DNA of 63,926 nt, filler included, from Stramenopiles sp. TOSAG23-3 (Eukaryota): NCBI GenBank assembly GCA_900128585.1. It is 13 parts of 13 records of this genome, joined end to end, with 100 filler letters (N's around TTAATTAATTAA, not from the genome) between each part and the next. Parts side by side here need not be neighbours in the genome. Positions count along the whole stretch, not along the records: positions 6,094 to 12,076 come from LT643403.1; 12 more parts are not named here. One strand, 5' to 3'. Positions 1 through 63,926 of the stretch are shown here, piece after piece; position 1 is the stretch's first letter; each line of letters opens with the position of its first letter. The notes beneath the pieces were generated by a model. That model was not told the origin of the DNA. It did no database searches and saw only the letters and a list, made by a program, of their open reading frames with translations. Both the position numbers and the translations under genes were made by a program.

Positions 1-187
1 TTTTTCTTCCTTTTTTGCGAGTTGTTGTTGCAGTTCGTGCTGTCAATTACTATACGTATTTAAAATGAACTAAATAGAAAATCACAGAAGAAGTTTTGAT
101 TTTATAGCGAGAGATGGGTAACTGTTTAAAACTGCACTGCTACGGATAAATGAAGGTTTCAAGGATTGCAGTCCTGTGGTTCGCATA

Positions 188-3100
188 ATGCAAGTTGGGG
201 ATACCTACTCTGCCTTTTTGTTGGGGGGCGATCAGTTGCCCACTTGTAAGTTTGACTACAAGAAAACGTCGACAATTCGTACTAAGACCAGCGGTGTGTA
301 TTTGAATGAAGACGTCATTCAACCTCCCAGTCAAGGAAAAGCTATTCGACCCCCACAGCGGGATAGAGTTAGAAGATCGGAGGTGTATTTACACAAAGGC
401 AGAAAGTTAGTCGAAACAACATATAGAAACCGTTTGGCAAACTTAAGAAAGACCTTAACTCCTTCAAGGTTGAGTATGAGTTTGAAAAGTTTGAAAACGA
501 CGAAAAACGCTGGCGAGGAAACTGCTCCGGCGTTGCGCAAAGAGAAGCCGATCGTCGCAGAGTCTAATAGATCTGGAAATTCCATTACTCCACTGTTTAT
601 GGCAGATAATCAGGAGGCAGAACGGACAGTTTCTGACGACGGACCTCCAGAATACAAACAGGACTTCGAAACAAGTTATTTCTCGGATGATGTTGGGGTA
701 CAAAAGGAAGCACTATTAGAAGTACCATCTAATTTGGAAGAGATTTTGAGGCGTCGCTTGTCACCAGAGAACATCTTAGCTCAAGTTGCGAAGACAGCAG
801 GCTCCCTAAACCTGGCCCATTGCGGCTGCGGGGATATGTACTCTGGGATCTTAGTAAATTCCTTACAAAATTTACCAAGTATTACACGTCTAAATTTGAG
901 CGAAAACAGACTAACTTCGAAGTCCTTGAAGATGTCTTCTGTTGGATTGCCTTGCTGGATTGTTGATATAGAACTCGCGAACAACCGCCTAGGTTACGCC
1001 AGTATCAGATTGTGGAAACAATATTTCAAGAACACAAGAAATATAACTCGACTAAGTATCAGAAACAACCGAATAAGTGATAATCGTGGTGCAAAAATGA
1101 TATGTGCATTTGAGAGTTTGCCGCACTTGAAATACCTCAATATGTCTAAAAATGGCCTTGGCAATAAAAGTGCAGTGGCGCTGTCATCTCTTTTATCAAA
1201 ATCAGTGTGCTTGCAACATTTGTATTTGTCCTGGAACTACTTTCATGGAAGTGATTCACAAGTTCTTGCGAATGGGTTGTCTTCAAATATGACGTTAGTA
1301 TCTTTAGATTTATCTTGGAATAACTTGGGTGGATGCTTCATTGGAGAAGAGGAAGTGAATGAATTTTACTTGCTTGCTCATTCAATTGCTCGGCATAAGT
1401 CCTTAACACATCTAGACATATCCTCAAACGAACTTTCTGTGGACGAATGTAACAAACTAGGTTCTTACCTATCACAGAATAGGTCAATATACGGAATCCA
1501 CATTGACGGAAACCGTGGTGAAATTGGGCATACAGGAATAATAGAAGGAACAGAGGATATTTTATCGATCAAAAATATGGATGAGCTGGACGCGGAAAAA
1601 AGGGAATTAATGGCATTGAGGGTATTTTATAAACTGTATTTATTGTGGATGGAGAAAAATATTTCGCCCAATTTACTATTCCAGAAAATGAATGATGATG
1701 GGGGAGATGTTGATACCGAAGAATTTTTAGTTGGGTTGCGTGATGTCTGCGGCATAGATTTGTCGAGTGTCGAAAGAACAGCTGTTTTTGGTATGATAGA
1801 TGATGATGGCAGCGGAGAAATCTCTGCTTCGGAACTATCAAAAGCAATTCGAGATGCAGCAAGAATAGGAAGAACGAGAGATCTTTTTGAGGAAGAAGGG
1901 GAGAGTGACAATGATTTAGACATAACGGACCTTTCATATTGCCACGCTCCGAAGGGTAAAACGATCAAACCAAATAATAAAGACATAGACACAGAACTAA
2001 CGGAAAAGGTAAATTCGTCCTGCTGGATATGCGGGCGGTGGCAAGAAGAAAAGTTTGTGTACAAACTTAATTTTCCTACCGAAGAAACTGCAGCCCTTCC
2101 GGTGTACCTGTTGCATTCATATGACGGGTTTGAACAGCACAAAATGATTTGGGACTCTCACTCGAATCACTTCAGCCTGTACATTGTAGTTCCCCCGGGG
2201 TATATTAGATTTTATTTTATTGTAGATGGTAAGCAACGATTTTCAACGGATGAATTAAGTGTGGCTCTGACCATAAAAGGTTCCATTAGAGATAATCCTA
2301 CAGTTAGAAAACCCAACGAATCTCTGTGGGCAATCGCGAAACGTCGTGTTCTAAAAAAGAGATGTAATGTTCGTTACGTGGCTGAACGGAGAGGCCCATT
2401 AAACGTCTTGTACGGTTTTCCACGACACGATCAGACCAAGAAAACAAAGAAGAAGTCCTGGCTAATGCTTTGTAAAAAGAGGTTGTCGTTCACTTTGTCA
2501 AGCAGTAATTTAAAGATGCTATTAAAAGAGCGTCGAGAAGGGTTTGTCGAACAAGTTTTAGCTGGCATTGAGGACGTTGATGGTAACTCCATAGGTGCTT
2601 CCACAGGAATACAGTCTATCCTTATTGATAATTTTGAAAAACTGAGAAAAATTCATCAAATTTACATTATCAATTCTCGAGAGCTAGAAAGTTTAAAACT
2701 GCACTTTGAAAACATTTTGAAACTTGTGGAAGACTTTTCTCTCAAGGATGCACTTTTCCGAGAAGAAAATAGTGTGTTTTCAGAACTGTCGTGGACAAGG
2801 TACAAAGCGTTTTTGCTTCGTATGCAAAATGATCCGAAGACCGACTACGGCATGTCTATGCAAACGACTTTCCAATTTCTTTTGGGCTTTGGAAAATGCG
2901 GCGCAGATATAGTGCAAATACTGCAGTTTCTCTTCAATCATAATTTGACTGTTATAGTAGAGGAAAATTATTGTCCCGAATGTTTTCGAGAAAAAATGTT
3001 TTATCGGGAAGAATATCAAAAATCACTGCATCCTTTACTTTATCGAATTCGGAAAGTTTTTAAAAAGAATTCACTTTTGGAACGAAACGACGTTTCCGAA

Positions 3101-3550
3101 AAGGAAATTCCCCCTTTAATATTGCCTATGTCTACTTTCTTAAATATGTTTTGTACTGAATCGTTCGATGAGTGCGATGGTTTAACAAAGTTGTCCATAC
3201 GAGCTTCCTTCTTAGGTAGTATTGATGAACTGGATACCACGATGGTTTGTAGAGAATGCCTATACTACGACGAATTTGTCGAAGCCATTTGCCGCGTGGC
3301 CTATCAGCTGGTGAGAATCTTCTCCCAGTACTACAACGACGAAATCAATACAAATCCTGCGAATAATGTATACTGGCCCATAAAGCATAGCAGTTTGTCC
3401 ACAGAAACAGAAATTTTACCAGGGAGTAAATGTAGCTTGCTTTTCCCTGCTACAACTAAAAAAGTAGATGGTAATATATCAAAACCTCAGAATTTTAGTC
3501 TGCACATAGATGCAGTAAAATTTATTGTCGATGAGCTGGAAAATGAGTAA
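188..3550 (+). CDS. LRR (RNI-like) protein with EF-hand pair and AMPK1-CBM-like domain
   Basis: 1120-aa ORF from first ATG at 188. LxxLxLSxNxL repeats (LKYLNMSKNGL, LQHLYLSWNYF, LVSLDLSWNNL); EF-hand loops DDDGSGEISASE and NDDGGDVDTEE; CWIC...VVPPGYIRFYFIVDG resembles a CBM48/AMPK-type sandwich. Confidence 0.8.
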   Translation: MQVGDTYSAFLLGGDQLPTCKFDYKKTSTIRTKTSGVYLNEDVIQPPSQGKAIRPPQRDRVRRSEVYLHKGRKLVETTYRNRLANLRKTLTPSRLSMSLKSLKTTKNAGEETAPALRKEKPIVAESNRSGNSITPLFMADNQEAERTVSDDGPPEYKQDFETSYFSDDVGVQKEALLEVPSNLEEILRRRLSPENILAQVAKTAGSLNLAHCGCGDMYSGILVNSLQNLPSITRLNLSENRLTSKSLKMSSVGLPCWIVDIELANNRLGYASIRLWKQYFKNTRNITRLSIRNNRISDNRGAKMICAFESLPHLKYLNMSKNGLGNKSAVALSSLLSKSVCLQHLYLSWNYFHGSDSQVLANGLSSNMTLVSLDLSWNNLGGCFIGEEEVNEFYLLAHSIARHKSLTHLDISSNELSVDECNKLGSYLSQNRSIYGIHIDGNRGEIGHTGIIEGTEDILSIKNMDELDAEKRELMALRVFYKLYLLWMEKNISPNLLFQKMNDDGGDVDTEEFLVGLRDVCGIDLSSVERTAVFGMIDDDGSGEISASELSKAIRDAARIGRTRDLFEEEGESDNDLDITDLSYCHAPKGKTIKPNNKDIDTELTEKVNSSCWICGRWQEEKFVYKLNFPTEETAALPVYLLHSYDGFEQHKMIWDSHSNHFSLYIVVPPGYIRFYFIVDGKQRFSTDELSVALTIKGSIRDNPTVRKPNESLWAIAKRRVLKKRCNVRYVAERRGPLNVLYGFPRHDQTKKTKKKSWLMLCKKRLSFTLSSSNLKMLLKERREGFVEQVLAGIEDVDGNSIGASTGIQSILIDNFEKLRKIHQIYIINSRELESLKLHFENILKLVEDFSLKDALFREENSVFSELSWTRYKAFLLRMQNDPKTDYGMSMQTTFQFLLGFGKCGADIVQILQFLFNHNLTVIVEENYCPECFREKMFYREEYQKSLHPLLYRIRKVFKKNSLLERNDVSEKEIPPLILPMSTFLNMFCTESFDECDGLTKLSIRASFLGSIDELDTTMVCRECLYYDEFVEAICRVAYQLVRIFSQYYNDEINTNPANNVYWPIKHSSLSTETEILPGSKCSLLFPATTKKVDGNISKPQNFSLHIDAVKFIVDELENE

Positions 3551-4291
3551 CAAAATTACGAACAGATTAATGGAAAATTTAAAACACAATTAAAAAATAT
3601 TCTATATAAAGCTTTAAGTTTTTACGAAGTACAAAGAAGTTACAAAAATTGAATTTTTTGTTTTGTAGCTTCACATTGTTGTGTATATTTAACAATTTTA
3701 GATTTCGAAGAATCAATGACTGATATTAAAGTGAGAATTTTAAAGCATACTTTGTTTTTTTTTTAATTATAGTCTTCTAGTAAACTTGAGTGGTTTAACA
3801 TCATCAAATTGAAATATTTACTTTAATAAAACAAAACAATTGGCTGCTATTATAAAAAAACAAAATATATAGTATGTTTTAAGACTCTCATTTTAAATCC
3901 AATACTGGCTGCTATTATAATAAGTAGATTTAAAAAAACAAGAAAATTGGCTGTTATTTAAGTAATTAAAATTAATGTACTGCGAACTGAAATCTAGATT
4001 TAGACATTCAAGGTTTACATTCCTTCATGAACTGCGAATTTATCTTTGCTCTTTTATGAATAATTAAAATTTATCTTCAACACATGTATAACATTTTTTG
4101 CTCTCTTCTAATATTTAGTAGATAAACTAAATTAGGTTTTTTTTTGTAGTTTTACATTTGTTTGCATCTGAGTCCTTCTTTGATATTCCTAAAAACTTAC
4201 GTAAAGCTTAAAAAAAACGTAAAACAGCCAGTTTTTTTTTAGGTTCATCTTACGTTCGTCGTACGTAAATTAAAACTTATCTTTCGCTGTC

Positions 4292-5992
4292 TTATAGCAG
4301 TGTTGTTACCTTTGCTTTTCGGTTTGGTCTGGGACTGAACGATCCCTTTTTACCATAAGTATTTTTTGAAACACGTTTGCCTTCGAAGGCTTTCATATCT
4401 GTGCCTTTTCTGAAGGTAATTAAATTTCTCTTCAAAATTGGCTCGGCCCATTTCGCTTCAGTTGTTGCTTCATTTCCAACTTCAGAACTCTTCTTCTTAG
4501 GGATAAGAGACTGGCTTGTTTTCGGATTTTTTATGATAATTCTTGCACTGGATGGCCTTGTCTTTGGTAACACGTTTTCTTTCGTGGGATGCACGTTGGA
4601 CTTTTGGGCCTTTTCCCCCATGACAGATATTTTGGAGATATTTTTCCTTCGTTTTGTCACTCTACTTGATTTCGGTCTTGTTTTTACACGGGAATCAAAA
4701 TGTGGTTTATTAAACTTGTGAATATTCGACGCTCTTACGTAATTCTTTGGGCGTGCTATAGTGGAAAAATTAATTGGGTGAAACGATAGTGTAACCGCTT
4801 CCCACGCCGCATCGGGCAAATCGTTCGCACTTTCAGCCTCCGTCAGTTTGTTAGATAATATCTTGTGGCGAGCAATCTCCCTATCCCAAGGTGACTTTTT
4901 GGGCTTACGCTCAGATTTTGGTGTATTCTTTGCCTTCGTGTATTCCATCCCAGATATATTTTTTACTAATTCTACAGCAGCATCACAAGCGTTTCTCCAG
5001 TGCAATTTGCTTCTGGTGGTCTGTATATCCTTACGCCTTTTCCAGGCGAACTTTCTTTCTTTCCAGTGTTTCATTACTAGTGTTTTGCACTTATTCATAG
5101 AGTCTTTTTGAATTTCAAAGAATACATTTTTGCAGAGCATTTTCCAAAACGACAAGATCAAATACTGTGAAGAAAAGTACTGCCATTTGGACGACGCAAA
5201 ATGTTGATCTTTTGTTGCAGCAGCACGCAACAGATTAGAAATCATTTTTCGCATTTGACTAGGATCAGCTGTTTTCGAAGGAGAAAGACACTGCTGACCT
5301 TGTAATGTCCACGGGTTTGCATCTTCGTTTGTCAAGAATGTCCACCCACCACGTTGATTGCCCTCCTCGTTAGCTACTTTAAAATTGTCGACGGATCCAA
5401 GATACGCTTGTGTGCCAACAGTTCTCTCATTCTTTTGGTCTGTTTGGCATCCTGATTCGACAGGGACACTTCCAATTTTCTGCGTTTGCACGGAAGTGCT
5501 TATTGTTTCTGGCGTCGAAGTAACAAAGTACTTAGGAACTGATTCGTGCATTTCTGTGGGCTCGTTCATTGAAGAGCGTGCCTTCCTTAGCTCGCTTTCA
5601 AGGGTTTCCATTCTTTTCAACAATCGGGGGATAATTTCTGCTGCCCGCAAAAATGGTTGTGAGGCCCCATTAATTCTTGCTGCAACATGTTGTCTGACAA
5701 TATTGAACAAACGCATATGGTCTTCGGGAACAAATTCCCCAAGTGATTTTTCGAAACCGTTGATAGTCGCTTCGCCTATTTTCAAAAAGATTGCAGGGTC
5801 CAATTCGTCTATTTCTTCATCTAAAATGACATTATAACAGGAAAAAAAATTCATTTTGGTACATTCCAAAGTGTCTTGTGATGAAATGTCGGGCGACTGC
5901 TCTTCTATTGGGTTGGCAACAGCCGCTATTATCAGGGATTCTGTTGATGTTGCTGCATTAACTGTGGCATGCACTGTTTCCTTTGATATCTC
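4292..5992 (-). CDS. Hypothetical coiled-coil/basic protein, 5' partial
   Basis: Frame of >560 codons is open to the contig end; coding-like composition; no recognisable family. Confidence 0.65.
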   Translation of the reverse strand, partial: EISKETVHATVNAATSTESLIIAAVANPIEEQSPDISSQDTLECTKMNFFSCYNVILDEEIDELDPAIFLKIGEATINGFEKSLGEFVPEDHMRLFNIVRQHVAARINGASQPFLRAAEIIPRLLKRMETLESELRKARSSMNEPTEMHESVPKYFVTSTPETISTSVQTQKIGSVPVESGCQTDQKNERTVGTQAYLGSVDNFKVANEEGNQRGGWTFLTNEDANPWTLQGQQCLSPSKTADPSQMRKMISNLLRAAATKDQHFASSKWQYFSSQYLILSFWKMLCKNVFFEIQKDSMNKCKTLVMKHWKERKFAWKRRKDIQTTRSKLHWRNACDAAVELVKNISGMEYTKAKNTPKSERKPKKSPWDREIARHKILSNKLTEAESANDLPDAAWEAVTLSFHPINFSTIARPKNYVRASNIHKFNKPHFDSRVKTRPKSSRVTKRRKNISKISVMGEKAQKSNVHPTKENVLPKTRPSSARIIIKNPKTSQSLIPKKKSSEVGNEATTEAKWAEPILKRNLITFRKGTDMKAFEGKRVSKNTYGKKGSFSPRPNRKAKVTTLL

Positions 5993-5993
5993 G

Positions 5994-6093
5994 NNNNNNN
6001 NNNNNNNNNNNNNNNNNNNNNNNNNNNNNNNNNNNNNTTAATTAATTAANNNNNNNNNNNNNNNNNNNNNNNNNNNNNNNNNNNNNNNNNNNN
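5994..6093. other. Artificial contig-joining linker N44-TTAATTAATTAA-N44 (first of 12)
   Basis: Identical 100-nt linkers with stops in all six frames at 5994, 12077, 18159, 24238, 30314, 36388, 42447, 48504, 54553, 60598, 61708 and 62818. Contig lengths never increase along the window (5993 down to 5945, then 1010, 1010, 1009). Confidence 0.98.
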
Positions 6094-6095
6094 AC

Positions 6096-9000
6096 GAAAT
6101 TTATAGTTTTTCTTTCACTCTGGACGAAGATGGAACGCTGCAAGGGCAAGGCTATGATTTCGGGACCGCTTACGGGAATTTGACGGTCTCCCAACAGCTA
6201 CATATTCAAGGCGGTCAAATTAACTTGACAGGGAGTAAAACAAAAACTATTGTAGAGTTACGTTCAAATGAAAGAGAAAGTATTGCCTTTCAGACTGCGT
6301 CAGGGAAAAAATTGTTATCCTTGAATACTTTGGACGGGGTGGATACAGTAAACGTCAACTCTGGTTTGACCGTTTCTACCGAAAATTCGGCAGAAACTGT
6401 GATTGCAGTAAACGCTACTGCCCCAACCGCGGATATCTTCGTCGTCAACAAAGACGGCTCTCCTGCTTTAAAAGTTGATAAAAACGGTGTTGTCCACATA
6501 TCTGAGCAGGGCATCCAGCAGCGTGCTTTTTTAATAACACCGACTAATGTTGGTGCTCAAATACCACACAGCACGAGCTTAGTTCAAGTGTTGTCTGGGC
6601 AAGGGAACATAAGTTCTTCTTCGTTCGGGATCAGATTGCCCCTAGTATCGCCCGGGCTTTACATCAAGATTGTAAACACTGACAAGCAGGTCTTCAACCT
6701 GTTCGCTTACAACTCAAACAACGTTTTAAACGGCGGAGGAAACACAAAAGGCGTACTTGAGTCGGACCTTGTCGTTGAATGCCTTGGCATCAGCGTAACA
6801 GATTGGGTATGTAGAACGCAAGATATTACTGGCGCTGGGGCAATGACACGGGCAGGGTCTAAACTTACCGCGCGGATGGCGAACTATTGTTTTCGGCGCG
6901 GACCAAGCGAATGCTTGCTTCTTCATCGCAGTTTTCCTTTGTTTTTGATGGGGTCAATGAGACTGCTGCGGACTTTCGCGCAGGAGATTCAAGCACAATG
7001 TCGTTTCTAAAGATGGATTCCTTTACGAAGCGTCTTGTCGTCGGTCCAGGCAATCAAATTAACAAGACGACATTTCAGACTAAAACTTTAGATTTTTCTC
7101 CCCAAGAAACAAATTTTCTCTTACGTAATGATAAATTTTTTGCGCTAGAAATCACTAACGGTGACAGAGAAAATTCTTCGTTCGTACGTATTGACACAAA
7201 AAACAACGAGCTACTATTAGGAGAAGGATCAGCTGTGTCCAAAACGAAATTTATGTCTAATATACTCGACGTAAGCAGCCAAAATACAGAAATCAACATC
7301 GGAGCAAATTCATCTCGTAGCCTTGACTTTGTGAGTGGCTCTAGTGCTACCTCTTCGTACTTGCGTATGGGTATTGATACCATTTCTTTAGGTCTTGGAT
7401 CAGGGATAGAAAAAACAATTATTGGCACCTCAAACGTTAATATGAAAAATGTATCTTCACTCGAAGTCTCTAACTTCAAAATTACTGGGTCTGATCCCGA
7501 AGCGACTTCGTACTTTGAAGTGAACGAAGACACAGAATCTATCACTTTGGCCAAAGGGTCCAACGTTCGCCAGTTGTTCATGAACTCTCGTGACGTCATC
7601 TTTGATAAACAGGCAACTCAATTTATGGTTAGCGCAAATGAAAGCCATGCTTTGGAAATCTTGCAGGGAGTCGATGCTGACATGGGCTCATTCATACGGA
7701 TTGATACTGGTATTAAACCAAGCGTAATTCTGGGCGAGGGTACAAATGTATTGGAAACTAGAATTGAGACGAAGCTGGTCTTAAATGGAGAAAGTATCGA
7801 ATCAAAGAAGGCTATTAATCTTGAATCAGACCATGCGAAAGGTGTTCGAGTAGAAAACGTCTCTTTTATTGATGGCAAAATAGTAGAGCCTAAAATCAAG
7901 GATAGCCTAACTGTGAAAAAAACTGGCGAAGCGAACAAAAACGATAACATCTTATCAGTTGGGGGTATCGAAGAAGAATACTTTACAATTCGAGGAAATG
8001 GAGACATAAAGGCAAACACTTTCGTTGACGGGATGAAAGTTTCTGCTGATGGAAGTACAGCTGCTCTTAGTGTTCAAGTGGAGAATTTAACAACGGGCAG
8101 TGGTTTGCAAGTGATTGGAAACACAAAACTCTCCGAAGGAAAGTTAGTGGATCTCCAAACTAGCTCCATGTATGCTCAAAACCCGATGTCATTGCAAGCC
8201 AGCAAAATGATGGGAGGCAAGGCATTCCGTATCTTGACGCCATCGCTGACGTCTGGCAGTGCCCTTCAGGTGTCATCTATGGACGGAAATAACTTAAAAA
8301 AGGCGTTAAGCCCTGTTCCTGTCAGAGTGTGGAAGGATGGGACAGTAACTGTTGTACCAGATCTCAAACCCCGTTTGACACATGGAGAGTACGTTACGTT
8401 GTCTAATTGTACGGTGGCATCAAACCTTCGGGAATTGGTGCTCTCCGTTGTTCAAAATGTCTCCAAGAAGTCCACATGCACAGAAATGATACATTTATCG
8501 TCTTACGCCGTGCAGGACTATATATCGGCGGACAGTTTGGTTCTTCATCTCAGCGAAAAGGATACGTTTACTGAAAACGAAAACGTATCCTTGTTGGGCT
8601 GTGAGATAGCAGGAAACAACGGGCAGTACAGAATCAAGAACATATCCAACACGACCCTCGTTTCGACATGCATGACAAATCCAATTGCTAGTCATTCCTC
8701 GTTGGACCTGTTACAAGATTATAAACTTGTGGTCGAAAGTTCTTTTCGAGATTTATTCTCAACAAACGACATAGTCAATCTGGAAAATTGTAGCAAAGCC
8801 TGGAACAATAAAAAATACGTCGTGATTAATCACACCGCTCCTGTTTATAAAGCATACGACTGTTTAAAAAGCGTTTCAGTAATGTCGAAGGTCCTGGTTG
8901 ATGAAGTGGCAGCGTCACTGTCGGATGGGACCTTGTACGTTCAAGCGAATGTGAAGGCCCAGTTTCAACCAACGGATAAAGTAGGGCTGTCTGGTTGCTC

Positions 9001-12000
9001 AAATAGCTCGCTTAATAGTGACAAAGCAGGTCCATATAAAATATTGTCTGCTGGTGATAATGCTTTTCGAGTACACCAGTGCATTGATTCCTACTGTCGG
9101 AATGGAATATGTAACATGTCGATGGATTGCGCCGCCTGTCAATTAGCGCAAGGAACATCTGTTCCAGAAAATTGCACGTCGGGGAGGGAGCCATACAACA
9201 TATCGTACTCATCAGTATGTCAGAACTCCAGCAGGACCTTTTGTCAGGCATTTTCTTACCTTAAACTAGGTACTACGCAAGGGGAATCTCTGGGAAATCA
9301 TGAGATCTCAATTAATTCGACGTGTACAATATCTCCATTTGTTGACGAGGTTCAACTTAACAATTGTACGAACAATACCATGTGCAGCTCTGTATCCGAC
9401 TGCCCAACTAACTTCAGTGTAAGCTACAAAACAAGTGCATGTAAAAATACAACCACTTCGTTTTGTGAAGAATTTTGGGGCATTGATCTTGTTGACATAT
9501 CTGGGGAAACTTTGGATGGATGGAACTCATCAGAATCAAGTTGTCGGATTGAGCGTCCTCACATCGAAAAACATTGTTCAATATCAGATTCAAGCGGCAA
9601 CTGCTTAACAAATGGCATATCGAGCTGTGGCAACTTCAATCACAAGTACGCGAAATCTTGTTCTAGCTCTCCAACAACGTTCTGTCATACGTATGGAGAA
9701 ATTTTAATTGAAGGTTTATTGGGGCAAAGCGTAACTCTACCAAATATTTCGGATAGTCAATGCAAGATTAGAACAGACCGAAAAAAGAGGGTAGAAAAAT
9801 ACTGTGACTATCCAGATATTTGCAGCAAAGATGATTGTGAAAACGGGACCTGGATCCACGAGTTTGTCGAGCCCAGTCGGTGCGTGTCTAATTTGACAGT
9901 GTTCTGTGAGCCATATGGTGAGCTAAAATTGCAAGATCCGTACTCACCTGACCCTGTTGAGCTTCATGATGATTCTACATGTGTTGCATCTCACAAAGGT
10001 GGGGTTTTTGTAGATGTAAGTGCCAGCCGTCAGCGCTCTGGGACAATTTTAGGCCTATACGCAGATTCGCTAGAAGATGGAAATGCACTGTTGATAAGTA
10101 ATAATGGCGCTAATTTGACGACAGGATCATTGCTTGTGTTAGAAAGTGGGGCCACGTCCCCAACAAACGGTTTGTTGCGTTTACGTGGTAAAGCTGTGTC
10201 TATTGTAGGCGGGCACTCAGGCACGGATACCACAGGGTCATTGTTGCATGTTGCCTCATCTGCACCAAATGGCAAAGCAGTAGAAATTATTGGGTCGTCT
10301 AACTTAGGAGTAGGCAAACTTTTAGACATTTCAACGTCGTCAAAATCAGCGAATAGCGCCATATCATTGACAGCAAATGAAATGGTGAGCGGAAGTCTGG
10401 TTTCAATAGATACACAAAAGCTAGAAAACGGGACAGCGCTTTCCGTATCTGGGGGTAACGGCGATCCTATGCACGAGGGGTCTTTGGTCCATGTAACGTC
10501 GGATACAATTTCTGCAGATGTGGGTATGATGAGACTATCTGCTCATAATATAAAAGAAGGAAAAATATTAGCGGTAGAAGCCGGTAGTTTAGTAGACGGA
10601 AAGGCAGTTTCCATTACTGGTGGAAGTACAAAAATGAAATCTGGGTCTTTGTTACACGTTTCTATAGGAGACGCCGCACTACGTTCAGGGAAATTACTAG
10701 ATATTTCATCCTCCTCCTCGGTGGCTCATAATCTGGTATCTGTGAAAGCCAACAATGCAAATGTTGGTAAGATTGCTAAGATTTCGGCGCACAGTTTGAC
10801 AACTGGGTCTGCTCTTGAAATTTCGTCTCATTCAGGATCAAGCATGATGCCGCCTATAACAGAAAAGGATGTTGACGTTGTAAATGCAAATGGGACCATA
10901 TTCGTCCACCAAAACGTCCGTGATCTTTTTGTAAGTGGTGAAACTGTTCAATTATCTTCCTGCTTAAACACTGGGAACAACGGGGAATATATTATTGACG
11001 ATATAGTAAAAGCAACGAAACTATATAATTGCACTCAGGTGATTACATTAGGAAAGTATTCGGTTACTACCACCATATCTGAGAAGAGGTTTGTTGTTTC
11101 GAAAGAGGTTCATGACTTGTATGATACAGGTGATAATGGAACTGTATCAGGCTGCTCCGCGTCCAACAATGGACTGTACACTGTCAGCACAAGAGGCAAA
11201 ATATACAAGTCCTTTAAATGCATGAAAAATGTTACGATGGAAACTACGGATAAAAAGAGCGTTTCAGCTTCTACGGTCAACGGTACCCTGTATGTATCGA
11301 ATGATATTCGGAACCACTTTCAATTGTATGATAACGTTAATTTATCTAGTTGCGGGGCATCTGCTGACAATTCCACATACACGATTGTACGTATTGGGTC
11401 TATTTACCAAGTGTTCACTTGCAAAAATTCTAGTTGCCAAAATGGAACCTGTAGCAAATTGATGAAATGCGGGTTTTCTGGGGAGGAGGCTCATAACGTT
11501 TCCTATTCCCCGGTTTGCCAGAATAGTACTGTTACATACTGTAACCCATTTTCTTTCATAAAAGTCCAAGACTGCACTGAAGGGGCATGCAAAAACATTT
11601 TAAATATAGCGAACTCTGAAACTTCTACATGCAGGATTGCGAAGGTCGATAATGTAGTGCAAAGTAACAACTGTGTGAATAATACAAATTGCTCAGGTGT
11701 TCACGATTGCCCAAGCACGTTTGTAACTGCTTACAAAGATCAATGCCAAATGAATAGCAACACGTTCTGCGAATTGAACTATTTTATCAAAATGCAGGAA
11801 TGGAACAATCAATTAGAAGAGGGAGATACCTCATGCAACATATCAAAAACTGTGCATGCGCCCCAAACATGCGATGGCAACGTATTCTGCCAATCACCCC
11901 AAAACTGCAGTAACGGGGAAATGTTAATATCGTACCCAACTAATTGCCTCAACAGCTCGTCAACTTTCTGTGAAGATTCCAGTTACATAACGCTGGGATC

Positions 12001-12076
12001 TTCAATCAGTGCCCTACCCGTAACTTTTTCACCCGAACAAAATAGTTCTTGCAAAATTTTCACAACTGGCGGTAAG
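6096..12076 (+). CDS. Giant repetitive, probably extracellular protein (beta-rich repeats plus Cys-rich nested modules), partial at both ends, frame change near 6880
   Basis: ORFs 6180-7010 and 6887-12076 overlap and share sequence style, and both are open to the contig ends. They join either by a 1-nt indel near 6880 or by a phase-0 GTATGT...CGCAG intron at 6807-6931. Many NxS/T sequons. Confidence 0.8.
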
Positions 12077-12400
12077 NNNNNNNNNNNNNNNNNNNNNNNN
12101 NNNNNNNNNNNNNNNNNNNNTTAATTAATTAANNNNNNNNNNNNNNNNNNNNNNNNNNNNNNNNNNNNNNNNNNNNACCCTAATCCTATCTCGATTTTTT
12201 AATTTGATTTTTAGTTTCGTTTCGTCGTGGTGGATGATTATTAGTCATCACAGAGGAATTATTTTTAAAAACAAGAAAATTGGCTGTTATTTTTATTCCT
12301 ATTCCAATGATAATATTTCTTTTAAAACATACTCTATATAATTTGTTTTTTCAATTGACGATGACAAATCACTCTGATACAGATTTAATTACGATGAAAT

Positions 12401-13225
12401 TTATGTTCTTCGCACAGGGTTCAAATGAGACGCCCCCTGTCCGTTTTTAACCTCATTGTCCCCGCTTGGAGCCTCATCTTGCGATTTTAACTCAATGACA
12501 CTCATATCCCAGGTATTTCTATTTCTTAAATTGTCGATGTTGGATTCAAACAATTCAAGGTTTCCAATGTCCGTTCCTGCATTCTTACGCTGCTGCCACC
12601 ACTTTCTCATGAAAGCCAAAGCAAGTGCGGCCCCTAAAATAGTTGCTAGTATCGCAATAGCAGCTGTCATACCATCGTCGTCATCCTCATCCGATCTGCT
12701 GCTGCTACCACCTGCTCTTGCATCAGCTGTTGGACCGTCAACGAATCCCCCTTCGGGAGAATCAGACACTTTCGTCTCTGAAACTTCGATTTTAGCCGGG
12801 TCTTTAGTGACCGAGATCGTGCGAGGTGGTACGCCAATTTCGACGTTCTCGGACACGATCAACGATCGGAGCACTGCGGTAAAAGCACTGTCTTCGGTCA
12901 GCGCCGAGGCTGCCTCCACGCTCGCAGTCCGCGAAGATGTTTTCACCTTGTAATGGACCAGTGCAGCCACTGAATCCTCGTTATCAGCGCGCCGCCTGGC
13001 TCTCAAAGACACTTCCTGAGCGGACACGTCGTACACATCGTCCACACTGATCCCGTCAATACCGCTGACGACGGCCTTTTTGAACACAGTAATCAATTCT
13101 GCATTTCCGTTAAAGTCTCCGGCTGTCTGCCCCAAGATTCTAGTCTCAGCCTGTACAGAAAGGTTTCCTATTTTTCTCTCTTTTAAGAGAAAACGTACCA
13201 ATATACAGGTACAGAGCACCGTCAT
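12401..13225 (-). CDS. Single-pass membrane protein with SEA-like juxtamembrane domain (5' end uncertain)
   Basis: VQAETRILGQTAGDF...RARRR...VHYKV...SALT pattern; TM AAIAILATILGAALALAFM followed by RKWWQQRK; cytoplasmic tail. No clear signal peptide; possible splice acceptor TCTGTACAG at 13151. Confidence 0.7.
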   Translation of the reverse strand: MTVLCTCILVRFLLKERKIGNLSVQAETRILGQTAGDFNGNAELITVFKKAVVSGIDGISVDDVYDVSAQEVSLRARRRADNEDSVAALVHYKVKTSSRTASVEAASALTEDSAFTAVLRSLIVSENVEIGVPPRTISVTKDPAKIEVSETKVSDSPEGGFVDGPTADARAGGSSSRSDEDDDDGMTAAIAILATILGAALALAFMRKWWQQRKNAGTDIGNLELFESNIDNLRNRNTWDMSVIELKSQDEAPSGDNEVKNGQGASHLNPVRRT

Positions 13226-13607
13226 TTTTACTTACGTTTTTCGGTCGTCCGATTTTGGCCATTTGGAAAAAATTAGAAAATATCCAAAAAAAAGCATGGG
13301 AGTAGCATCAAAACTTACGTTTTTCGGTCCAATTTAGTAGGGCCTCCAAAGTAGAACTCCTCACTCCTCCATCCAACTATTCCGACCACACACACCACAA
13401 CACATATGGATACAAAAAGAAAGATAATACATTGTGATTTCAACGCTTGACGTAAGAACCATTGCATTGAATTGAGTGTACGCAAAACTTTCACTATTCT
13501 TACAACCTTAAGTTTCATACTGCAATTTTGATTGATTAGTTAACATTCACACGTTTGTTCCTCCTCCTTTGTTCCTCAGAAGAAAACCCATACCCATACC
13601 TGCAAGA

Positions 13608-16600
13608 ATGCCAAAGAAGAAAAAGAGAAACAAGAAAAAGAGAAACAAGAAAAAATCCGAACCCCCCAGCCGAATGGGCCTTGATCTAGAAGCGATGATT
13701 GGGCTTGAAAGGATGCAAAATTCTATAGAAGATATGATTTTGAATATGGGCGGTGGAGAACCGGACCCCTTTATGGTCGCAATGTTGGAGCAGTTGAGAG
13801 GTGGGCGAGCTACGTACGATGGTGACGGGGAAGGTGTGAAGGGTCGGCATTCCGACCCACACAATATCAAAGGGTGGGTATGGCTGTTGGCGGACGATGG
13901 TCAAACTGCGGCGTTGATGGGCATATCCGGAGGCTTTGGGGTCTTTTTGTACCAGCAGATGACACCTGGTGCGTGTGAAGATTTTTTTCATAGTTACAAT
14001 CTGGAAATGCTCTCCGCTTTTGGAGGAATATTTTGGTGGTCCTGTCTCATAGTAGATCCTGCTACTGGTATGGGAAACCATGCAACTTGGCCAGATGATG
14101 AGTTTACCCCACTGCCAAAGGAAGGGACCTTGGAATTTTCACCAATAAAAATGTCTTCCCAACACAAAAACGAGTTTATCGATGCCTTCCTGGAGTATTC
14201 GACGTTGAACAAATACAAAGGTGCGGCGGAGACGTGCACTGCGATGCATGGGTACCAGTCGTTTTACGAACATACACCCCTTTTTATTGAAAACGATGGA
14301 GTGAAGCAGTACAATTACACTCGGGATTTTGAAGAAGGGCACGACAAAGAGATGAACCGAGTGTACAGGTACACACCGCTACAACATTGCCGAGCTTATA
14401 CCATGATCTTGTGCCTTTGGGGTGGGCAAATTGCGGGAATTATCCGATCTATTGCAGAGTCGAGTAATGCGGAATGCCCCAAGCGAAAAGATTTTCTAGA
14501 CCTTTGGGCAAATTGTGCTAGGTTTGAAGGCTACGTCCGACGAGTCGTTGACCTCTACCTACATCTCGACGACCTAGTAAGAAAAACTGGCCAAAACCCT
14601 GTCATAGTAGGATCAATGATACTGTTTTTATTTGACAGTGTAGCGGCAAGTTGCCGTCATCACGAAACCGCTAGAAAAGTGTGGAGTAAAATTGCATTGG
14701 AGCATTCCATCCACCAGTTGTCCGTGAAACAACAAAAGGAACTGTATTCGAGTTTTTTTATGCCTGGCCTGTATAACAGTAGAGGGTACGAATTCGAAAT
14801 TGAAGAAAAGCCACCAAAGGGTGAAAGTAAAAAAAGCGGAGCCAACGCCGTTGAACAGGAGCAAGGTATGTTGGAAAAAAGTGGAGCCAAACCCGTTGAA
14901 CCGGGGCAAGGTATGTTGGAAAAAAGCGGAGCCAACGCCGTTGAACAGGAGCAAGGTATGTTGGAAAAAAGTGGAGCCAACGCCGTTGAACAGGAAGAAG
15001 GTATGTTGGAAGCCAAAGCCGTTGAACAGAAGCAAGGTATGTTGAATTCTTCAGGCAACGCTTCGTCTTTGGCGGAGAATGTTACTTACACGTGCGTCAA
15101 ATGTTCCAAAACAGTATCGGTGCGCAAACAATGTGCACGGTGCCAACGCGTATATTACTGCTCCAAAGCATGCCAAAAAGACGATTGGCCGAATCATAAA
15201 AAAGTGTGTAAGCCGCCATCCAGATGGGGATATACCATCAATGAAAATGGCATGCTACCTGCTGGGCACCGTGAGGAGTTGAATTCAGAGGATTTGTACC
15301 CGGGAATGTTTTTATGGGTGGATGTTACAAACTATGACATTTTCTGCAAAGAGGACAAGGACGATATGCTTTGCGAGAAAAAAAGAAGGATCAAAGGATG
15401 GCAACAATGCCGTCTTGAGACAAGGGCAAAGAGTTTCGATGCCGCAGGAGTAAATCGTTTTGAATTCCTGGACGAGGAAAATGCTCGCTATGGTTATGCG
15501 CATAACGTAAAAAAGCACGACATGAGACAATTGACAAAGGGAGAGTACTCGTTGGCTGTTGCGGCTGAAATAGGCGCGCTTAAGAAAAACGGTGGCGTTG
15601 ACATGGGAGACATGTACACGTATTCCAAAGAAGCAATTGCGTATGCCCTGGATAAAAACATGATCACAAGTAGCACTAGAATGGGGTGTGACGTTAACAC
15701 TGGGATGAAGCTGTACATGAAATTTTCCGGTATGATCAATCCAGTTGCATTGCGACTCTATGCAAAGTACAATTATACATTTGATTCTGAAACTTTGAAT
15801 TGGCTGGCTCAAATCCATGCCGCTGAGGACGACGTTCGTTTTATAAAGCGCCTTTTGAATTTATCCAGTGTCCCTGAGAAAGGTATTGTGTACGACGATG
15901 GGGCCATGCTAAATTTGCACACAATACTTGAAAACGTTGCCAAAGGTGGTTCATGCCAGGTCTTGGAATTCCTGTTGACAGAGTCTGGTGTTAATTTTTT
16001 GGAAGGGGATACAAGGCCGTTTTTTCTTAATCATAGGGGCACCCCATTGGACAAAACTTTGTCTAGAATTGCAAAATTTGGATGGACATACAAAAAGTCG
16101 CAATCTTTATCGATAATTCATAAACATGTGAAGTGTATCGAATTGTTGTTGCAACATGGTGCAACAATAACAGAGTCATGTATTAGCTGGTTGTGGCCTA
16201 GCCCGGTGGCTCCTCCAATCATTTTGGTGTCCATGATGAAAAGCAAAGGCCAGGAAACGTTACAAAAACTCCTTAGTTTTTTTTGCAATCCATCCGACTG
16301 GTCCCAGGGAAGGGCGCAAGCAGCAAATCCTGATGAACAATATTATTGGAGTGTAAACTTGTGGACGAGGAGTGATTGGCCTATATTTACATACACAGAT
16401 TGTATTATTGAATTATTGAAAGCTGGTGCCGATCCATTGCAACAATGCTATTCTTTTGTAGAGATTAAAGCAAACGACGAATACGAGTACCGAAGGAGTG
16501 CGAAGGGATACTTGACTAGTATTTTAAGGGGTCAAGATAGAACTATAATTAGTACAGATGGTGAAACGATTCTTCACCGTTTGAATCGCTTGTTTCCGAA

Positions 16601-16721
16601 TTCGTTGTCGACTGAAATATTGAACATTGCTAGTTCCGATAAAACATCCGTGCCTTTGTTGGATAACATTTTCAAACAACAACTAAAACAAATTCATAAG
16701 AAAGCAAGAAAAAAACGGTGA
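13608..16721 (+). CDS. MYND zinc-finger and ankyrin-like repeat protein
   Basis: CVKC...[26 protein letters not shown] is a MYND finger (about 15093-15209); ankyrin-like [25 protein letters not shown]. First ATG at 13608. Confidence 0.85.
14832..15045 (+). repeat. In-frame 45-bp tandem repeat, about 4.7 copies ([15 protein letters not shown])
   Basis: Unit AAAAGCGGAGCCAACGCCGTTGAACAGGAGCAAGGTATGTTGGAA is directly visible with few substitutions. Confidence 0.95.
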
Positions 16722-16898
16722 ATTCCCATGAAAACATTGATATCCACATAAAAACGTTGAAAAAAATATTAAGAATATAGTATGTTATTGAACACGAAAA
16801 CCAATCACCATTTTTACATAATTTTAAGTCGTCTAAAAATATATATATATTAATAATAGTATAATCTTATAAAGATTTAAGTTATAATATACTTCTTG

Positions 16899-17717
16899 TC
16901 ATACTCCCGCCTTTAATGCACTTCCTGTCAGTTTCCCTGCGGTCGCATTTAGTATCTCTATTTGCTGGTGAAGATAATCTTTTTCTTCAAGGACATCCAT
17001 GAGTCTACTGTTCTTGTCACGGACCATTCCTTTTAAGTGACACTCCAAGTCCTTCAAAAGCTTCAAATTGAGGGCTTCAAGCTCCTCCCTCGTCTTCACA
17101 GGGACCTTTCCCGCAGATCCGCCTTTGCCCTTGCCACCCCCCGCACTTTCCACATTGTCCACAGCATACTTGGAGGCGGTGGAGGGGCTGGGGCTTCGGT
17201 TCTTGTCGTCGGCCGCGCTTGCCTGTTGTTGCGCGGTAGCGTAGTGCTCTTCCCGCTTTCGCTGCATTGCTTTTTTCCTTTGTTCCGTTTTGTCCGCTTC
17301 CAAACGATCGTCGAACTTTTTTAAGACCTTCTTTGATCGTTTGACCTGCTTTATTAACTTTTTAAACTTTTCCATCTTTTCGCTCTTTTCTCTTTGGTTT
17401 TCCCTGTACATTTTAATCTCCCGTCGTCGCCGAAGCTGCGTCGCTAGCTTTCGGTACGCCTCGTCTGATGGGTGTTCCCATTGGACAAGCGGCGGCCTTC
17501 CCCCAGACCTCACTTTGAAGTAATATATGTTTCCATTATCATCTGTTGCACTCTTCCATGGATGCTCTAGCTCTGCATTTAGGCCATGAATAACGTGCTC
17601 ACGGTCCAGAACCGGGTCGAACCCAATATGCAATGCATATGTAAGAATGGCTTCCTCGTCCACGTGCACGGTCGGCGCCGCACCATGCTTTCGACTACTA
17701 CCACCATCCCCTTCCAT
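16899..17717 (-). CDS. WW-domain coiled-coil protein with CEP164-like N-terminus
   Basis: EEAILTYALHIGFDP...GLNAELEHPWKSATDDNGNIYYF...QWEHPSDEAYR matches the CEP164-type helical+WW module; coiled coils follow. ATG at 17717 chosen. Confidence 0.75.
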   Translation of the reverse strand: MEGDGGSSRKHGAAPTVHVDEEAILTYALHIGFDPVLDREHVIHGLNAELEHPWKSATDDNGNIYYFKVRSGGRPPLVQWEHPSDEAYRKLATQLRRRREIKMYRENQREKSEKMEKFKKLIKQVKRSKKVLKKFDDRLEADKTEQRKKAMQRKREEHYATAQQQASAADDKNRSPSPSTASKYAVDNVESAGGGKGKGGSAGKVPVKTREELEALNLKLLKDLECHLKGMVRDKNSRLMDVLEEKDYLHQQIEILNATAGKLTGSALKAGV

Positions 17718-18258
17718 CTGTTTCTCAATACATCCGAATCGATTAAATCTCTCTTTTAGCACACACACACACACGAAAATTAACATTGTAATGACTTATG
17801 CCATTTCGTCATCCATCGTACTATAAAAGTCGAAGTGTTGAAATGCCAACTCGGTGGCCCATTATCATCAAGTTCAGAAAAAAGAAGAAAGAAGAAGAAG
17901 AAAAAAGAAGAAGAAAGAAGAAAGAAGAAAGAAGAAGAAAAAGAAGAATTGAAAAATCGTTATTATTCTATAATATATATATCATTCAAATGCTGTGTTA
18001 ATATATTTCAACAATTGCCTTATCCAATCGGAACAGTTATAATCTTATAATTTAATTCATCATCCCTTCTTCTCTATCCTCGTACCTAATAATAAATAAT
18101 ACAAGTACTCGTACAAGAACAAAAGAACAATAGTCGGTCTTCTAATAGAATAGCAAAANNNNNNNNNNNNNNNNNNNNNNNNNNNNNNNNNNNNNNNNNN
18201 NNTTAATTAATTAANNNNNNNNNNNNNNNNNNNNNNNNNNNNNNNNNNNNNNNNNNNN

Positions 18259-18259
18259 A

Positions 18260-18334
<75 letters not shown>
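18259..18334 (+). repeat. (AAAG)n microsatellite at contig start
   Basis: About 19 perfect copies. Confidence 0.97.
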
Positions 18335-18842
18335 CAAACAACGAACTCGCATCAAGAACGCTCCGCTGTGACAATAATAATAATTAATTTAATATAATTG
18401 GTCTTGATACTCTATTCATTTCCACACTCTTCTTCTTTCTCTTTCTTTCCTTCTTCTTTGTTGTTTTGTAGTCGTCTAGTCTAATAAAATACAGGTATTA
18501 TTATTGTAGCTATTTTAATATTGTACTTTTTGCACGGACGGAGGACGGAGGAGTGGGGAGGGAGTATTTATTGGTGTCGTCATAATGTAATAAATAATAA
18601 TCTTCTATCCATCATATTAATAATAAAAAATAATAAATAATATGATATATTTTTTTTAGGTTGATAACTATTATGTAAGTTAATGAAATGATTTATTTTT
18701 TAAGTAGAAACTAGAGGACGACGTATGAAAATGGGAGAATATCGAATGTGTGTATATTTTCATACCCTGGTCTATTTAATTTTATAATTTGGTCGCACTT
18801 TGTTTCTAAACAGAGTTCTAACACAAACGTTCAGGTCTAAAC

Positions 18843-19124
18843 ATGGCAGCCCCAGCAAGTGGTTTCAGAAGGTTTTTGCACCGGTTGACGGACCGTGAAC
18901 CGGTCGTAGTGTTCGCTGGTGCCATTGGTTTGCTAGGTATTAGTATGCCGTTGTTTGTTCCATCGATACGTGCGTCGATGGGATTTGATACCACGCAGTA
19001 CCACGGTAGACCCCAGAGAGAGTCCTTGTTTGGCGGGGAGAGCAGCAGAGAGCAGGCCCAGTCTGGTAGTGAGGCGCCACGGTTCGTACGGAACGTTGGC
19101 TCCGTGCCTTCGGCCGCAGAGTAA
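18843..19124 (+). CDS. Probable complex I accessory subunit NDUFA3/B9/NI9M-like
   Basis: DREPVVVFAGAIGLLGISMPLFVPSIRASMGFDTTQY: single TM with the EP...G..G...P...P.IR..G pattern of this subunit family. Confidence 0.65.
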   Translation: MAAPASGFRRFLHRLTDREPVVVFAGAIGLLGISMPLFVPSIRASMGFDTTQYHGRPQRESLFGGESSREQAQSGSEAPRFVRNVGSVPSAAE

Positions 19125-19257
19125 TTCCCGTGTTCTGGGTGGCATGCGATTTGCTTTGGTGTAAGTTTCAAGACGTACTAACGTAGGTGCATGGATTGCT
19201 TTTATATTATTTACGCTTATCTAGGTCGGGTGCGTCGGTGAGATTGAGGATGAATCG

Positions 19258-20419
19258 TCACTGGTGCACGCCGTCGTCGGCCCGTCGTCGGCCCGTCGTC
19301 GGCCCGTCGCCGTCTACTTCTTCTTCTTCCCCCCCCCCTTCTTCCCTCTCGCCTTCTTTGCGGCTGACTTTGTGCCGCCACCTTTCTTGGACTTTCCCCC
19401 CTTGCCTTTCTTCGATTTGCTCTTTCCGCTTTCCCCCCTTGCCTTTCTTCGATTTGCTCTTTCCGCTCTTGCTTCTCCCCTTCTTGCTGGACTTCCGGCT
19501 GCTTTTTCGGCTGCTTCCCCTCGACCGTCCCCTGCTCCGGCCCCGCTTGCCATTGCCCTCCAAACCGTTGGAAAATTCCTCCGCCGCTTCCATTTCCACA
19601 CGATCGATCGTTAGCCGAGCACGCTCGTACCGTTTCAACGAATCCAACAGGTCCTCTTCCAATCTTTTTGCCTCTGCAGTTGCTAGGCCATAATACATAA
19701 ATGCTGCATACTCCTCGGCGTTGTCCAAGGCCACTTGCTCGATGTAATGCTGTTGCAGGGCCTCGTACTTGCTCGTCTTCTCGTTTAAATGTTCGGTCGT
19801 CTCCTTCAACACTCTCCGAGTTTCCTTGTGTTCGTCCATTTCTTGTCGGAACGCGGCTTTTACGTCATCTAGTTCAATCTGCGTGTAACCCTGCTCCACT
19901 GCCTTTATCGCGCACAAGTCCAAGGCCATCTCTTTCTGTATCTCGTTGCTAGCGCTGCTTTTGACGAGCAACGTCTTCAACTCCTCGATTCTCTTGTTAG
20001 AACTGTTAAGCCTTTCCACGAAAAATTCTATCTGCGCCCGTTTTTCGTCCTCTGTGGCCAACAGGTTCTTTAGCCTCGAGGAGACGTCCTTCAGTTCGGT
20101 GATCAGCTTTCCCCGGGCCTCCTTTTCCAAGTCTCGCACCGCCGACAGCGCCCGAAAGAAGGCTAAAATTGACACTGAATCCTGTGACCTTCTGAGCGAC
20201 TTCTCCGCGGCCGTCAGTTGAAGCTCTTTCCGCCCGCACAAGTATCGAAAGGATTTGATCGATCCTTTCTTCTACTGCTGGCTCATCAGTGAAATTGTAC
20301 AGGCGCTTCTGTCGCAGTTTTCCGGTCAGCACTTCCTTCCCCAGGTCTACTTTCTTGCGAATTGCCATGCGCTCCCGCGCAACGCGCAGACGCTCTTGGT
20401 GGCGTGCATAGGACCCCAT
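19258..20419 (-). CDS. Coiled-coil protein with Lys/Gly/Ser-rich tail, frameshifted
   Basis: ORF from ATG 20419 overlaps ORF 19258-20241 with a +1 shift near 20235. A second likely shift in a G-run near 19435 would give the C-terminus ...KKARGKKGGGKKKK (stop at 19314). Confidence 0.55.
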
Positions 20420-20978
20420 CGTTGATAAAAGTGCAGTTACCACCCAACTCTACGGCACGTTCTCTATCTGCAAACTAAACGCGCGCGGTCAAAGTTAAAG
20501 ACTCGTTCGCTTTTTTTTTTCAATCCTTGAATCAAACAGACTCCAAATGAATCATCGGTTAACCAACTACAAAATCCCACTCTTCGTCGTGATTTCCTAC
20601 AATTAATTCCATACACTTCACAGTTGATACCTCGACTACGTAAGAAGGGTAGGCCTTTCAAACAGACGAAGGTGGAAGAATGTTTTTTTGTTCTTTCGCT
20701 CTTCTGGTACTACCGCGTATTAATTCTCGTGCGTCATCTATCAGAGATTTTAGTTTACATTTCTCAGCAATTGTTGTAACGTATTTCTCCATATTTTTAT
20801 ATTAAGGGAGTATATATTATTTTGTTTCTTTTTTAAATTGTTTTCTAGTTTACATCTATACATTAAACATCACAAAATGATTAAATATATTACTTGTATA
20901 AATTTACCTTAATTATTCAGAGACCAAACCAGCGTCAAAACAACAACCATTGGAAACCCTTTTTGTAACTCTTCCTTA

Positions 20979-21893
20979 CTAAAGAACAAATGGAATCAGG
21001 GCTCGCCGATTCAATTTCTTGTATGACTCATCAAATTTTGCTTTGTACCAACGGTGAGTTTGGATTGCAGAAAACCCCAAGTTAACGATGATGACCAGGA
21101 TCATAGAGATCCACGCCTGGTTTGATGAATATTGGTCCCTCAGGCCTGCAAAAAGACTTCCGTAAATGATAATCTCCGCAAGGTAATGTGGCGAACTCAC
21201 GTACTCGAACCAGTCAGATTTCGGTATAAAGTATCGTCGTCGTTCCTGGCCCCGCGCATTGGTCCGCAACTTTGCAAGGATTGAGTGCAGTCGAAATTGC
21301 TTGTAATTGCCAAAAAAGAACAGCAATACAGGCAGAGCGCTTGAAATACTAAAATCAAAGGAGCGGCCATCATGACGCTCTGCAAATGCAATTAAAGTTA
21401 ATGGAACAAACGTGTAAAATGTTAAACCAAACACGTACTGAAACACGTGCATTCGACTTTCTTTCCCAAAAATAGACACGTTCAAACATTCGTACAGGCG
21501 CCTTGTTAAGTGTAATTGGTACAGGCACAAATAGAACAGGACCACCCTGTTTTCGTTGAAAAATTCACACTTGGCGCGCGCGCTTCTCGACGTAGTGGGA
21601 ATGACAAAATAAGCAAAAGTCAGTCCAAAATTCCAAAACGTTCCCCAAAAATAAAAGTGTTGAAAATACCGCTTCGGAACATTCAAGAACAGTGCAAAGT
21701 CGTTTCCCACTTTTGTCTTTCCATAGCTTAATGCGTCGTTCAAAAAAGTCGCAAGCGCACCGCTTTCAGAACGCTGTGCACCTAAATTACTGTAGTTCAC
21801 GCAATAGTGGCACGCAAACGTAAACAATAGTGCAAACAAAATCAGCCACCAAATCCACTCCACCAACAGTCTAAAAATGCAAGAAAAATTCAT
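20979..21893 (-). CDS. SRD5A3: Polyprenol/polyprenal reductase (steroid 5-alpha-reductase family, SRD5A3/DFG10-like)
   Basis: YGKT, VPKRYFQHFY, HLTRRLYEC, SRMHVFQY, HSILAKLR, FEYVSSPHYLAEIIIY, HRWYKAKF, RRALIPF. Confidence 0.9.
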   Translation of the reverse strand: MNFSCIFRLLVEWIWWLILFALLFTFACHYCVNYSNLGAQRSESGALATFLNDALSYGKTKVGNDFALFLNVPKRYFQHFYFWGTFWNFGLTFAYFVIPTTSRSARAKCEFFNENRVVLFYLCLYQLHLTRRLYECLNVSIFGKESRMHVFQYVFGLTFYTFVPLTLIAFAERHDGRSFDFSISSALPVLLFFFGNYKQFRLHSILAKLRTNARGQERRRYFIPKSDWFEYVSSPHYLAEIIIYGSLFAGLRDQYSSNQAWISMILVIIVNLGFSAIQTHRWYKAKFDESYKKLNRRALIPFVL

Positions 21894-22626
21894 TTCAATC
21901 GATAGAAATTCTATCACGCTGCAACCTCAAAAACGTACGCCCCAGACTAATTCTAAAACCCTTGGTCGGTGACCCTGCAATGAAGGAGGCGTGAAATATT
22001 CATTCTCCTGATTTCTCGCAAACTAAAAAGGTTTCACTTTTTATTGCATTCGTATTCGTACACACTGTTCAATGTTGTTTCACTCGTATTTTTTAGTCCG
22101 TCGCCTTCTTCTTTTTTTTTTTTCTTCTTCTCTCTTCTTTTCGTTCGTTCTTCTTCTTTTTTTTTCTTCTTCTTTTTTTTTCTTCTTCTTTTTTTTATTT
22201 TTTATTAGTCGTCGTCGTCTACGTATTTAACTATTAAAATATTTTAATTAAAATATAATTATTAGTTCTCTTCTTCTTCCTCCTCCTCCTCCTCCTCCTT
22301 CCTTGAAGGACTGAAGGACACGTACCGGTACCGTACCTACTAACAACGGGACCGGAAGTCTTCTTAATTCATGGGAACAGTTAATACCAACACAGCAAAG
22401 AAACACGCACTAAATAAAATCTCATTCCAAGTTCTTCTTCTCTTGTTGGGTTGCTTCGCCCGAAGAAAATGTAACAATGTGTGTTAGTTATTGTGCATGC
22501 CTAAATAAGAATTGGTGTCAAAAGGTTTCTAAATGTATTTAAAATATGAAAAATTATGAAGCAAAGGTAATATGAAAAGAGAACAGAAATCAGCTCTAAA
22601 GTATTTTTAAAGAAAAGAAAAGTAAA

Positions 22627-24066
22627 ATGTCGTCTGCTGCAAAGAAAAAAATTGATGAAGAACAATGTACTGGTTATTTTTCTGAGAATGCGCGGTCTGC
22701 TGCAAAGAAAAAAAGGGATGAAAAACAATGTGCTGGTTATTTTTCTGAGAATGCGCGGGGAAATGTCTGCGACAGGCTTGAAAATACAGAATACTTGCAG
22801 CACTCCTCCGAGAATTTCTGGCACGGTCGGGCTTATACAGGGCCTCCTAAGAAACCCATGTGTACTTGGGAATCCAATAAACCCCCGAGGGACGATCACG
22901 GCGCCCCAATATGGTTGAAAGCGTCTGAATTTGAAGATGATAAAACGATTATTGATTGGAAATGTGAACAACTTGCCCAGCTGATGAAACTTTCCAAAAA
23001 GACTGTTTTATACACGGGCGCTGGTATATCTGCGTCGGTTGTTGGCCAAGCCGCCAGATCAGGCCAGAACACAGTCGGTTGGAAAACAGGAGATAAACGA
23101 TTGGTTAAGCCAACATTTACTCATTTTGCGCTAGCACATATGGCAAGAGTGGGGTACATTGATTCTTGGGTTCAACAAAACCACGACGGGTTGCCGCAAA
23201 AAGCTGGTTATCCCCAAGAGAATATTAATGAAATTCATGGAAGTTGGTTCAACCCTGGGAACCCCGTCGTAAAGTATTCTGGTAGTCTCCACGACAGAAC
23301 CTGGCCGTGGATGATGGAGGCAGCAGAAACTGCTGATTTAGTTATTGTCATCGGCACGTCCTTGAGTGGTCTCTCTGCCGACTGTGTTGCCACCAAAACG
23401 GCAGAACGCTCGCGTTACGGCGCAAGCCTTGGAACTGTTTGCATAAATTTGCAACAAACTGCCGTGGATGGACATATGTCTCTGCGCCTTTTTGGGAAGA
23501 GTGATGATGTGCTGAGAAAGCTTGCCCACAAGTTGGGACTTGGAAGCGTTCCTACAACGGTGCCTAGTTATTCCAGTGAACGTGCTGTTCCGGTTCCTTA
23601 CGATAAGGATGGAATACGATTGCCGCCCGGGTCGAAAGAGCCGAAAATGTACCTTGATTTTTCCGACGGAGCAAAGATAAAGCTTGCACCTGGACACAAC
23701 ATACAAGGTGCCCGGCAGCCGTGTTACATGCACATTGGGGCTAAAATGAAAACAAAATACAGAGGCGTAATGCGAGAGCCTGGAGATGGGACTGGCCGTG
23801 TCGCGCGACGTGAATTGTACTCGTACGTGCTTTTGATCAACTATGCACAGATGCACCTTGGAGTTTGGTGGTTGGACGCTGCGAAACGCGGAGCGCTTGA
23901 AGCCATTCCTGTGGTAAATCTTTATCCAGTTTTCGAAAATTCTGGGAAAAAATCCAAAAACATAGGCAATAAGAGTAAGGCTCAACAGCGTAAACATCAT
24001 GGTCCAACGCCAACGTATCGGCAGTTACTCGAAAAGAGAAGGAAACAAGCCAGGAAAAGCAAGTGA
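22627..24066 (+). CDS. Sirtuin-family (SIRT6/7-like) protein lacking the zinc-binding subdomain
   Basis: YTGAGISAS, KPTFTH, QQNHDGL, EIHG, ADLVIVIGTSL and CINLQQT motifs; no CxxC pairs after the catalytic His. Confidence 0.88.
   Translation: MSSAAKKKIDEEQCTGYFSENARSAAKKKRDEKQCAGYFSENARGNVCDRLENTEYLQHSSENFWHGRAYTGPPKKPMCTWESNKPPRDDHGAPIWLKASEFEDDKTIIDWKCEQLAQLMKLSKKTVLYTGAGISASVVGQAARSGQNTVGWKTGDKRLVKPTFTHFALAHMARVGYIDSWVQQNHDGLPQKAGYPQENINEIHGSWFNPGNPVVKYSGSLHDRTWPWMMEAAETADLVIVIGTSLSGLSADCVATKTAERSRYGASLGTVCINLQQTAVDGHMSLRLFGKSDDVLRKLAHKLGLGSVPTTVPSYSSERAVPVPYDKDGIRLPPGSKEPKMYLDFSDGAKIKLAPGHNIQGARQPCYMHIGAKMKTKYRGVMREPGDGTGRVARRELYSYVLLINYAQMHLGVWWLDAAKRGALEAIPVVNLYPVFENSGKKSKNIGNKSKAQQRKHHGPTPTYRQLLEKRRKQARKSK
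22633..22758 (+). repeat. 63-bp in-frame tandem duplication at the sirtuin N-terminus
   Basis: SAAKKKIDEEQCTGYFSENAR / SAAKKKRDEKQCAGYFSENAR. Confidence 0.95.
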
Positions 24067-24337
24067 AAAAAGTATTTTTTAAGTTTTTTTTAAAAAGTAA
24101 TTATATTGAAATTAAAACTTTTCATACACAAAACAAGAAAATTCATACACATCATATGAAAAACAAATTATATATAGTATGTTTTAAGTCAAAAAAGAAA
24201 AGAAAAAAGAAGGTAAAACCGTTCAAGAACCCAAACTNNNNNNNNNNNNNNNNNNNNNNNNNNNNNNNNNNNNNNNNNNNNTTAATTAATTAANNNNNNN
24301 NNNNNNNNNNNNNNNNNNNNNNNNNNNNNNNNNNNNN

Positions 24338-24416
24338 ATATTTGAGCACAAGTTTTTTCCGAATATCAGAACTGGGTGGCTTGTTTGTTTATTTACCGAA
24401 ATTTAATTATTTGGCA
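24338..24416. repeat. 79-bp perfect inverted repeat with 30235-30313 (both ends of contig 5)
   Basis: ATATTTGAGCAC...TTTGGCA is the exact reverse complement of TGCCAAA...GTGCTCAAATAT. Confidence 0.95.
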
Positions 24417-25890
24417 TGATTCGTTGTAGTAGTAGGTAGTATTTAATAATGTAGTAGCAGCATCATCCTCAGCATCATTACATAATACCGAAGAAGGAGA
24501 TAAATAAAATCTGCTGCTGCTGCTGTGGATGTGGATGTGGATGGGATTATTTATTATTATTTATTTAGTCTAATAATTGTCATCTATCTACGGTATCCTA
24601 TACAAGAAGAAAAAATATTATATAAATAAACAACAACACAACACTCCACTATTACTAGACTAGTATCCTGACATCATCCTGACTGACTTATTAAGAAATA
24701 CCAAGTAAGAATAAAATATCCAAAAAAAAAGTACATACAGTAGAATAGTACCGTGCCGTATTAATACCATACCGAAATAGTCGTCAACTATAATAAAAAA
24801 GAGAAGGTTTTTAATTTTTAATAGTCTAGTCGTTCTACTAGATATATACGAATACTGCTGTAATAACAATATTATTATTTTATTATTGCTATAGATTTAA
24901 ACTAAAAAGAGCTTAGACTAGAGGTAGAACAAGACAAAAAATATCAAATGGGAAAAAAAGGACGACTGCTTAGAACGACTAGTCTCCTCGTAGATAGATA
25001 GGTTGGAGTAGAATGTACAATACGTATATTATATAGTTATGTAATAAAATAATAAAAGGGAGGGGTGGGTGGTTTGAATCTAATTAAAATATAGAGTTTT
25101 TTATGAATCAGCAGCATGCAATGCAATGCAATATTTCATTCGTCCTCTTCTCTCTCTCTAATCTCAGTTCACTTCACAGCTCTCTCATCTCATCTCAGCT
25201 CAGCACTACCTCCTCGTACGGTACCTACCTACCTACCTAATAATAATACCACCAAATAAAAAAGACAATGACAAAACCACTTATTATTGTATTATTAGTC
25301 TAATAAATTACTAAAACTAATAATTACTAAAACTAAAACTAAAACTAAAACTAAAATTATCAACTTGAAACAAATAATAAAACAACAACAGGCCAATACT
25401 ACCGAACAGTACTATCTCCTATTCTTCGTTCTAATAATGTAGTCTAATATAATAATAATACTAAAATGGTTCAAGAAAAATTAAAATAAAAAAATAAAGA
25501 AGCTATTAGTCTATAATATTTCTACTACTTTTTTAATGCGCCTTTGTATTTAAACATTGTATTCCTATGTAATATTATAATACTTACTTTTTTTTTTACT
25601 TCAATATTTTTATTATTATTATTTTTTATATTACTTCTTCGTATCATCATATTTTAACATTTTTTGTTGTTGTTGTTGTTGTTGGGATAGTAGTACGCCA
25701 CAAAAATAGTCAGGCAGGTCGGTCTAATAAAATTGATTATCTCAACTACTTTTACATTTTACTGTATCGGTGATAATAATACTGAACAATTGGAAGCTTG
25801 AATGAAATGAAAACATTCTTATCGTCTGAAACATACATTGGTATTACACATTAGATTGCATTATCTTAGTTTTTAACTTTTATTTTTAGG

Positions 25891-26329
25891 ATGTTTACCC
25901 AACGCACTGCTCTTTTGGCGTTCGCGCTTTGTTCGTTTGTTTCAGTGGGTCTGGCGCACGACTTCACGGTTTGCGATGGCATTACTGATGACTTGAAAAT
26001 TACCGCCGTTGACTTGTCTCCCGATCCACCAGCAGCTGGGAAGTCTCTTACCGTCAAAGCCGTTGTCGTTTGACATTTGCACCGACTTTGGAGTTAAGTG
26101 CCCCGTTGCCGCTGGCGACAGCTGGGACGGCCAAATTTCCTACCCTATTCCAAGTGTTGCCCCAAAAGGCTTGAAGTTGTCCCTTAAGGTCGACATTACC
26201 GACGAAAAGAACCAGGAACTGTCTTGCTTTAAGATCGAAACAGCTCTTGGAAGCCAAAGCTGGTTCGACCGTATTGGCTCCTCTCTCTCCCGCCGCTTGG
26301 CTGCTTTCTCCATGTACCTAGGTCAATAG
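25891..26329 (+). CDS. ML-domain (NPC2/PG-PI transfer protein-like) secreted lipid-binding protein, broken by frameshift/deletion near 26065
   Basis: Signal peptide plus FTVC...LKITAVDLSPDPPAAGKSLTVKA in one frame, then SFDICTDFGVKCPV...IPSVAP...ELSCF in the +1 frame. The central strands of the ML fold appear to be missing. Confidence 0.8.
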
Positions 26330-26540
26330 GTCATGCACAGAGCTTCCTCCTTTAATTCCGTAAAGAGTATCCGCGTAAATTAATCTTAGGAATTTGTATT
26401 CGGCGAATTATACAGTTACTTCTTGTTTGTTAAGAACCTTGTAAGTTTGAAAAACAAAATTCGTAAGAAGTTTATTGCTCTAATATTTTTCACCATGCTC
26501 TTACCAAGTAGAACTTAAGAAATCTTATATGATAACTACC

Positions 26541-28121
26541 TTAGATACTGGCCGCACCAGCATACGCTTCTTCCTCTGACTTTATATCAAAATTACGACG
26601 GCCAGCCGTGTCCGCAGGAACACCAGCCGCAGAATACTTGCAAAGTTCGACCATCAGCATTGCGTCTTCATCCCCCCCATCGGCAGCGCCCTTCGACCCT
26701 TCCTCCACCACATCCTTACCTGCAGTCTCTACTGACAGGAACAGGCTACAAATTGCCCCGCACGCGTAGAGTCCACCAAAAACAGTGGTAACGTGGATGA
26801 ACGAGTACTTCATCAAGGCGGCTGCTAAATATGGCGCTACGACTGGCGCAAAACGGTGAACAGTACTGCACATAGCGAGCCCGTTGACCCGAAACGAGGT
26901 GGGAAACACTTCTGGGGTGTAAGTATACAGCACGGCTGTGGCCTGCGACGTCGACTTCAGCACTGGCAAAACGATCAGTATCGCATTCACGGCGGTAATG
27001 TGGCCTAGCACGACAGTGCCGATGCCAGCTGCAAGCAGCAGGGACATCAGGAGCACACGACGGCCAAAGTTAAAAGCGAACGCAATTGAAATGTACAGTG
27101 TACCAAGTGCATCCCCGAGAGACATGAAGAATGCTGCGAGGTAAGCGTTGTGCATGGGGTCTTTGCCCCCCCCGGTCAGAGTTGTGCTCTCGGCAATGTA
27201 CAACGGCACCCACGAGAAAATGTTCCCCCCGAATGCGTTAAAAAACCAGCACAGCAGCAACGGAATAAGCGTTTTCAGAATATTCGGGTCGCTCAACTGC
27301 TTCGCGAAAGTATCCTGCGAGACGTTCTTCTTGTTTTGGTTGGGCGTGGTCATGTTCTCGACTGTTGGTGTCAGCTCTTCCGTCAAGTCTACCTTGTTGT
27401 ACTTGGAAATCTCCAGCAAGCAGTTGACGCACTCTTTGATCTGGCCCGAATGCAGAAAATAGCGAGGCGACTCCGGGGTAGTCACCAGAAGAATCAATGC
27501 TGGAATGATGGGCGTGATTGTAAGCATCAGCATGCGCCTCCACCCTAACAGTGGAATCAAGTACATCCCAAGGGCGACGCAGACCATCCCCCCTACACCG
27601 AAAAAAAACGCAACAATGGTCAATGCAATGCCACGAACGTTCTTTGGCAAAAATTCGCAAAGGTACGTCGTGGAGATGACGATGTTGCCGCCGTACCCGA
27701 CTCCCAGCATAAGCTGCAGGGCAGCCATAACAGGCATAGACGCTGCGAATGCGCTCGCAAACCCAAATACTAAAATGATCAACAAACAGATCAGCATGGA
27801 GGGTTTGCGACCAATAATATCACTACTCTTTCCTAACAAAACGGCACCTATAAGCATTCCAACACTAATGGCGGACCCCAAAAGTGCTAACTGGGCGTTG
27901 TCGACCTTCCACTCCTTCTTCAACAGCGGAAACAGCAGCGGGATAAGCGCCGTGACCATCGCTTCGATAAAGTTTACTAGGGCGCAGAGGGTGAACAGCT
28001 TCGTCTGTGTCTTTCCGAACCCACAATGGTTCAGGACACCATCTAAAATCTGCCACGGCCCCTTTTTACCACCCAGCAGCGGGGCGTTGTCCCCCTCGTC
28101 GTCTACAAAACCACCCCCCAT
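26541..28121 (-). CDS. MFS transporter, SV2/SVOP-like sugar-porter-related
   Basis: About 12 hydrophobic helices; SDIIGRK motif A, EFLPKNVRG, PESPRY, YTPEVFPTSFR, VET. Confidence 0.93.
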   Translation of the reverse strand: MGGGFVDDEGDNAPLLGGKKGPWQILDGVLNHCGFGKTQTKLFTLCALVNFIEAMVTALIPLLFPLLKKEWKVDNAQLALLGSAISVGMLIGAVLLGKSSDIIGRKPSMLICLLIILVFGFASAFAASMPVMAALQLMLGVGYGGNIVISTTYLCEFLPKNVRGIALTIVAFFFGVGGMVCVALGMYLIPLLGWRRMLMLTITPIIPALILLVTTPESPRYFLHSGQIKECVNCLLEISKYNKVDLTEELTPTVENMTTPNQNKKNVSQDTFAKQLSDPNILKTLIPLLLCWFFNAFGGNIFSWVPLYIAESTTLTGGGKDPMHNAYLAAFFMSLGDALGTLYISIAFAFNFGRRVLLMSLLLAAGIGTVVLGHITAVNAILIVLPVLKSTSQATAVLYTYTPEVFPTSFRVNGLAMCSTVHRFAPVVAPYLAAALMKYSFIHVTTVFGGLYACGAICSLFLSVETAGKDVVEEGSKGAADGGDEDAMLMVELCKYSAAGVPADTAGRRNFDIKSEEEAYAGAASI

Positions 28122-28859
28122 GTGGAAGCGCCGGTCTACGTTAGTGTCGTGCGAAAGTATACAACAACAAGGCCTTTTACAATAATAGCAAGGCCCAACG
28201 GTTCAGAATCAATTGCTCTCAAAAACACTAATACGCTGCAATGATTAGGATACGATCTTTCAACGAATGGTCGAAAACATTCACATCGCACTATTTCCAT
28301 CTACATAGTCGTGTAAGTGTATAATACCGTGTATCGTATATAAGAGCTCTCAACTTTTTTAATTAAACTATCGTTCTAACTCGTCGTCGTAACCGTACAA
28401 ATGGTGAAGAATATTATTTTCTAATAAAAAAATGAGATGATGACAACAACAACAACAAACAAAGCCTCTCCCATTCTTCTTCTTCTTCTATCTATCTTCG
28501 TTCGCATAATTATTAAAATTAATAATTTTAGAATTTTCATCCTATTTCAGTATTATTAATATTGATACCATCGTAGTATGTATATTATAGTATTCTTATT
28601 CATTTTTTCCTATTTTGTTTTCTTCTTCTTTAACTACTACACGAATTCTTCCCCTTCTTTTCTTTTGCTATTTTGTTCCTTTTTTAAATAGGTTTCTCCT
28701 CCTTCTTCTTCCCGCAGTCTTGTTTTGGTGTTATTACGCTATTAATATTTTTTAGTATAATTATTATAGGATTTTTTCTATTTTTTTAACGTAAATCATA
28801 AGAAAATTTTTCGACCTTTTAACTAATCAAGTAATTCAAGCGGAAAAAATAGAGATGAA

Positions 28860-30182
28860 TTACTTTTTTCGTGGCTTCGAGACTCGACTTCTGTTCTTGT
28901 TCAGCAGTTCGACGGCTTCTTTCTGATTGCTTGCATTCTCAAGCCTATTTTCAGTTTTCCATGGCTTTCGCTTCGCGCGAGCCCGCAGGACTTTGATGGC
29001 TTCAAACTCCTCTTCCCGTCGAACCCAATCTGCATTTTCACGGTTTTGCAGAAATGAATCTTCCAGGTACCCCTCTAACTTCTTCACTATATGTTCTTCC
29101 TTTCCACTTGGGTCTATGATCGTATGGCCAGATCGCAACTCCAAGTAACCATCGTGCCGCAGTGGAATGTGTTGATCTTCCAGAACAATCCCAGATTCTT
29201 TGTCCTGAACTTCGTACTCAGCTGACCGATTCCCGTGTAGGCGGAGGACAACAAGGTTTGGCAGCATGTTGACGCAATGTGGAATCTTCGAAAAGTGGTT
29301 GTGACTTAGTCCCAGCTGTTGCAACGTCGGCGCTAATCGGGACATCGTGTCGGGCAAATCCGACAATCTATTGTAATCCAAGTCAAGCTCAATCAGATTC
29401 TTCAAGTACTTGATGCTGCCCGGCACATTTTCTATGTTGTTGCCACTGAGCCCGACTCTGATTAGCCCAGGCAGCCGGATAATTTCCGACGGAAACATGG
29501 GGAAAGCATTATCGCTAAGTCTGATTTCCTGGAGCCTTTCTAGCTTGACGATTTCCACAGGAAGACCGGTAAGCTTGTTGCCGTCCAATAAGAGCCGCTC
29601 CAGGAGCCTGAGACTCCCAACCTCAGGCGGAATGGACGAAAGGTGGTTGTGCGACAAGCATAACGTCGTCAAGAACGGCAGCTCTGCAATCTGAAACGAG
29701 AGAGCAGTGATTAAGTTTCTTGAGAGCCACAATTGCCTCAACTTCGACTGTTCCTTCTGTGCTGGTAAAGTAACGGCAGAGTTTTCTTCGGAGACCGTCT
29801 CTTTCTCCTCCACTTTGGCCTCGGCAACTACGGACAATATACTTGACGTGTCCCCAAGCGCGAACGTAGAAAATACGATAGAAGGGACAGCCGCGAAATC
29901 GAAACAAAAATTGGGAGAGGCACTTAAGTCAAGAATACCTGACTTTTTTGCCAAACCCACACGACGATTAACCTTCTGCTCTAACCTTTTTTTCCCTGCT
30001 TTAGTTTGTTTTCTATCTTTTCCACCAGGCGTCTTTGGGTTTGCACTTCCTGGCTTGCTACTCGCGGTCCCGGGCTTGCTGTTTGGGTTTGCAGTCCCCG
30101 GCTTGCTTTTTGGGTTTGCAGTCCCTGGCTTGCTACTCGCAGTCCCTGGGGTGGTGCCCGAGGCGGACTGGTTCGCGCTCAT
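28860..30182 (-). CDS. Leucine-rich repeat protein (SHOC2/LAP-type LRRs) with N-terminal KPGTA repeats
   Basis: About eight 23-aa LxxLxLxxNxLxxLP repeats; KPGTANP/KPGTASS repeats at about 30030-30150. Confidence 0.88.
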   Translation of the reverse strand: MSANQSASGTTPGTASSKPGTANPKSKPGTANPNSKPGTASSKPGSANPKTPGGKDRKQTKAGKKRLEQKVNRRVGLAKKSGILDLSASPNFCFDFAAVPSIVFSTFALGDTSSILSVVAEAKVEEKETVSEENSAVTLPAQKEQSKLRQLWLSRNLITALSFQIAELPFLTTLCLSHNHLSSIPPEVGSLRLLERLLLDGNKLTGLPVEIVKLERLQEIRLSDNAFPMFPSEIIRLPGLIRVGLSGNNIENVPGSIKYLKNLIELDLDYNRLSDLPDTMSRLAPTLQQLGLSHNHFSKIPHCVNMLPNLVVLRLHGNRSAEYEVQDKESGIVLEDQHIPLRHDGYLELRSGHTIIDPSGKEEHIVKKLEGYLEDSFLQNRENADWVRREEEFEAIKVLRARAKRKPWKTENRLENASNQKEAVELLNKNRSRVSKPRKK

Positions 30183-30414
30183 GATCAATCACGCTGGCCT
30201 TCAAACTTGATACTCGGTTGCGGAAACTTCTCACTGCCAAATAATTAAATTTCGGTAAATAAACAAACAAGCCACCCAGTTCTGATATTCGGAAAAAACT
30301 TGTGCTCAAATATNNNNNNNNNNNNNNNNNNNNNNNNNNNNNNNNNNNNNNNNNNNNTTAATTAATTAANNNNNNNNNNNNNNNNNNNNNNNNNNNNNNN
30401 NNNNNNNNNNNNNT

Positions 30415-32316
30415 GAGCGCGAAGAATTGCTCATTGTCCGGGAGGCCGTTCATGCGATCACGCACTTTCAAGAGCTCGAGGAGCAAATGGCTCTTCGGGT
30501 GCAGGCTGCATGGAGGGGCAAAAATGGTCGTTTGGCGTACCAGATGAAAATGCACGCGAAGCGAGAACTTGAGGCAGAGCAATTGGCTGCTACTCTGAAG
30601 ATGCAGCGCCTTTTTCGTGGCCATACGGGTAGAAAATTATTTTTGAAACGGAAAGAGCAAAAAGTAAAAGACGATTTGAAGGCCAAATACGTAAGAGAAC
30701 GACAAAGGGAATTGGATCGAGAGCGCTGGTACCGTGAAGCCGAAGAAGTAGCTCTTCGAGAAAGCATGATGGAAAAAAAACGGGCCGAAAGCGAAATAGA
30801 AAACGCGCGTTTGCGGATGGAAAAAGCCAAGCTGGAAGCAGAGCAAGCCAAGTACGAAGCCGACCAAAAGCGATTACACGCTGAGGCCATGGGGTGGGGC
30901 CCCGGTGGCAGTGGCGACCAAGCAGCACACCCCAGCGGTTGGATGATGGTCCCAGATCAGGACAACAACATCTACTACTACAACGTCAAAACAGGAGCGA
31001 GCCAATGGGAAAGACCTGCAGAACTGGGAGGAGCTGAAGCCACGAACGAAGATGACGCATGGATAGAGCTTCCATCCGGCGACGGAAAAGTGTATTGGTA
31101 CAATACCATAACCCATGCGTCGACGTGGGATGATCCCAACGCTGCCAACGATCGGATTCCGAAATTCCAACCAACCTTTTGCGACTGTGATGCCTGCGAT
31201 GGGAAAGAAACACGGGCCGTCAGAGAATGTCAAGACTGTAAAAAGAACTTTTGTCTAGCATGTTACATTGAGTTTCACAGGACCAAACGACGTGCCGAAC
31301 ATGCATGGGAACCCGTGCTTCAACCATCTGACATCACGCTTACGTGCAGCAATTGCCCAGGAGTGGCTGAGCGGTTTTGTGAAGACTGCGACAAGAACTT
31401 TTGCGAAAACTGTTACTTGTGGGATCATAGCGAAGGCATCAAAAGCCAACATGAATCGAAAGCGTTTATACGCGGGGCGCCCATTTGTATAGAATGCGAA
31501 AATAGAATTGCAGAAGTTCAGTGCGTCGAATGCAGCGACGTTTTCTGTAAATCGTGCTACAAAAAGCAACACCGTTCTGGAACAAAACGAAACCACACTT
31601 CGAAACCAGTCCAAGTCTTCAAAGAAAACTGCGCAGAAAATGAAGAATATTGCATATCTTGTGAAATTCGAGTTGCTGATCGTGCCTGCGATAGTTGTGG
31701 CGATCCTTATTGTAAAAAGTGCTTCGAAGCTGATCATAGCAAGGGATTCCGCAGCGAACACACGTGGACCCCATGGGATAAGCTAACTGGTGGCAGAGAC
31801 TGGGTTGAAATCAACGATGAAGAAAGCGGCCGCGTTTTATATTTCAATATCAAGACGAGGCAAACCACCGAGAAGAAACCTCTGGGTTTAATGTCTGGCA
31901 AAGAGCGGGCCTCTGTGAAAAAACGGCAAGCCGCCGAGCGAGAAATGAAAGTTCGTCTAGAAAAAGAAGCCGAGCTCCTGGGATTGAGAGAAAAGATGCA
32001 AGAAATGGAGAAGTTGGCACAGGAGCAAGAAGAACAAATTAGTGAACTAGCCCGAGCCAGGGCTCCAGAGGAAGAAAAAAAGAAAGGTTGGTTTCGTCGT
32101 GGAAAGAGCAAATCGCAAAAGAAGAAAGACGCAAAACTGAAGAAAGGGAAAATGAAAGACTTCCTAAAAGACAGACTAATTACCGCGGAGAGACAGAAAG
32201 AACTAGACGATGAGAAGAACAGTTTTGGTAGCGAGTTGTACGAGCGAAACGTTCTTGACAGTTTAAGTATTTCAATGCCAGAAACTGAAAAGAAAGGGGA
32301 AAAGAGAAGGCGATGA
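30415..32316 (+). CDS. IQ-motif, WW-domain and tandem B-box zinc-finger protein, 5' partial
   Basis: IQ motifs VQAAWRG and MQRLFRG; three WW domains (IYYYNVKTGASQWERP, VYWYNTITHASTWDDP, LYFNIKTRQTTEKKP); four B-boxes CxxC...CxxC...H...H. Confidence 0.9.
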   Translation, partial: EREELLIVREAVHAITHFQELEEQMALRVQAAWRGKNGRLAYQMKMHAKRELEAEQLAATLKMQRLFRGHTGRKLFLKRKEQKVKDDLKAKYVRERQRELDRERWYREAEEVALRESMMEKKRAESEIENARLRMEKAKLEAEQAKYEADQKRLHAEAMGWGPGGSGDQAAHPSGWMMVPDQDNNIYYYNVKTGASQWERPAELGGAEATNEDDAWIELPSGDGKVYWYNTITHASTWDDPNAANDRIPKFQPTFCDCDACDGKETRAVRECQDCKKNFCLACYIEFHRTKRRAEHAWEPVLQPSDITLTCSNCPGVAERFCEDCDKNFCENCYLWDHSEGIKSQHESKAFIRGAPICIECENRIAEVQCVECSDVFCKSCYKKQHRSGTKRNHTSKPVQVFKENCAENEEYCISCEIRVADRACDSCGDPYCKKCFEADHSKGFRSEHTWTPWDKLTGGRDWVEINDEESGRVLYFNIKTRQTTEKKPLGLMSGKERASVKKRQAAEREMKVRLEKEAELLGLREKMQEMEKLAQEQEEQISELARARAPEEEKKKGWFRRGKSKSQKKKDAKLKKGKMKDFLKDRLITAERQKELDDEKNSFGSELYERNVLDSLSISMPETEKKGEKRRR

Positions 32317-32943
32317 TGAAAAGCAACACTGATATACATTGTATTATATATATTTAAGGCAAATATAACCCTAATTACAACATTATCTTCTCGACCGTTA
32401 GATCGTTAGATCCCATAATACTTTTTTTATAATTATATTCTAATGTTGTGTATATGTTAGAAGGCGTCAATCATCAAAAATTATTTTTTTTCTTGCTATT
32501 GGACTTTTTATTGGTGTTGTTATATATATGATGATGACTTTTTTACCATGATGTGTAGTATTATATGGTGTAATAATTTTATAGAGTTGTTGTGGGTTAA
32601 TAATTATTTAAAAAAAAAGAAGAAGAAGAAGAACAACAACAACAACAACAAAAAAACAAAAAACCTTGCTTGGTACAACAACTGAAGAAAAAAACGAAGA
32701 AGAAGAGCGCTGTTTGTAATTCCATCCACATAATACATTGTTTCACGACGATCAAAAAAATTAAGACTGAGTTGGCAATGGCTAAGTATCAAACACCTAA
32801 ACTGAAAAAACTCGTGAAAGAACCTGGGAAGTTTGTAAATTGTACCAAAAATTGCAACCACGGAAACGGAAAAAATCTTCAAGTGGTAGAATATGTCACT
32901 TGGACCATCTTTACGGAAAAATTACATTAATGTGAAAGCTCGA

Positions 32944-34227
32944 ATGGACGGCGAAAAAATTGACGACAAAATCGCCAACATGAAGAACGATTTACCTCGG
33001 TACAACCCTCCTCAGAGACAAACACGTATTGAAGATATTCTTCAAGAGAATAGTGAGACGTACGAGGCAGAAAAAGATCTACTAAAGGAAATGCTCGGAG
33101 GTACGCCAGGTAGTAATGCTGCCCGACCGCAGAGAAAAATTCAAGTGTCTCTCCGCGACGCTCGTGACGGAAAGACAACAACTCTTCCCCAACAAATTAG
33201 GATCAGCGCCGGTGGTGGAAATAATTTGATGACGTCTATGGTATCAAGGCTTTCTGCTCTAGAAAAGTCGCACAAAAAAATGAGGCTAGAATTGGTAGCG
33301 AAGGACAAAGCGTTGTTAAAACTAAGACGAAAGTGTCAAATGCTGAAAGAAGAAAATACCAGGCTTAGTAAAAGTGCAGATGACAGTGATAACGGAACAT
33401 CTGAAAGTGAAGGCGGAAAGTGCCAGGACAAGAAACCGTCGAGCATGATGGCAATTGATAAAGTTCTTGAGCTGGAGTCCAAAAACCAACGCCTTCGGAA
33501 ACAGATTCATGAGATGGAGAGTTTTTTGAAAGACTATGGTCTTGTGTGGGTAGGCCGAGAAATGGCAGAGGATGTTGAGCCAGTTGTTCCCGAAGTTGAT
33601 TTCAGCTTATTTTTCTGCCGTTTGAAAGAATTGAATGGGTTGGCTGGAGACGGCAAGCCAAAAATTGTCGCAAGCGGGAAAATGGCGAAATTTGAACACC
33701 AAAAGGGAATCCCCATTAAAGTATACAAGGATGGTATATTTCTGTTTCGGGGGCCGTTCCGATCTTTTTCGAGTGGTAGTGGCAAAAAGTTTTTAATGGA
33801 CATCCTGGACGGTTACTTTCCGTCCGAATTCAAAGATGAATATCCAGACGGCGTTTTGTTTGAATACAAAGATTTTTCGGACACGTTGTATGGCTCAAAC
33901 GACGATGGTGCAGAATCTAGTTCTTTCTCTGCCTTTGGGGGTGTTGGAAAAAGTTTACAGAGCCCGAAAATGAATACGGAAGAATTTCTGAACAGGCTGC
34001 CTGAAAAAGTCATATGCGGCGGGGAAGTTATTGAGATTCGGAAAGGTATTGCTGACAAACTGGCTTCTAGCATGAAAAAATCAGGTTCCGATGGCACTGA
34101 TGGTAACCTTATGATACCAGATATGAAGAGCAATGAGATAGACTTTAAATTGAGAAATAACGAAGATCGCGTTGCTCGAGCAGCACGATTTGCTGCCGCA
34201 TTTGAAAAACGGACAGCGAAAAAGTAA
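32944..34227 (+). CDS. UBXN11-like p97/CDC48 cofactor (coiled coil, SEP domain, SHP box; no UBX domain)
   Basis: EMESFLKDYGLVWVG, DILDGYFPSEFKDEYPDGV, FLNRLPEKVICGGEVIEIR resemble UBXN11; SHP box FGGVGKSL. ATG at 32944 chosen; 32893 is possible. Confidence 0.82.
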   Translation: MDGEKIDDKIANMKNDLPRYNPPQRQTRIEDILQENSETYEAEKDLLKEMLGGTPGSNAARPQRKIQVSLRDARDGKTTTLPQQIRISAGGGNNLMTSMVSRLSALEKSHKKMRLELVAKDKALLKLRRKCQMLKEENTRLSKSADDSDNGTSESEGGKCQDKKPSSMMAIDKVLELESKNQRLRKQIHEMESFLKDYGLVWVGREMAEDVEPVVPEVDFSLFFCRLKELNGLAGDGKPKIVASGKMAKFEHQKGIPIKVYKDGIFLFRGPFRSFSSGSGKKFLMDILDGYFPSEFKDEYPDGVLFEYKDFSDTLYGSNDDGAESSSFSAFGGVGKSLQSPKMNTEEFLNRLPEKVICGGEVIEIRKGIADKLASSMKKSGSDGTDGNLMIPDMKSNEIDFKLRNNEDRVARAARFAAAFEKRTAKK

Positions 34228-34807
34228 TATGTTACAGGTGCTCGTTTTCTGCTGTTAAATACAAAAACAAATTATATAGTAAAATGCTATGATATTAAAT
34301 ACATTAAATAACCGCCAGTATTTTGTTTTTAAAAAAGTTTTATAATGTGTCAAGACTAAAGTGACAAGGGTAATATTGATTACTAAAAATCACAACAGTA
34401 GAGATCAGTTTCGCAGTGTACATTTTAATTTTAATTAGTTTTAAATAAAAATTAAACAAGAAAATTGGCTGTTATTTAAGTAATTTTAAGACCAATCAAT
34501 TGGAATCTCGACCAGAACTTGGGGAGGATCCGTAATAGGAGGAGACATTGTTCTTGAACTGACACCTTCTTTTTTTCTTTAATTTTAATTACTGTAAAAA
34601 ATAACAGCCAAATTTTTCTTGTAGTAATTAAATTTAGCTTCCTCATACCCTTATAAATAACAGACAATTTTTTGTTTTTGAATTTATAGTTGAAAAAAAC
34701 AATTTTATATTGTGTTGAATACTTTCCATACGAGGCGATGCGTTACTTTTTACGAATTTCTTACTTGATTTATCTTAAACTTTTAGATTTTTGTGCTTCG
34801 GCCCGCC

Positions 34808-36385
34808 TTACAGTTCTTCGCGTTCTCTATGTAACGGAAGCATAGGCATGGGGCGAGAGGCCTCGACTAGAGTCGGGTCCCTGTAATCATGAACCCTTCT
34901 GGCGTAATCTACAAGTAAATTATCAAAATCATGTTTGGCTTGAATTGCCCTCTCAGCTTCCCTTCTTTGTTCTTCTAATATCCTTTGCTCCTCTAATTCG
35001 TTATGTGCCATAATTCTTTGGAGTTCCAGAGGAGAATGACGCGGTTTTGTTTCCTCCTCATCTGAAAACTGTGCCTTTTCAGGATCTTCGTAGTCCTGTA
35101 GAAGATCAATTAGATGCACGATGGCGCCTTCTAACGGGCTGCCCGGAGCTTCTGCGGCATCGTTCTTGGATTGGTAAACTTCACCTTTCTTTCTGTCAGA
35201 ATGTGTCTGTGGAATTTCTACTATGACTTTGGGCGAGATTGATTTGTGTTTATATTTTACCCGACTTCTACTGGGCGGTGTATTCAACGAATGAATAGTA
35301 TTTGACACCGTGTGAGAGGGAGAATGCGCAGATTCAGCAGCCAGTCTCAAGTCTTGTAATTTTGTTATCAAGTGCCGTTTTCGATCAAATGTATCGCTGA
35401 AATTAAACATTGCAGTATTCTGTTTGCTCGATTGTTCAGCAGTTAAGGTAACTCGTTTTGTACTGGCAGCGATTTTCTTTCTTTTCTTTTTACGCAATAC
35501 ATTTGCGATAGGGGCGCGGTTTACCTTTGCTGGTTTCTTTGACGTTCTTGAATGTTTCTTCATGATCGTCTCGCGTTGCAAGTCTTTGCGGGGGGTAGCT
35601 ACGATACTATTTTGGGGTTTTACATGTTTGCTCTTCATTCCTCTTATTGACTTTGCGGTTTTCTTCTTTGTCTTTAACTGCTTGACAGAAAACACTGGGG
35701 GCTTCGTTTTCTTCTTATCGATTGATTGGCCTCTTTTTGCCTCACTTTCCATAGCATGTCTATTACTATTGAAAGATTTAGCAAGCTGGCTTTGTATACG
35801 GCCAATGTTGTTTGAAGTTTTCTGAGCAGACGTCCCATTTAAGAACGGTACTGGGCGCCCCTTGTTTGCATCCACAAGCTGCATGTGTATGCTTCCTTTT
35901 CCTGTGGGAGACGGGGTTGTCATAACGGCGCGCTCTGGTGTTTTCCGTGACATATTGACTTTATGGGTGTGAAGGACACTCTCGGCATTTTTGTATTCAA
36001 GACTCTTTCCTTTCTCGCCTTCCTCGGACCCTTTCATGTATCGAAGAAGTCCTTCCACTTCAAATTGGAGATGTTTGTGATAGTTGTCTTTCATAATCCT
36101 CAATTCAGTGTGGCAATTTTGTAACGCATTCCGCAAAACGTTGGTACTCTGTATGACTCGATATGAATTTTCTTTCGAAGCAAAAGCTCGCCATCCGGCA
36201 AAAATTTTTGACTTTGTCAGCCGGCGTCGAAAAAATGTCATGCGCTCTCCAGATTTCCTAATTCTTCGGTTCGAATTTTTTTCCAACTTTTTATGTTGCA
36301 CAACTTTCTCACGCTTATACTTTTGATTATTTGAAAAATATTGCCATTGGTTGAAAGTGCGAGACATTCCTTGATTTCTAAACCT
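34808..36385 (-). CDS. Hypothetical basic/coiled-coil protein, 5' partial (Sfi1-like F..W repeats at the start)
   Basis: >519-codon frame open to the contig end; TFNQW and KIFAGWR motifs. Confidence 0.62.
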   Translation of the reverse strand, partial: RFRNQGMSRTFNQWQYFSNNQKYKREKVVQHKKLEKNSNRRIRKSGERMTFFRRRLTKSKIFAGWRAFASKENSYRVIQSTNVLRNALQNCHTELRIMKDNYHKHLQFEVEGLLRYMKGSEEGEKGKSLEYKNAESVLHTHKVNMSRKTPERAVMTTPSPTGKGSIHMQLVDANKGRPVPFLNGTSAQKTSNNIGRIQSQLAKSFNSNRHAMESEAKRGQSIDKKKTKPPVFSVKQLKTKKKTAKSIRGMKSKHVKPQNSIVATPRKDLQRETIMKKHSRTSKKPAKVNRAPIANVLRKKKRKKIAASTKRVTLTAEQSSKQNTAMFNFSDTFDRKRHLITKLQDLRLAAESAHSPSHTVSNTIHSLNTPPSRSRVKYKHKSISPKVIVEIPQTHSDRKKGEVYQSKNDAAEAPGSPLEGAIVHLIDLLQDYEDPEKAQFSDEEETKPRHSPLELQRIMAHNELEEQRILEEQRREAERAIQAKHDFDNLLVDYARRVHDYRDPTLVEASRPMPMLPLHREREEL

Positions 36386-37103
36386 TGNNNNNNNNNNNNN
36401 NNNNNNNNNNNNNNNNNNNNNNNNNNNNNNNTTAATTAATTAANNNNNNNNNNNNNNNNNNNNNNNNNNNNNNNNNNNNNNNNNNNNAGTCCTACATTCT
36501 TTTCTTTCCCTGCTTCTTCTTCTTCTTCTTTTTGTTGTTGTTGTTTTGTTGGTCTCCTCCTCGCTCCTCGCTCAGCGAGAAGCTGTCGTCGGTGGTGGGT
36601 GGATGTGATGAAATAATGATGAATGGACTCCTTCTTCCTTCTGTTCCTTCCTTCCTTCCTTCCTTCCTTCCTTCCTTCCTTTCTCCTCTGATGCTATTAT
36701 TATTTTCTTGTTCTTCTTTTTATTATGGTTGTAAAGATACTTTCCTACTATCTCCCTATTACCAATGCTGTGGTAATATTATTCGTTAGGCATTGGGGCT
36801 AAAATTTAAAACGGAGATAGCGTAAAACGGAGGTTGCACAATCAAGCAGTCGTCATCACTGTCTGCTGATATAAATATTAATAGATGATGAAGAATAATA
36901 GAGCAAGCAAGCGAGCAACAACAAACAAAAAACGATAGGTGGTTTTCAAGCTCAGAAAGCGCAGAAAGCTTGTACTACCACGGTACTAATACAAATTGGT
37001 GAAGAAATCTTGATGCTTTAAAGAAGTCTTCACAGCAGTTTAAACTCAAAAGTTACTGATAAGGTTTGGCCATTATTGTTTAGTACCCATTCCTTCTCTC
37101 GAG

Positions 37104-40100
37104 ATGGAGAGGACGAAAATCAGTCCAATGCAGCGCAGGAACAGTGTTTATAACCCTAACACTTCTGACAAAAAAGGAGTGAACAGGGGTTGCTGCAGAA
37201 TTGGGGTTGCATTACAAGCTAAAGAAATAAGATCAAAACTGCTGCAGACTTTGACCCGGTACGCTCGCTTGATCTTGCTTACCGCTATTACTTCTGGGTT
37301 CATTGCAATTGCTATTTCACTGTCGCAAAATTATTGTGGTGTGACGGAAGGCCAAATAAAAATTGACCCACAAAGACTCTTAAACTTAACCTTGGCAGGT
37401 TGCAAATTGACTGTCCGGGCTACAACGTCCAAGGAGTGGCATTACAGTATTCAGACGTACAAACCGAAATCGTTTCCGCCCATAATAACAAACAGTAAAA
37501 TTGACGCTTTCTCGTTTGGGGACCAGTATTTTTGCCGCTGCAAAGTATTTTTGGACATCCCTTTGTTTTCTGGTGTTGCACCGAGTTTGACTATCGAGAC
37601 GAAAAAAAAAGGTTCGACGACAAATGAAATATATATTATGGGAACGAAAGCAACAAGTCAAAACGGCCTGGTATTCCGTGAAATTGATTTTACTGGTCCC
37701 CAAGGTGTAGTCTACATGGAAAATGTCTTCGTTCAAGACCGTTTAAACTTGAAATTTACGGAGGGTGCCATTACTACTATTGGCGTTCGCATTCCCAGTG
37801 AAGATGGCCTGTCAACCAACAAGAATTACATTGGTATCGATGATGGAGACGTTTTTCTAGATGCTGCAAATAGCGGTTTAAGTGTGACATATACCACACC
37901 AGCAGCAGGAACGTGTTTTCATGCATCAAAAATTGCTCAGCGTGCATTGAACAATGGCAATATCACCGAGACCGGCAATATCGTTGAAACGTTGCTGTGC
38001 TCTGACCATAATTGCAGTGAGGCCGCGCAAAGGGGAAATGGAAGTGTTACAGTCGATGTCAAAAGGGGTGCGTTTTATGCCATTCTTAAAGGCTCCCGCA
38101 TTTCTATGTCAACGAATAACAACCTGTCGACGTCTTTTAATTCTGTTTCTACGATAAATGATACGTGGCTAAGCCCAGACGACGAGTGGGCCGTCGCAAC
38201 GTTGAGTCAATTTCGATCTTCTTCACCAAATACTGATATTTATGCCTTGGTTAATTTAGAAAGAAGCATTGGATCACCACCTCACATGGTTTTTACAAGT
38301 AATCAAATTTATCTACAGATTGCACCGTGGGTCCTTTCTTCCCTTTCTTTCAGTTTAGTTAAACCGCAACTTTACAACATTCAGATTCGAAATATACCCC
38401 GATGTAGTATATTTTATGGGGGCGATACTACGTATGTGTCCAAGAGAGCGAAATCAGTTCGCCACCTTGGTCAAATTTCTCGGTATGTAGACAAATTGCT
38501 AAAAGAAGAGCCTACAGATGCTGTAGGTGGACGCCTCGTGAGAAAAGTCGACAAATTTTATTTTCAATTCTTAAAAGAGTTTCTGGGGCGAAAGATTTGG
38601 TTCAATGATGACATTGACATTGTTACTACGACGTACAGTATGGGCAATGATAGAATATATCGCGAACTTGTTGTTCACAACTTCGGAAATATTAAACTGC
38701 TAGTGGCAGTTAGCATATCACTTGTTCTCGCTTTAATGTTTGGCATTGGATTGGTTCTTCTTATGATAAAATTCGTGAGCAATACTATCCAAGGCCATTT
38801 TAACGAATACGATAGGTGGGGTAGCTACATGAAGCTTAGAGATACTTTCAACAAACCAGAATATGGCGAACTTGCTTTTAAAGAAAAAGAAAAGAAAAGA
38901 ATTGAAGAGCAAGCGGGGAGCGCGAAGGCGAAAAAACCTCCAAGAAGAATGTTTTTGTTCACACTGCCCGAGATTTTTCTCAGTACATTGCGAGAATCAA
39001 CGATGGACAGCTTAAAAGCGTTTCTTGAGTCAATCACGGTTCCGATACAAACTGTCAAGCAGAATAAGACGGAGAAAGTCGAAATGAGTCTGGTTTTGCC
39101 ACAATATGAAATGTTTTGCTTCAAAAATCGATATATACCAAAAGATATTCTGCAAGAGCGGGCATTATGCAAAAAGAAAGGTCTCTCTATAAAAATTGAA
39201 CATGATGGGTCGACTGACTGTTTCTGTGGAATTCGACTTGCAAACAATTTTGAAAAAGCGCAACGATCCTCTTACAAACTCATGCCAAACGAAGATTCCT
39301 TGACATACTTTGTACGGAAAGAGTGTGTGGTAACCCCCTTCAAGGATTCCATCAGCTCGCGTCAGTTTAATCGAACATATTTGAAATTTTGTCTGAAACA
39401 TAGTGGTGCGCCAGTTCCGGTTACAAAACGAGCCATGGAAAAGCTGGGAGTTAAGTTTAAACGGTTACACATTACTTATTTGGAATGCCACCCCTTCCGT
39501 GAAAACGGCACGATACATAAAATTGATTTTAGTTTACACCGAGAGCATTGGAAAGAAAAGAACAAAAAAAGCGTTTCGGTAGCGATGAACATCTTTTCCG
39601 TTATGATAAATTTTGCATTTGCGTGCTGTGTACCGATGCCTATTGTAGGCATCTGTTTTTTGTCAGAATTGGCTGTGGATAGTATATCCCCATTGGATCA
39701 TGAAAGGCGCCTATCTACAGTAAGTGTAAATGCATTTGTGTCTACTTTTCACAACATGCAGTGGGCTACATTTACCTTACTCTTGTTGTCTTTTGGCATC
39801 ACCATGTTGGCAATGATTGAACTTGTTTGTCACTATGCTACTAACAACGGAACGTTGGAGGAACAAAGTGAAAAGAAAATGGGCACACTTCGATCGCTCT
39901 TGCACACCTCAATAAGCATTTTGTTCGTGGTATACTTCACCTTTATCTTTAGTTACATCGGATTGGCATTAATTTGGTTGATATTTAGCGCAGTTCTGAA
40001 CCCGGATGTGTTTTTGCCTTACGCTGTAGGTGCAGCGACAATAATTACGTACGTGTATAGAAAAGGCGCAGTCTATTATTCTCTATATAGAAACGCGTTT

Positions 40101-42446
40101 AACATTATTCGAGCTCTTTTGGGATTGAAAATTGAACAGCGCTTCCAGCAGATTGCTGTGAAGTTCCAAAAATTGCCTTCGATCAAGTCACTATCTGTCA
40201 ACGAAGATTTGTCTAGGGTTGTTGCTGTCGTGGAAACTGATACTCAGTTGTCAGATACCTTGAAGCGCATAGGCATCCAAGCAGAACAAATCATTCAATT
40301 AGCACAGCTTTGCGACGATGTCCTTCTATCCACTGCTGAAAGGCTCGGTATGGATTGCGAGGTTTTAAAGCTTGTTGTAGCCTCATCGCGCCCCAATACA
40401 GACATTGTCCTGCTCTTGCAAGACTTGTGCAAAAACAGCCCTGGTATATCGATGGATTCAAATACCGCTGCTATTTTATACAAATTATCTAAAATAAACA
40501 CAGAGGAAAGTTTGCACCTTGCCATTAAACAAGCGGTCATACACTATGGTACAGTCAATAAAAATGAAAAGGTGAAGCCTCATTTAATTGATGCAATTGT
40601 CGCAATGACGCGCGGTTCTGTTTCTAGACTGGTGGATGTTATCACAATGCAGCCAGAACTGAGTAAACAATTTGAGAAAGCGCAGTACTTCTTTGAACTT
40701 GTTAGAACGCGAGACGTATCAATAATGGAATTTGAATTTGCCAAAGACCTAGAACGTATCGGTGTTAAATTATGTGAACTGGACGAAGTCCTTATGAAAG
40801 CATTGTCCGCCGTCTCAATGCATACGATCCCCCCCGTAAATGCGGGTGAGCATGACGCAAAACAAGAACCGATTAAGCACTTGGCAGAAATATTGAATGT
40901 TAAATCGTTTCTAATCCGTCTAGTAGTTGCGGTCGCAACTCGTGAAGGAAATGCCATTCGGGTTCAAGGGCCTGGTACTGATGTTTTTGAGAAGTTTATA
41001 GAAGCAAAGTACTCCCCACTGACTTTGCCAAATGTTGATATCAAATCTATTCAAAATAAATTGAGAATATTGTCTGCTTGTGCGTGGGGAACGTCCGTGT
41101 CAATTGAACAGCTCGCCAGTACGTTTGCCATTGACCACAGGAAAAGTGTAGCAATGGCACATTTGATGTCACACGAGTGCGGAGAAGGAAACTTTCGACT
41201 AGGGCTACCGGTGGAAAAAAAAATGATGCATCTTTCTCCTATCGCAGAAAAACTCAACCTGGAGCACACGGAATCTTTAATTGGAATTTTTAAAATTCTC
41301 TGTGGTCCCTGTGCAACGATACAGAAACAAGAAAAACCAAATAAATCAAAACGAAACTGTAAAAAGCATACCATAGAGATAGAACACCCGTACATAAGGT
41401 GTTTTGTCCAGGAAATAGCCCAAAAGTTAAATTTGAAAGATAAAAGTGAGAATATCATTTATAATTTTTTCGCGGTGCAAGTTAGCAAGGACGAGAAAAG
41501 GGTTGAAAATTATGCGAGAGCATTACAAGGGTTAACTGAGAACTACAAGGAGGCTGCTGAAAACCAAGACGATCGGGCTGATGATCAAGTTAGCATATCT
41601 ATATTACAAGGAGAAGCTGCGACAGAGGTTGATAACTCTCGGAAAGCGTCTGAACGTCAATTTAAACAACGAGCTGCGTCGACTATGAAACTACAAAGAG
41701 ATGATCCGTCCTCGCTCATGAAAATTATATTGAAACATGCGACAGATGCAAAAATGCACAGAGAGGCCCAACGAGGTTTTACTGCAACGTGCCGCTTAAT
41801 TTACGCCATTTATGACTTAGAGAAAAACACTACTATTTCAAAAGCCTTGGAAACTCGAGAAATGCGCAACTTGATAGACGATGTTAGCAGCGTATTAGAA
41901 ATTGATGAAGATGTTTTTAAATGCTTCATGGGGATTGCGCTGAGCAACACGATTATAATGAAGAATAGAGATGAAGAAAATCAATTTGTATTTAATGAGA
42001 CTAAACAAATAAAACTGAACTACGTCTTGAAATTGCTGGGCGAGAAGTTGGAAGACGATTTTCACATAGCATGCCATACGTACATGCAAGGCGAAGAGCA
42101 CGCCCGCCGCATGGTGGAAGAAGTCGAAAAAATACCATCAAGAAGTCCTAAAACAATGGTCCCTAAATTCGTTTTAGAATTTCTAATTTATCACACAAAA
42201 GCGTCTACGGTAGAACAAGAGCGCAGAAAGTTGCTAGAGAATGTAATAGAATATAAACAGTATCAGGATACCGTTTCGGATAGCGATAACAAAAGCAACG
42301 ATCCAGTGAAAGACTTGTGCAAGGGGCTTATGAACATTGAATACACAGATAATGACTTTATACGAGATTTTGAGAAAGCATGGACCGTCCCCAAGCAGGA
42401 CCATCCCCCCAGGCATCTCTCCATGGCATTGGATTTGTTTGGTAAC
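37104..42446 (+). CDS. Large multi-pass membrane protein, 3' partial
   Basis: About 1780 codons open to the contig end: N-terminal TM, beta-rich glycosylated ectodomain, TM, cytosolic segment, about 4 TMs, long helical C-terminus. Confidence 0.85.
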
Positions 42447-42671
42447 NNNNNNNNNNNNNNNNNNNNNNNNNNNNNNNNNNNNNNNNNNNNTTAATTAATT
42501 AANNNNNNNNNNNNNNNNNNNNNNNNNNNNNNNNNNNNNNNNNNNNAAAAAAAAGCCCCCCCCCCCCCCCCCCCCCCACGCAATCCCCGGTCAGTGTTTT
42601 CGTTAAAGAACGACCACAGTGCTTTTTAATGACGCCAAACCTAAGTTCAAACAAGGTTAAAACAGGAAGCC

Positions 42672-43379
42672 ATGAATAGACGTTCACAACAATCATATTC
42701 CGAAGGCGTTCGTGAAGCTGCAGTCACCTTGAAGGATGTAAAGACCGCAGATTGGAAGGCTCGGGTAAAAGCTATACACTGGCTGGGAGAAATAGTTAAG
42801 GCGGAGGGGGGCAGGCAGGCAGTTCTAGCCAAGCTCCGAAAAATTGCAAAACCGTTGAACGCGCAGATAAGAGACTTGCGAAGTGTTATCGTGCGAGAAG
42901 TGTGCGATCTGGTAAGCACTCTTGCGGAAACTCTGCGGGACGACTTTGCTAGTATCGCCCCTTCCCTCACGTCCACGTTGTTGAAAGTTACGGGCGGCGG
43001 AAATAAAGTCATAGCCCAGAAATGCGCCAAATGCATGCTCTCCGTCGTTCAATTCACTCAATCTCCCCGTACCATAAAGGTTTTGCTCAAGTTTGCAAAA
43101 TCGCGTTCTAAAGCTGTACGTTGCAACGCATTGTATTGTGTGTTGGCATTATTAGAGAATTGGGAACCACAAAAGTGGATAGAGTTGGGAGGAGGACTTA
43201 GACACTGTGTGAAGTTAGGGATAGAGGACACCGTGGGGGCGGAAGCGTTGAAAGCGTCGCTGGACAAACGGGCCTTGTCTAGATTGGAGCATGGAACTGT
43301 TATCGTCAAGCATGCATCTAGAAAGCGATTTATAGCACGACGGGGGCAGACACTCTTTCGACAGGCAACTGACGAATGA
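42672..43379 (+). CDS. CLASP N-terminal (TOG/HEAT) domain protein
   Basis: DWKARVKAI, QIRDLRSVIVREVC, NKVIAQ and SKAVR match CLASP TOG motifs; the C-terminus looks shortened. Confidence 0.78.
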   Translation: MNRRSQQSYSEGVREAAVTLKDVKTADWKARVKAIHWLGEIVKAEGGRQAVLAKLRKIAKPLNAQIRDLRSVIVREVCDLVSTLAETLRDDFASIAPSLTSTLLKVTGGGNKVIAQKCAKCMLSVVQFTQSPRTIKVLLKFAKSRSKAVRCNALYCVLALLENWEPQKWIELGGGLRHCVKLGIEDTVGAEALKASLDKRALSRLEHGTVIVKHASRKRFIARRGQTLFRQATDE

Positions 43380-43592
43380 AACCAATCTACGGTAGCCAGA
43401 GACACGCGAGTAAAGGTAACGACTTAACGTAAGAAATACGAAGTACAAAGTACTAAGCAAGAAAGAAATACCGTGTATGGTAAAATTCTTTCATTTGAAT
43501 GAAATATTCAAAAACAGAAATTATCACGGAATTTCATACTCGTGTTTATTTTATTTTCATATTATGTACACCACTCTCCAAAATATTCGTTC

Positions 43593-43886
43593 TCAACTTT
43601 TGTTTTGCATCTCTGCTTTCAACAATTCGTAAATAGCAAGTTTGGTTTGCTTCTCTAAAGGCTCCAGTTTATTTGAGAGCATTCTTTTTAACGTACCACG
43701 ATTCCTCTTCTTACCAACGTTTTGATCGAACCCACGCTTTATCACATTACCTCCCTGTGGTTTGTTAAAATAGTTTCCGATAGTCTCACGTTTGCCAAAG
43801 AATTTCGTGTCAAACGGCGAGTAGTTTCTAAAAACGATGCGTCGTGCCCCATCCTTTCCCTCCAAAGTCAACTTTTCAGGTGTCAT
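43593..43886 (-). CDS. Cwc18/CCDC12-like splicing factor
   Basis: IVFRNYSPFD and LKRMLSNKLEPLEKQTKLAIYELL resemble the cwf18 family motifs (FRNY.P; LKRD...KL..L...T..AI.EL). Confidence 0.7.
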   Translation of the reverse strand: MTPEKLTLEGKDGARRIVFRNYSPFDTKFFGKRETIGNYFNKPQGGNVIKRGFDQNVGKKRNRGTLKRMLSNKLEPLEKQTKLAIYELLKAEMQNKS

Positions 43887-44326
43887 TTTAAATCTTGCGA
43901 TGCTGTTAAATCTAACAATATCACGCAAGTAACGCTTCTGTTCTCGTAACTGGTTGTTGGTTTATCGTTTTTATTTTCATCTTTGACAGTTAAATCTGTC
44001 AACTCATGTTTTCACATTTACAAAAATGAAACAAATAGTTTATTCGTCGGTCGCAAAGGTATTGGTTTATTTGATTGATTGTTGGTTGATGGATGTTAGC
44101 ACACACACTGATGATGATATATACCTGTACGCTCTGATGATGATAGAATACCAGTAAAAGGCTCACAGAGGAAGGAGGAGGAGAGCAGGAAGAGATTGGT
44201 ATATTGGTATGTTGTGTGATGTTTGTTTGTGCTTTAACAGCTAATAGTGGGGAATCAGTGACTCCGTCCATCCATCCATCTATCATCTATCATGATTCTT
44301 GACCGTACCGACGGGTTTATTCCAGT

Positions 44327-44474
44327 NNNNNNNNNNNNNNNNNNNNNNNNNNNNNNNNNNNNNNNNNNNNNNNNNNNNNNNNNNNNNNNNNNNNNNNNNN
44401 NNNNNNNNNNNNNNNNNNNNNNNNNNNNNNNNNNNNNNNNNNNNNNNNNNNNNNNNNNNNNNNNNNNNNNNNNA
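44327..44474. other. Internal scaffold gap (N run with no stop linker)
   Basis: 148 N with no TTAATTAATTAA core. Confidence 0.95.
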
Positions 44475-44565
44475 AAGATAGAGAAGGAAGTGTTTAAGTA
44501 GAGTTTTTTGTAATCATATAGAGAGAATAGAACAGAGCACTCGAGCCGTCCCGACCACGAGCACT

Positions 44566-46476
44566 ATGGCACAACTTGCTGTGAACGCAAGGGAGAAGCT
44601 GAGGGAAACCTACAGCTGGAAAACTTTCGCGTTGCTGCTTAGTGAAGTAAGCCATCAGACCCTAATAGAACTGCGCGAAGACATTACGAATGAGATGGAA
44701 AATATTATGGAGGATTCAGACACTATCATGGAGGCATCTCTTGGTTTGTCCGGAATTGAAATCTTGTTAGCGTTGTTTTCCAGGGTTGGCCCGGCAATAT
44801 TTGAGGAGCAGCTCTCGAAAACAGCAGGGCTGAGGGTGGCAGAGGCATCGAAAAATAATATCGCAGGCGTCGGAATGGTTGCCCACGCCTTGACCCACGA
44901 AACAATTATGGTGACGGCGCTGGATCTGCAAGATTTGTGCGATAAGAAAATGGCAGAGCTGGGCAGCAGCGCCCGGGAGCTCGTTGAAAACTGCGTGAGT
45001 TTGTCCGTCACAAAAGCCGAAGATGACCCACCGTCCATGTCTGGAACATATAGAAATAGAATTCTCGCAGGTACAATAAGTAAGCCTTTTGGGGAATCGC
45101 GAAGCCCGAATTCCTTCAGTCCAGAGAGGACTGCCAGCATTGAGCAGGCGCTTGTGGTGAGCACGGCCCCAATTGGCGCGGACAACCACTCCCCGGCAAA
45201 AGACAAGAGTTACCCGCTGCCAGGGCAATGGAAGTCGCAGCACTTTCGAGAAAATTCTCTAGACGCAAAAATAGCCCGGGAAAAAAGTGATTGGATCGGT
45301 ATCAACATGGCGCAGCACGCCCACCACGTAGAAGCTCACTTGGGCACCGCCCACGGGCTGCCCGTAGCATTATGGGCGGGTTCATTACGAGATAATTCGA
45401 ACTACTCGGAAAAGGTCAAAGGGGTGAAGCCCATGCGCTTTGCGACGTCGCTGCGTGGAGATGGCCGTTCAAAGAGCTCGGTTTCAGTGCCATCGGAAGG
45501 GCGTATGCCTTCGACGGCGTCTACGTCTGCATCTGAGAGACTAGCCGACCGTATCCTCGATGGATCTTCAAAGAAAAAAAACAAGGGCAAGCAGAGTGAA
45601 ATTATGAAAAGGAGTGCTGCCAGGAGAAAGCGGATCTCAGAACTAATGAAAAATATTAGAGGGGACGGTTGGAATGACGGCAGGGAATACAATTACCCCC
45701 TTCCCGGAAAGACGAAAAGTAAATATTTTAAAGGCGGAATAGACGCAAGTCGTGCGCATCAGCGCCCCTACGTTGGCATGAATATGAATTCTGTCCGAAT
45801 GCATATAGCCACAGGGAATGGGGACGGAAAGGCCGCATCAAACTGGGTGGGAACGTTGCGGTCCACTGCCAAAGGGGCAAGCGGCGGCAGTGAGGAGGCC
45901 TTGGCGAAGGAGAATTCTTCACACAGAAACGATGCCGGAGAACTGATCAGTGATGAAATAACTGGGCAAAACAAGATAGGCCGTCCACACGGAATTACGG
46001 AAAAGAAGGCAGAAAACAAAGATGTGGAGAGTAAGTATGTAGGCAACAAGACAGAAGCTCAAATGACCGGAGTGCCCGTAGGGATGCGACGCTACAAAGT
46101 CAAAGTAGCAATAAACTCAAGCCGGCTTAATTCACCCGGCAAGGCTTATTTAAGGCTCGCAGAAAAACTAGCGACACCCCTGGTGAACGAACAGGCCTCT
46201 AAATTTAGAATGCGCGACGATACCCCCCATTCGAGAACACGGCTTCACGTGAGCAACGCAAACGATGCAAAAAAGAAGAAAACAGAGGTTGACCGCCGCA
46301 ACCGCCGGCGTGCGTACGGGCATGCCGCTGCTGCCCGATTTAAAGCAGAGAAAGCGAAACGATTAAAGAGAAAAAGTGCGAAAGAAGCTAGGGAAAGGAA
46401 CAAAACCGTGCACTCGCACGTTTCAGAAAATGAAGCGAAAGGGCAGAAAAGAAAACCAATTTCGGAAGATCCATGA
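44566..46476 (+). CDS. Hypothetical protein with repeated W-x-G-S/T-L-R motif
   Basis: 636-aa ATG-started ORF; WAGSLR, FATSLR and WVGTLR motifs. Confidence 0.7.
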   Translation: MAQLAVNAREKLRETYSWKTFALLLSEVSHQTLIELREDITNEMENIMEDSDTIMEASLGLSGIEILLALFSRVGPAIFEEQLSKTAGLRVAEASKNNIAGVGMVAHALTHETIMVTALDLQDLCDKKMAELGSSARELVENCVSLSVTKAEDDPPSMSGTYRNRILAGTISKPFGESRSPNSFSPERTASIEQALVVSTAPIGADNHSPAKDKSYPLPGQWKSQHFRENSLDAKIAREKSDWIGINMAQHAHHVEAHLGTAHGLPVALWAGSLRDNSNYSEKVKGVKPMRFATSLRGDGRSKSSVSVPSEGRMPSTASTSASERLADRILDGSSKKKNKGKQSEIMKRSAARRKRISELMKNIRGDGWNDGREYNYPLPGKTKSKYFKGGIDASRAHQRPYVGMNMNSVRMHIATGNGDGKAASNWVGTLRSTAKGASGGSEEALAKENSSHRNDAGELISDEITGQNKIGRPHGITEKKAENKDVESKYVGNKTEAQMTGVPVGMRRYKVKVAINSSRLNSPGKAYLRLAEKLATPLVNEQASKFRMRDDTPHSRTRLHVSNANDAKKKKTEVDRRNRRRAYGHAAAARFKAEKAKRLKRKSAKEARERNKTVHSHVSENEAKGQKRKPISEDP

Positions 46477-47068
46477 TGGTACACCATCACAATATTTTTA
46501 CGAGCGTACGTGATTGTAAAGTACCTGGTATTAATAGTCTATCAGGTACGAAATAGACCGACAAATGTGTATTAAAATATGAGGAACAAAAGGAGCAGAT
46601 TAATTTTCGCGGTACATGAGAAAGCTATATAATAAATTTTATTAATATAATAATTATTATAGTCTTCTATTATTATACTAGACTAAAAAAAAATAACTAT
46701 AATAGACTAACAGCCAATTTTTTTGATTTTAATTTACTACGAAACAAAATTACAGAATCAAGTTAGGATTAGGGTACGAGGAAGCTAAATTTAATTACTT
46801 AAATATGAGGAAAAGGTAGTAGTATTAAATAATTTTATAGTATAATAATTCTCGTTCATTTTTACCTGTTTCTTACACTTACCGTGTACAAGTCATCTAA
46901 TAATTCCTCACAAATAATAAATTGACTTTATATATCATGCCCCCGTTATTTAGTTACTGACATTTCGACATTTCGGTTTACATGAGGATGTTCGAAGTTT
47001 TTACTCTACTTCAGAACGAAGGCTGAATAAATACCACCACCCTCTAAAAGAAACAACCGGCGCTTACA

Positions 47069-48481
47069 ATGCACTGTACCACCCATTTTTCAGCGATTGG
47101 TCTGGTTGCCTTGGTCGTCTTCGTGGTGACCAATGGTGCAGTTGAGGACTGGTACGTTGACAATGGGTTCCCAGCCATTGAAGGGTTGCATTTCCCACGT
47201 GGGGATGCCATTGCTCATATTGATATCTTAATTGATGATACAGTGTACATTCTTGAATTTTTCCCGAAGAACATGCAGAACACATCTGCACGAATCGAAC
47301 GTGCGACTGAATTCGTTGACAGATATATGGTTGAATTGATAGATAACGATTTGGAGTTCCAGGGCATCAAAGACAGGGAGGGTCAGTTCCACGAGATGGA
47401 ATTGCCCGAAATGAAGATGGAAAGGGACAAAAAAGCCGAACTGGTAGATCTGTTGGCCGATCAAATTTTACAGGAAACAAACGGTCATGCCCAATCGTAC
47501 GGAAATGGCCCCATTGCAATTAAGAAAAAATGGAACCACGGGGAAGATTTGATATACCATCGCGGGGCGGTCACGATTGCGCCAAGTTTGGAGAGATTCG
47601 GCGAGTGGGAAGAATATGGAGTAGAAGTAATGTCCGCATTATTGTGCTCAAATAAACCAGAATCTCCGGTGTTTGATGTTGGCGCGAACCAAGGGTTGAT
47701 TACCCTTGCGTTGCAAGATTTAAATCCTTTTCTTGAATATCACGCTTTTGAGCCGCAGCGGCACTTGCATGGCGTTATCGTCGCAAACGCTTTACTGCGT
47801 TCCCCTGCTAGGATCTTTTCGCACAACGTTGCGGTTGGGGATAAACGTGAAATTTTTACAATCCCTAAAATAGAGAGGCTTAAAAAGGGCTCATTTGCCG
47901 CTTTCGGCCTTGACCAGGACCAAAACACAGAGTTGTTAAGGGATCTAGGGTCCGAGAAGGTCCAAAGCATTCGCTTGTCTAGTTTTGTATTTCCTCCTGA
48001 CCCCTCGACAACATTGGCCCTGAAATGCCCTCAACTTATCAAAATTGACGTAGAAGGGTTCGAAGACCGCGTGATCATTGGGGCAGAAGAAATAATAAAA
48101 CGCTGTCCTAGCCCCCCAGCATTATACTTCGAAAGCCATAAAGGCCGGAACGTCTCAGAGACAATGCAGTTAGTTACGGGGACTTTAAAATATCATCGCT
48201 GTTTCCACCACATTTATTCCTACTTTCGAGAGGACAACTTTCATAAGAACGAGAAAGATTTTAAAACGTTCGCTCCTAATTCAGACGCGTCATCGAATCT
48301 TTTGTGCATATACCAAGAAGGTTGGCCGGACTGTGCCAACAATATCTCTCGGATTGAGGCCGCAATCTTAAAACGCGAGCTGGTACAGGTCACGAACCAG
48401 ACCATGAACAATGCCTCTGTACCCATTTGCAATTTAACACCAATGGAGGCCAACGACGACACTCGCGCGTGGTGTGCGTGA
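47069..48481 (+). CDS. FkbM-family SAM-dependent methyltransferase with signal peptide/anchor
   Basis: FDVGANQG, HAFEPQ, NVAVG, LIKIDVEGFE, LYFE; hydrophobic N-terminus. Confidence 0.9.
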   Translation: MHCTTHFSAIGLVALVVFVVTNGAVEDWYVDNGFPAIEGLHFPRGDAIAHIDILIDDTVYILEFFPKNMQNTSARIERATEFVDRYMVELIDNDLEFQGIKDREGQFHEMELPEMKMERDKKAELVDLLADQILQETNGHAQSYGNGPIAIKKKWNHGEDLIYHRGAVTIAPSLERFGEWEEYGVEVMSALLCSNKPESPVFDVGANQGLITLALQDLNPFLEYHAFEPQRHLHGVIVANALLRSPARIFSHNVAVGDKREIFTIPKIERLKKGSFAAFGLDQDQNTELLRDLGSEKVQSIRLSSFVFPPDPSTTLALKCPQLIKIDVEGFEDRVIIGAEEIIKRCPSPPALYFESHKGRNVSETMQLVTGTLKYHRCFHHIYSYFREDNFHKNEKDFKTFAPNSDASSNLLCIYQEGWPDCANNISRIEAAILKRELVQVTNQTMNNASVPICNLTPMEANDDTRAWCA

Positions 48482-48792
48482 AGCTAAGAATTACTACTAC
48501 ATANNNNNNNNNNNNNNNNNNNNNNNNNNNNNNNNNNNNNNNNNNNNTTAATTAATTAANNNNNNNNNNNNNNNNNNNNNNNNNNNNNNNNNNNNNNNNN
48601 NNNGGATCCATTTAATTTAATAAATTGGTGAATAATTCCTTGCTACAGCGTGCTGTTGCACAGGCTGTTTGTTTCGCTCTCCTCCTTGTTTGTCGTTGTT
48701 CCCCAGTCGTCTATTGACTTATCTTATTACCGGTACTTCTCCCGAAGTTTTCATGAGAGATAACAGTAAATAAGTGTAAATAGCTTAAAGAA

Positions 48793-49941
48793 TTGTTGGA
48801 AGAGCTCACGACCGAGCGAGCAGCTGGAAACAAAGCATATGATACCGCAAAAAACAATGCGCACGATACATTTATCGCTGCCGCAACGGCACTGGAGGAC
48901 GGCAAGGATGGGGACGACGCGGGGTCCTTGAAAACTGCCTCGGAAGAGGCTCTGAAAGCTGAGGAAGAGGCAAACCAATCGTGGGAAGACTCGCACGAGC
49001 GAGAAATATCCAGTAACACCAACTATGTCGAAACGTTGCTGACGTGGCTTTCTGAATCGGACGGCAAAGACCACTGGAAATCTCTCGGTGGCCAGGATAG
49101 TAGCGCCGAAGGCGAATCGTTCGATTACCACCACTTTGTCTTGCTATTGGCAAAAGACGGGACCGAGTACAAAGCGTATAAGGGCATGCGAAACGATGGG
49201 GCAAAAGAGTTTGCCAAGTACAGACTGAAAGTTAACGCTGTGTTTAATTCTTTTGCCGATGACGAGGGGCAAGTGGCGCGGGAAAAGATGCAGGAGCTGT
49301 TCAAGAAACTGCAAGAAGAACTGATCAGCGACTCTTCCCACCGTATCCATTCCATTACCCCAAAAAATGTCGAAAAGTGCCTGGATTGGATCGATACCGA
49401 TGGTAACAATCGCCTCTGCAAAGACGAGATGTACGTCCTGCTGTCCAAGTCCTACCACACGGCTTCGGGGGGGTTCATGGACTTTATGCCAAAAATCGAC
49501 ATACCGCTTCCAAAAATTGAGATGCCAAAAATTGATATCTCGATGCCAACCATTGACCTAGCGGCCATGGGAAATGCAGTCAACCCGATGAATCTGGTAC
49601 CAAAAACCGAAAAGAGCGACGAGGCGAAGGAGGAACCAGCATCAGCAGAAGGGGAAGATGCAACGGCGGCAAGTGGCGGGAAGGCAACTGAACAAGAGGC
49701 ACAACCAGCGACGGATGATGGACCTACCGAAGAGGCCGAAGCGGAAGCCGAAGAAGAAGCTGAGGAAGAAGCAGAAGCTGAGGAAGAAGCGGAAGCTGAG
49801 GAAGAAGCAGAAGCGGAGGAAGAAGCAGAAGCTGAGGAAGAAGCAGAAGCTGAGGAAGAAGCAGAAGCTGGGGAAGAAGCAGAAGCTGAGGAAGAATCAG
49901 AAGCTGAGGAAGAAGAAGTAGCCGAGGAAGACGCCGAATGA
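48793..49941 (+). CDS. EF-hand protein with Glu/Ala-rich acidic tail (5' end uncertain)
   Basis: EF-hand DTDGNNRLCKDE; no early ATG; in-frame TAG at 48781 could be a splice acceptor. Confidence 0.7.
   Translation: MLEELTTERAAGNKAYDTAKNNAHDTFIAAATALEDGKDGDDAGSLKTASEEALKAEEEANQSWEDSHEREISSNTNYVETLLTWLSESDGKDHWKSLGGQDSSAEGESFDYHHFVLLLAKDGTEYKAYKGMRNDGAKEFAKYRLKVNAVFNSFADDEGQVAREKMQELFKKLQEELISDSSHRIHSITPKNVEKCLDWIDTDGNNRLCKDEMYVLLSKSYHTASGGFMDFMPKIDIPLPKIEMPKIDISMPTIDLAAMGNAVNPMNLVPKTEKSDEAKEEPASAEGEDATAASGGKATEQEAQPATDDGPTEEAEAEAEEEAEEEAEAEEEAEAEEEAEAEEEAEAEEEAEAEEEAEAGEEAEAEEESEAEEEEVAEEDAE
49729..49938 (+). repeat. 18-bp coding repeat (GCTGAGGAAGAAGCAGAA; EEEAEA)n
   Basis: About 10 near-perfect copies. 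Confidence 0.93.
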
Positions 49942-50066
49942 ATCGATTTGTGAACCACACAATTTGCAAAAAACAAAAATACACTCTTAATTCGTACGCG
50001 TACGTACGAATTAACGTTAGCCCACGCACACCGCGCTAATTCTTTTTTAAACTCTTGACAAACTAT

Positions 50067-50906
50067 TTACATTTTACTTACGTCTGCGTCTGCTTGGTAA
50101 TATTTCCAGCGGCTGGCGGGGAATATGTGTTTGTTCCTGGAATACCAGGTTGAAGTAATAATTTTACCAGGGTGGGAGTCATCTCTATCGATCCGCAAAT
50201 CGCCCACAAGCCTCACGTCGTCGTGGACATCGAAGTGAAACAAAGGCCCCGTCAAACCCCTTGCTTTTGAAACGATCAGCTCATAAAAAGTCAAGTGATG
50301 CGGAACGATGCAGTCCTCTTTTATGTACATAAGGTGCGACCCCATGGATACCCTCAGCACACGGAACTCTTTCCTCAAACTGTCACACACGGCATCTAAA
50401 AATTCAAGAATTGTCGACTTCTTCTTCACCTGAATCTTTTTTCGGTGGCCACTCCCGTCCCAGTAGCTGTAGGTTATTTCAAGCAACTCATTCTTTACTC
50501 GCTTCTCTTCTTCCAGTTTTTGTCTGTTCTTCTCAGCCTCCCGAGCTGCAGCTTTTTTCTCGCGTTCGGCGTCTGGCAAAAATTCTGTGCGAATATCCTC
50601 GTCTGGGCACTTTGATATGGCCGGTGCGTCGTTCCTGCATACGTCTACTTCGTCTTCAAAGTCAAACGACAGTGTCGACCGCTTCGCCTTCTTTCTCACT
50701 GGTTCAGACGGAATCTTTTTCTTCTTTTTTAGCAAATGAGCTCTAATGTCGCTCACACGATCTTGTTTTGAACCCTTTGATTTCCACTCATCAAGTGAAA
50801 TTATCCCGCCTATGTCGTTGGCAGTCCCGGGCGCTTTTGTTTTGTACTCAAAATTGGAAAGAGGCGGGGGTGGGGCGGACGGGGGAGGAGGGGGCCTTCG
50901 CTTCAT
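50067..50906 (-). CDS. FAM50: XAP5/FAM50 family protein
   Basis: LSFD, TEFLPDAERE, ITYSYWDGSGHR, LMYIKED, GPLFHFDVHDDVR, SHPGK, WYSRNKHIFPASRW. Confidence 0.95.
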   Translation of the reverse strand: MKRRPPPPPSAPPPPLSNFEYKTKAPGTANDIGGIISLDEWKSKGSKQDRVSDIRAHLLKKKKKIPSEPVRKKAKRSTLSFDFEDEVDVCRNDAPAISKCPDEDIRTEFLPDAEREKKAAAREAEKNRQKLEEEKRVKNELLEITYSYWDGSGHRKKIQVKKKSTILEFLDAVCDSLRKEFRVLRVSMGSHLMYIKEDCIVPHHLTFYELIVSKARGLTGPLFHFDVHDDVRLVGDLRIDRDDSHPGKIITSTWYSRNKHIFPASRWKYYQADADVSKM

Positions 50907-51552
50907 GTTTGTGTCTTTTTCCTGGCCACAGAGCTAAGGACTGCAAATTCCGTGCTGCTCTGTTAGAAAAGGCGCGACAAAAGGGGAACACGTCTTGGCA
51001 CTGAGTTTTCCAGAACATTGCTACCATTCGATAAGTACTGACATCCGAATTCAATAACAACAAAATTCCTGTAGTGTAGACGACGACTATTCTTATTATT
51101 CTACGTAGTATTATATAACCCTAACCCTAACCATATATTGGTATTATCTCTTCTCTTTTCTTTTTTTTTAAATTTACTAGGAGTAAGGAGGAAGGAGGAA
51201 GAAGGAAGAAGGAAGAAAGGAACAGGAGGAGTAGGATTATTATCATTGATGAAAATAATAAAAAATAATAATACACTATACAGTATTACTTCTTTATTAT
51301 TATTATATTTTATATTATTACAGCAGGTCGGTATTACATTATAGCATCTCCCATCAGCTGTCAATTACTGCTGCCAAGAAGAAGAAGATAAAAAAAAGAA
51401 GAAGAAGGTTTCAAAATTCAATTTCAAAATTTTCGTCAAGTTTTAAGTTCAACAAATACTCTATTTTAAAATCATATTTTTGAAGTCCGATTCCAATTCA
51501 AATTATCCCTCCATCCACTCCCACCACAAAACTTGTTTAACTTTACTGCAAA

Positions 51553-52576
51553 ATGAGCGCTTTGAAGAAGCTTTCTCCCCCGAAATGCCACGAAAGGAGT
51601 TTTTGCGTCGCAGACGAGGCGGCAGGGCTGTACAGGTGCCCCAAGGGGCACTGTGGCTGCTCACCTAGAACGCACTGGGGGGGGGTGCCTTGTTATGTAC
51701 GTCATTTCCATGTCCATATTCTTTGCCATTTACCTCTTGAAAGATACATTGCAGCAAATCCCTTCCCATGCACCGGGAATACACGACACGCGGTACTGGA
51801 CGCAAACAGAGTTAAAGAAGGAGGTAATCGTGTCAAACGGAATGCTGATATTCTACACCAGTGTTCTGACTTCCCTACTTATTGCCATTGCCGTCATCGG
51901 CGCGCTTTCAAAAGATATACAAATGCTCCAAAAGGAACACGCGGGCAAAATCCCGTTTCGGGGATGGGCGCTCGGGCTATTCAACATCGTTAGCTTGTGG
52001 GACGGCATGGTTGTTCAATCGCTGAAATACTACACGGGGGAACTTCGGCCGATCGCTATTGTCAAGTGCCGTCAAGTTCTAACGAAGCACGTCTCCGGGT
52101 TCAATGCGACGACGGATTACACAGCATCCCTCGCGCAGCTGAAGTCCTGTGCAATGTACGACTCTGAGTATTTCAGGGGCTTCCCTTCCGGCCATGCAAG
52201 TGCCGCCTTTGCTGGCGTTTTCGGGTGCGGCCTGATGTTTTTTCAAATCCCATGGCTCCTTGACGGATTCATGAATGCACTCTGCGGTTGCCAGAATAAG
52301 GGCTCGCCACTTTCCCCATTTCCCAACCGGGTCCTTCGCTCGTTCATTCTGATGGTTGCGACCGTTGGGGCATGCTTTATTGCGGCCAGCAGAATAATGG
52401 ACGGCTCGCACTTTCCCGTTCAAACCGTCGCGGGGAGTGCGATCGGTGTCTGCGGCGCTGTGTTTATCGTAAACTCGGACCTTCTCTTGCCCAATCAACC
52501 TCTTGGTGGGAAGCCCAAGCGTTCGGAAGGGGAGGGCGTGGAAATGGGGCAACTGCAGTCGCAGGGTGAGTTGTAA
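51553..52576 (+). CDS. PAP2-family lipid phosphate phosphatase, frameshifted in a G9 run (51677-51685)
   Basis: C1 KYYTGELRP, C2 FPSGH, C3 SRIMDGSH; several TMs. Removing one G from the G9 run joins the ATG 51553 frame to the main ORF (HWGGCLVMY). Confidence 0.82.
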
Positions 52577-53257
52577 TTTTCAATTCTTAAAATATAGAAG
52601 AATCTAAAAATAAAAGAAAGAGGTCTCTCCACCGCAACGATCGAAAAGGCAAAAGAAGAAGTTGCAAATAATATTATTCGTGCTTCTCTTGGTAAGAGAG
52701 GCAAAATATGCTCAGCCGTCCAGACAGCATCACTAACATCCACACATCATTAGATAGGATATGATATATTACTATACAAATTAAGTACAATTAATTCATT
52801 GTGATATTTATATCAACGTAACATCATCCTTTCTTCTTCTTCTTCGTTTTTTTTGTTGTTTTTTCTTCTTCTTTCTTCGTGTTGTCGTTCTTCCTTCTAT
52901 ATTAGACTAATGTAATATTCATTTCATCATCTCATGTGGTGTGATGGTGTGATGATATTGATGGATGATTGAAAAAAAAGAAGAAGAGAAGAAGAGAAGA
53001 AGAGGAGGAGGAGGAGAGAAGGAGAGAAGAAGAAGAAGAAGTGACGATCGTTTACTTTTTGTCTCCCTCCTTACAATTTCAATTTCGATCATATATATAA
53101 CTTTGGACCTATAAACTATAAGTATTCTCATCTCTCCCGATGTTTGGAATAAGTCGGATTCAATTGTAATAACCAGGCATTGGCCAAGACGTGTTCCGTG
53201 GAAGTTGATCTTGTATACATACATACACAGTGCACACTAGATTTGGGCCGGCGCCGA

Positions 53258-54274
53258 ATGTCGACAGAAGAAGCCGTTTCGGTTGACAATGTGCTTTCGG
53301 CGGCGTCCAGGTTGAAGGGCAAGGTTCAAGAAACGCCGTTGCTTGAAAGTGTTGCGCTGAATAATATGACCGGTGCCAGGATATTAGTGAAAGCAGAGTG
53401 TTTGCAGACCGCCGGGTCGTTTAAGATTCGGGGGGCGCTGCACCGTGTTCTCCGATTGACGCGAGAGCAGCGCGCTAAAGGCGTGGTAGCGTTTTCTTCC
53501 GGTAATTTTGGTCAGGGTCTTGCAGCAGCCTGCAGCACCTTTTTTGACCCTCCCGTGAAATGCACGATCGTGATGCCCGGGGATGCCCCCCTTGGGAAAC
53601 AAAAACGGGCCAAATCGTATGGGGCAAACGTTGTCTTGTCGGACATTGTCGAAGGTGTGAACCGGGAAGTCACAGCTGCGGAATTGGCGGAGGCACTATC
53701 TAGTCGACACGCTTACACACTCCTTCACCCCTTTGAAGACGTTGATGTTATTGCTGGGCAGGGGAGTTGCGCCGTTGAAATATGCGAGCAGTGCCGACGC
53801 CGTGGAGTTGACAATTTGGATGCGCTGCTGATACCTCACGGCGGCGGAGGGTTGTCTGCGGGATGTTCGCTGGCAACCAATGCTGCGTTCCCAAATGCGA
53901 ATATCTACGTCGTCGAGCCAGAGTTCTATGACGACATGCGACTGTCGCTCGCTGCAGGCAAACGAATCGGCCTGGAAGGAAACCCCCCGTCCCTTTGCGA
54001 TGCGCTGCAAGCTGTCAAACCTGGAGCCAACACTTTTCCTATCAACCAACGTCTGCTCTCGGGCGCGTTAGTCGTTAACGATAGTGAAGTAAGAAATGCT
54101 ATGAAGGTTGCATTTGAAACGCTCCAAATTGTGCTGGAGCCTGGAGGGGCGACCGGCTTGGCTGCTGTGCTCAGCAACAAATTGCCGGATGTCAAAGGGA
54201 AGACTATCTGCATCATCGCCAGCGGTGGTAACTTGAGTTTGGAGAAGTACATGCGTACGATTTCACGCATGTGA
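53258..54274 (+). CDS. PLP-dependent serine/threonine dehydratase (serine racemase-like)
   Basis: KAECLQTAGSFKIRGA (PLP lysine), SSGN, HPFED...IAGQG, GGGGL, LEPGGA, SGGN. ATG at 53258. Confidence 0.93.
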   Translation: MSTEEAVSVDNVLSAASRLKGKVQETPLLESVALNNMTGARILVKAECLQTAGSFKIRGALHRVLRLTREQRAKGVVAFSSGNFGQGLAAACSTFFDPPVKCTIVMPGDAPLGKQKRAKSYGANVVLSDIVEGVNREVTAAELAEALSSRHAYTLLHPFEDVDVIAGQGSCAVEICEQCRRRGVDNLDALLIPHGGGGLSAGCSLATNAAFPNANIYVVEPEFYDDMRLSLAAGKRIGLEGNPPSLCDALQAVKPGANTFPINQRLLSGALVVNDSEVRNAMKVAFETLQIVLEPGGATGLAAVLSNKLPDVKGKTICIIASGGNLSLEKYMRTISRM

Positions 54275-54652
54275 AACCTTATGTGCCTACAAAATCACGG
54301 GGGTCTATACCACCTTTGATTTATTGAATTTTTTTTAACACATTTTAACACAATACTACAGTAGAAACAGTTGTTTACGGGCAGATGAATTTTTTTATTT
54401 TTTTTTTATTTTTTATTTTTTGATTATTTTTTGATTTTATAACATCAAAATAGCACTGACCTAAATTGATAGAGTTGTGCAGCATTGGATTATACGTTAA
54501 GGAAGGAACATTTGGGTAAAGTAAAGAAGAAAATCCTCTTCTTAATCATCGTNNNNNNNNNNNNNNNNNNNNNNNNNNNNNNNNNNNNNNNNNNNNTTAA
54601 TTAATTAANNNNNNNNNNNNNNNNNNNNNNNNNNNNNNNNNNNNNNNNNNNN

Positions 54653-54731
54653 TGAGTGTTGTCCTTGGTAACTAGAGACAGACTATAATAATTTGCATGC
54701 AATGCCGCCTTCCTCCTTCTTCTTCTTTTTT
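54653..54731. repeat. 79-bp perfect inverted repeat with 56430-56508
   Basis: Contig start TGAGTGTTGTCC...CTTTTTT is the reverse complement of 56430-56508. Confidence 0.93.
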
Positions 54732-54874
54732 CACATTATTTTTTGTATTTATTATAATTGTTTTTGGTAAGTTTACGAAAAGAGAGAACTTGTTTAAACA
54801 GCTATTTTTGATAAATCGTACCATGTAAGAATTATTATAAAATAGACGCCTCTACAACCAACCCCAGTTTTGTT

Positions 54875-55453
54875 TTATTTATTAGCATCGGCATCATGTT
54901 TTACCCTTATGGCTTCCAACAACCACCTAAACCCTTCGTCGATACCACCACCCTTCAACGCCGTGCATTCAAAGGTTTGGACGGGATTGTTTAATTTTGA
55001 AGTGTTGCTCAAGTGTAAAATCTTCGAGATTTGAGTGGAACTCATTTTCTTCTCCATCATGTCGCTTTTATTGTACAAAATTAATACGGGACATTTTGAT
55101 CTAGCTACGTCTGGGTGCTCTAATACTTTGGAAAGCTCGTCCTTGGCGACGGAAACCCTAGGCTTATCGGTCGCGTCGACGACAAAAATTATACCCTGGA
55201 CGTATTGGTAGTAGTGCGGCCACATGTGGCGGTATCGCCCCATCCCAGACATGTCCCATAAGTTCCAGCTGTGCCCAAACTTTCGAAACGTCTCCAGCTG
55301 AAAGCCTACTGTGGGATTAATATATGTAACATTTTTTTCGGTGTCCGTTGGTTTCAGATACGACACAATGGTGCTCTTCCCGCTATTGTCCAGCCCAATC
55401 ATCATCGCGTTGACCTTCACCGAACCACCAAACACGGAGCTAACGTTTCCCAT
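54875..55453 (-). CDS. ARL6: ADP-ribosylation factor-like GTPase ARL6/BBS3-like
   Basis: MG start, GLDNSGKST, PTVGF, WDMSGMGRYR (ARL6-type DMSG), NKSD, CTALKGGG. Confidence 0.85.
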   Translation of the reverse strand: MGNVSSVFGGSVKVNAMMIGLDNSGKSTIVSYLKPTDTEKNVTYINPTVGFQLETFRKFGHSWNLWDMSGMGRYRHMWPHYYQYVQGIIFVVDATDKPRVSVAKDELSKVLEHPDVARSKCPVLILYNKSDMMEKKMSSTQISKILHLSNTSKLNNPVQTFECTALKGGGIDEGFRWLLEAIRVKHDADANK

Positions 55454-56643
55454 TCTGCTTCTTCTCTATTGAACGATATCAGTTTACTCTAGCTTCAGAT
55501 CAAATGTCAAATGTAACACAAGGCTATTGTATTGCGTAAGCAAGCCTCTTTAGAAAAAAAAAGAAGCAATTATCATCCGCAACAATCAACCAGCGACGGT
55601 TTAACGACAAACAGAAAGAAACCTCGTCGAGATTGTACAAATAGAGCTATAAAAGAAGAAGAAATTTATTTTTTATATTATTATGTATTTTTTTTTTATT
55701 ATTTTTATTATAAAATAAATTTGAAAAATAATAAAATAATAAGTAAAAAATAAGGAATGATACAGTTGAACTGTACCTCTGTACTGTATGTATGTAGTAG
55801 ACGACTAAAATTAATATTTAAAATATAATCTAATAATTAATTAATAGGTCCTCGTAGTGTACCGATAGCTAATAATAGAAGAAGGAAGAATTCCTTTCCT
55901 TCCTTTGTGTATAGTAAATAACACTTCTTTATTAAAAAGCAAAAAAAGAAATTATAAAAATAATAATAATACAGTATGAAAAAATGAAAAAAAAAAAGAA
56001 AATGAACTACTAGACTAATAACTAAATTTGGTCTTCTTTCTTTTCTTCTTCTTCTTTTTTAATTTTTAATTTTTAATTAATTAAATAAATAAAAGAAAAG
56101 AAGTGGAATTATTTATAACGACTGACTTGCTAGTCCTATTTAAATTATATAGAGACTATATATTATATTGTAATAAATACGAAGAAACTGAGAGTTTAAT
56201 TCTAGAAACTTTCTTTATTAGTTTAATTCTACGAACTTTCTTGGATTAAAAATCGATGCTCTCTTCCTGTTAATATTTTCCAAAAAATATATTAATATTG
56301 AATGATAAATTATATTTGATGTAAAAAACTGATATAAGGGAATTATTATACTATAAGATAATATTAAATAATATAAGTTTATATAGTAATTTACATTAAA
56401 AATGATGGGTGTTGAAGTTAATAATGAAAAAAAAAGAAGAAGAAGGAGGAAGGCGGCATTGCATGCAAATTATTATAGTCTGTCTCTAGTTACCAAGGAC
56501 AACACTCAGATCCCCGGTTGCAAAATAACGCTTGCGGTTCCAGCGCATTGATTAAATTCTGTATCTTTTTGTCCCGTGTCTTCTTCTTCTTCTTTTTCTG
56601 GCCGCAAAACAACAGCCTTCGTGTCCGTTGGGGTCGAACCGAA

Positions 56644-58137
56644 ATGGAAGTAATCCCGGGACGTTCCGTTGGCCCGTTCGCTCTGGGAAGCACGATTCAA
56701 ACCGTGTTTCGCATCCTCGTGGAAGGCACTGGTTTGAAGTATGAAACGGATTTTTTGTACGACGAAGAGCGTCCGTTTCACTTCGACATGATATTTGACC
56801 TGAAGGAGATAGGAGTGCAACTACGGTTTGACCCAATGACCCAACGGCTTTGGATGGTGGACGTGTACGACGTCGGAAAAGTTACGTTGCGGTACGGCGA
56901 CAGGGTGTTCGCGGACAATGGCGCAGGCGTGCCGACCCTCCCGTTGCTGTACGGTCTGTTCGGACCGACGTTCCCGGGGCATTATGACACAGACTTGGAC
57001 AGTTACATTCTTACGTACCGGGGACTCTCCTTCGCCTTCATGATACCCCACCACGCCGTGAAAGCAGAAGAGATCCCGATGTCCCTTCCCGACGGATCGA
57101 AGCCCTTGGTCTCCCGCATACAGGTCCACACGGGGTCGGATTTGCGACAGATTGCGCTACCGCCTGCCCTGTGCAGGAAGGACAACCATACCCAGATAGT
57201 CCTGTATAAGAACGTAGGCACGGGGCGCTGCTACAATTTTACGGTGCAGCGTCTAGGCAAAGGCGCCGCATTTTTCCAGTACAACGATACTGCCCAGTAC
57301 GTGCTGGCCGAGCTTGGCCCGCCCACGAGCATTTTTGAAAAGGTGGAAGACAAAATGAAGATTCACCGCGCCTCCCCGACGGAGTTTGACGGGACTGTTG
57401 GTGGTGGGGGCGGGCGACAGGGCTGCGGCGGTTCCCCGTCTCGTGGGGGAAAGAGCACCCTGTCCGGCGACCCCCCGGACTACTTTTTGAACTACTTTCA
57501 CCTCGGGATGGACGTGCTGATTGACGGAAAATACCATACGGTGAAGAAGTGCATTGTGCACTCCAACGTTCCCGGACAGAACTCGTTCAACGATTACACG
57601 CGTTGCCACTTCCAGGTGACGGTCGTTGAGACCGAGCGGGACGATTTCGTCCGTGTTCCCAACCCGACGGTGCTTGGGGAATCCCCCGGAGACGCCTCGA
57701 ACCCGGTAGAACCCCCTCGCGCCCCGGCAGCACCAGCCATGGAACCGCCCACCGTAGCGACCGGAAACGGGGAGAAGAAGAAGAAGAAAAAGAAAAAGAA
57801 GAAGGGCTCCAGCTCGCCAACCGAAAAGGATGCGTCGGGCAGCAGCCCGTCCGCCCCTGCCATGGGACATTTTGGAAGTCGAATCGGCGAAGGGGCCGGG
57901 TCTCGGTTTTGCGTCCGGGTGAACACCCTGTGGAGCGAAGTAGAACACAACTTTGGGAAGCCCGCGGGACCAATGATCCGCGCCGATGAAGTCGAGGACG
58001 AAGCGTACTCGTTTTCGGGCCGCATGTCGGCCCCGAGCCCGTACCCAGCCAGCCGAATCTACGCCTACCACGGTTGCGTGTTCGAAATATTGCAGAGCAA
58101 CTACATTTCGAACATTACATTTTTTGCTTCGCATTAA
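56644..58137 (+). CDS. PHAF1: PHAF1/C16orf70 (UPF0183) family protein
   Basis: IPGRSVGPFALG, LRFDPMTQRL, FGPTFPG, ELGPP...KVEDKMKIH, DYFLNYFHLGMD, HSNVPG...FNDYTRC, FEILQSNYI. Confidence 0.9.
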   Translation: MEVIPGRSVGPFALGSTIQTVFRILVEGTGLKYETDFLYDEERPFHFDMIFDLKEIGVQLRFDPMTQRLWMVDVYDVGKVTLRYGDRVFADNGAGVPTLPLLYGLFGPTFPGHYDTDLDSYILTYRGLSFAFMIPHHAVKAEEIPMSLPDGSKPLVSRIQVHTGSDLRQIALPPALCRKDNHTQIVLYKNVGTGRCYNFTVQRLGKGAAFFQYNDTAQYVLAELGPPTSIFEKVEDKMKIHRASPTEFDGTVGGGGGRQGCGGSPSRGGKSTLSGDPPDYFLNYFHLGMDVLIDGKYHTVKKCIVHSNVPGQNSFNDYTRCHFQVTVVETERDDFVRVPNPTVLGESPGDASNPVEPPRAPAAPAMEPPTVATGNGEKKKKKKKKKKGSSSPTEKDASGSSPSAPAMGHFGSRIGEGAGSRFCVRVNTLWSEVEHNFGKPAGPMIRADEVEDEAYSFSGRMSAPSPYPASRIYAYHGCVFEILQSNYISNITFFASH

Positions 58138-58138
58138 G

Positions 58139-58366
58139 TTAGCCCTTGCGTAAGTGTGCGTGTTTGTGATAAATAATATGGTCTTTATCATCTTTATAAC
58201 AATATATTTTATAAACCCAGTTGCCTTCTTCTTTTACTTTATCAATAGGAGGAAGAATGTAATCTTCGTTATATTGTTGGAAATATATACTTTCAACTTG
58301 TTTTTCGTTAAGAGTTTTGAGGAAATCCTCGTTAAAGTAATCAGCATTTATATCTATACAAGACAT
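58139..58366 (-). CDS. Small AT-rich hypothetical ORF (75 aa), possibly virus-like
   Basis: ATG-started, protein-like composition; convergent with PHAF1 (1-nt gap between stops); abrupt GC drop. Confidence 0.4.
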   Translation of the reverse strand: MSCIDINADYFNEDFLKTLNEKQVESIYFQQYNEDYILPPIDKVKEEGNWVYKIYCYKDDKDHIIYHKHAHLRKG

Positions 58367-58557
58367 TATAATATATATTAAAGTTTTTCTTTTTAAGTCA
58401 GTTTGAAATAAATTGTAATTCTCAAATACTTATTTTAATCCTAATTGTAATCTATCAAAAAACTTATTAATAATAAATATTTAATTATTATTAATACATT
58501 AAACCTACCCTACTGGTTTATAAAATCATTATTAGAAATTAAAAAACCTACTCTAGC

Positions 58558-58632
58558 GGTCTATGAGTGCAGTGGAGTTTGATGTAAGAACTAAGCGATA
58601 AATCAGGTATAGCGACCATCGTCGCTTCGCTC
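58558..58632 (+). repeat. 75-bp perfect direct repeat, copy 1
   Basis: GGTCTATGAGTGCAG...CGTCGCTTCGCTC is identical to 60469-60543. Confidence 0.96.
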
Positions 58633-58756
58633 CTCTTCCCTCCAAGTCGCTCCTTCGTGCTTCGCACCGTTCACGCCATCCCCGTCGCTATCTCATAGAT
58701 CTAGGATCTAGGATCGTGAATGTTTTGGGAGTGGCCATATACTTATTCCTAAAGGT

Positions 58757-60377
58757 TCAAATTGCATTTTTATGTTTAAACGCAACAACTGCAGATTCGT
58801 GCACTGGATTTAATACGTTAATATTATGTTGCGTATTTAATGCTGGATCTATATTTTGAATTTGTTGTTTGTTTTTTGGTTGGTTTCTTTGCTTTAATTC
58901 GACAGCATTCATGTTCCATGTATTTCTGTTTTGCAATAAATTGCCTTCAGGTTGTGGTGCAAACCATACTTTTATAAAACAACCTAGCATGCTACATATA
59001 CATATACCAACGAATGATATAATTAAAATCCTCAATAGCGTGTCCGTGCTATCAGTACTGCCATGCGTTGTTTGCGCAGCAGTCTTTGTTGGCGCAGCAG
59101 TCGTCGTTGTAGTTGTGTCAGTAGTTGTGTCAGCAGTTGTTGTAGGCGCAGCAGTCGTCGTAGGCGCAGCAGTCGTCGTTGTAGTTGTGTCAGCAGTCGT
59201 TGTAGTTGTGTCAGCAGTCGTTGTAGGCGAAGTAGTCGTTGTTGGCACAGCAGTCGTCGTTGTAGTTGTGTCAGCAGTCGTTGTAGGCGCAGCAGTCGTA
59301 AGTAGTCGTTGTTGGCACAGCAGTCGTCGTTGTAGTTGTGTCAGCAGTCGTTGTAGGCGCAGCAGTCGTTGTAGGTGCAGCAGTCGTTGTAGGCGCAGCA
59401 GTCGTCGTTGTAGGTTGCAATGCACTTAAATCCAAGGTCCATGCATCGTTACAACATGGATAACTACCTCCAGTACCTCCCCCAAAAACCACCATCTTTC
59501 CATTATACAAAACGGACGAGTGTGAAACACGCCGCACAGTTCCTGTGGTAGTTAGCAACACCCATGCATATGTTGTTAAATCCAACGTCCACGCATCTTT
59601 TTGTACGAAGGTATCATATCCCCCGAAAACCACCATCTTTCCATTCGACACGACGGACGAATGATAATAACGCGCACTGGGTTTTGTTCCTGTGGTAGTT
59701 AGCAAGGTCCATGCAAAGGTTGTTAAATCCAAGGTCCACGCATCGTTTTTACGAAAACCATCATATCCCCCGAAAACCACCATCTTCCCATTCGACACGA
59801 CGGACGAATGACCATTACGCGCACTGGGTTTTGATCCTGTGGTAGTTAGCAAGGCCCATGCAAAGGTTGTTAAATCCAAGGTCCATGCATCGTTGTTACG
59901 GTTACCATTCACCTCTCCCCCGAAAACCACCATCTTTCCATTCGACACGACGGACGAGTGATAATAACGCGCACTGGGTTTTGTTCCTGTGGTAGTTAGC
60001 AAGGTCCATGCAAAGGTTGTTAAATCCAACGTCCATGCATCGTTTTCTGAACCGCCATCATATCCCCCGAAAACCACCATCTTTCCATTCGACACGACGG
60101 ACGAATGACCACGCCGCTCAGTGGGTTTTGTTCCTGTGGTATTTAGCAAGGCCCATGCAAAGGTTGTTAAATCCAAGGTCCATGCACCGTTGTAACGAAT
60201 CATATCATAAACTCCCCCGAAAACCACCATCTCTCCATTATATACAACAGCTGTAGGATAATTACGCACACTGGGTTTCGTGCCAGATGTTGTCAACCAT
60301 TTACATGGAAATGTTTCCGCGGTTGCCCTGGCATACGTCAAATAAATGAATACGAATCGGAATAAAAAGGAAATCAT
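58757..60377 (-). CDS. Type-I membrane protein: signal peptide, 6 Kelch repeats, Thr-rich mucin stalk, TM; frameshift near 59300
   Basis: Six GKMVVFGG...NDAWTLDL units; TTTAAP stalk; TM ILIISFVGICICSMLGCFI. The two ORFs join by a +1 shift inside the tandem repeat. Confidence 0.88.
59080..59412 (-). repeat. Mucin-like coding tandem repeats (TTTAAP/TTTAD)
   Basis: 18-27-bp units built on ACAACGACTGCTGCGCCT. Confidence 0.92.
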
Positions 60378-60468
60378 ATTGGATTAAGATTATGTTTGTA
60401 AGGGAGAACTAATCTGTGGAAAAGATAACTGGTTTTTTTGTTTGGTCGTCTCGTTGACAAGTAAGGAA

Positions 60469-60543
60469 GGTCTATGAGTGCAGTGGAGTTTGATGTAAGA
60501 ACTAAGCGATAAATCAGGTATAGCGACCATCGTCGCTTCGCTC
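60469..60543 (+). repeat. 75-bp perfect direct repeat, copy 2
   Basis: Identical to 58558-58632. Confidence 0.96.
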
Positions 60544-60698
60544 AACAAATCATACATAGAAATACAATGAAAACCGTATATTTTTTCCAATTTAGGANNN
60601 NNNNNNNNNNNNNNNNNNNNNNNNNNNNNNNNNNNNNNNNNTTAATTAATTAANNNNNNNNNNNNNNNNNNNNNNNNNNNNNNNNNNNNNNNNNNNNG

Positions 60699-61616
60699 AA
60701 ACATTGCGTGCGAGGGGCAAGGCTGATGCCATGCATATTTGAGTACGTGTACTTTGCTCGCCCAGATTCATTTTTGAACGGCGTCTCGGTGTACCAGGCG
60801 CGCTTAAACATGGGCGACAAGCTGGCCCGAAAGCTGTTGCGGCGATACCCGAACCATGACATTGACGTGGTCATCCCCATCCCCGATACGAGCCGCACGA
60901 GCGCGCTGCAGCTTTCGTATGCCTTGAACCGCCCGTACCGGGAGGGTTTTATCAAAAACCGATACATTGCGAGAACGTTCATCATGCCTGGGCAAAAACA
61001 GCGCAAGAAAAACGTTCGAAGAAAATTGAACCCGATCCGTGCCGAATTCCAGGGGAAGAACGTCCTCCTCGTGGACGACTCCATTGTCCGCGGGAATACT
61101 GCACAGCAAATTGTACAGCTAGCTCGAGAAAGTGGCGCAAAGCGTGTGTACTTTTGCAGTGCTGCCCCGCCAGTTCGTTACCCTAATGTGTACGGGATTG
61201 ACATGCCGGCATCGAAGGAGTACATAGCCCATGGAAAGACCGAGGAGGAGATTGGCAAACTTTTGGGGGTCGACTGGCTCCTGTACCAGGACTTGGAAGA
61301 TCTGGAAGCCTGCATACGGATACTCAACCCTGGGACTATTCGGGAATTCGACAGCTCGTGCTTCGATGGGCACTATGTCACCGGGGACATTGACGCGCCT
61401 TATTTGGAGCGTTTGGCAAACTTAAGAAACGACGCTGCGAAAAATACTGGTGGTAGAAGTGCTAGAAACAGTTCCCTCTCCGACCGCCCTAACACGTTTG
61501 CACCGGTAGGCAACCTGCAGATAGAGCAATCCAGCGATGACATCGACAATGGAACGGGGGTCACAACTCCCAAACGGAAATCGTGGACTCGCCCAGACAG
61601 TCCCCATGGGCTTTGA
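60699..61616 (+). CDS. purF: Amidophosphoribosyltransferase, C-terminal part (5' partial)
   Basis: PCIFEYVYFARPDS, VIPIPD, KNRYIARTFIMP, VLLVDDSIVRG, PNVYGIDM, SCFDGHY. Confidence 0.96.
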   Translation, partial: KHCVRGARLMPCIFEYVYFARPDSFLNGVSVYQARLNMGDKLARKLLRRYPNHDIDVVIPIPDTSRTSALQLSYALNRPYREGFIKNRYIARTFIMPGQKQRKKNVRRKLNPIRAEFQGKNVLLVDDSIVRGNTAQQIVQLARESGAKRVYFCSAAPPVRYPNVYGIDMPASKEYIAHGKTEEEIGKLLGVDWLLYQDLEDLEACIRILNPGTIREFDSSCFDGHYVTGDIDAPYLERLANLRNDAAKNTGGRSARNSSLSDRPNTFAPVGNLQIEQSSDDIDNGTGVTTPKRKSWTRPDSPHGL

Positions 61617-62464
61617 GAGAAAGCGCGCGCGCGCTCGAGGCGTTTTTTTATAATCTTAATTTTAACAAATAACAAGGCTGTGATTTTTCGAAAACAAAAG
61701 ACTCATTNNNNNNNNNNNNNNNNNNNNNNNNNNNNNNNNNNNNNNNNNNNNTTAATTAATTAANNNNNNNNNNNNNNNNNNNNNNNNNNNNNNNNNNNNN
61801 NNNNNNNCTCATTTTGATATAAAAGTATATACTTATAATATGTATACAATTAATATTATTATACCTATTTAAAATATTATTATTATCACGCAAGTTAATA
61901 ATTTAAGTACAAATATTTTAGATAGGGAAAACCGTATTATCCACCTTTTTTTTCGGAAATATAATTGGAGTAATTGGAGAATTTTGGAGTCACTTTGAAA
62001 GTTATTTTGTCCCACTTAGGAACTACGTTAGGGTTATGGATTAGGGCTAATGCCTTGTATTGCCTGTATAATTCAACTTTTCAACTAAACATGTCATTTC
62101 TACTTTGCAAAATATCTGTAACGCCGTAACTAAAAGACAACAAACGTTTTGATTTTGTCTGCTCAACCCGTACCTAAATCACAAACGTACACCGTTATGG
62201 TCGTTAAATGTAAACTTTGAGTACGATTTTGATTCAAACGTAATCATGTCGTCGAAAATGGGGGTATTTTGGTGTTACCCATGCGGGTTACTGTCAATTG
62301 ACCCAATCTCCCATTTTCCACCCATTTCCACCCATTTCAACCACTTTTGATACGGGTGTTTCATGTTATTGGTACTCGCGTTTCCTTGCATTTGGTGATT
62401 TGTGCTGTTTGCGGGTGGATTCCTATTCTTCAATACCATTGCTAAGCCGCCTGCTTTCAAAAGG

Positions 62465-62817
62465 TCCTTTGAAATGTATTATAGAATGTGTCACACACAC
62501 TTACACCTGTACCATCTCCCCATCAGAGTGCCTGTCTCAGACCCATCAGGTTTGCTGAAATAGTTCAACCGTGTTTATGCCCGAGAAATATTGTTTGTTG
62601 TTCGTTGGAGGGCAAAAAACACTTCCCACAGCCATAACACTACTTGATAAACGAAATGGCACATTATATGGCTCTGGGAAGTGTTTTTTGCCCTCCAATG
62701 AACAACAAACAATATTTCTCGGCACAACAATCCTGGTGGGACTGAGACAGGCACTCTGATGGGGAGATGGTACAGGTGTAAGTGTGTGTGACACATTCTA
62801 TAATACATTTCAAAGGA
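62465..62817. repeat. Long imperfect palindrome/foldback
   Basis: 62465-62540 is the exact reverse complement of 62742-62817 (76 bp); 62581-62636 pairs with 62667-62722 (2 mismatches in 56); 30-nt loop. Confidence 0.93.
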
Positions 62818-62937
62818 NNNNNNNNNNNNNNNNNNNNNNNNNNNNNNNNNNNNNNNNNNNNTTAATTAATTAANNNNNNNNNNNNNNNNNNNNNNNNNNN
62901 NNNNNNNNNNNNNNNNNGGGGACCTCCCCCGGCCTTG

Positions 62938-63925
62938 CTACTTCTTGTTCCCTTCAAACTCCAAGCTGGTCAACGTGGTGGCCCAACCCAACAGCCTCTG
63001 GTCAAAGCTGCCGAGCAAGTCGACGTCCAGGCTCAGCCGCTCCAAACTGGTCATCCCGTCGTACTCGGAAGGCAGCTTCTTTAAGTGGACGTTTCCCTCG
63101 AGCGTCAACGTCTTTAAGTTCCCGAGCCCTTCGCCCAGGGATACAGGCATCTCCTTCAACCCGTTCAAGTGAACGTTCAGCACTTCCAGGGCCTGGCAGA
63201 GGGTTCAATGGTGAAAGATGGTGTTAGTGCCTTGTTCGAGGAAAAGTGTGGGTTTGTGTGGAGCTCAAAGGCTCGGGGTTCTGTATCGTACTTACTTTGC
63301 AGTTTCCGAGCTCGTCGGGAAGGGTCTTTATGCTGTTTTCCTCGATGCAGAGCTCCTTCAAGTTGCTCAGCGCGCCGATGGTCGGTGGCAGGCCACTCAA
63401 CCGGTTCCTGGAAAGGTACAGGCTTTCCAGGCTTAGGAGTTTTCCTACCGTATCGGGCAACGAGGTGATGCTGTTCGTGCTCAAGTCCAAGTCCCGAAGC
63501 ATGGTGGTCTTCGTGTAGAGCATTTTCGGGATCGAGGCCAGCTTGCAATCGTTGCAGGCCAAGCTTCGGATCCGGGGGAGGTCCCCGAGCTCGTCGGGAA
63601 GGACCGTGAGGTACCGGTTCCGGCTGATGGCAAGGTTTTGAAGGCTCGTGCAGAGGCCGAACTCCCACGGGCACTGTTCGATCTTGTTGTCCATAAAATA
63701 CAGGCCTTTGAGCATTTTGAGCTTGGGGAGGCCCTGCGGCCCCATCGGGATGCCTCGCCACGGGATCATGTTTTTGTTTACGAGGAGGGTCTGCAGCTCG
63801 TCCATCCTCCCTATCGCCGGGGGGAGCTCCTTGATCATGTTGTCGCTCAGGTCGCAGTAGGTGAGGGCCTTGAGCTGGGTGAAGCAGCTCGGCAGGTCGG
63901 CCAACCGGTTGCTGTCGAGGTTCAG
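62938..63925 (-). CDS. LRR protein fragment, two exons (63925-63296 and 63192-62938), 5' partial
   Basis: Continuous LRR pattern across the splice: ...LPDELGNCK|ALEVLNVHLNGLKEMP; GC-rich codon usage. Confidence 0.85.
63193..63295 (-). other. Spliceosomal GT-AG intron (103 nt)
   Basis: Donor GTAAGT, branch point CACTAAC about 30 nt before the acceptor CTCTGCCAG; phase 0; restores the LRR frame. Confidence 0.88.
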
Positions 63926-63926
63926 G

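Follow-up and report, generated by a model that had tools for sequence, protein, structure and literature searches.

A giant stramenopile protein carrying two blocks of matched domain arrays, possibly hairpin side-arms on a repeat fibre

Two blocks of cysteine-rich units were found in a single open reading frame (ORF) of Stramenopiles sp. TOSAG23-3, the first consisting of four A units followed by four B units (positions 8318-9994 of the window) and the second of three A units followed by three B units (10862-12067). As our leading, albeit tentative, reading, each block forms a hairpin side-arm on a repeat fibre, with the A arm running outwards and the B arm coming back alongside it. In its most explicit version, which is possible although far from assured, the hairpin would be self-closing, with n beta-barrels out and n six-cysteine modules back, paired 1:1, disulfide-locked and accommodated by just one turn of an orphan solenoid. 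If true, this would represent a hitherto undescribed way of building a rigid side-arm on a protein fibre, in which the domain count sets the arm length, so that both arrays must change in step during evolution.

The gene, its host repeat and the two blocks

The window, i.e., the whole stretch of 63,926 nucleotides analysed here, is a chain of contigs of ~6 kb connected by linkers of the form N44-TTAATTAATTAA-N44, and the two-block gene sits in the contig at positions 6094-12076. A single frame with aa 1 at 6887 extends up to aa 1730 at 12076, where the contig ends, the gene being truncated at both the 5' and the 3' end of this contig. Three deletions, namely 58 nt at 6871/6872, 57 nt at 10184/10185 and about 32 nt at 10663, as well as the collapse of some 250 aa of repetitive solenoid sequence, affect the contig, and all of them fall outside both blocks. 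Because of the 58 nt missing at 6871/6872, the preceding part of the gene is read in a frame other than that of the downstream part, and the signal peptide is absent from the contig since the latter begins only past the start codon. In L001, the ORF begins MAMQLSLRRLALVAVTIVLFIHEIYS, and a signal-like N-terminal peptide is present in L001 and P0003. The gene product comprises at least 2444 aa, as seen in P0013 from another assembly, and the giant host protein of the original prediction was confirmed. Its nearest named relative stems from a MAST-4 stramenopile data set. We take the gene product to be a giant secreted protein with a presumed extracellular role, made by an uncultured marine eukaryote (flagellate). 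The features of the contig are as follows:

6094..6871, + strand: N-terminal part of the same gene (comparison with L001; the contig begins about 21 codons past the start codon)
6887..8245, + strand: Cys-free N-terminal region grading into a strand-turn (solenoid-like) repeat; no Pfam family, no PDB relative
8246..8278, + strand: entry motif LTSGSALQVSS of block 1 (aa 454-464), where a type-c repeat unit is truncated before the long turn (sequence)
8318..9082, + strand: A arm of block 1, four A units of ~63 aa with 2 Cys each (cross-block HMMs; AF2 of a paralogous A unit)
8318-8506, 8507-8695, 8696-8890 and 8891-9082, + strand: the A units of block 1 (aa 478-540, 541-603, 604-668 and 669-732)
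9083..9994, + strand: B arm of block 1, four B units of about 70-84 aa (Cys pattern, cross-block HMMs)
9083-9334, + strand: B1 of block 1, 8 Cys (aa 733-816)
9335-9553, 9554-9772 and 9773-9994, + strand: B2, B3 and B4 of block 1, 6 Cys each (aa 817-889, 890-962 and 963-1036)
9998..10003, + strand: exit GG of block 1 (aa 1038-1039); the repeat restarts at the adjoining GVFVDVSA with a unit of type d (sequence)
10004..10795, + strand: Cys-free strand-turn repeat between the blocks, collapsed to 274 aa here versus 554 aa in P0013 (comparison with P0013)
10796..10828, + strand: entry motif LTTGSALEISS of block 2 (aa 1304-1314; sequence)
10862..11422, + strand: A arm of block 2, three A units (cross-block HMMs; AF2 A-unit model)
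10862-11062, 11063-11248 and 11249-11422, + strand: the A units of block 2 (aa 1326-1392, 1393-1454 and 1455-1512)
11423..12067, + strand: B arm of block 2, three B units (Cys pattern, cross-block HMMs)
11423-11641, + strand: B1 of block 2, 8 Cys (aa 1513-1585)
11642-11845 and 11846-12067, + strand: B2 and B3 of block 2, 6 Cys each (aa 1586-1653 and 1654-1727)
12068..12076, + strand: exit GGK of block 2 (GG at aa 1728-1729) and contig end; the repeat continues in P0013 (GGKLLQMEAAQQTSGTIIHVNARS...; sequence, P0013)

All 60 Cys of the 1730 residues are located inside the two blocks, and the remaining ~750 residues of the ORF are devoid of Cys. Each of the 14 units features an even Cys count (2 in A, 6 or 8 in B). 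From the last Cys of the A arm to the first Cys of the B arm the distance is 5 positions (4 intervening residues) in both blocks, compared to 11-14 between B units, and an extra disulfide loop is predicted at this hinge tip in both blocks. Moreover, N-x-S/T sequons amount to 3.1-4.3 per 100 aa in the blocks versus 0.7-1.7 outside.

The unit counts were examined in a non-circular manner by running an HMM built from the units of one block on the other block, with 200 shuffles of the protein as control. The A model of block 1 retrieved exactly 3 units in block 2 (25.6-39.5 bits; best of 200 shuffles 9.1), and that of block 2 retrieved 4 units in block 1 (10.4-31.3 bits; shuffles 7.2). For B, the block 1 model found 3 units in block 2 (15.9-28.8 bits; shuffles 5.8) and the block 2 model 4 units in block 1 (8.2-41.0 bits; shuffles 9.4), where the third B unit of block 1 scored under the shuffle maximum and its assignment therefore rests on the Cys pattern. 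No significant match of the A models was obtained in the B regions. Units and cross-block HMMs consequently bear out the A-A-A-A-B-B-B-B and A-A-A-B-B-B order with equal counts as originally predicted, and all strings quoted for this prediction are present, including both entry motifs and the GG exits.

The Cys-free host repeat is composed of strand-turn units of 13-16 residues, which, according to the sequence periodicity, form a four-unit super-repeat. Both blocks stand in place of the same long c-to-d turn of this super-repeat with the register kept: the junctions read GSALQVSS/block/GGVFVDVSA and GSALEISS/block/GGKLLQMEA, and the turn replaced measures 7-9 residues (GGHSGTDTT, GGSTKMKS etc.). 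The c-to-d turn is the longest turn of the super-repeat. P0003 shares both the entry motif and the exit, P0007 and P0008 share the former and P0013 the latter. Searches of Pfam and the PDB gave no relative of the host repeat; judging from its periodicity, it is probably a beta-solenoid fibre, which may continue across the insert. Provided that the repeat is indeed one continuous solenoid, each block starts and ends at one point. The AF2 block model took in 36 residues of the repeat, and these reached pLDDT values of 33-37.

Independent support for the A-to-B order

The source assembly is fragmented and contains errors, as exemplified by the three small deletions and the collapsed repeat of this contig, and L002 represents an inverted chimera with a breakpoint within B1. 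Both would be in line with an assembly or amplification artefact, i.e., a chimeric join that made the A-then-B order. We consider this explanation extremely improbable, since the same blocks are carried by L001 and by P0013 (2444 aa, separate assembly), and seawater contigs of two RNA-labelled and two DNA runs from different studies cover the blocks at an identity of at least 99% and span the A-to-B junction, without a contig joint inside either block in any of the four runs compared. Colinearity across this junction was observed for the RNA-library contigs X6 record 18 (8304-9859, 0 differences) and X5 record 9 (8888-9723) as well as for the DNA contig X7 record 22 (6431-9940), and a chimeric join as the origin of the block 1 order is refuted by these bridging contigs. 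The 58 letters missing between 6871 and 6872 are present in X6, X3 and X7. Altogether, the stretch is found in 20 runs from 14 studies, with 8 runs labelled RNA, and the RNA contigs are compatible with expression of the gene.

Nature and kinship of the A and B units

A single A unit (a paralogous one) was modelled by AF2 with a mean pLDDT of 73.1 and a core of 82-90, and according to this model A is probably an autonomous small beta-barrel of ~63 aa with one probable disulfide. The likeness to E1 FCCH and phage barrels proposed in the original prediction recurs throughout the different searches, each signal being below threshold. The Pfam family E1_FCCH (PF16190) scored 13.5 bits on A1 against a gathering cut-off of 29.5 (E=0.08, aa 483-507 only), and separate scans of the seven A units at E ≤ 5 gave no match to it. 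Among named Atlas clusters, the one nearest to A is a phage "E1 FCCH domain-containing protein" (score 0.88). By VIA-align, the A model was superposed on residues 218-273 of 4p22_B (Z 3.7, rmsd 2.2, 51 residues, 22% identity), which we take to be the FCCH domain of this E1 N-terminal fragment, and on phage hub and tail chains at Z 3-4; overall, 95 chains reached Z values of at least 2 and none of at least 5, and Foldseek with the same model gave no match at E ≤ 0.001. A is alike in size and in its predicted barrel to E1 FCCH and to the small barrels of phage or pyocin baseplate hubs and tails, but differs by its conserved Cys pair, its tandem arrays and its occurrence in a secreted eukaryotic protein. 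For the whole 2444 aa of P0013, no Pfam family was detected. B, a six-cysteine module of ~70 aa, is not known to have relatives and could, jointly with the reading as a paired hairpin side-arm, be put forward as a candidate new family.

Distances between the two blocks follow the mirror mapping A(i)-B(n+1-i) with r=0.85. Among the 144 within-block permutations, this mapping takes rank 1 by either of two distance measures and the parallel mapping ranks 108 and 88; the two blocks align outward from the hinge. This signal largely restates that the blocks are colinear copies with a length difference near the base on both arms, which independent losses of one unit would produce by chance about one time in four. 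As one block is a copy of the other, the equality of the counts was in effect observed once or twice rather than many times. In the within-block comparison of A and B (9 distances), the mirror mapping was placed at rank 47 of 144 (BLOSUM distance) or 78 of 144 (identity); thus, mirrored co-divergence of A and B was not seen in these distances, in a test which is weak because the units are only 17-35% identical, with saturation at 20-30% identity.

These results bear on the recursive insertion originally proposed, according to which a single discontinuous domain would have entered its own central loop time and again, leaving A as its N-terminal and B as its C-terminal half, with A(i) and B(n+1-i) making up one fold. 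An A^n B^n order with equal n for both unit types in two of two blocks, the contiguous innermost A-B pair with its 4-residue junction and the between-block mirror correlation are what such a process would leave behind. Nevertheless, we regard it as improbable and did not retain the notion of half-repeats: the compact core of a lone A unit is modelled with confidence, the unit can be superposed on barrels that are contiguous single domains, and the shared duplication history expected of two halves is absent from the within-block distances, allowing for saturation. Furthermore, with always 2 Cys in A and 6 or 8 in B, each unit can close its own disulfides, and A and B therefore look like two domain types rather than halves. 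Known nested or discontinuous domains, such as split PH domains, have a second domain sitting within one fold, mostly to a depth of one. The A(i)...B(n+1-i) pairs described here are likewise bracket-nested in sequence, but the "halves" look complete and the depth would be 3-4.

A candidate hairpin side-arm

In the favoured hairpin, a run of n A barrels (n = 4 in the first and 3 in the second block) would leave the fibre at the c-to-d turn, the chain would turn at the tight 4-residue hinge between the last A and the first B unit, and a B arm of n six-cysteine modules would return alongside the A arm. By lateral A:B pairing, A(i) would come to lie beside B(n+1-i), and the chain would re-enter the fibre at its exit point. 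Equal counts would then be a geometric requirement for arms of equal length and not the trace of recursive self-insertion, and the two blocks could have emerged by duplication of a whole block including its flanks, after which each arm would have changed by a single unit close to the base. The hinge tip, with its extra disulfide loop in both blocks, would form the exposed end of the arm, and the role favoured for the structure, as a projection that would be glycosylated and locked by disulfides, is adhesion or contact with prey.

In favour of this hairpin are the matched counts in both blocks, the same insertion turn, the tight hinge, the outward alignment and the conservation of A1 and B4. 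The predicted autonomy of A and the even Cys counts also fit it, as do, for its extracellular setting, the signal-like peptide and the higher sequon density of the blocks. Compared with P0003, the protein of the window shows 65% identity in A1, 31-36% in A2-A4 and 67% in B4, and compared with P0005, 55% in B4 and 31-35% in B2-B3, so that the outermost A1 and B4 are each about twice as conserved as the inner units. An alternative cause of this pattern could be that A1 and B4 each pack on their own adjacent fibre segment. The shared host turn, the outward block alignment and the conserved base units also fit the outgoing and returning chain projecting from a fibre that had been suggested beforehand. 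AF2 modelling of the whole block 2 resulted in an unusable model with a pLDDT of 39.1 and a pTM of 0.21, the B parts being at about 30.

A linear arrangement, in which the A array followed by the B array would serve as spacer between independent fibre segments, with unpaired arms and counts that are equal by coincidence via block duplication, appears rather unlikely. It would agree with the predicted autonomy of A, the even Cys counts of each unit type, the uncoupled distance matrices of A and B within the blocks and the paralogy of the blocks, owing to which 4/4 and 3/3 are not independent. However, the step between 4/4 and 3/3, in either direction, requires that each arm change separately by one unit and that the counts become equal again by luck, both blocks are found at the same super-repeat turn with the repeat resuming in register, the linker from the last A to the first B unit is much shorter than the other inter-unit linkers, and strong conservation is limited to the two outermost units.

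A further point raised for the linear arrangement are the unequal counts in the P0003 gene model. Database relatives of the protein are only 8, all of them fragmentary, and in this species the A:B counts are equal in both blocks (4/4, 3/3). The P0003 model comprises 4 A units, then a 4-Cys hybrid in which the initial 3 Cys of B1 run into the tail of B3, and finally B4; if this model is real, A and B counts can be unequal. On the sequence level, the hybrid looks like a gene-model artefact, because non-equivalent positions of two B units are joined and 2 of 6 Cys are missing, which speaks against its use in support of unpaired arms. The fragment P0005 covers B2-B4 and some of B1, and the 5 other relatives are short fragments.

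Returning to the hairpin side-arm, parallels exist in other systems. Beta-solenoid fibres with domains inserted in turns are known from autotransporter passenger domains and phage tailspikes. Our protein resembles these in its regular strand-turn repeat, the large excursion at one turn and the resumed register, but its host repeat has a presumed fold and no detectable relative, and its insert, rather than being one domain, spans 415-560 residues in which two domain types are arrayed. The streptococcal antigen I/II adhesins (SpaP, SspB) have a long stalk that stands out from the surface protein and in which an A-repeat and a P-repeat arm pair across a turn, a likeness in working principle only; homology to their A, V and P regions was not indicated by Pfam, which returned no family on the 2444 aa. 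In antigen I/II, one arm is an alpha-helix, the other a polyproline helix, and the tip bears a globular V domain, whereas the putatively paired arms described here would be rows of globular domains with disulfide bonds, lacking a distinct tip domain, and the whole would sit in a turn of the fibre repeat.

Architecture of the two blocks and integrity of the contig

The two-block architecture encoded at 6094–12076 (LT643403.1) is real and unusual. In both blocks all A units (putative small beta-barrels of about 63 aa with two invariant cysteines) precede an equal number of B units (about 70 aa, six cysteines in the pattern C-x4/5-C-x5-C ... C-x7-C ... C). The order A-A-A-A-B-B-B-B and A-A-A-B-B-B of the original prediction is thus borne out by eye and by cross-block HMMs, and its quoted motifs, entry motifs and GG exits are all present as given.

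Units assigned by eye and HMM
aa 478–732: four A units of block 1
aa 733–1036: four B units of block 1
aa 1326–1512: three A units of block 2
aa 1513–1727: three B units of block 2

HMMs of one block recover exactly the units of the other at 8.2–41 bits, compared with shuffle maxima of 5.8–9.4 bits (200 shuffles), the third B unit of block 1 (b1B3) being the sole one under the shuffle maximum (8.2 vs 9.4 bits). All 60 cysteines of the 1730-residue ORF lie inside the two blocks, and no further A or B units were found outside them in the window or in L001 and L002, two metagenome loci with the same gene. At the hinge, where the last A unit meets the first B unit, the linker measures four residues in both blocks. 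In both blocks the first B unit has an extra cysteine pair (8 Cys in all), which lies after Cys 3 in block 1 (aa 751–763) but, in block 2, between Cys 5 and Cys 6 (aa 1563–1568); the additional hinge-side disulfide loop predicted here seems to have originated twice.

A single frame stays open from 6887 to the end of the contig (1730 codons). Positions 6094–6871 are also part of this gene, read in a different frame since the contig lacks 58 nt at 6871/6872, a deficit apparent against L001, the database proteins P0002 and P0013 and contigs of three of the four sequencing runs compared. Measured against other assemblies and run contigs, it is also short of 57 nt at 10184/10185 and of about 32 nt at 10663. 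Moreover, the fibre repeat at 10004–10795 is collapsed, with 274 aa between the blocks vs 554 aa in P0013; the collapsed stretch is a tandem duplication of this repeat of roughly 250 aa. The three small deletions and the collapse all fall outside both blocks, and the four runs compared have no joint inside a block.

An assembly artefact is ruled out by L001, P0013 and run contigs bridging the A-to-B junction. L001 (14.25 kb) holds the same gene as ORF 7667–14248 (2194 aa, open at the 3' end) with a signal-like N-terminus, while P0013, from another assembly, is about 99% identical, contains both blocks and continues with the repeat past block 2, so that the orphan protein reaches 2444 aa or more. 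The junction is crossed by the RNA-library contigs X6 (8304–9859) and X5 (8888–9723) and by the DNA contig X7 (6431–9940). In all, 20 runs belonging to 14 studies contain the gene stretch, and 8 of these runs are labelled RNA; transcription is likely rather than proven, because RNA libraries can contain DNA. L002, from the same metagenome scan as L001, is inverted with its break inside B1 (at 3333–4432 the gene as far as B1, then the neighbouring upstream gene in inverted copy). It has the look of a chimera made by inverted amplification or during assembly, and this chimera truncates the NCBI protein P0002 (1048 aa, end ...CAACQLPI).

Insertion site and proposed geometry of the blocks

In the cysteine-free parts of the protein, units of 13–16 residues (G-x-h-h-x-h followed by a turn) make up a super-repeat of four, whose long c-to-d turn is replaced by the block in both cases.

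Super-repeat units and block junctions
Unit a: NGLLRLPANSVKE
Unit b: GKILSVEAEGLVG
Unit c: GKAVSIVGGHSGTDTT
Unit d: GSLLHVASSAPN
Block 1: ...SLTSGSALQVSS, then block 1, then GGVFVDVSA...
Block 2: ...SLTTGSALEISS, then block 2, then GGKLLQMEA...

Among the database proteins, the entry recurs in P0003, P0007 and P0008, and P0003 and P0013 share the exit. The host repeat has no relative in Pfam or PDB, and AF2 gave no usable model of it. Should the repeat be an unbroken solenoid, as we infer from sequence for its course across the insert, each block (415–560 residues) must exit and re-enter at one point. Our best reading, held tentatively, is that each block forms a hairpin side-arm, with two types of autonomous domain, within a single turn of the repeat fibre; such a geometry would impose equal A and B counts. 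In working principle it comes closest to streptococcal antigen I/II with its A/P-repeat stalk (PMC7732690), which has no homology to the A/B blocks.

Distance matrices of the seven A and seven B units were compared under all 144 within-block permutations, with A(i) paired with B(n+1-i) in the mirror mapping and with B(i) in the parallel one.

Agreement of A and B distances, ranked among 144 permutations
All 21 distances: mirror r = 0.68–0.73, rank 1–2; parallel rank 100–114
12 between-block distances: mirror r = 0.85, rank 1 (both measures); parallel rank 88–108
9 within-block distances: mirror rank 47 and 78; parallel rank 124 and 143

Since the within-block ranks are unremarkable and the between-block rank is first, the mirror signal comes from the between-block distances only: the two blocks are copies aligned outward from the hinge, with b1A4/b2A3, b1A3/b2A2, b1B1/b2B1 and b1B2/b2B2 as equivalents. 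The recursive insertion of a domain into its own loop, proposed earlier as the history of the blocks, gains no support from these tests (rank 47 and 78 of 144 within blocks), and strict self-nesting of one fold appears quite improbable.

A serious rival, somewhat less likely in our view, is a linear string of domains with equal counts by coincidence. The one unit by which the blocks differ lies toward the base, the end nearest the fibre, on both arms; this fits paired arms, but about one in four independent losses of a single unit would also place it there. Conservation shows a mirrored pattern too, the window and P0003 sharing 65% in A1, 31–36% in A2–A4 and 67% in B4, and the window and P0005 sharing 55% in B4 and 31–35% in B2–B3. 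If the hairpin is true, the protein would represent a clean natural case of geometry forcing equal copy number on two different domain arrays. It would then supply a rule of repeat evolution that can be tested, and a modular way to build projections of set length. Under the linear reading, it would simply be a new mosaic extracellular protein.

A and B units as probable separate domains

Two unannotated domain types are defined here, A (FCCH-like) and B (six-cysteine, about 70 aa, without detectable relatives). The original prediction treated them as halves of one domain, which is probably not so, judging from models and cysteine counts. A single A unit, modelled by AF2 with an 11-row alignment (mean pLDDT 73.1, pTM 0.51), has a confident core (10-residue block means of pLDDT 82, 90, 82 and 89 over residues 11–50) and matches several contiguous small barrels in VIA-align. 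Moreover, with two cysteines in A and six or eight in B, every unit is able to form all its disulfides internally. A complex prediction of b1A1 (aa 466–545) with b1B4 (aa 960–1040), run without alignments and with the partner's own fold uncertain, scored 0.00 and speaks neither for nor against pairing. The AF2 model of whole block 2 (9-row alignment) is unusable (pLDDT 39.1, pTM 0.21; B parts about 30).

The predicted FCCH likeness of A recurs in Pfam (E1_FCCH, E=0.08), Atlas (lead 0.88) and VIA-align, with every signal sub-threshold. VIA-align placed 95 of 48,161 chains at Z ≥ 2 but no chain at Z ≥ 5. The best-ranked belong to baseplate hub and tail proteins of phages and pyocins (Z 3–4), and residues 218–273 of an E1 N-terminal fragment match at Z 3.7 (rmsd 2.2, 51 residues, 22% identity). 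Foldseek of the A model returned nothing at E ≤ 0.001 in PDB (3 matches at E ≤ 10) or BFVD (46 at E ≤ 10). Designed 'Bagel' propellers, hit by the A-unit profile in PDB (E=6e-8), were rejected because the score adds up eight equal matches, of 3.3 bits each, to a perfect repeat. No relatives of B were detected by Pfam, PDB, Atlas or protein profile searches: its profile had no PDB match at E ≤ 10, and an Atlas search with the B arm, at a best score of 0.80, offered no lead. Pfam on single units yielded stray matches only, each in one of seven units (AIRS 0.038, DUF7465 0.033, Nro1_C 0.056).

Relatives, possible role and neighbouring genes

A block 1 HMMER scan of 1.84 billion representatives found eight proteins at E ≤ 0.001, all marine and fragmentary, P0003 from a MAST-4 stramenopile being the sole named one. 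In P0003, four A units are followed by a hybrid of B1 (its first three cysteines) and the tail of B3, and then by B4; as the two B parts are fused out of register, with the loss of two cysteines, we suspect that the missing stretch was called as an intron. P0005 holds part of B1 and B2–B4, and with one hybrid model and one fragment, a complete, verified block comes from one species only. Unit-profile searches of a 5.8-billion protein set added no new relatives (one B and four A proteins, all already known), and P0003 had no match in viral contigs, nor P0005 in prokaryote genomes.

Since seawater metagenomes and RNA libraries of many studies contain the gene, its product may be abundant on the surface of an uncultured bacterivorous flagellate of ecological importance. 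To our knowledge, the prey-contact molecules of such flagellates are largely unknown. A literature search on repeat proteins with nested or recursively inserted domains gave nothing related. As searches on MAST (including PMC8163842) and on mastigonemes turned up no mention of this protein, a mastigoneme role is only a thought.

In L001, the divergent upstream neighbour (ORF 554–5896, minus strand, 1780 aa) has Ephrin_rec_like Cys-rich repeats (E=1.6e-10), and its product, too, is therefore probably secreted or on the cell surface. The window itself concatenates separate contigs, so genes flanking a linker are not genomic neighbours; an Rfam search of it gave no match. Its other contigs code for eukaryotic families (LRR, zf-MYND, WW/B-box, MFS, PHAF1); the PHAF1, WW/B-box and MFS genes are ordinary ones and consistent with a protist as the eukaryotic source.

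Linkers, gap and genes on other contigs of the window
5994–6093, 12077–12176 and 11 further sites: linkers N44-TTAATTAATTAA-N44 joining contigs of about 6 kb
44327–44473: plain 147-N gap
26541–28121, minus strand: MFS sugar transporter gene
30427–32316, plus strand: gene for a WW and B-box protein
37104–42446, plus strand: 1781-codon ORF, a large orphan with no Pfam family at E ≤ 1e-5
56518–58137, plus strand: PHAF1 gene (E=5e-77)
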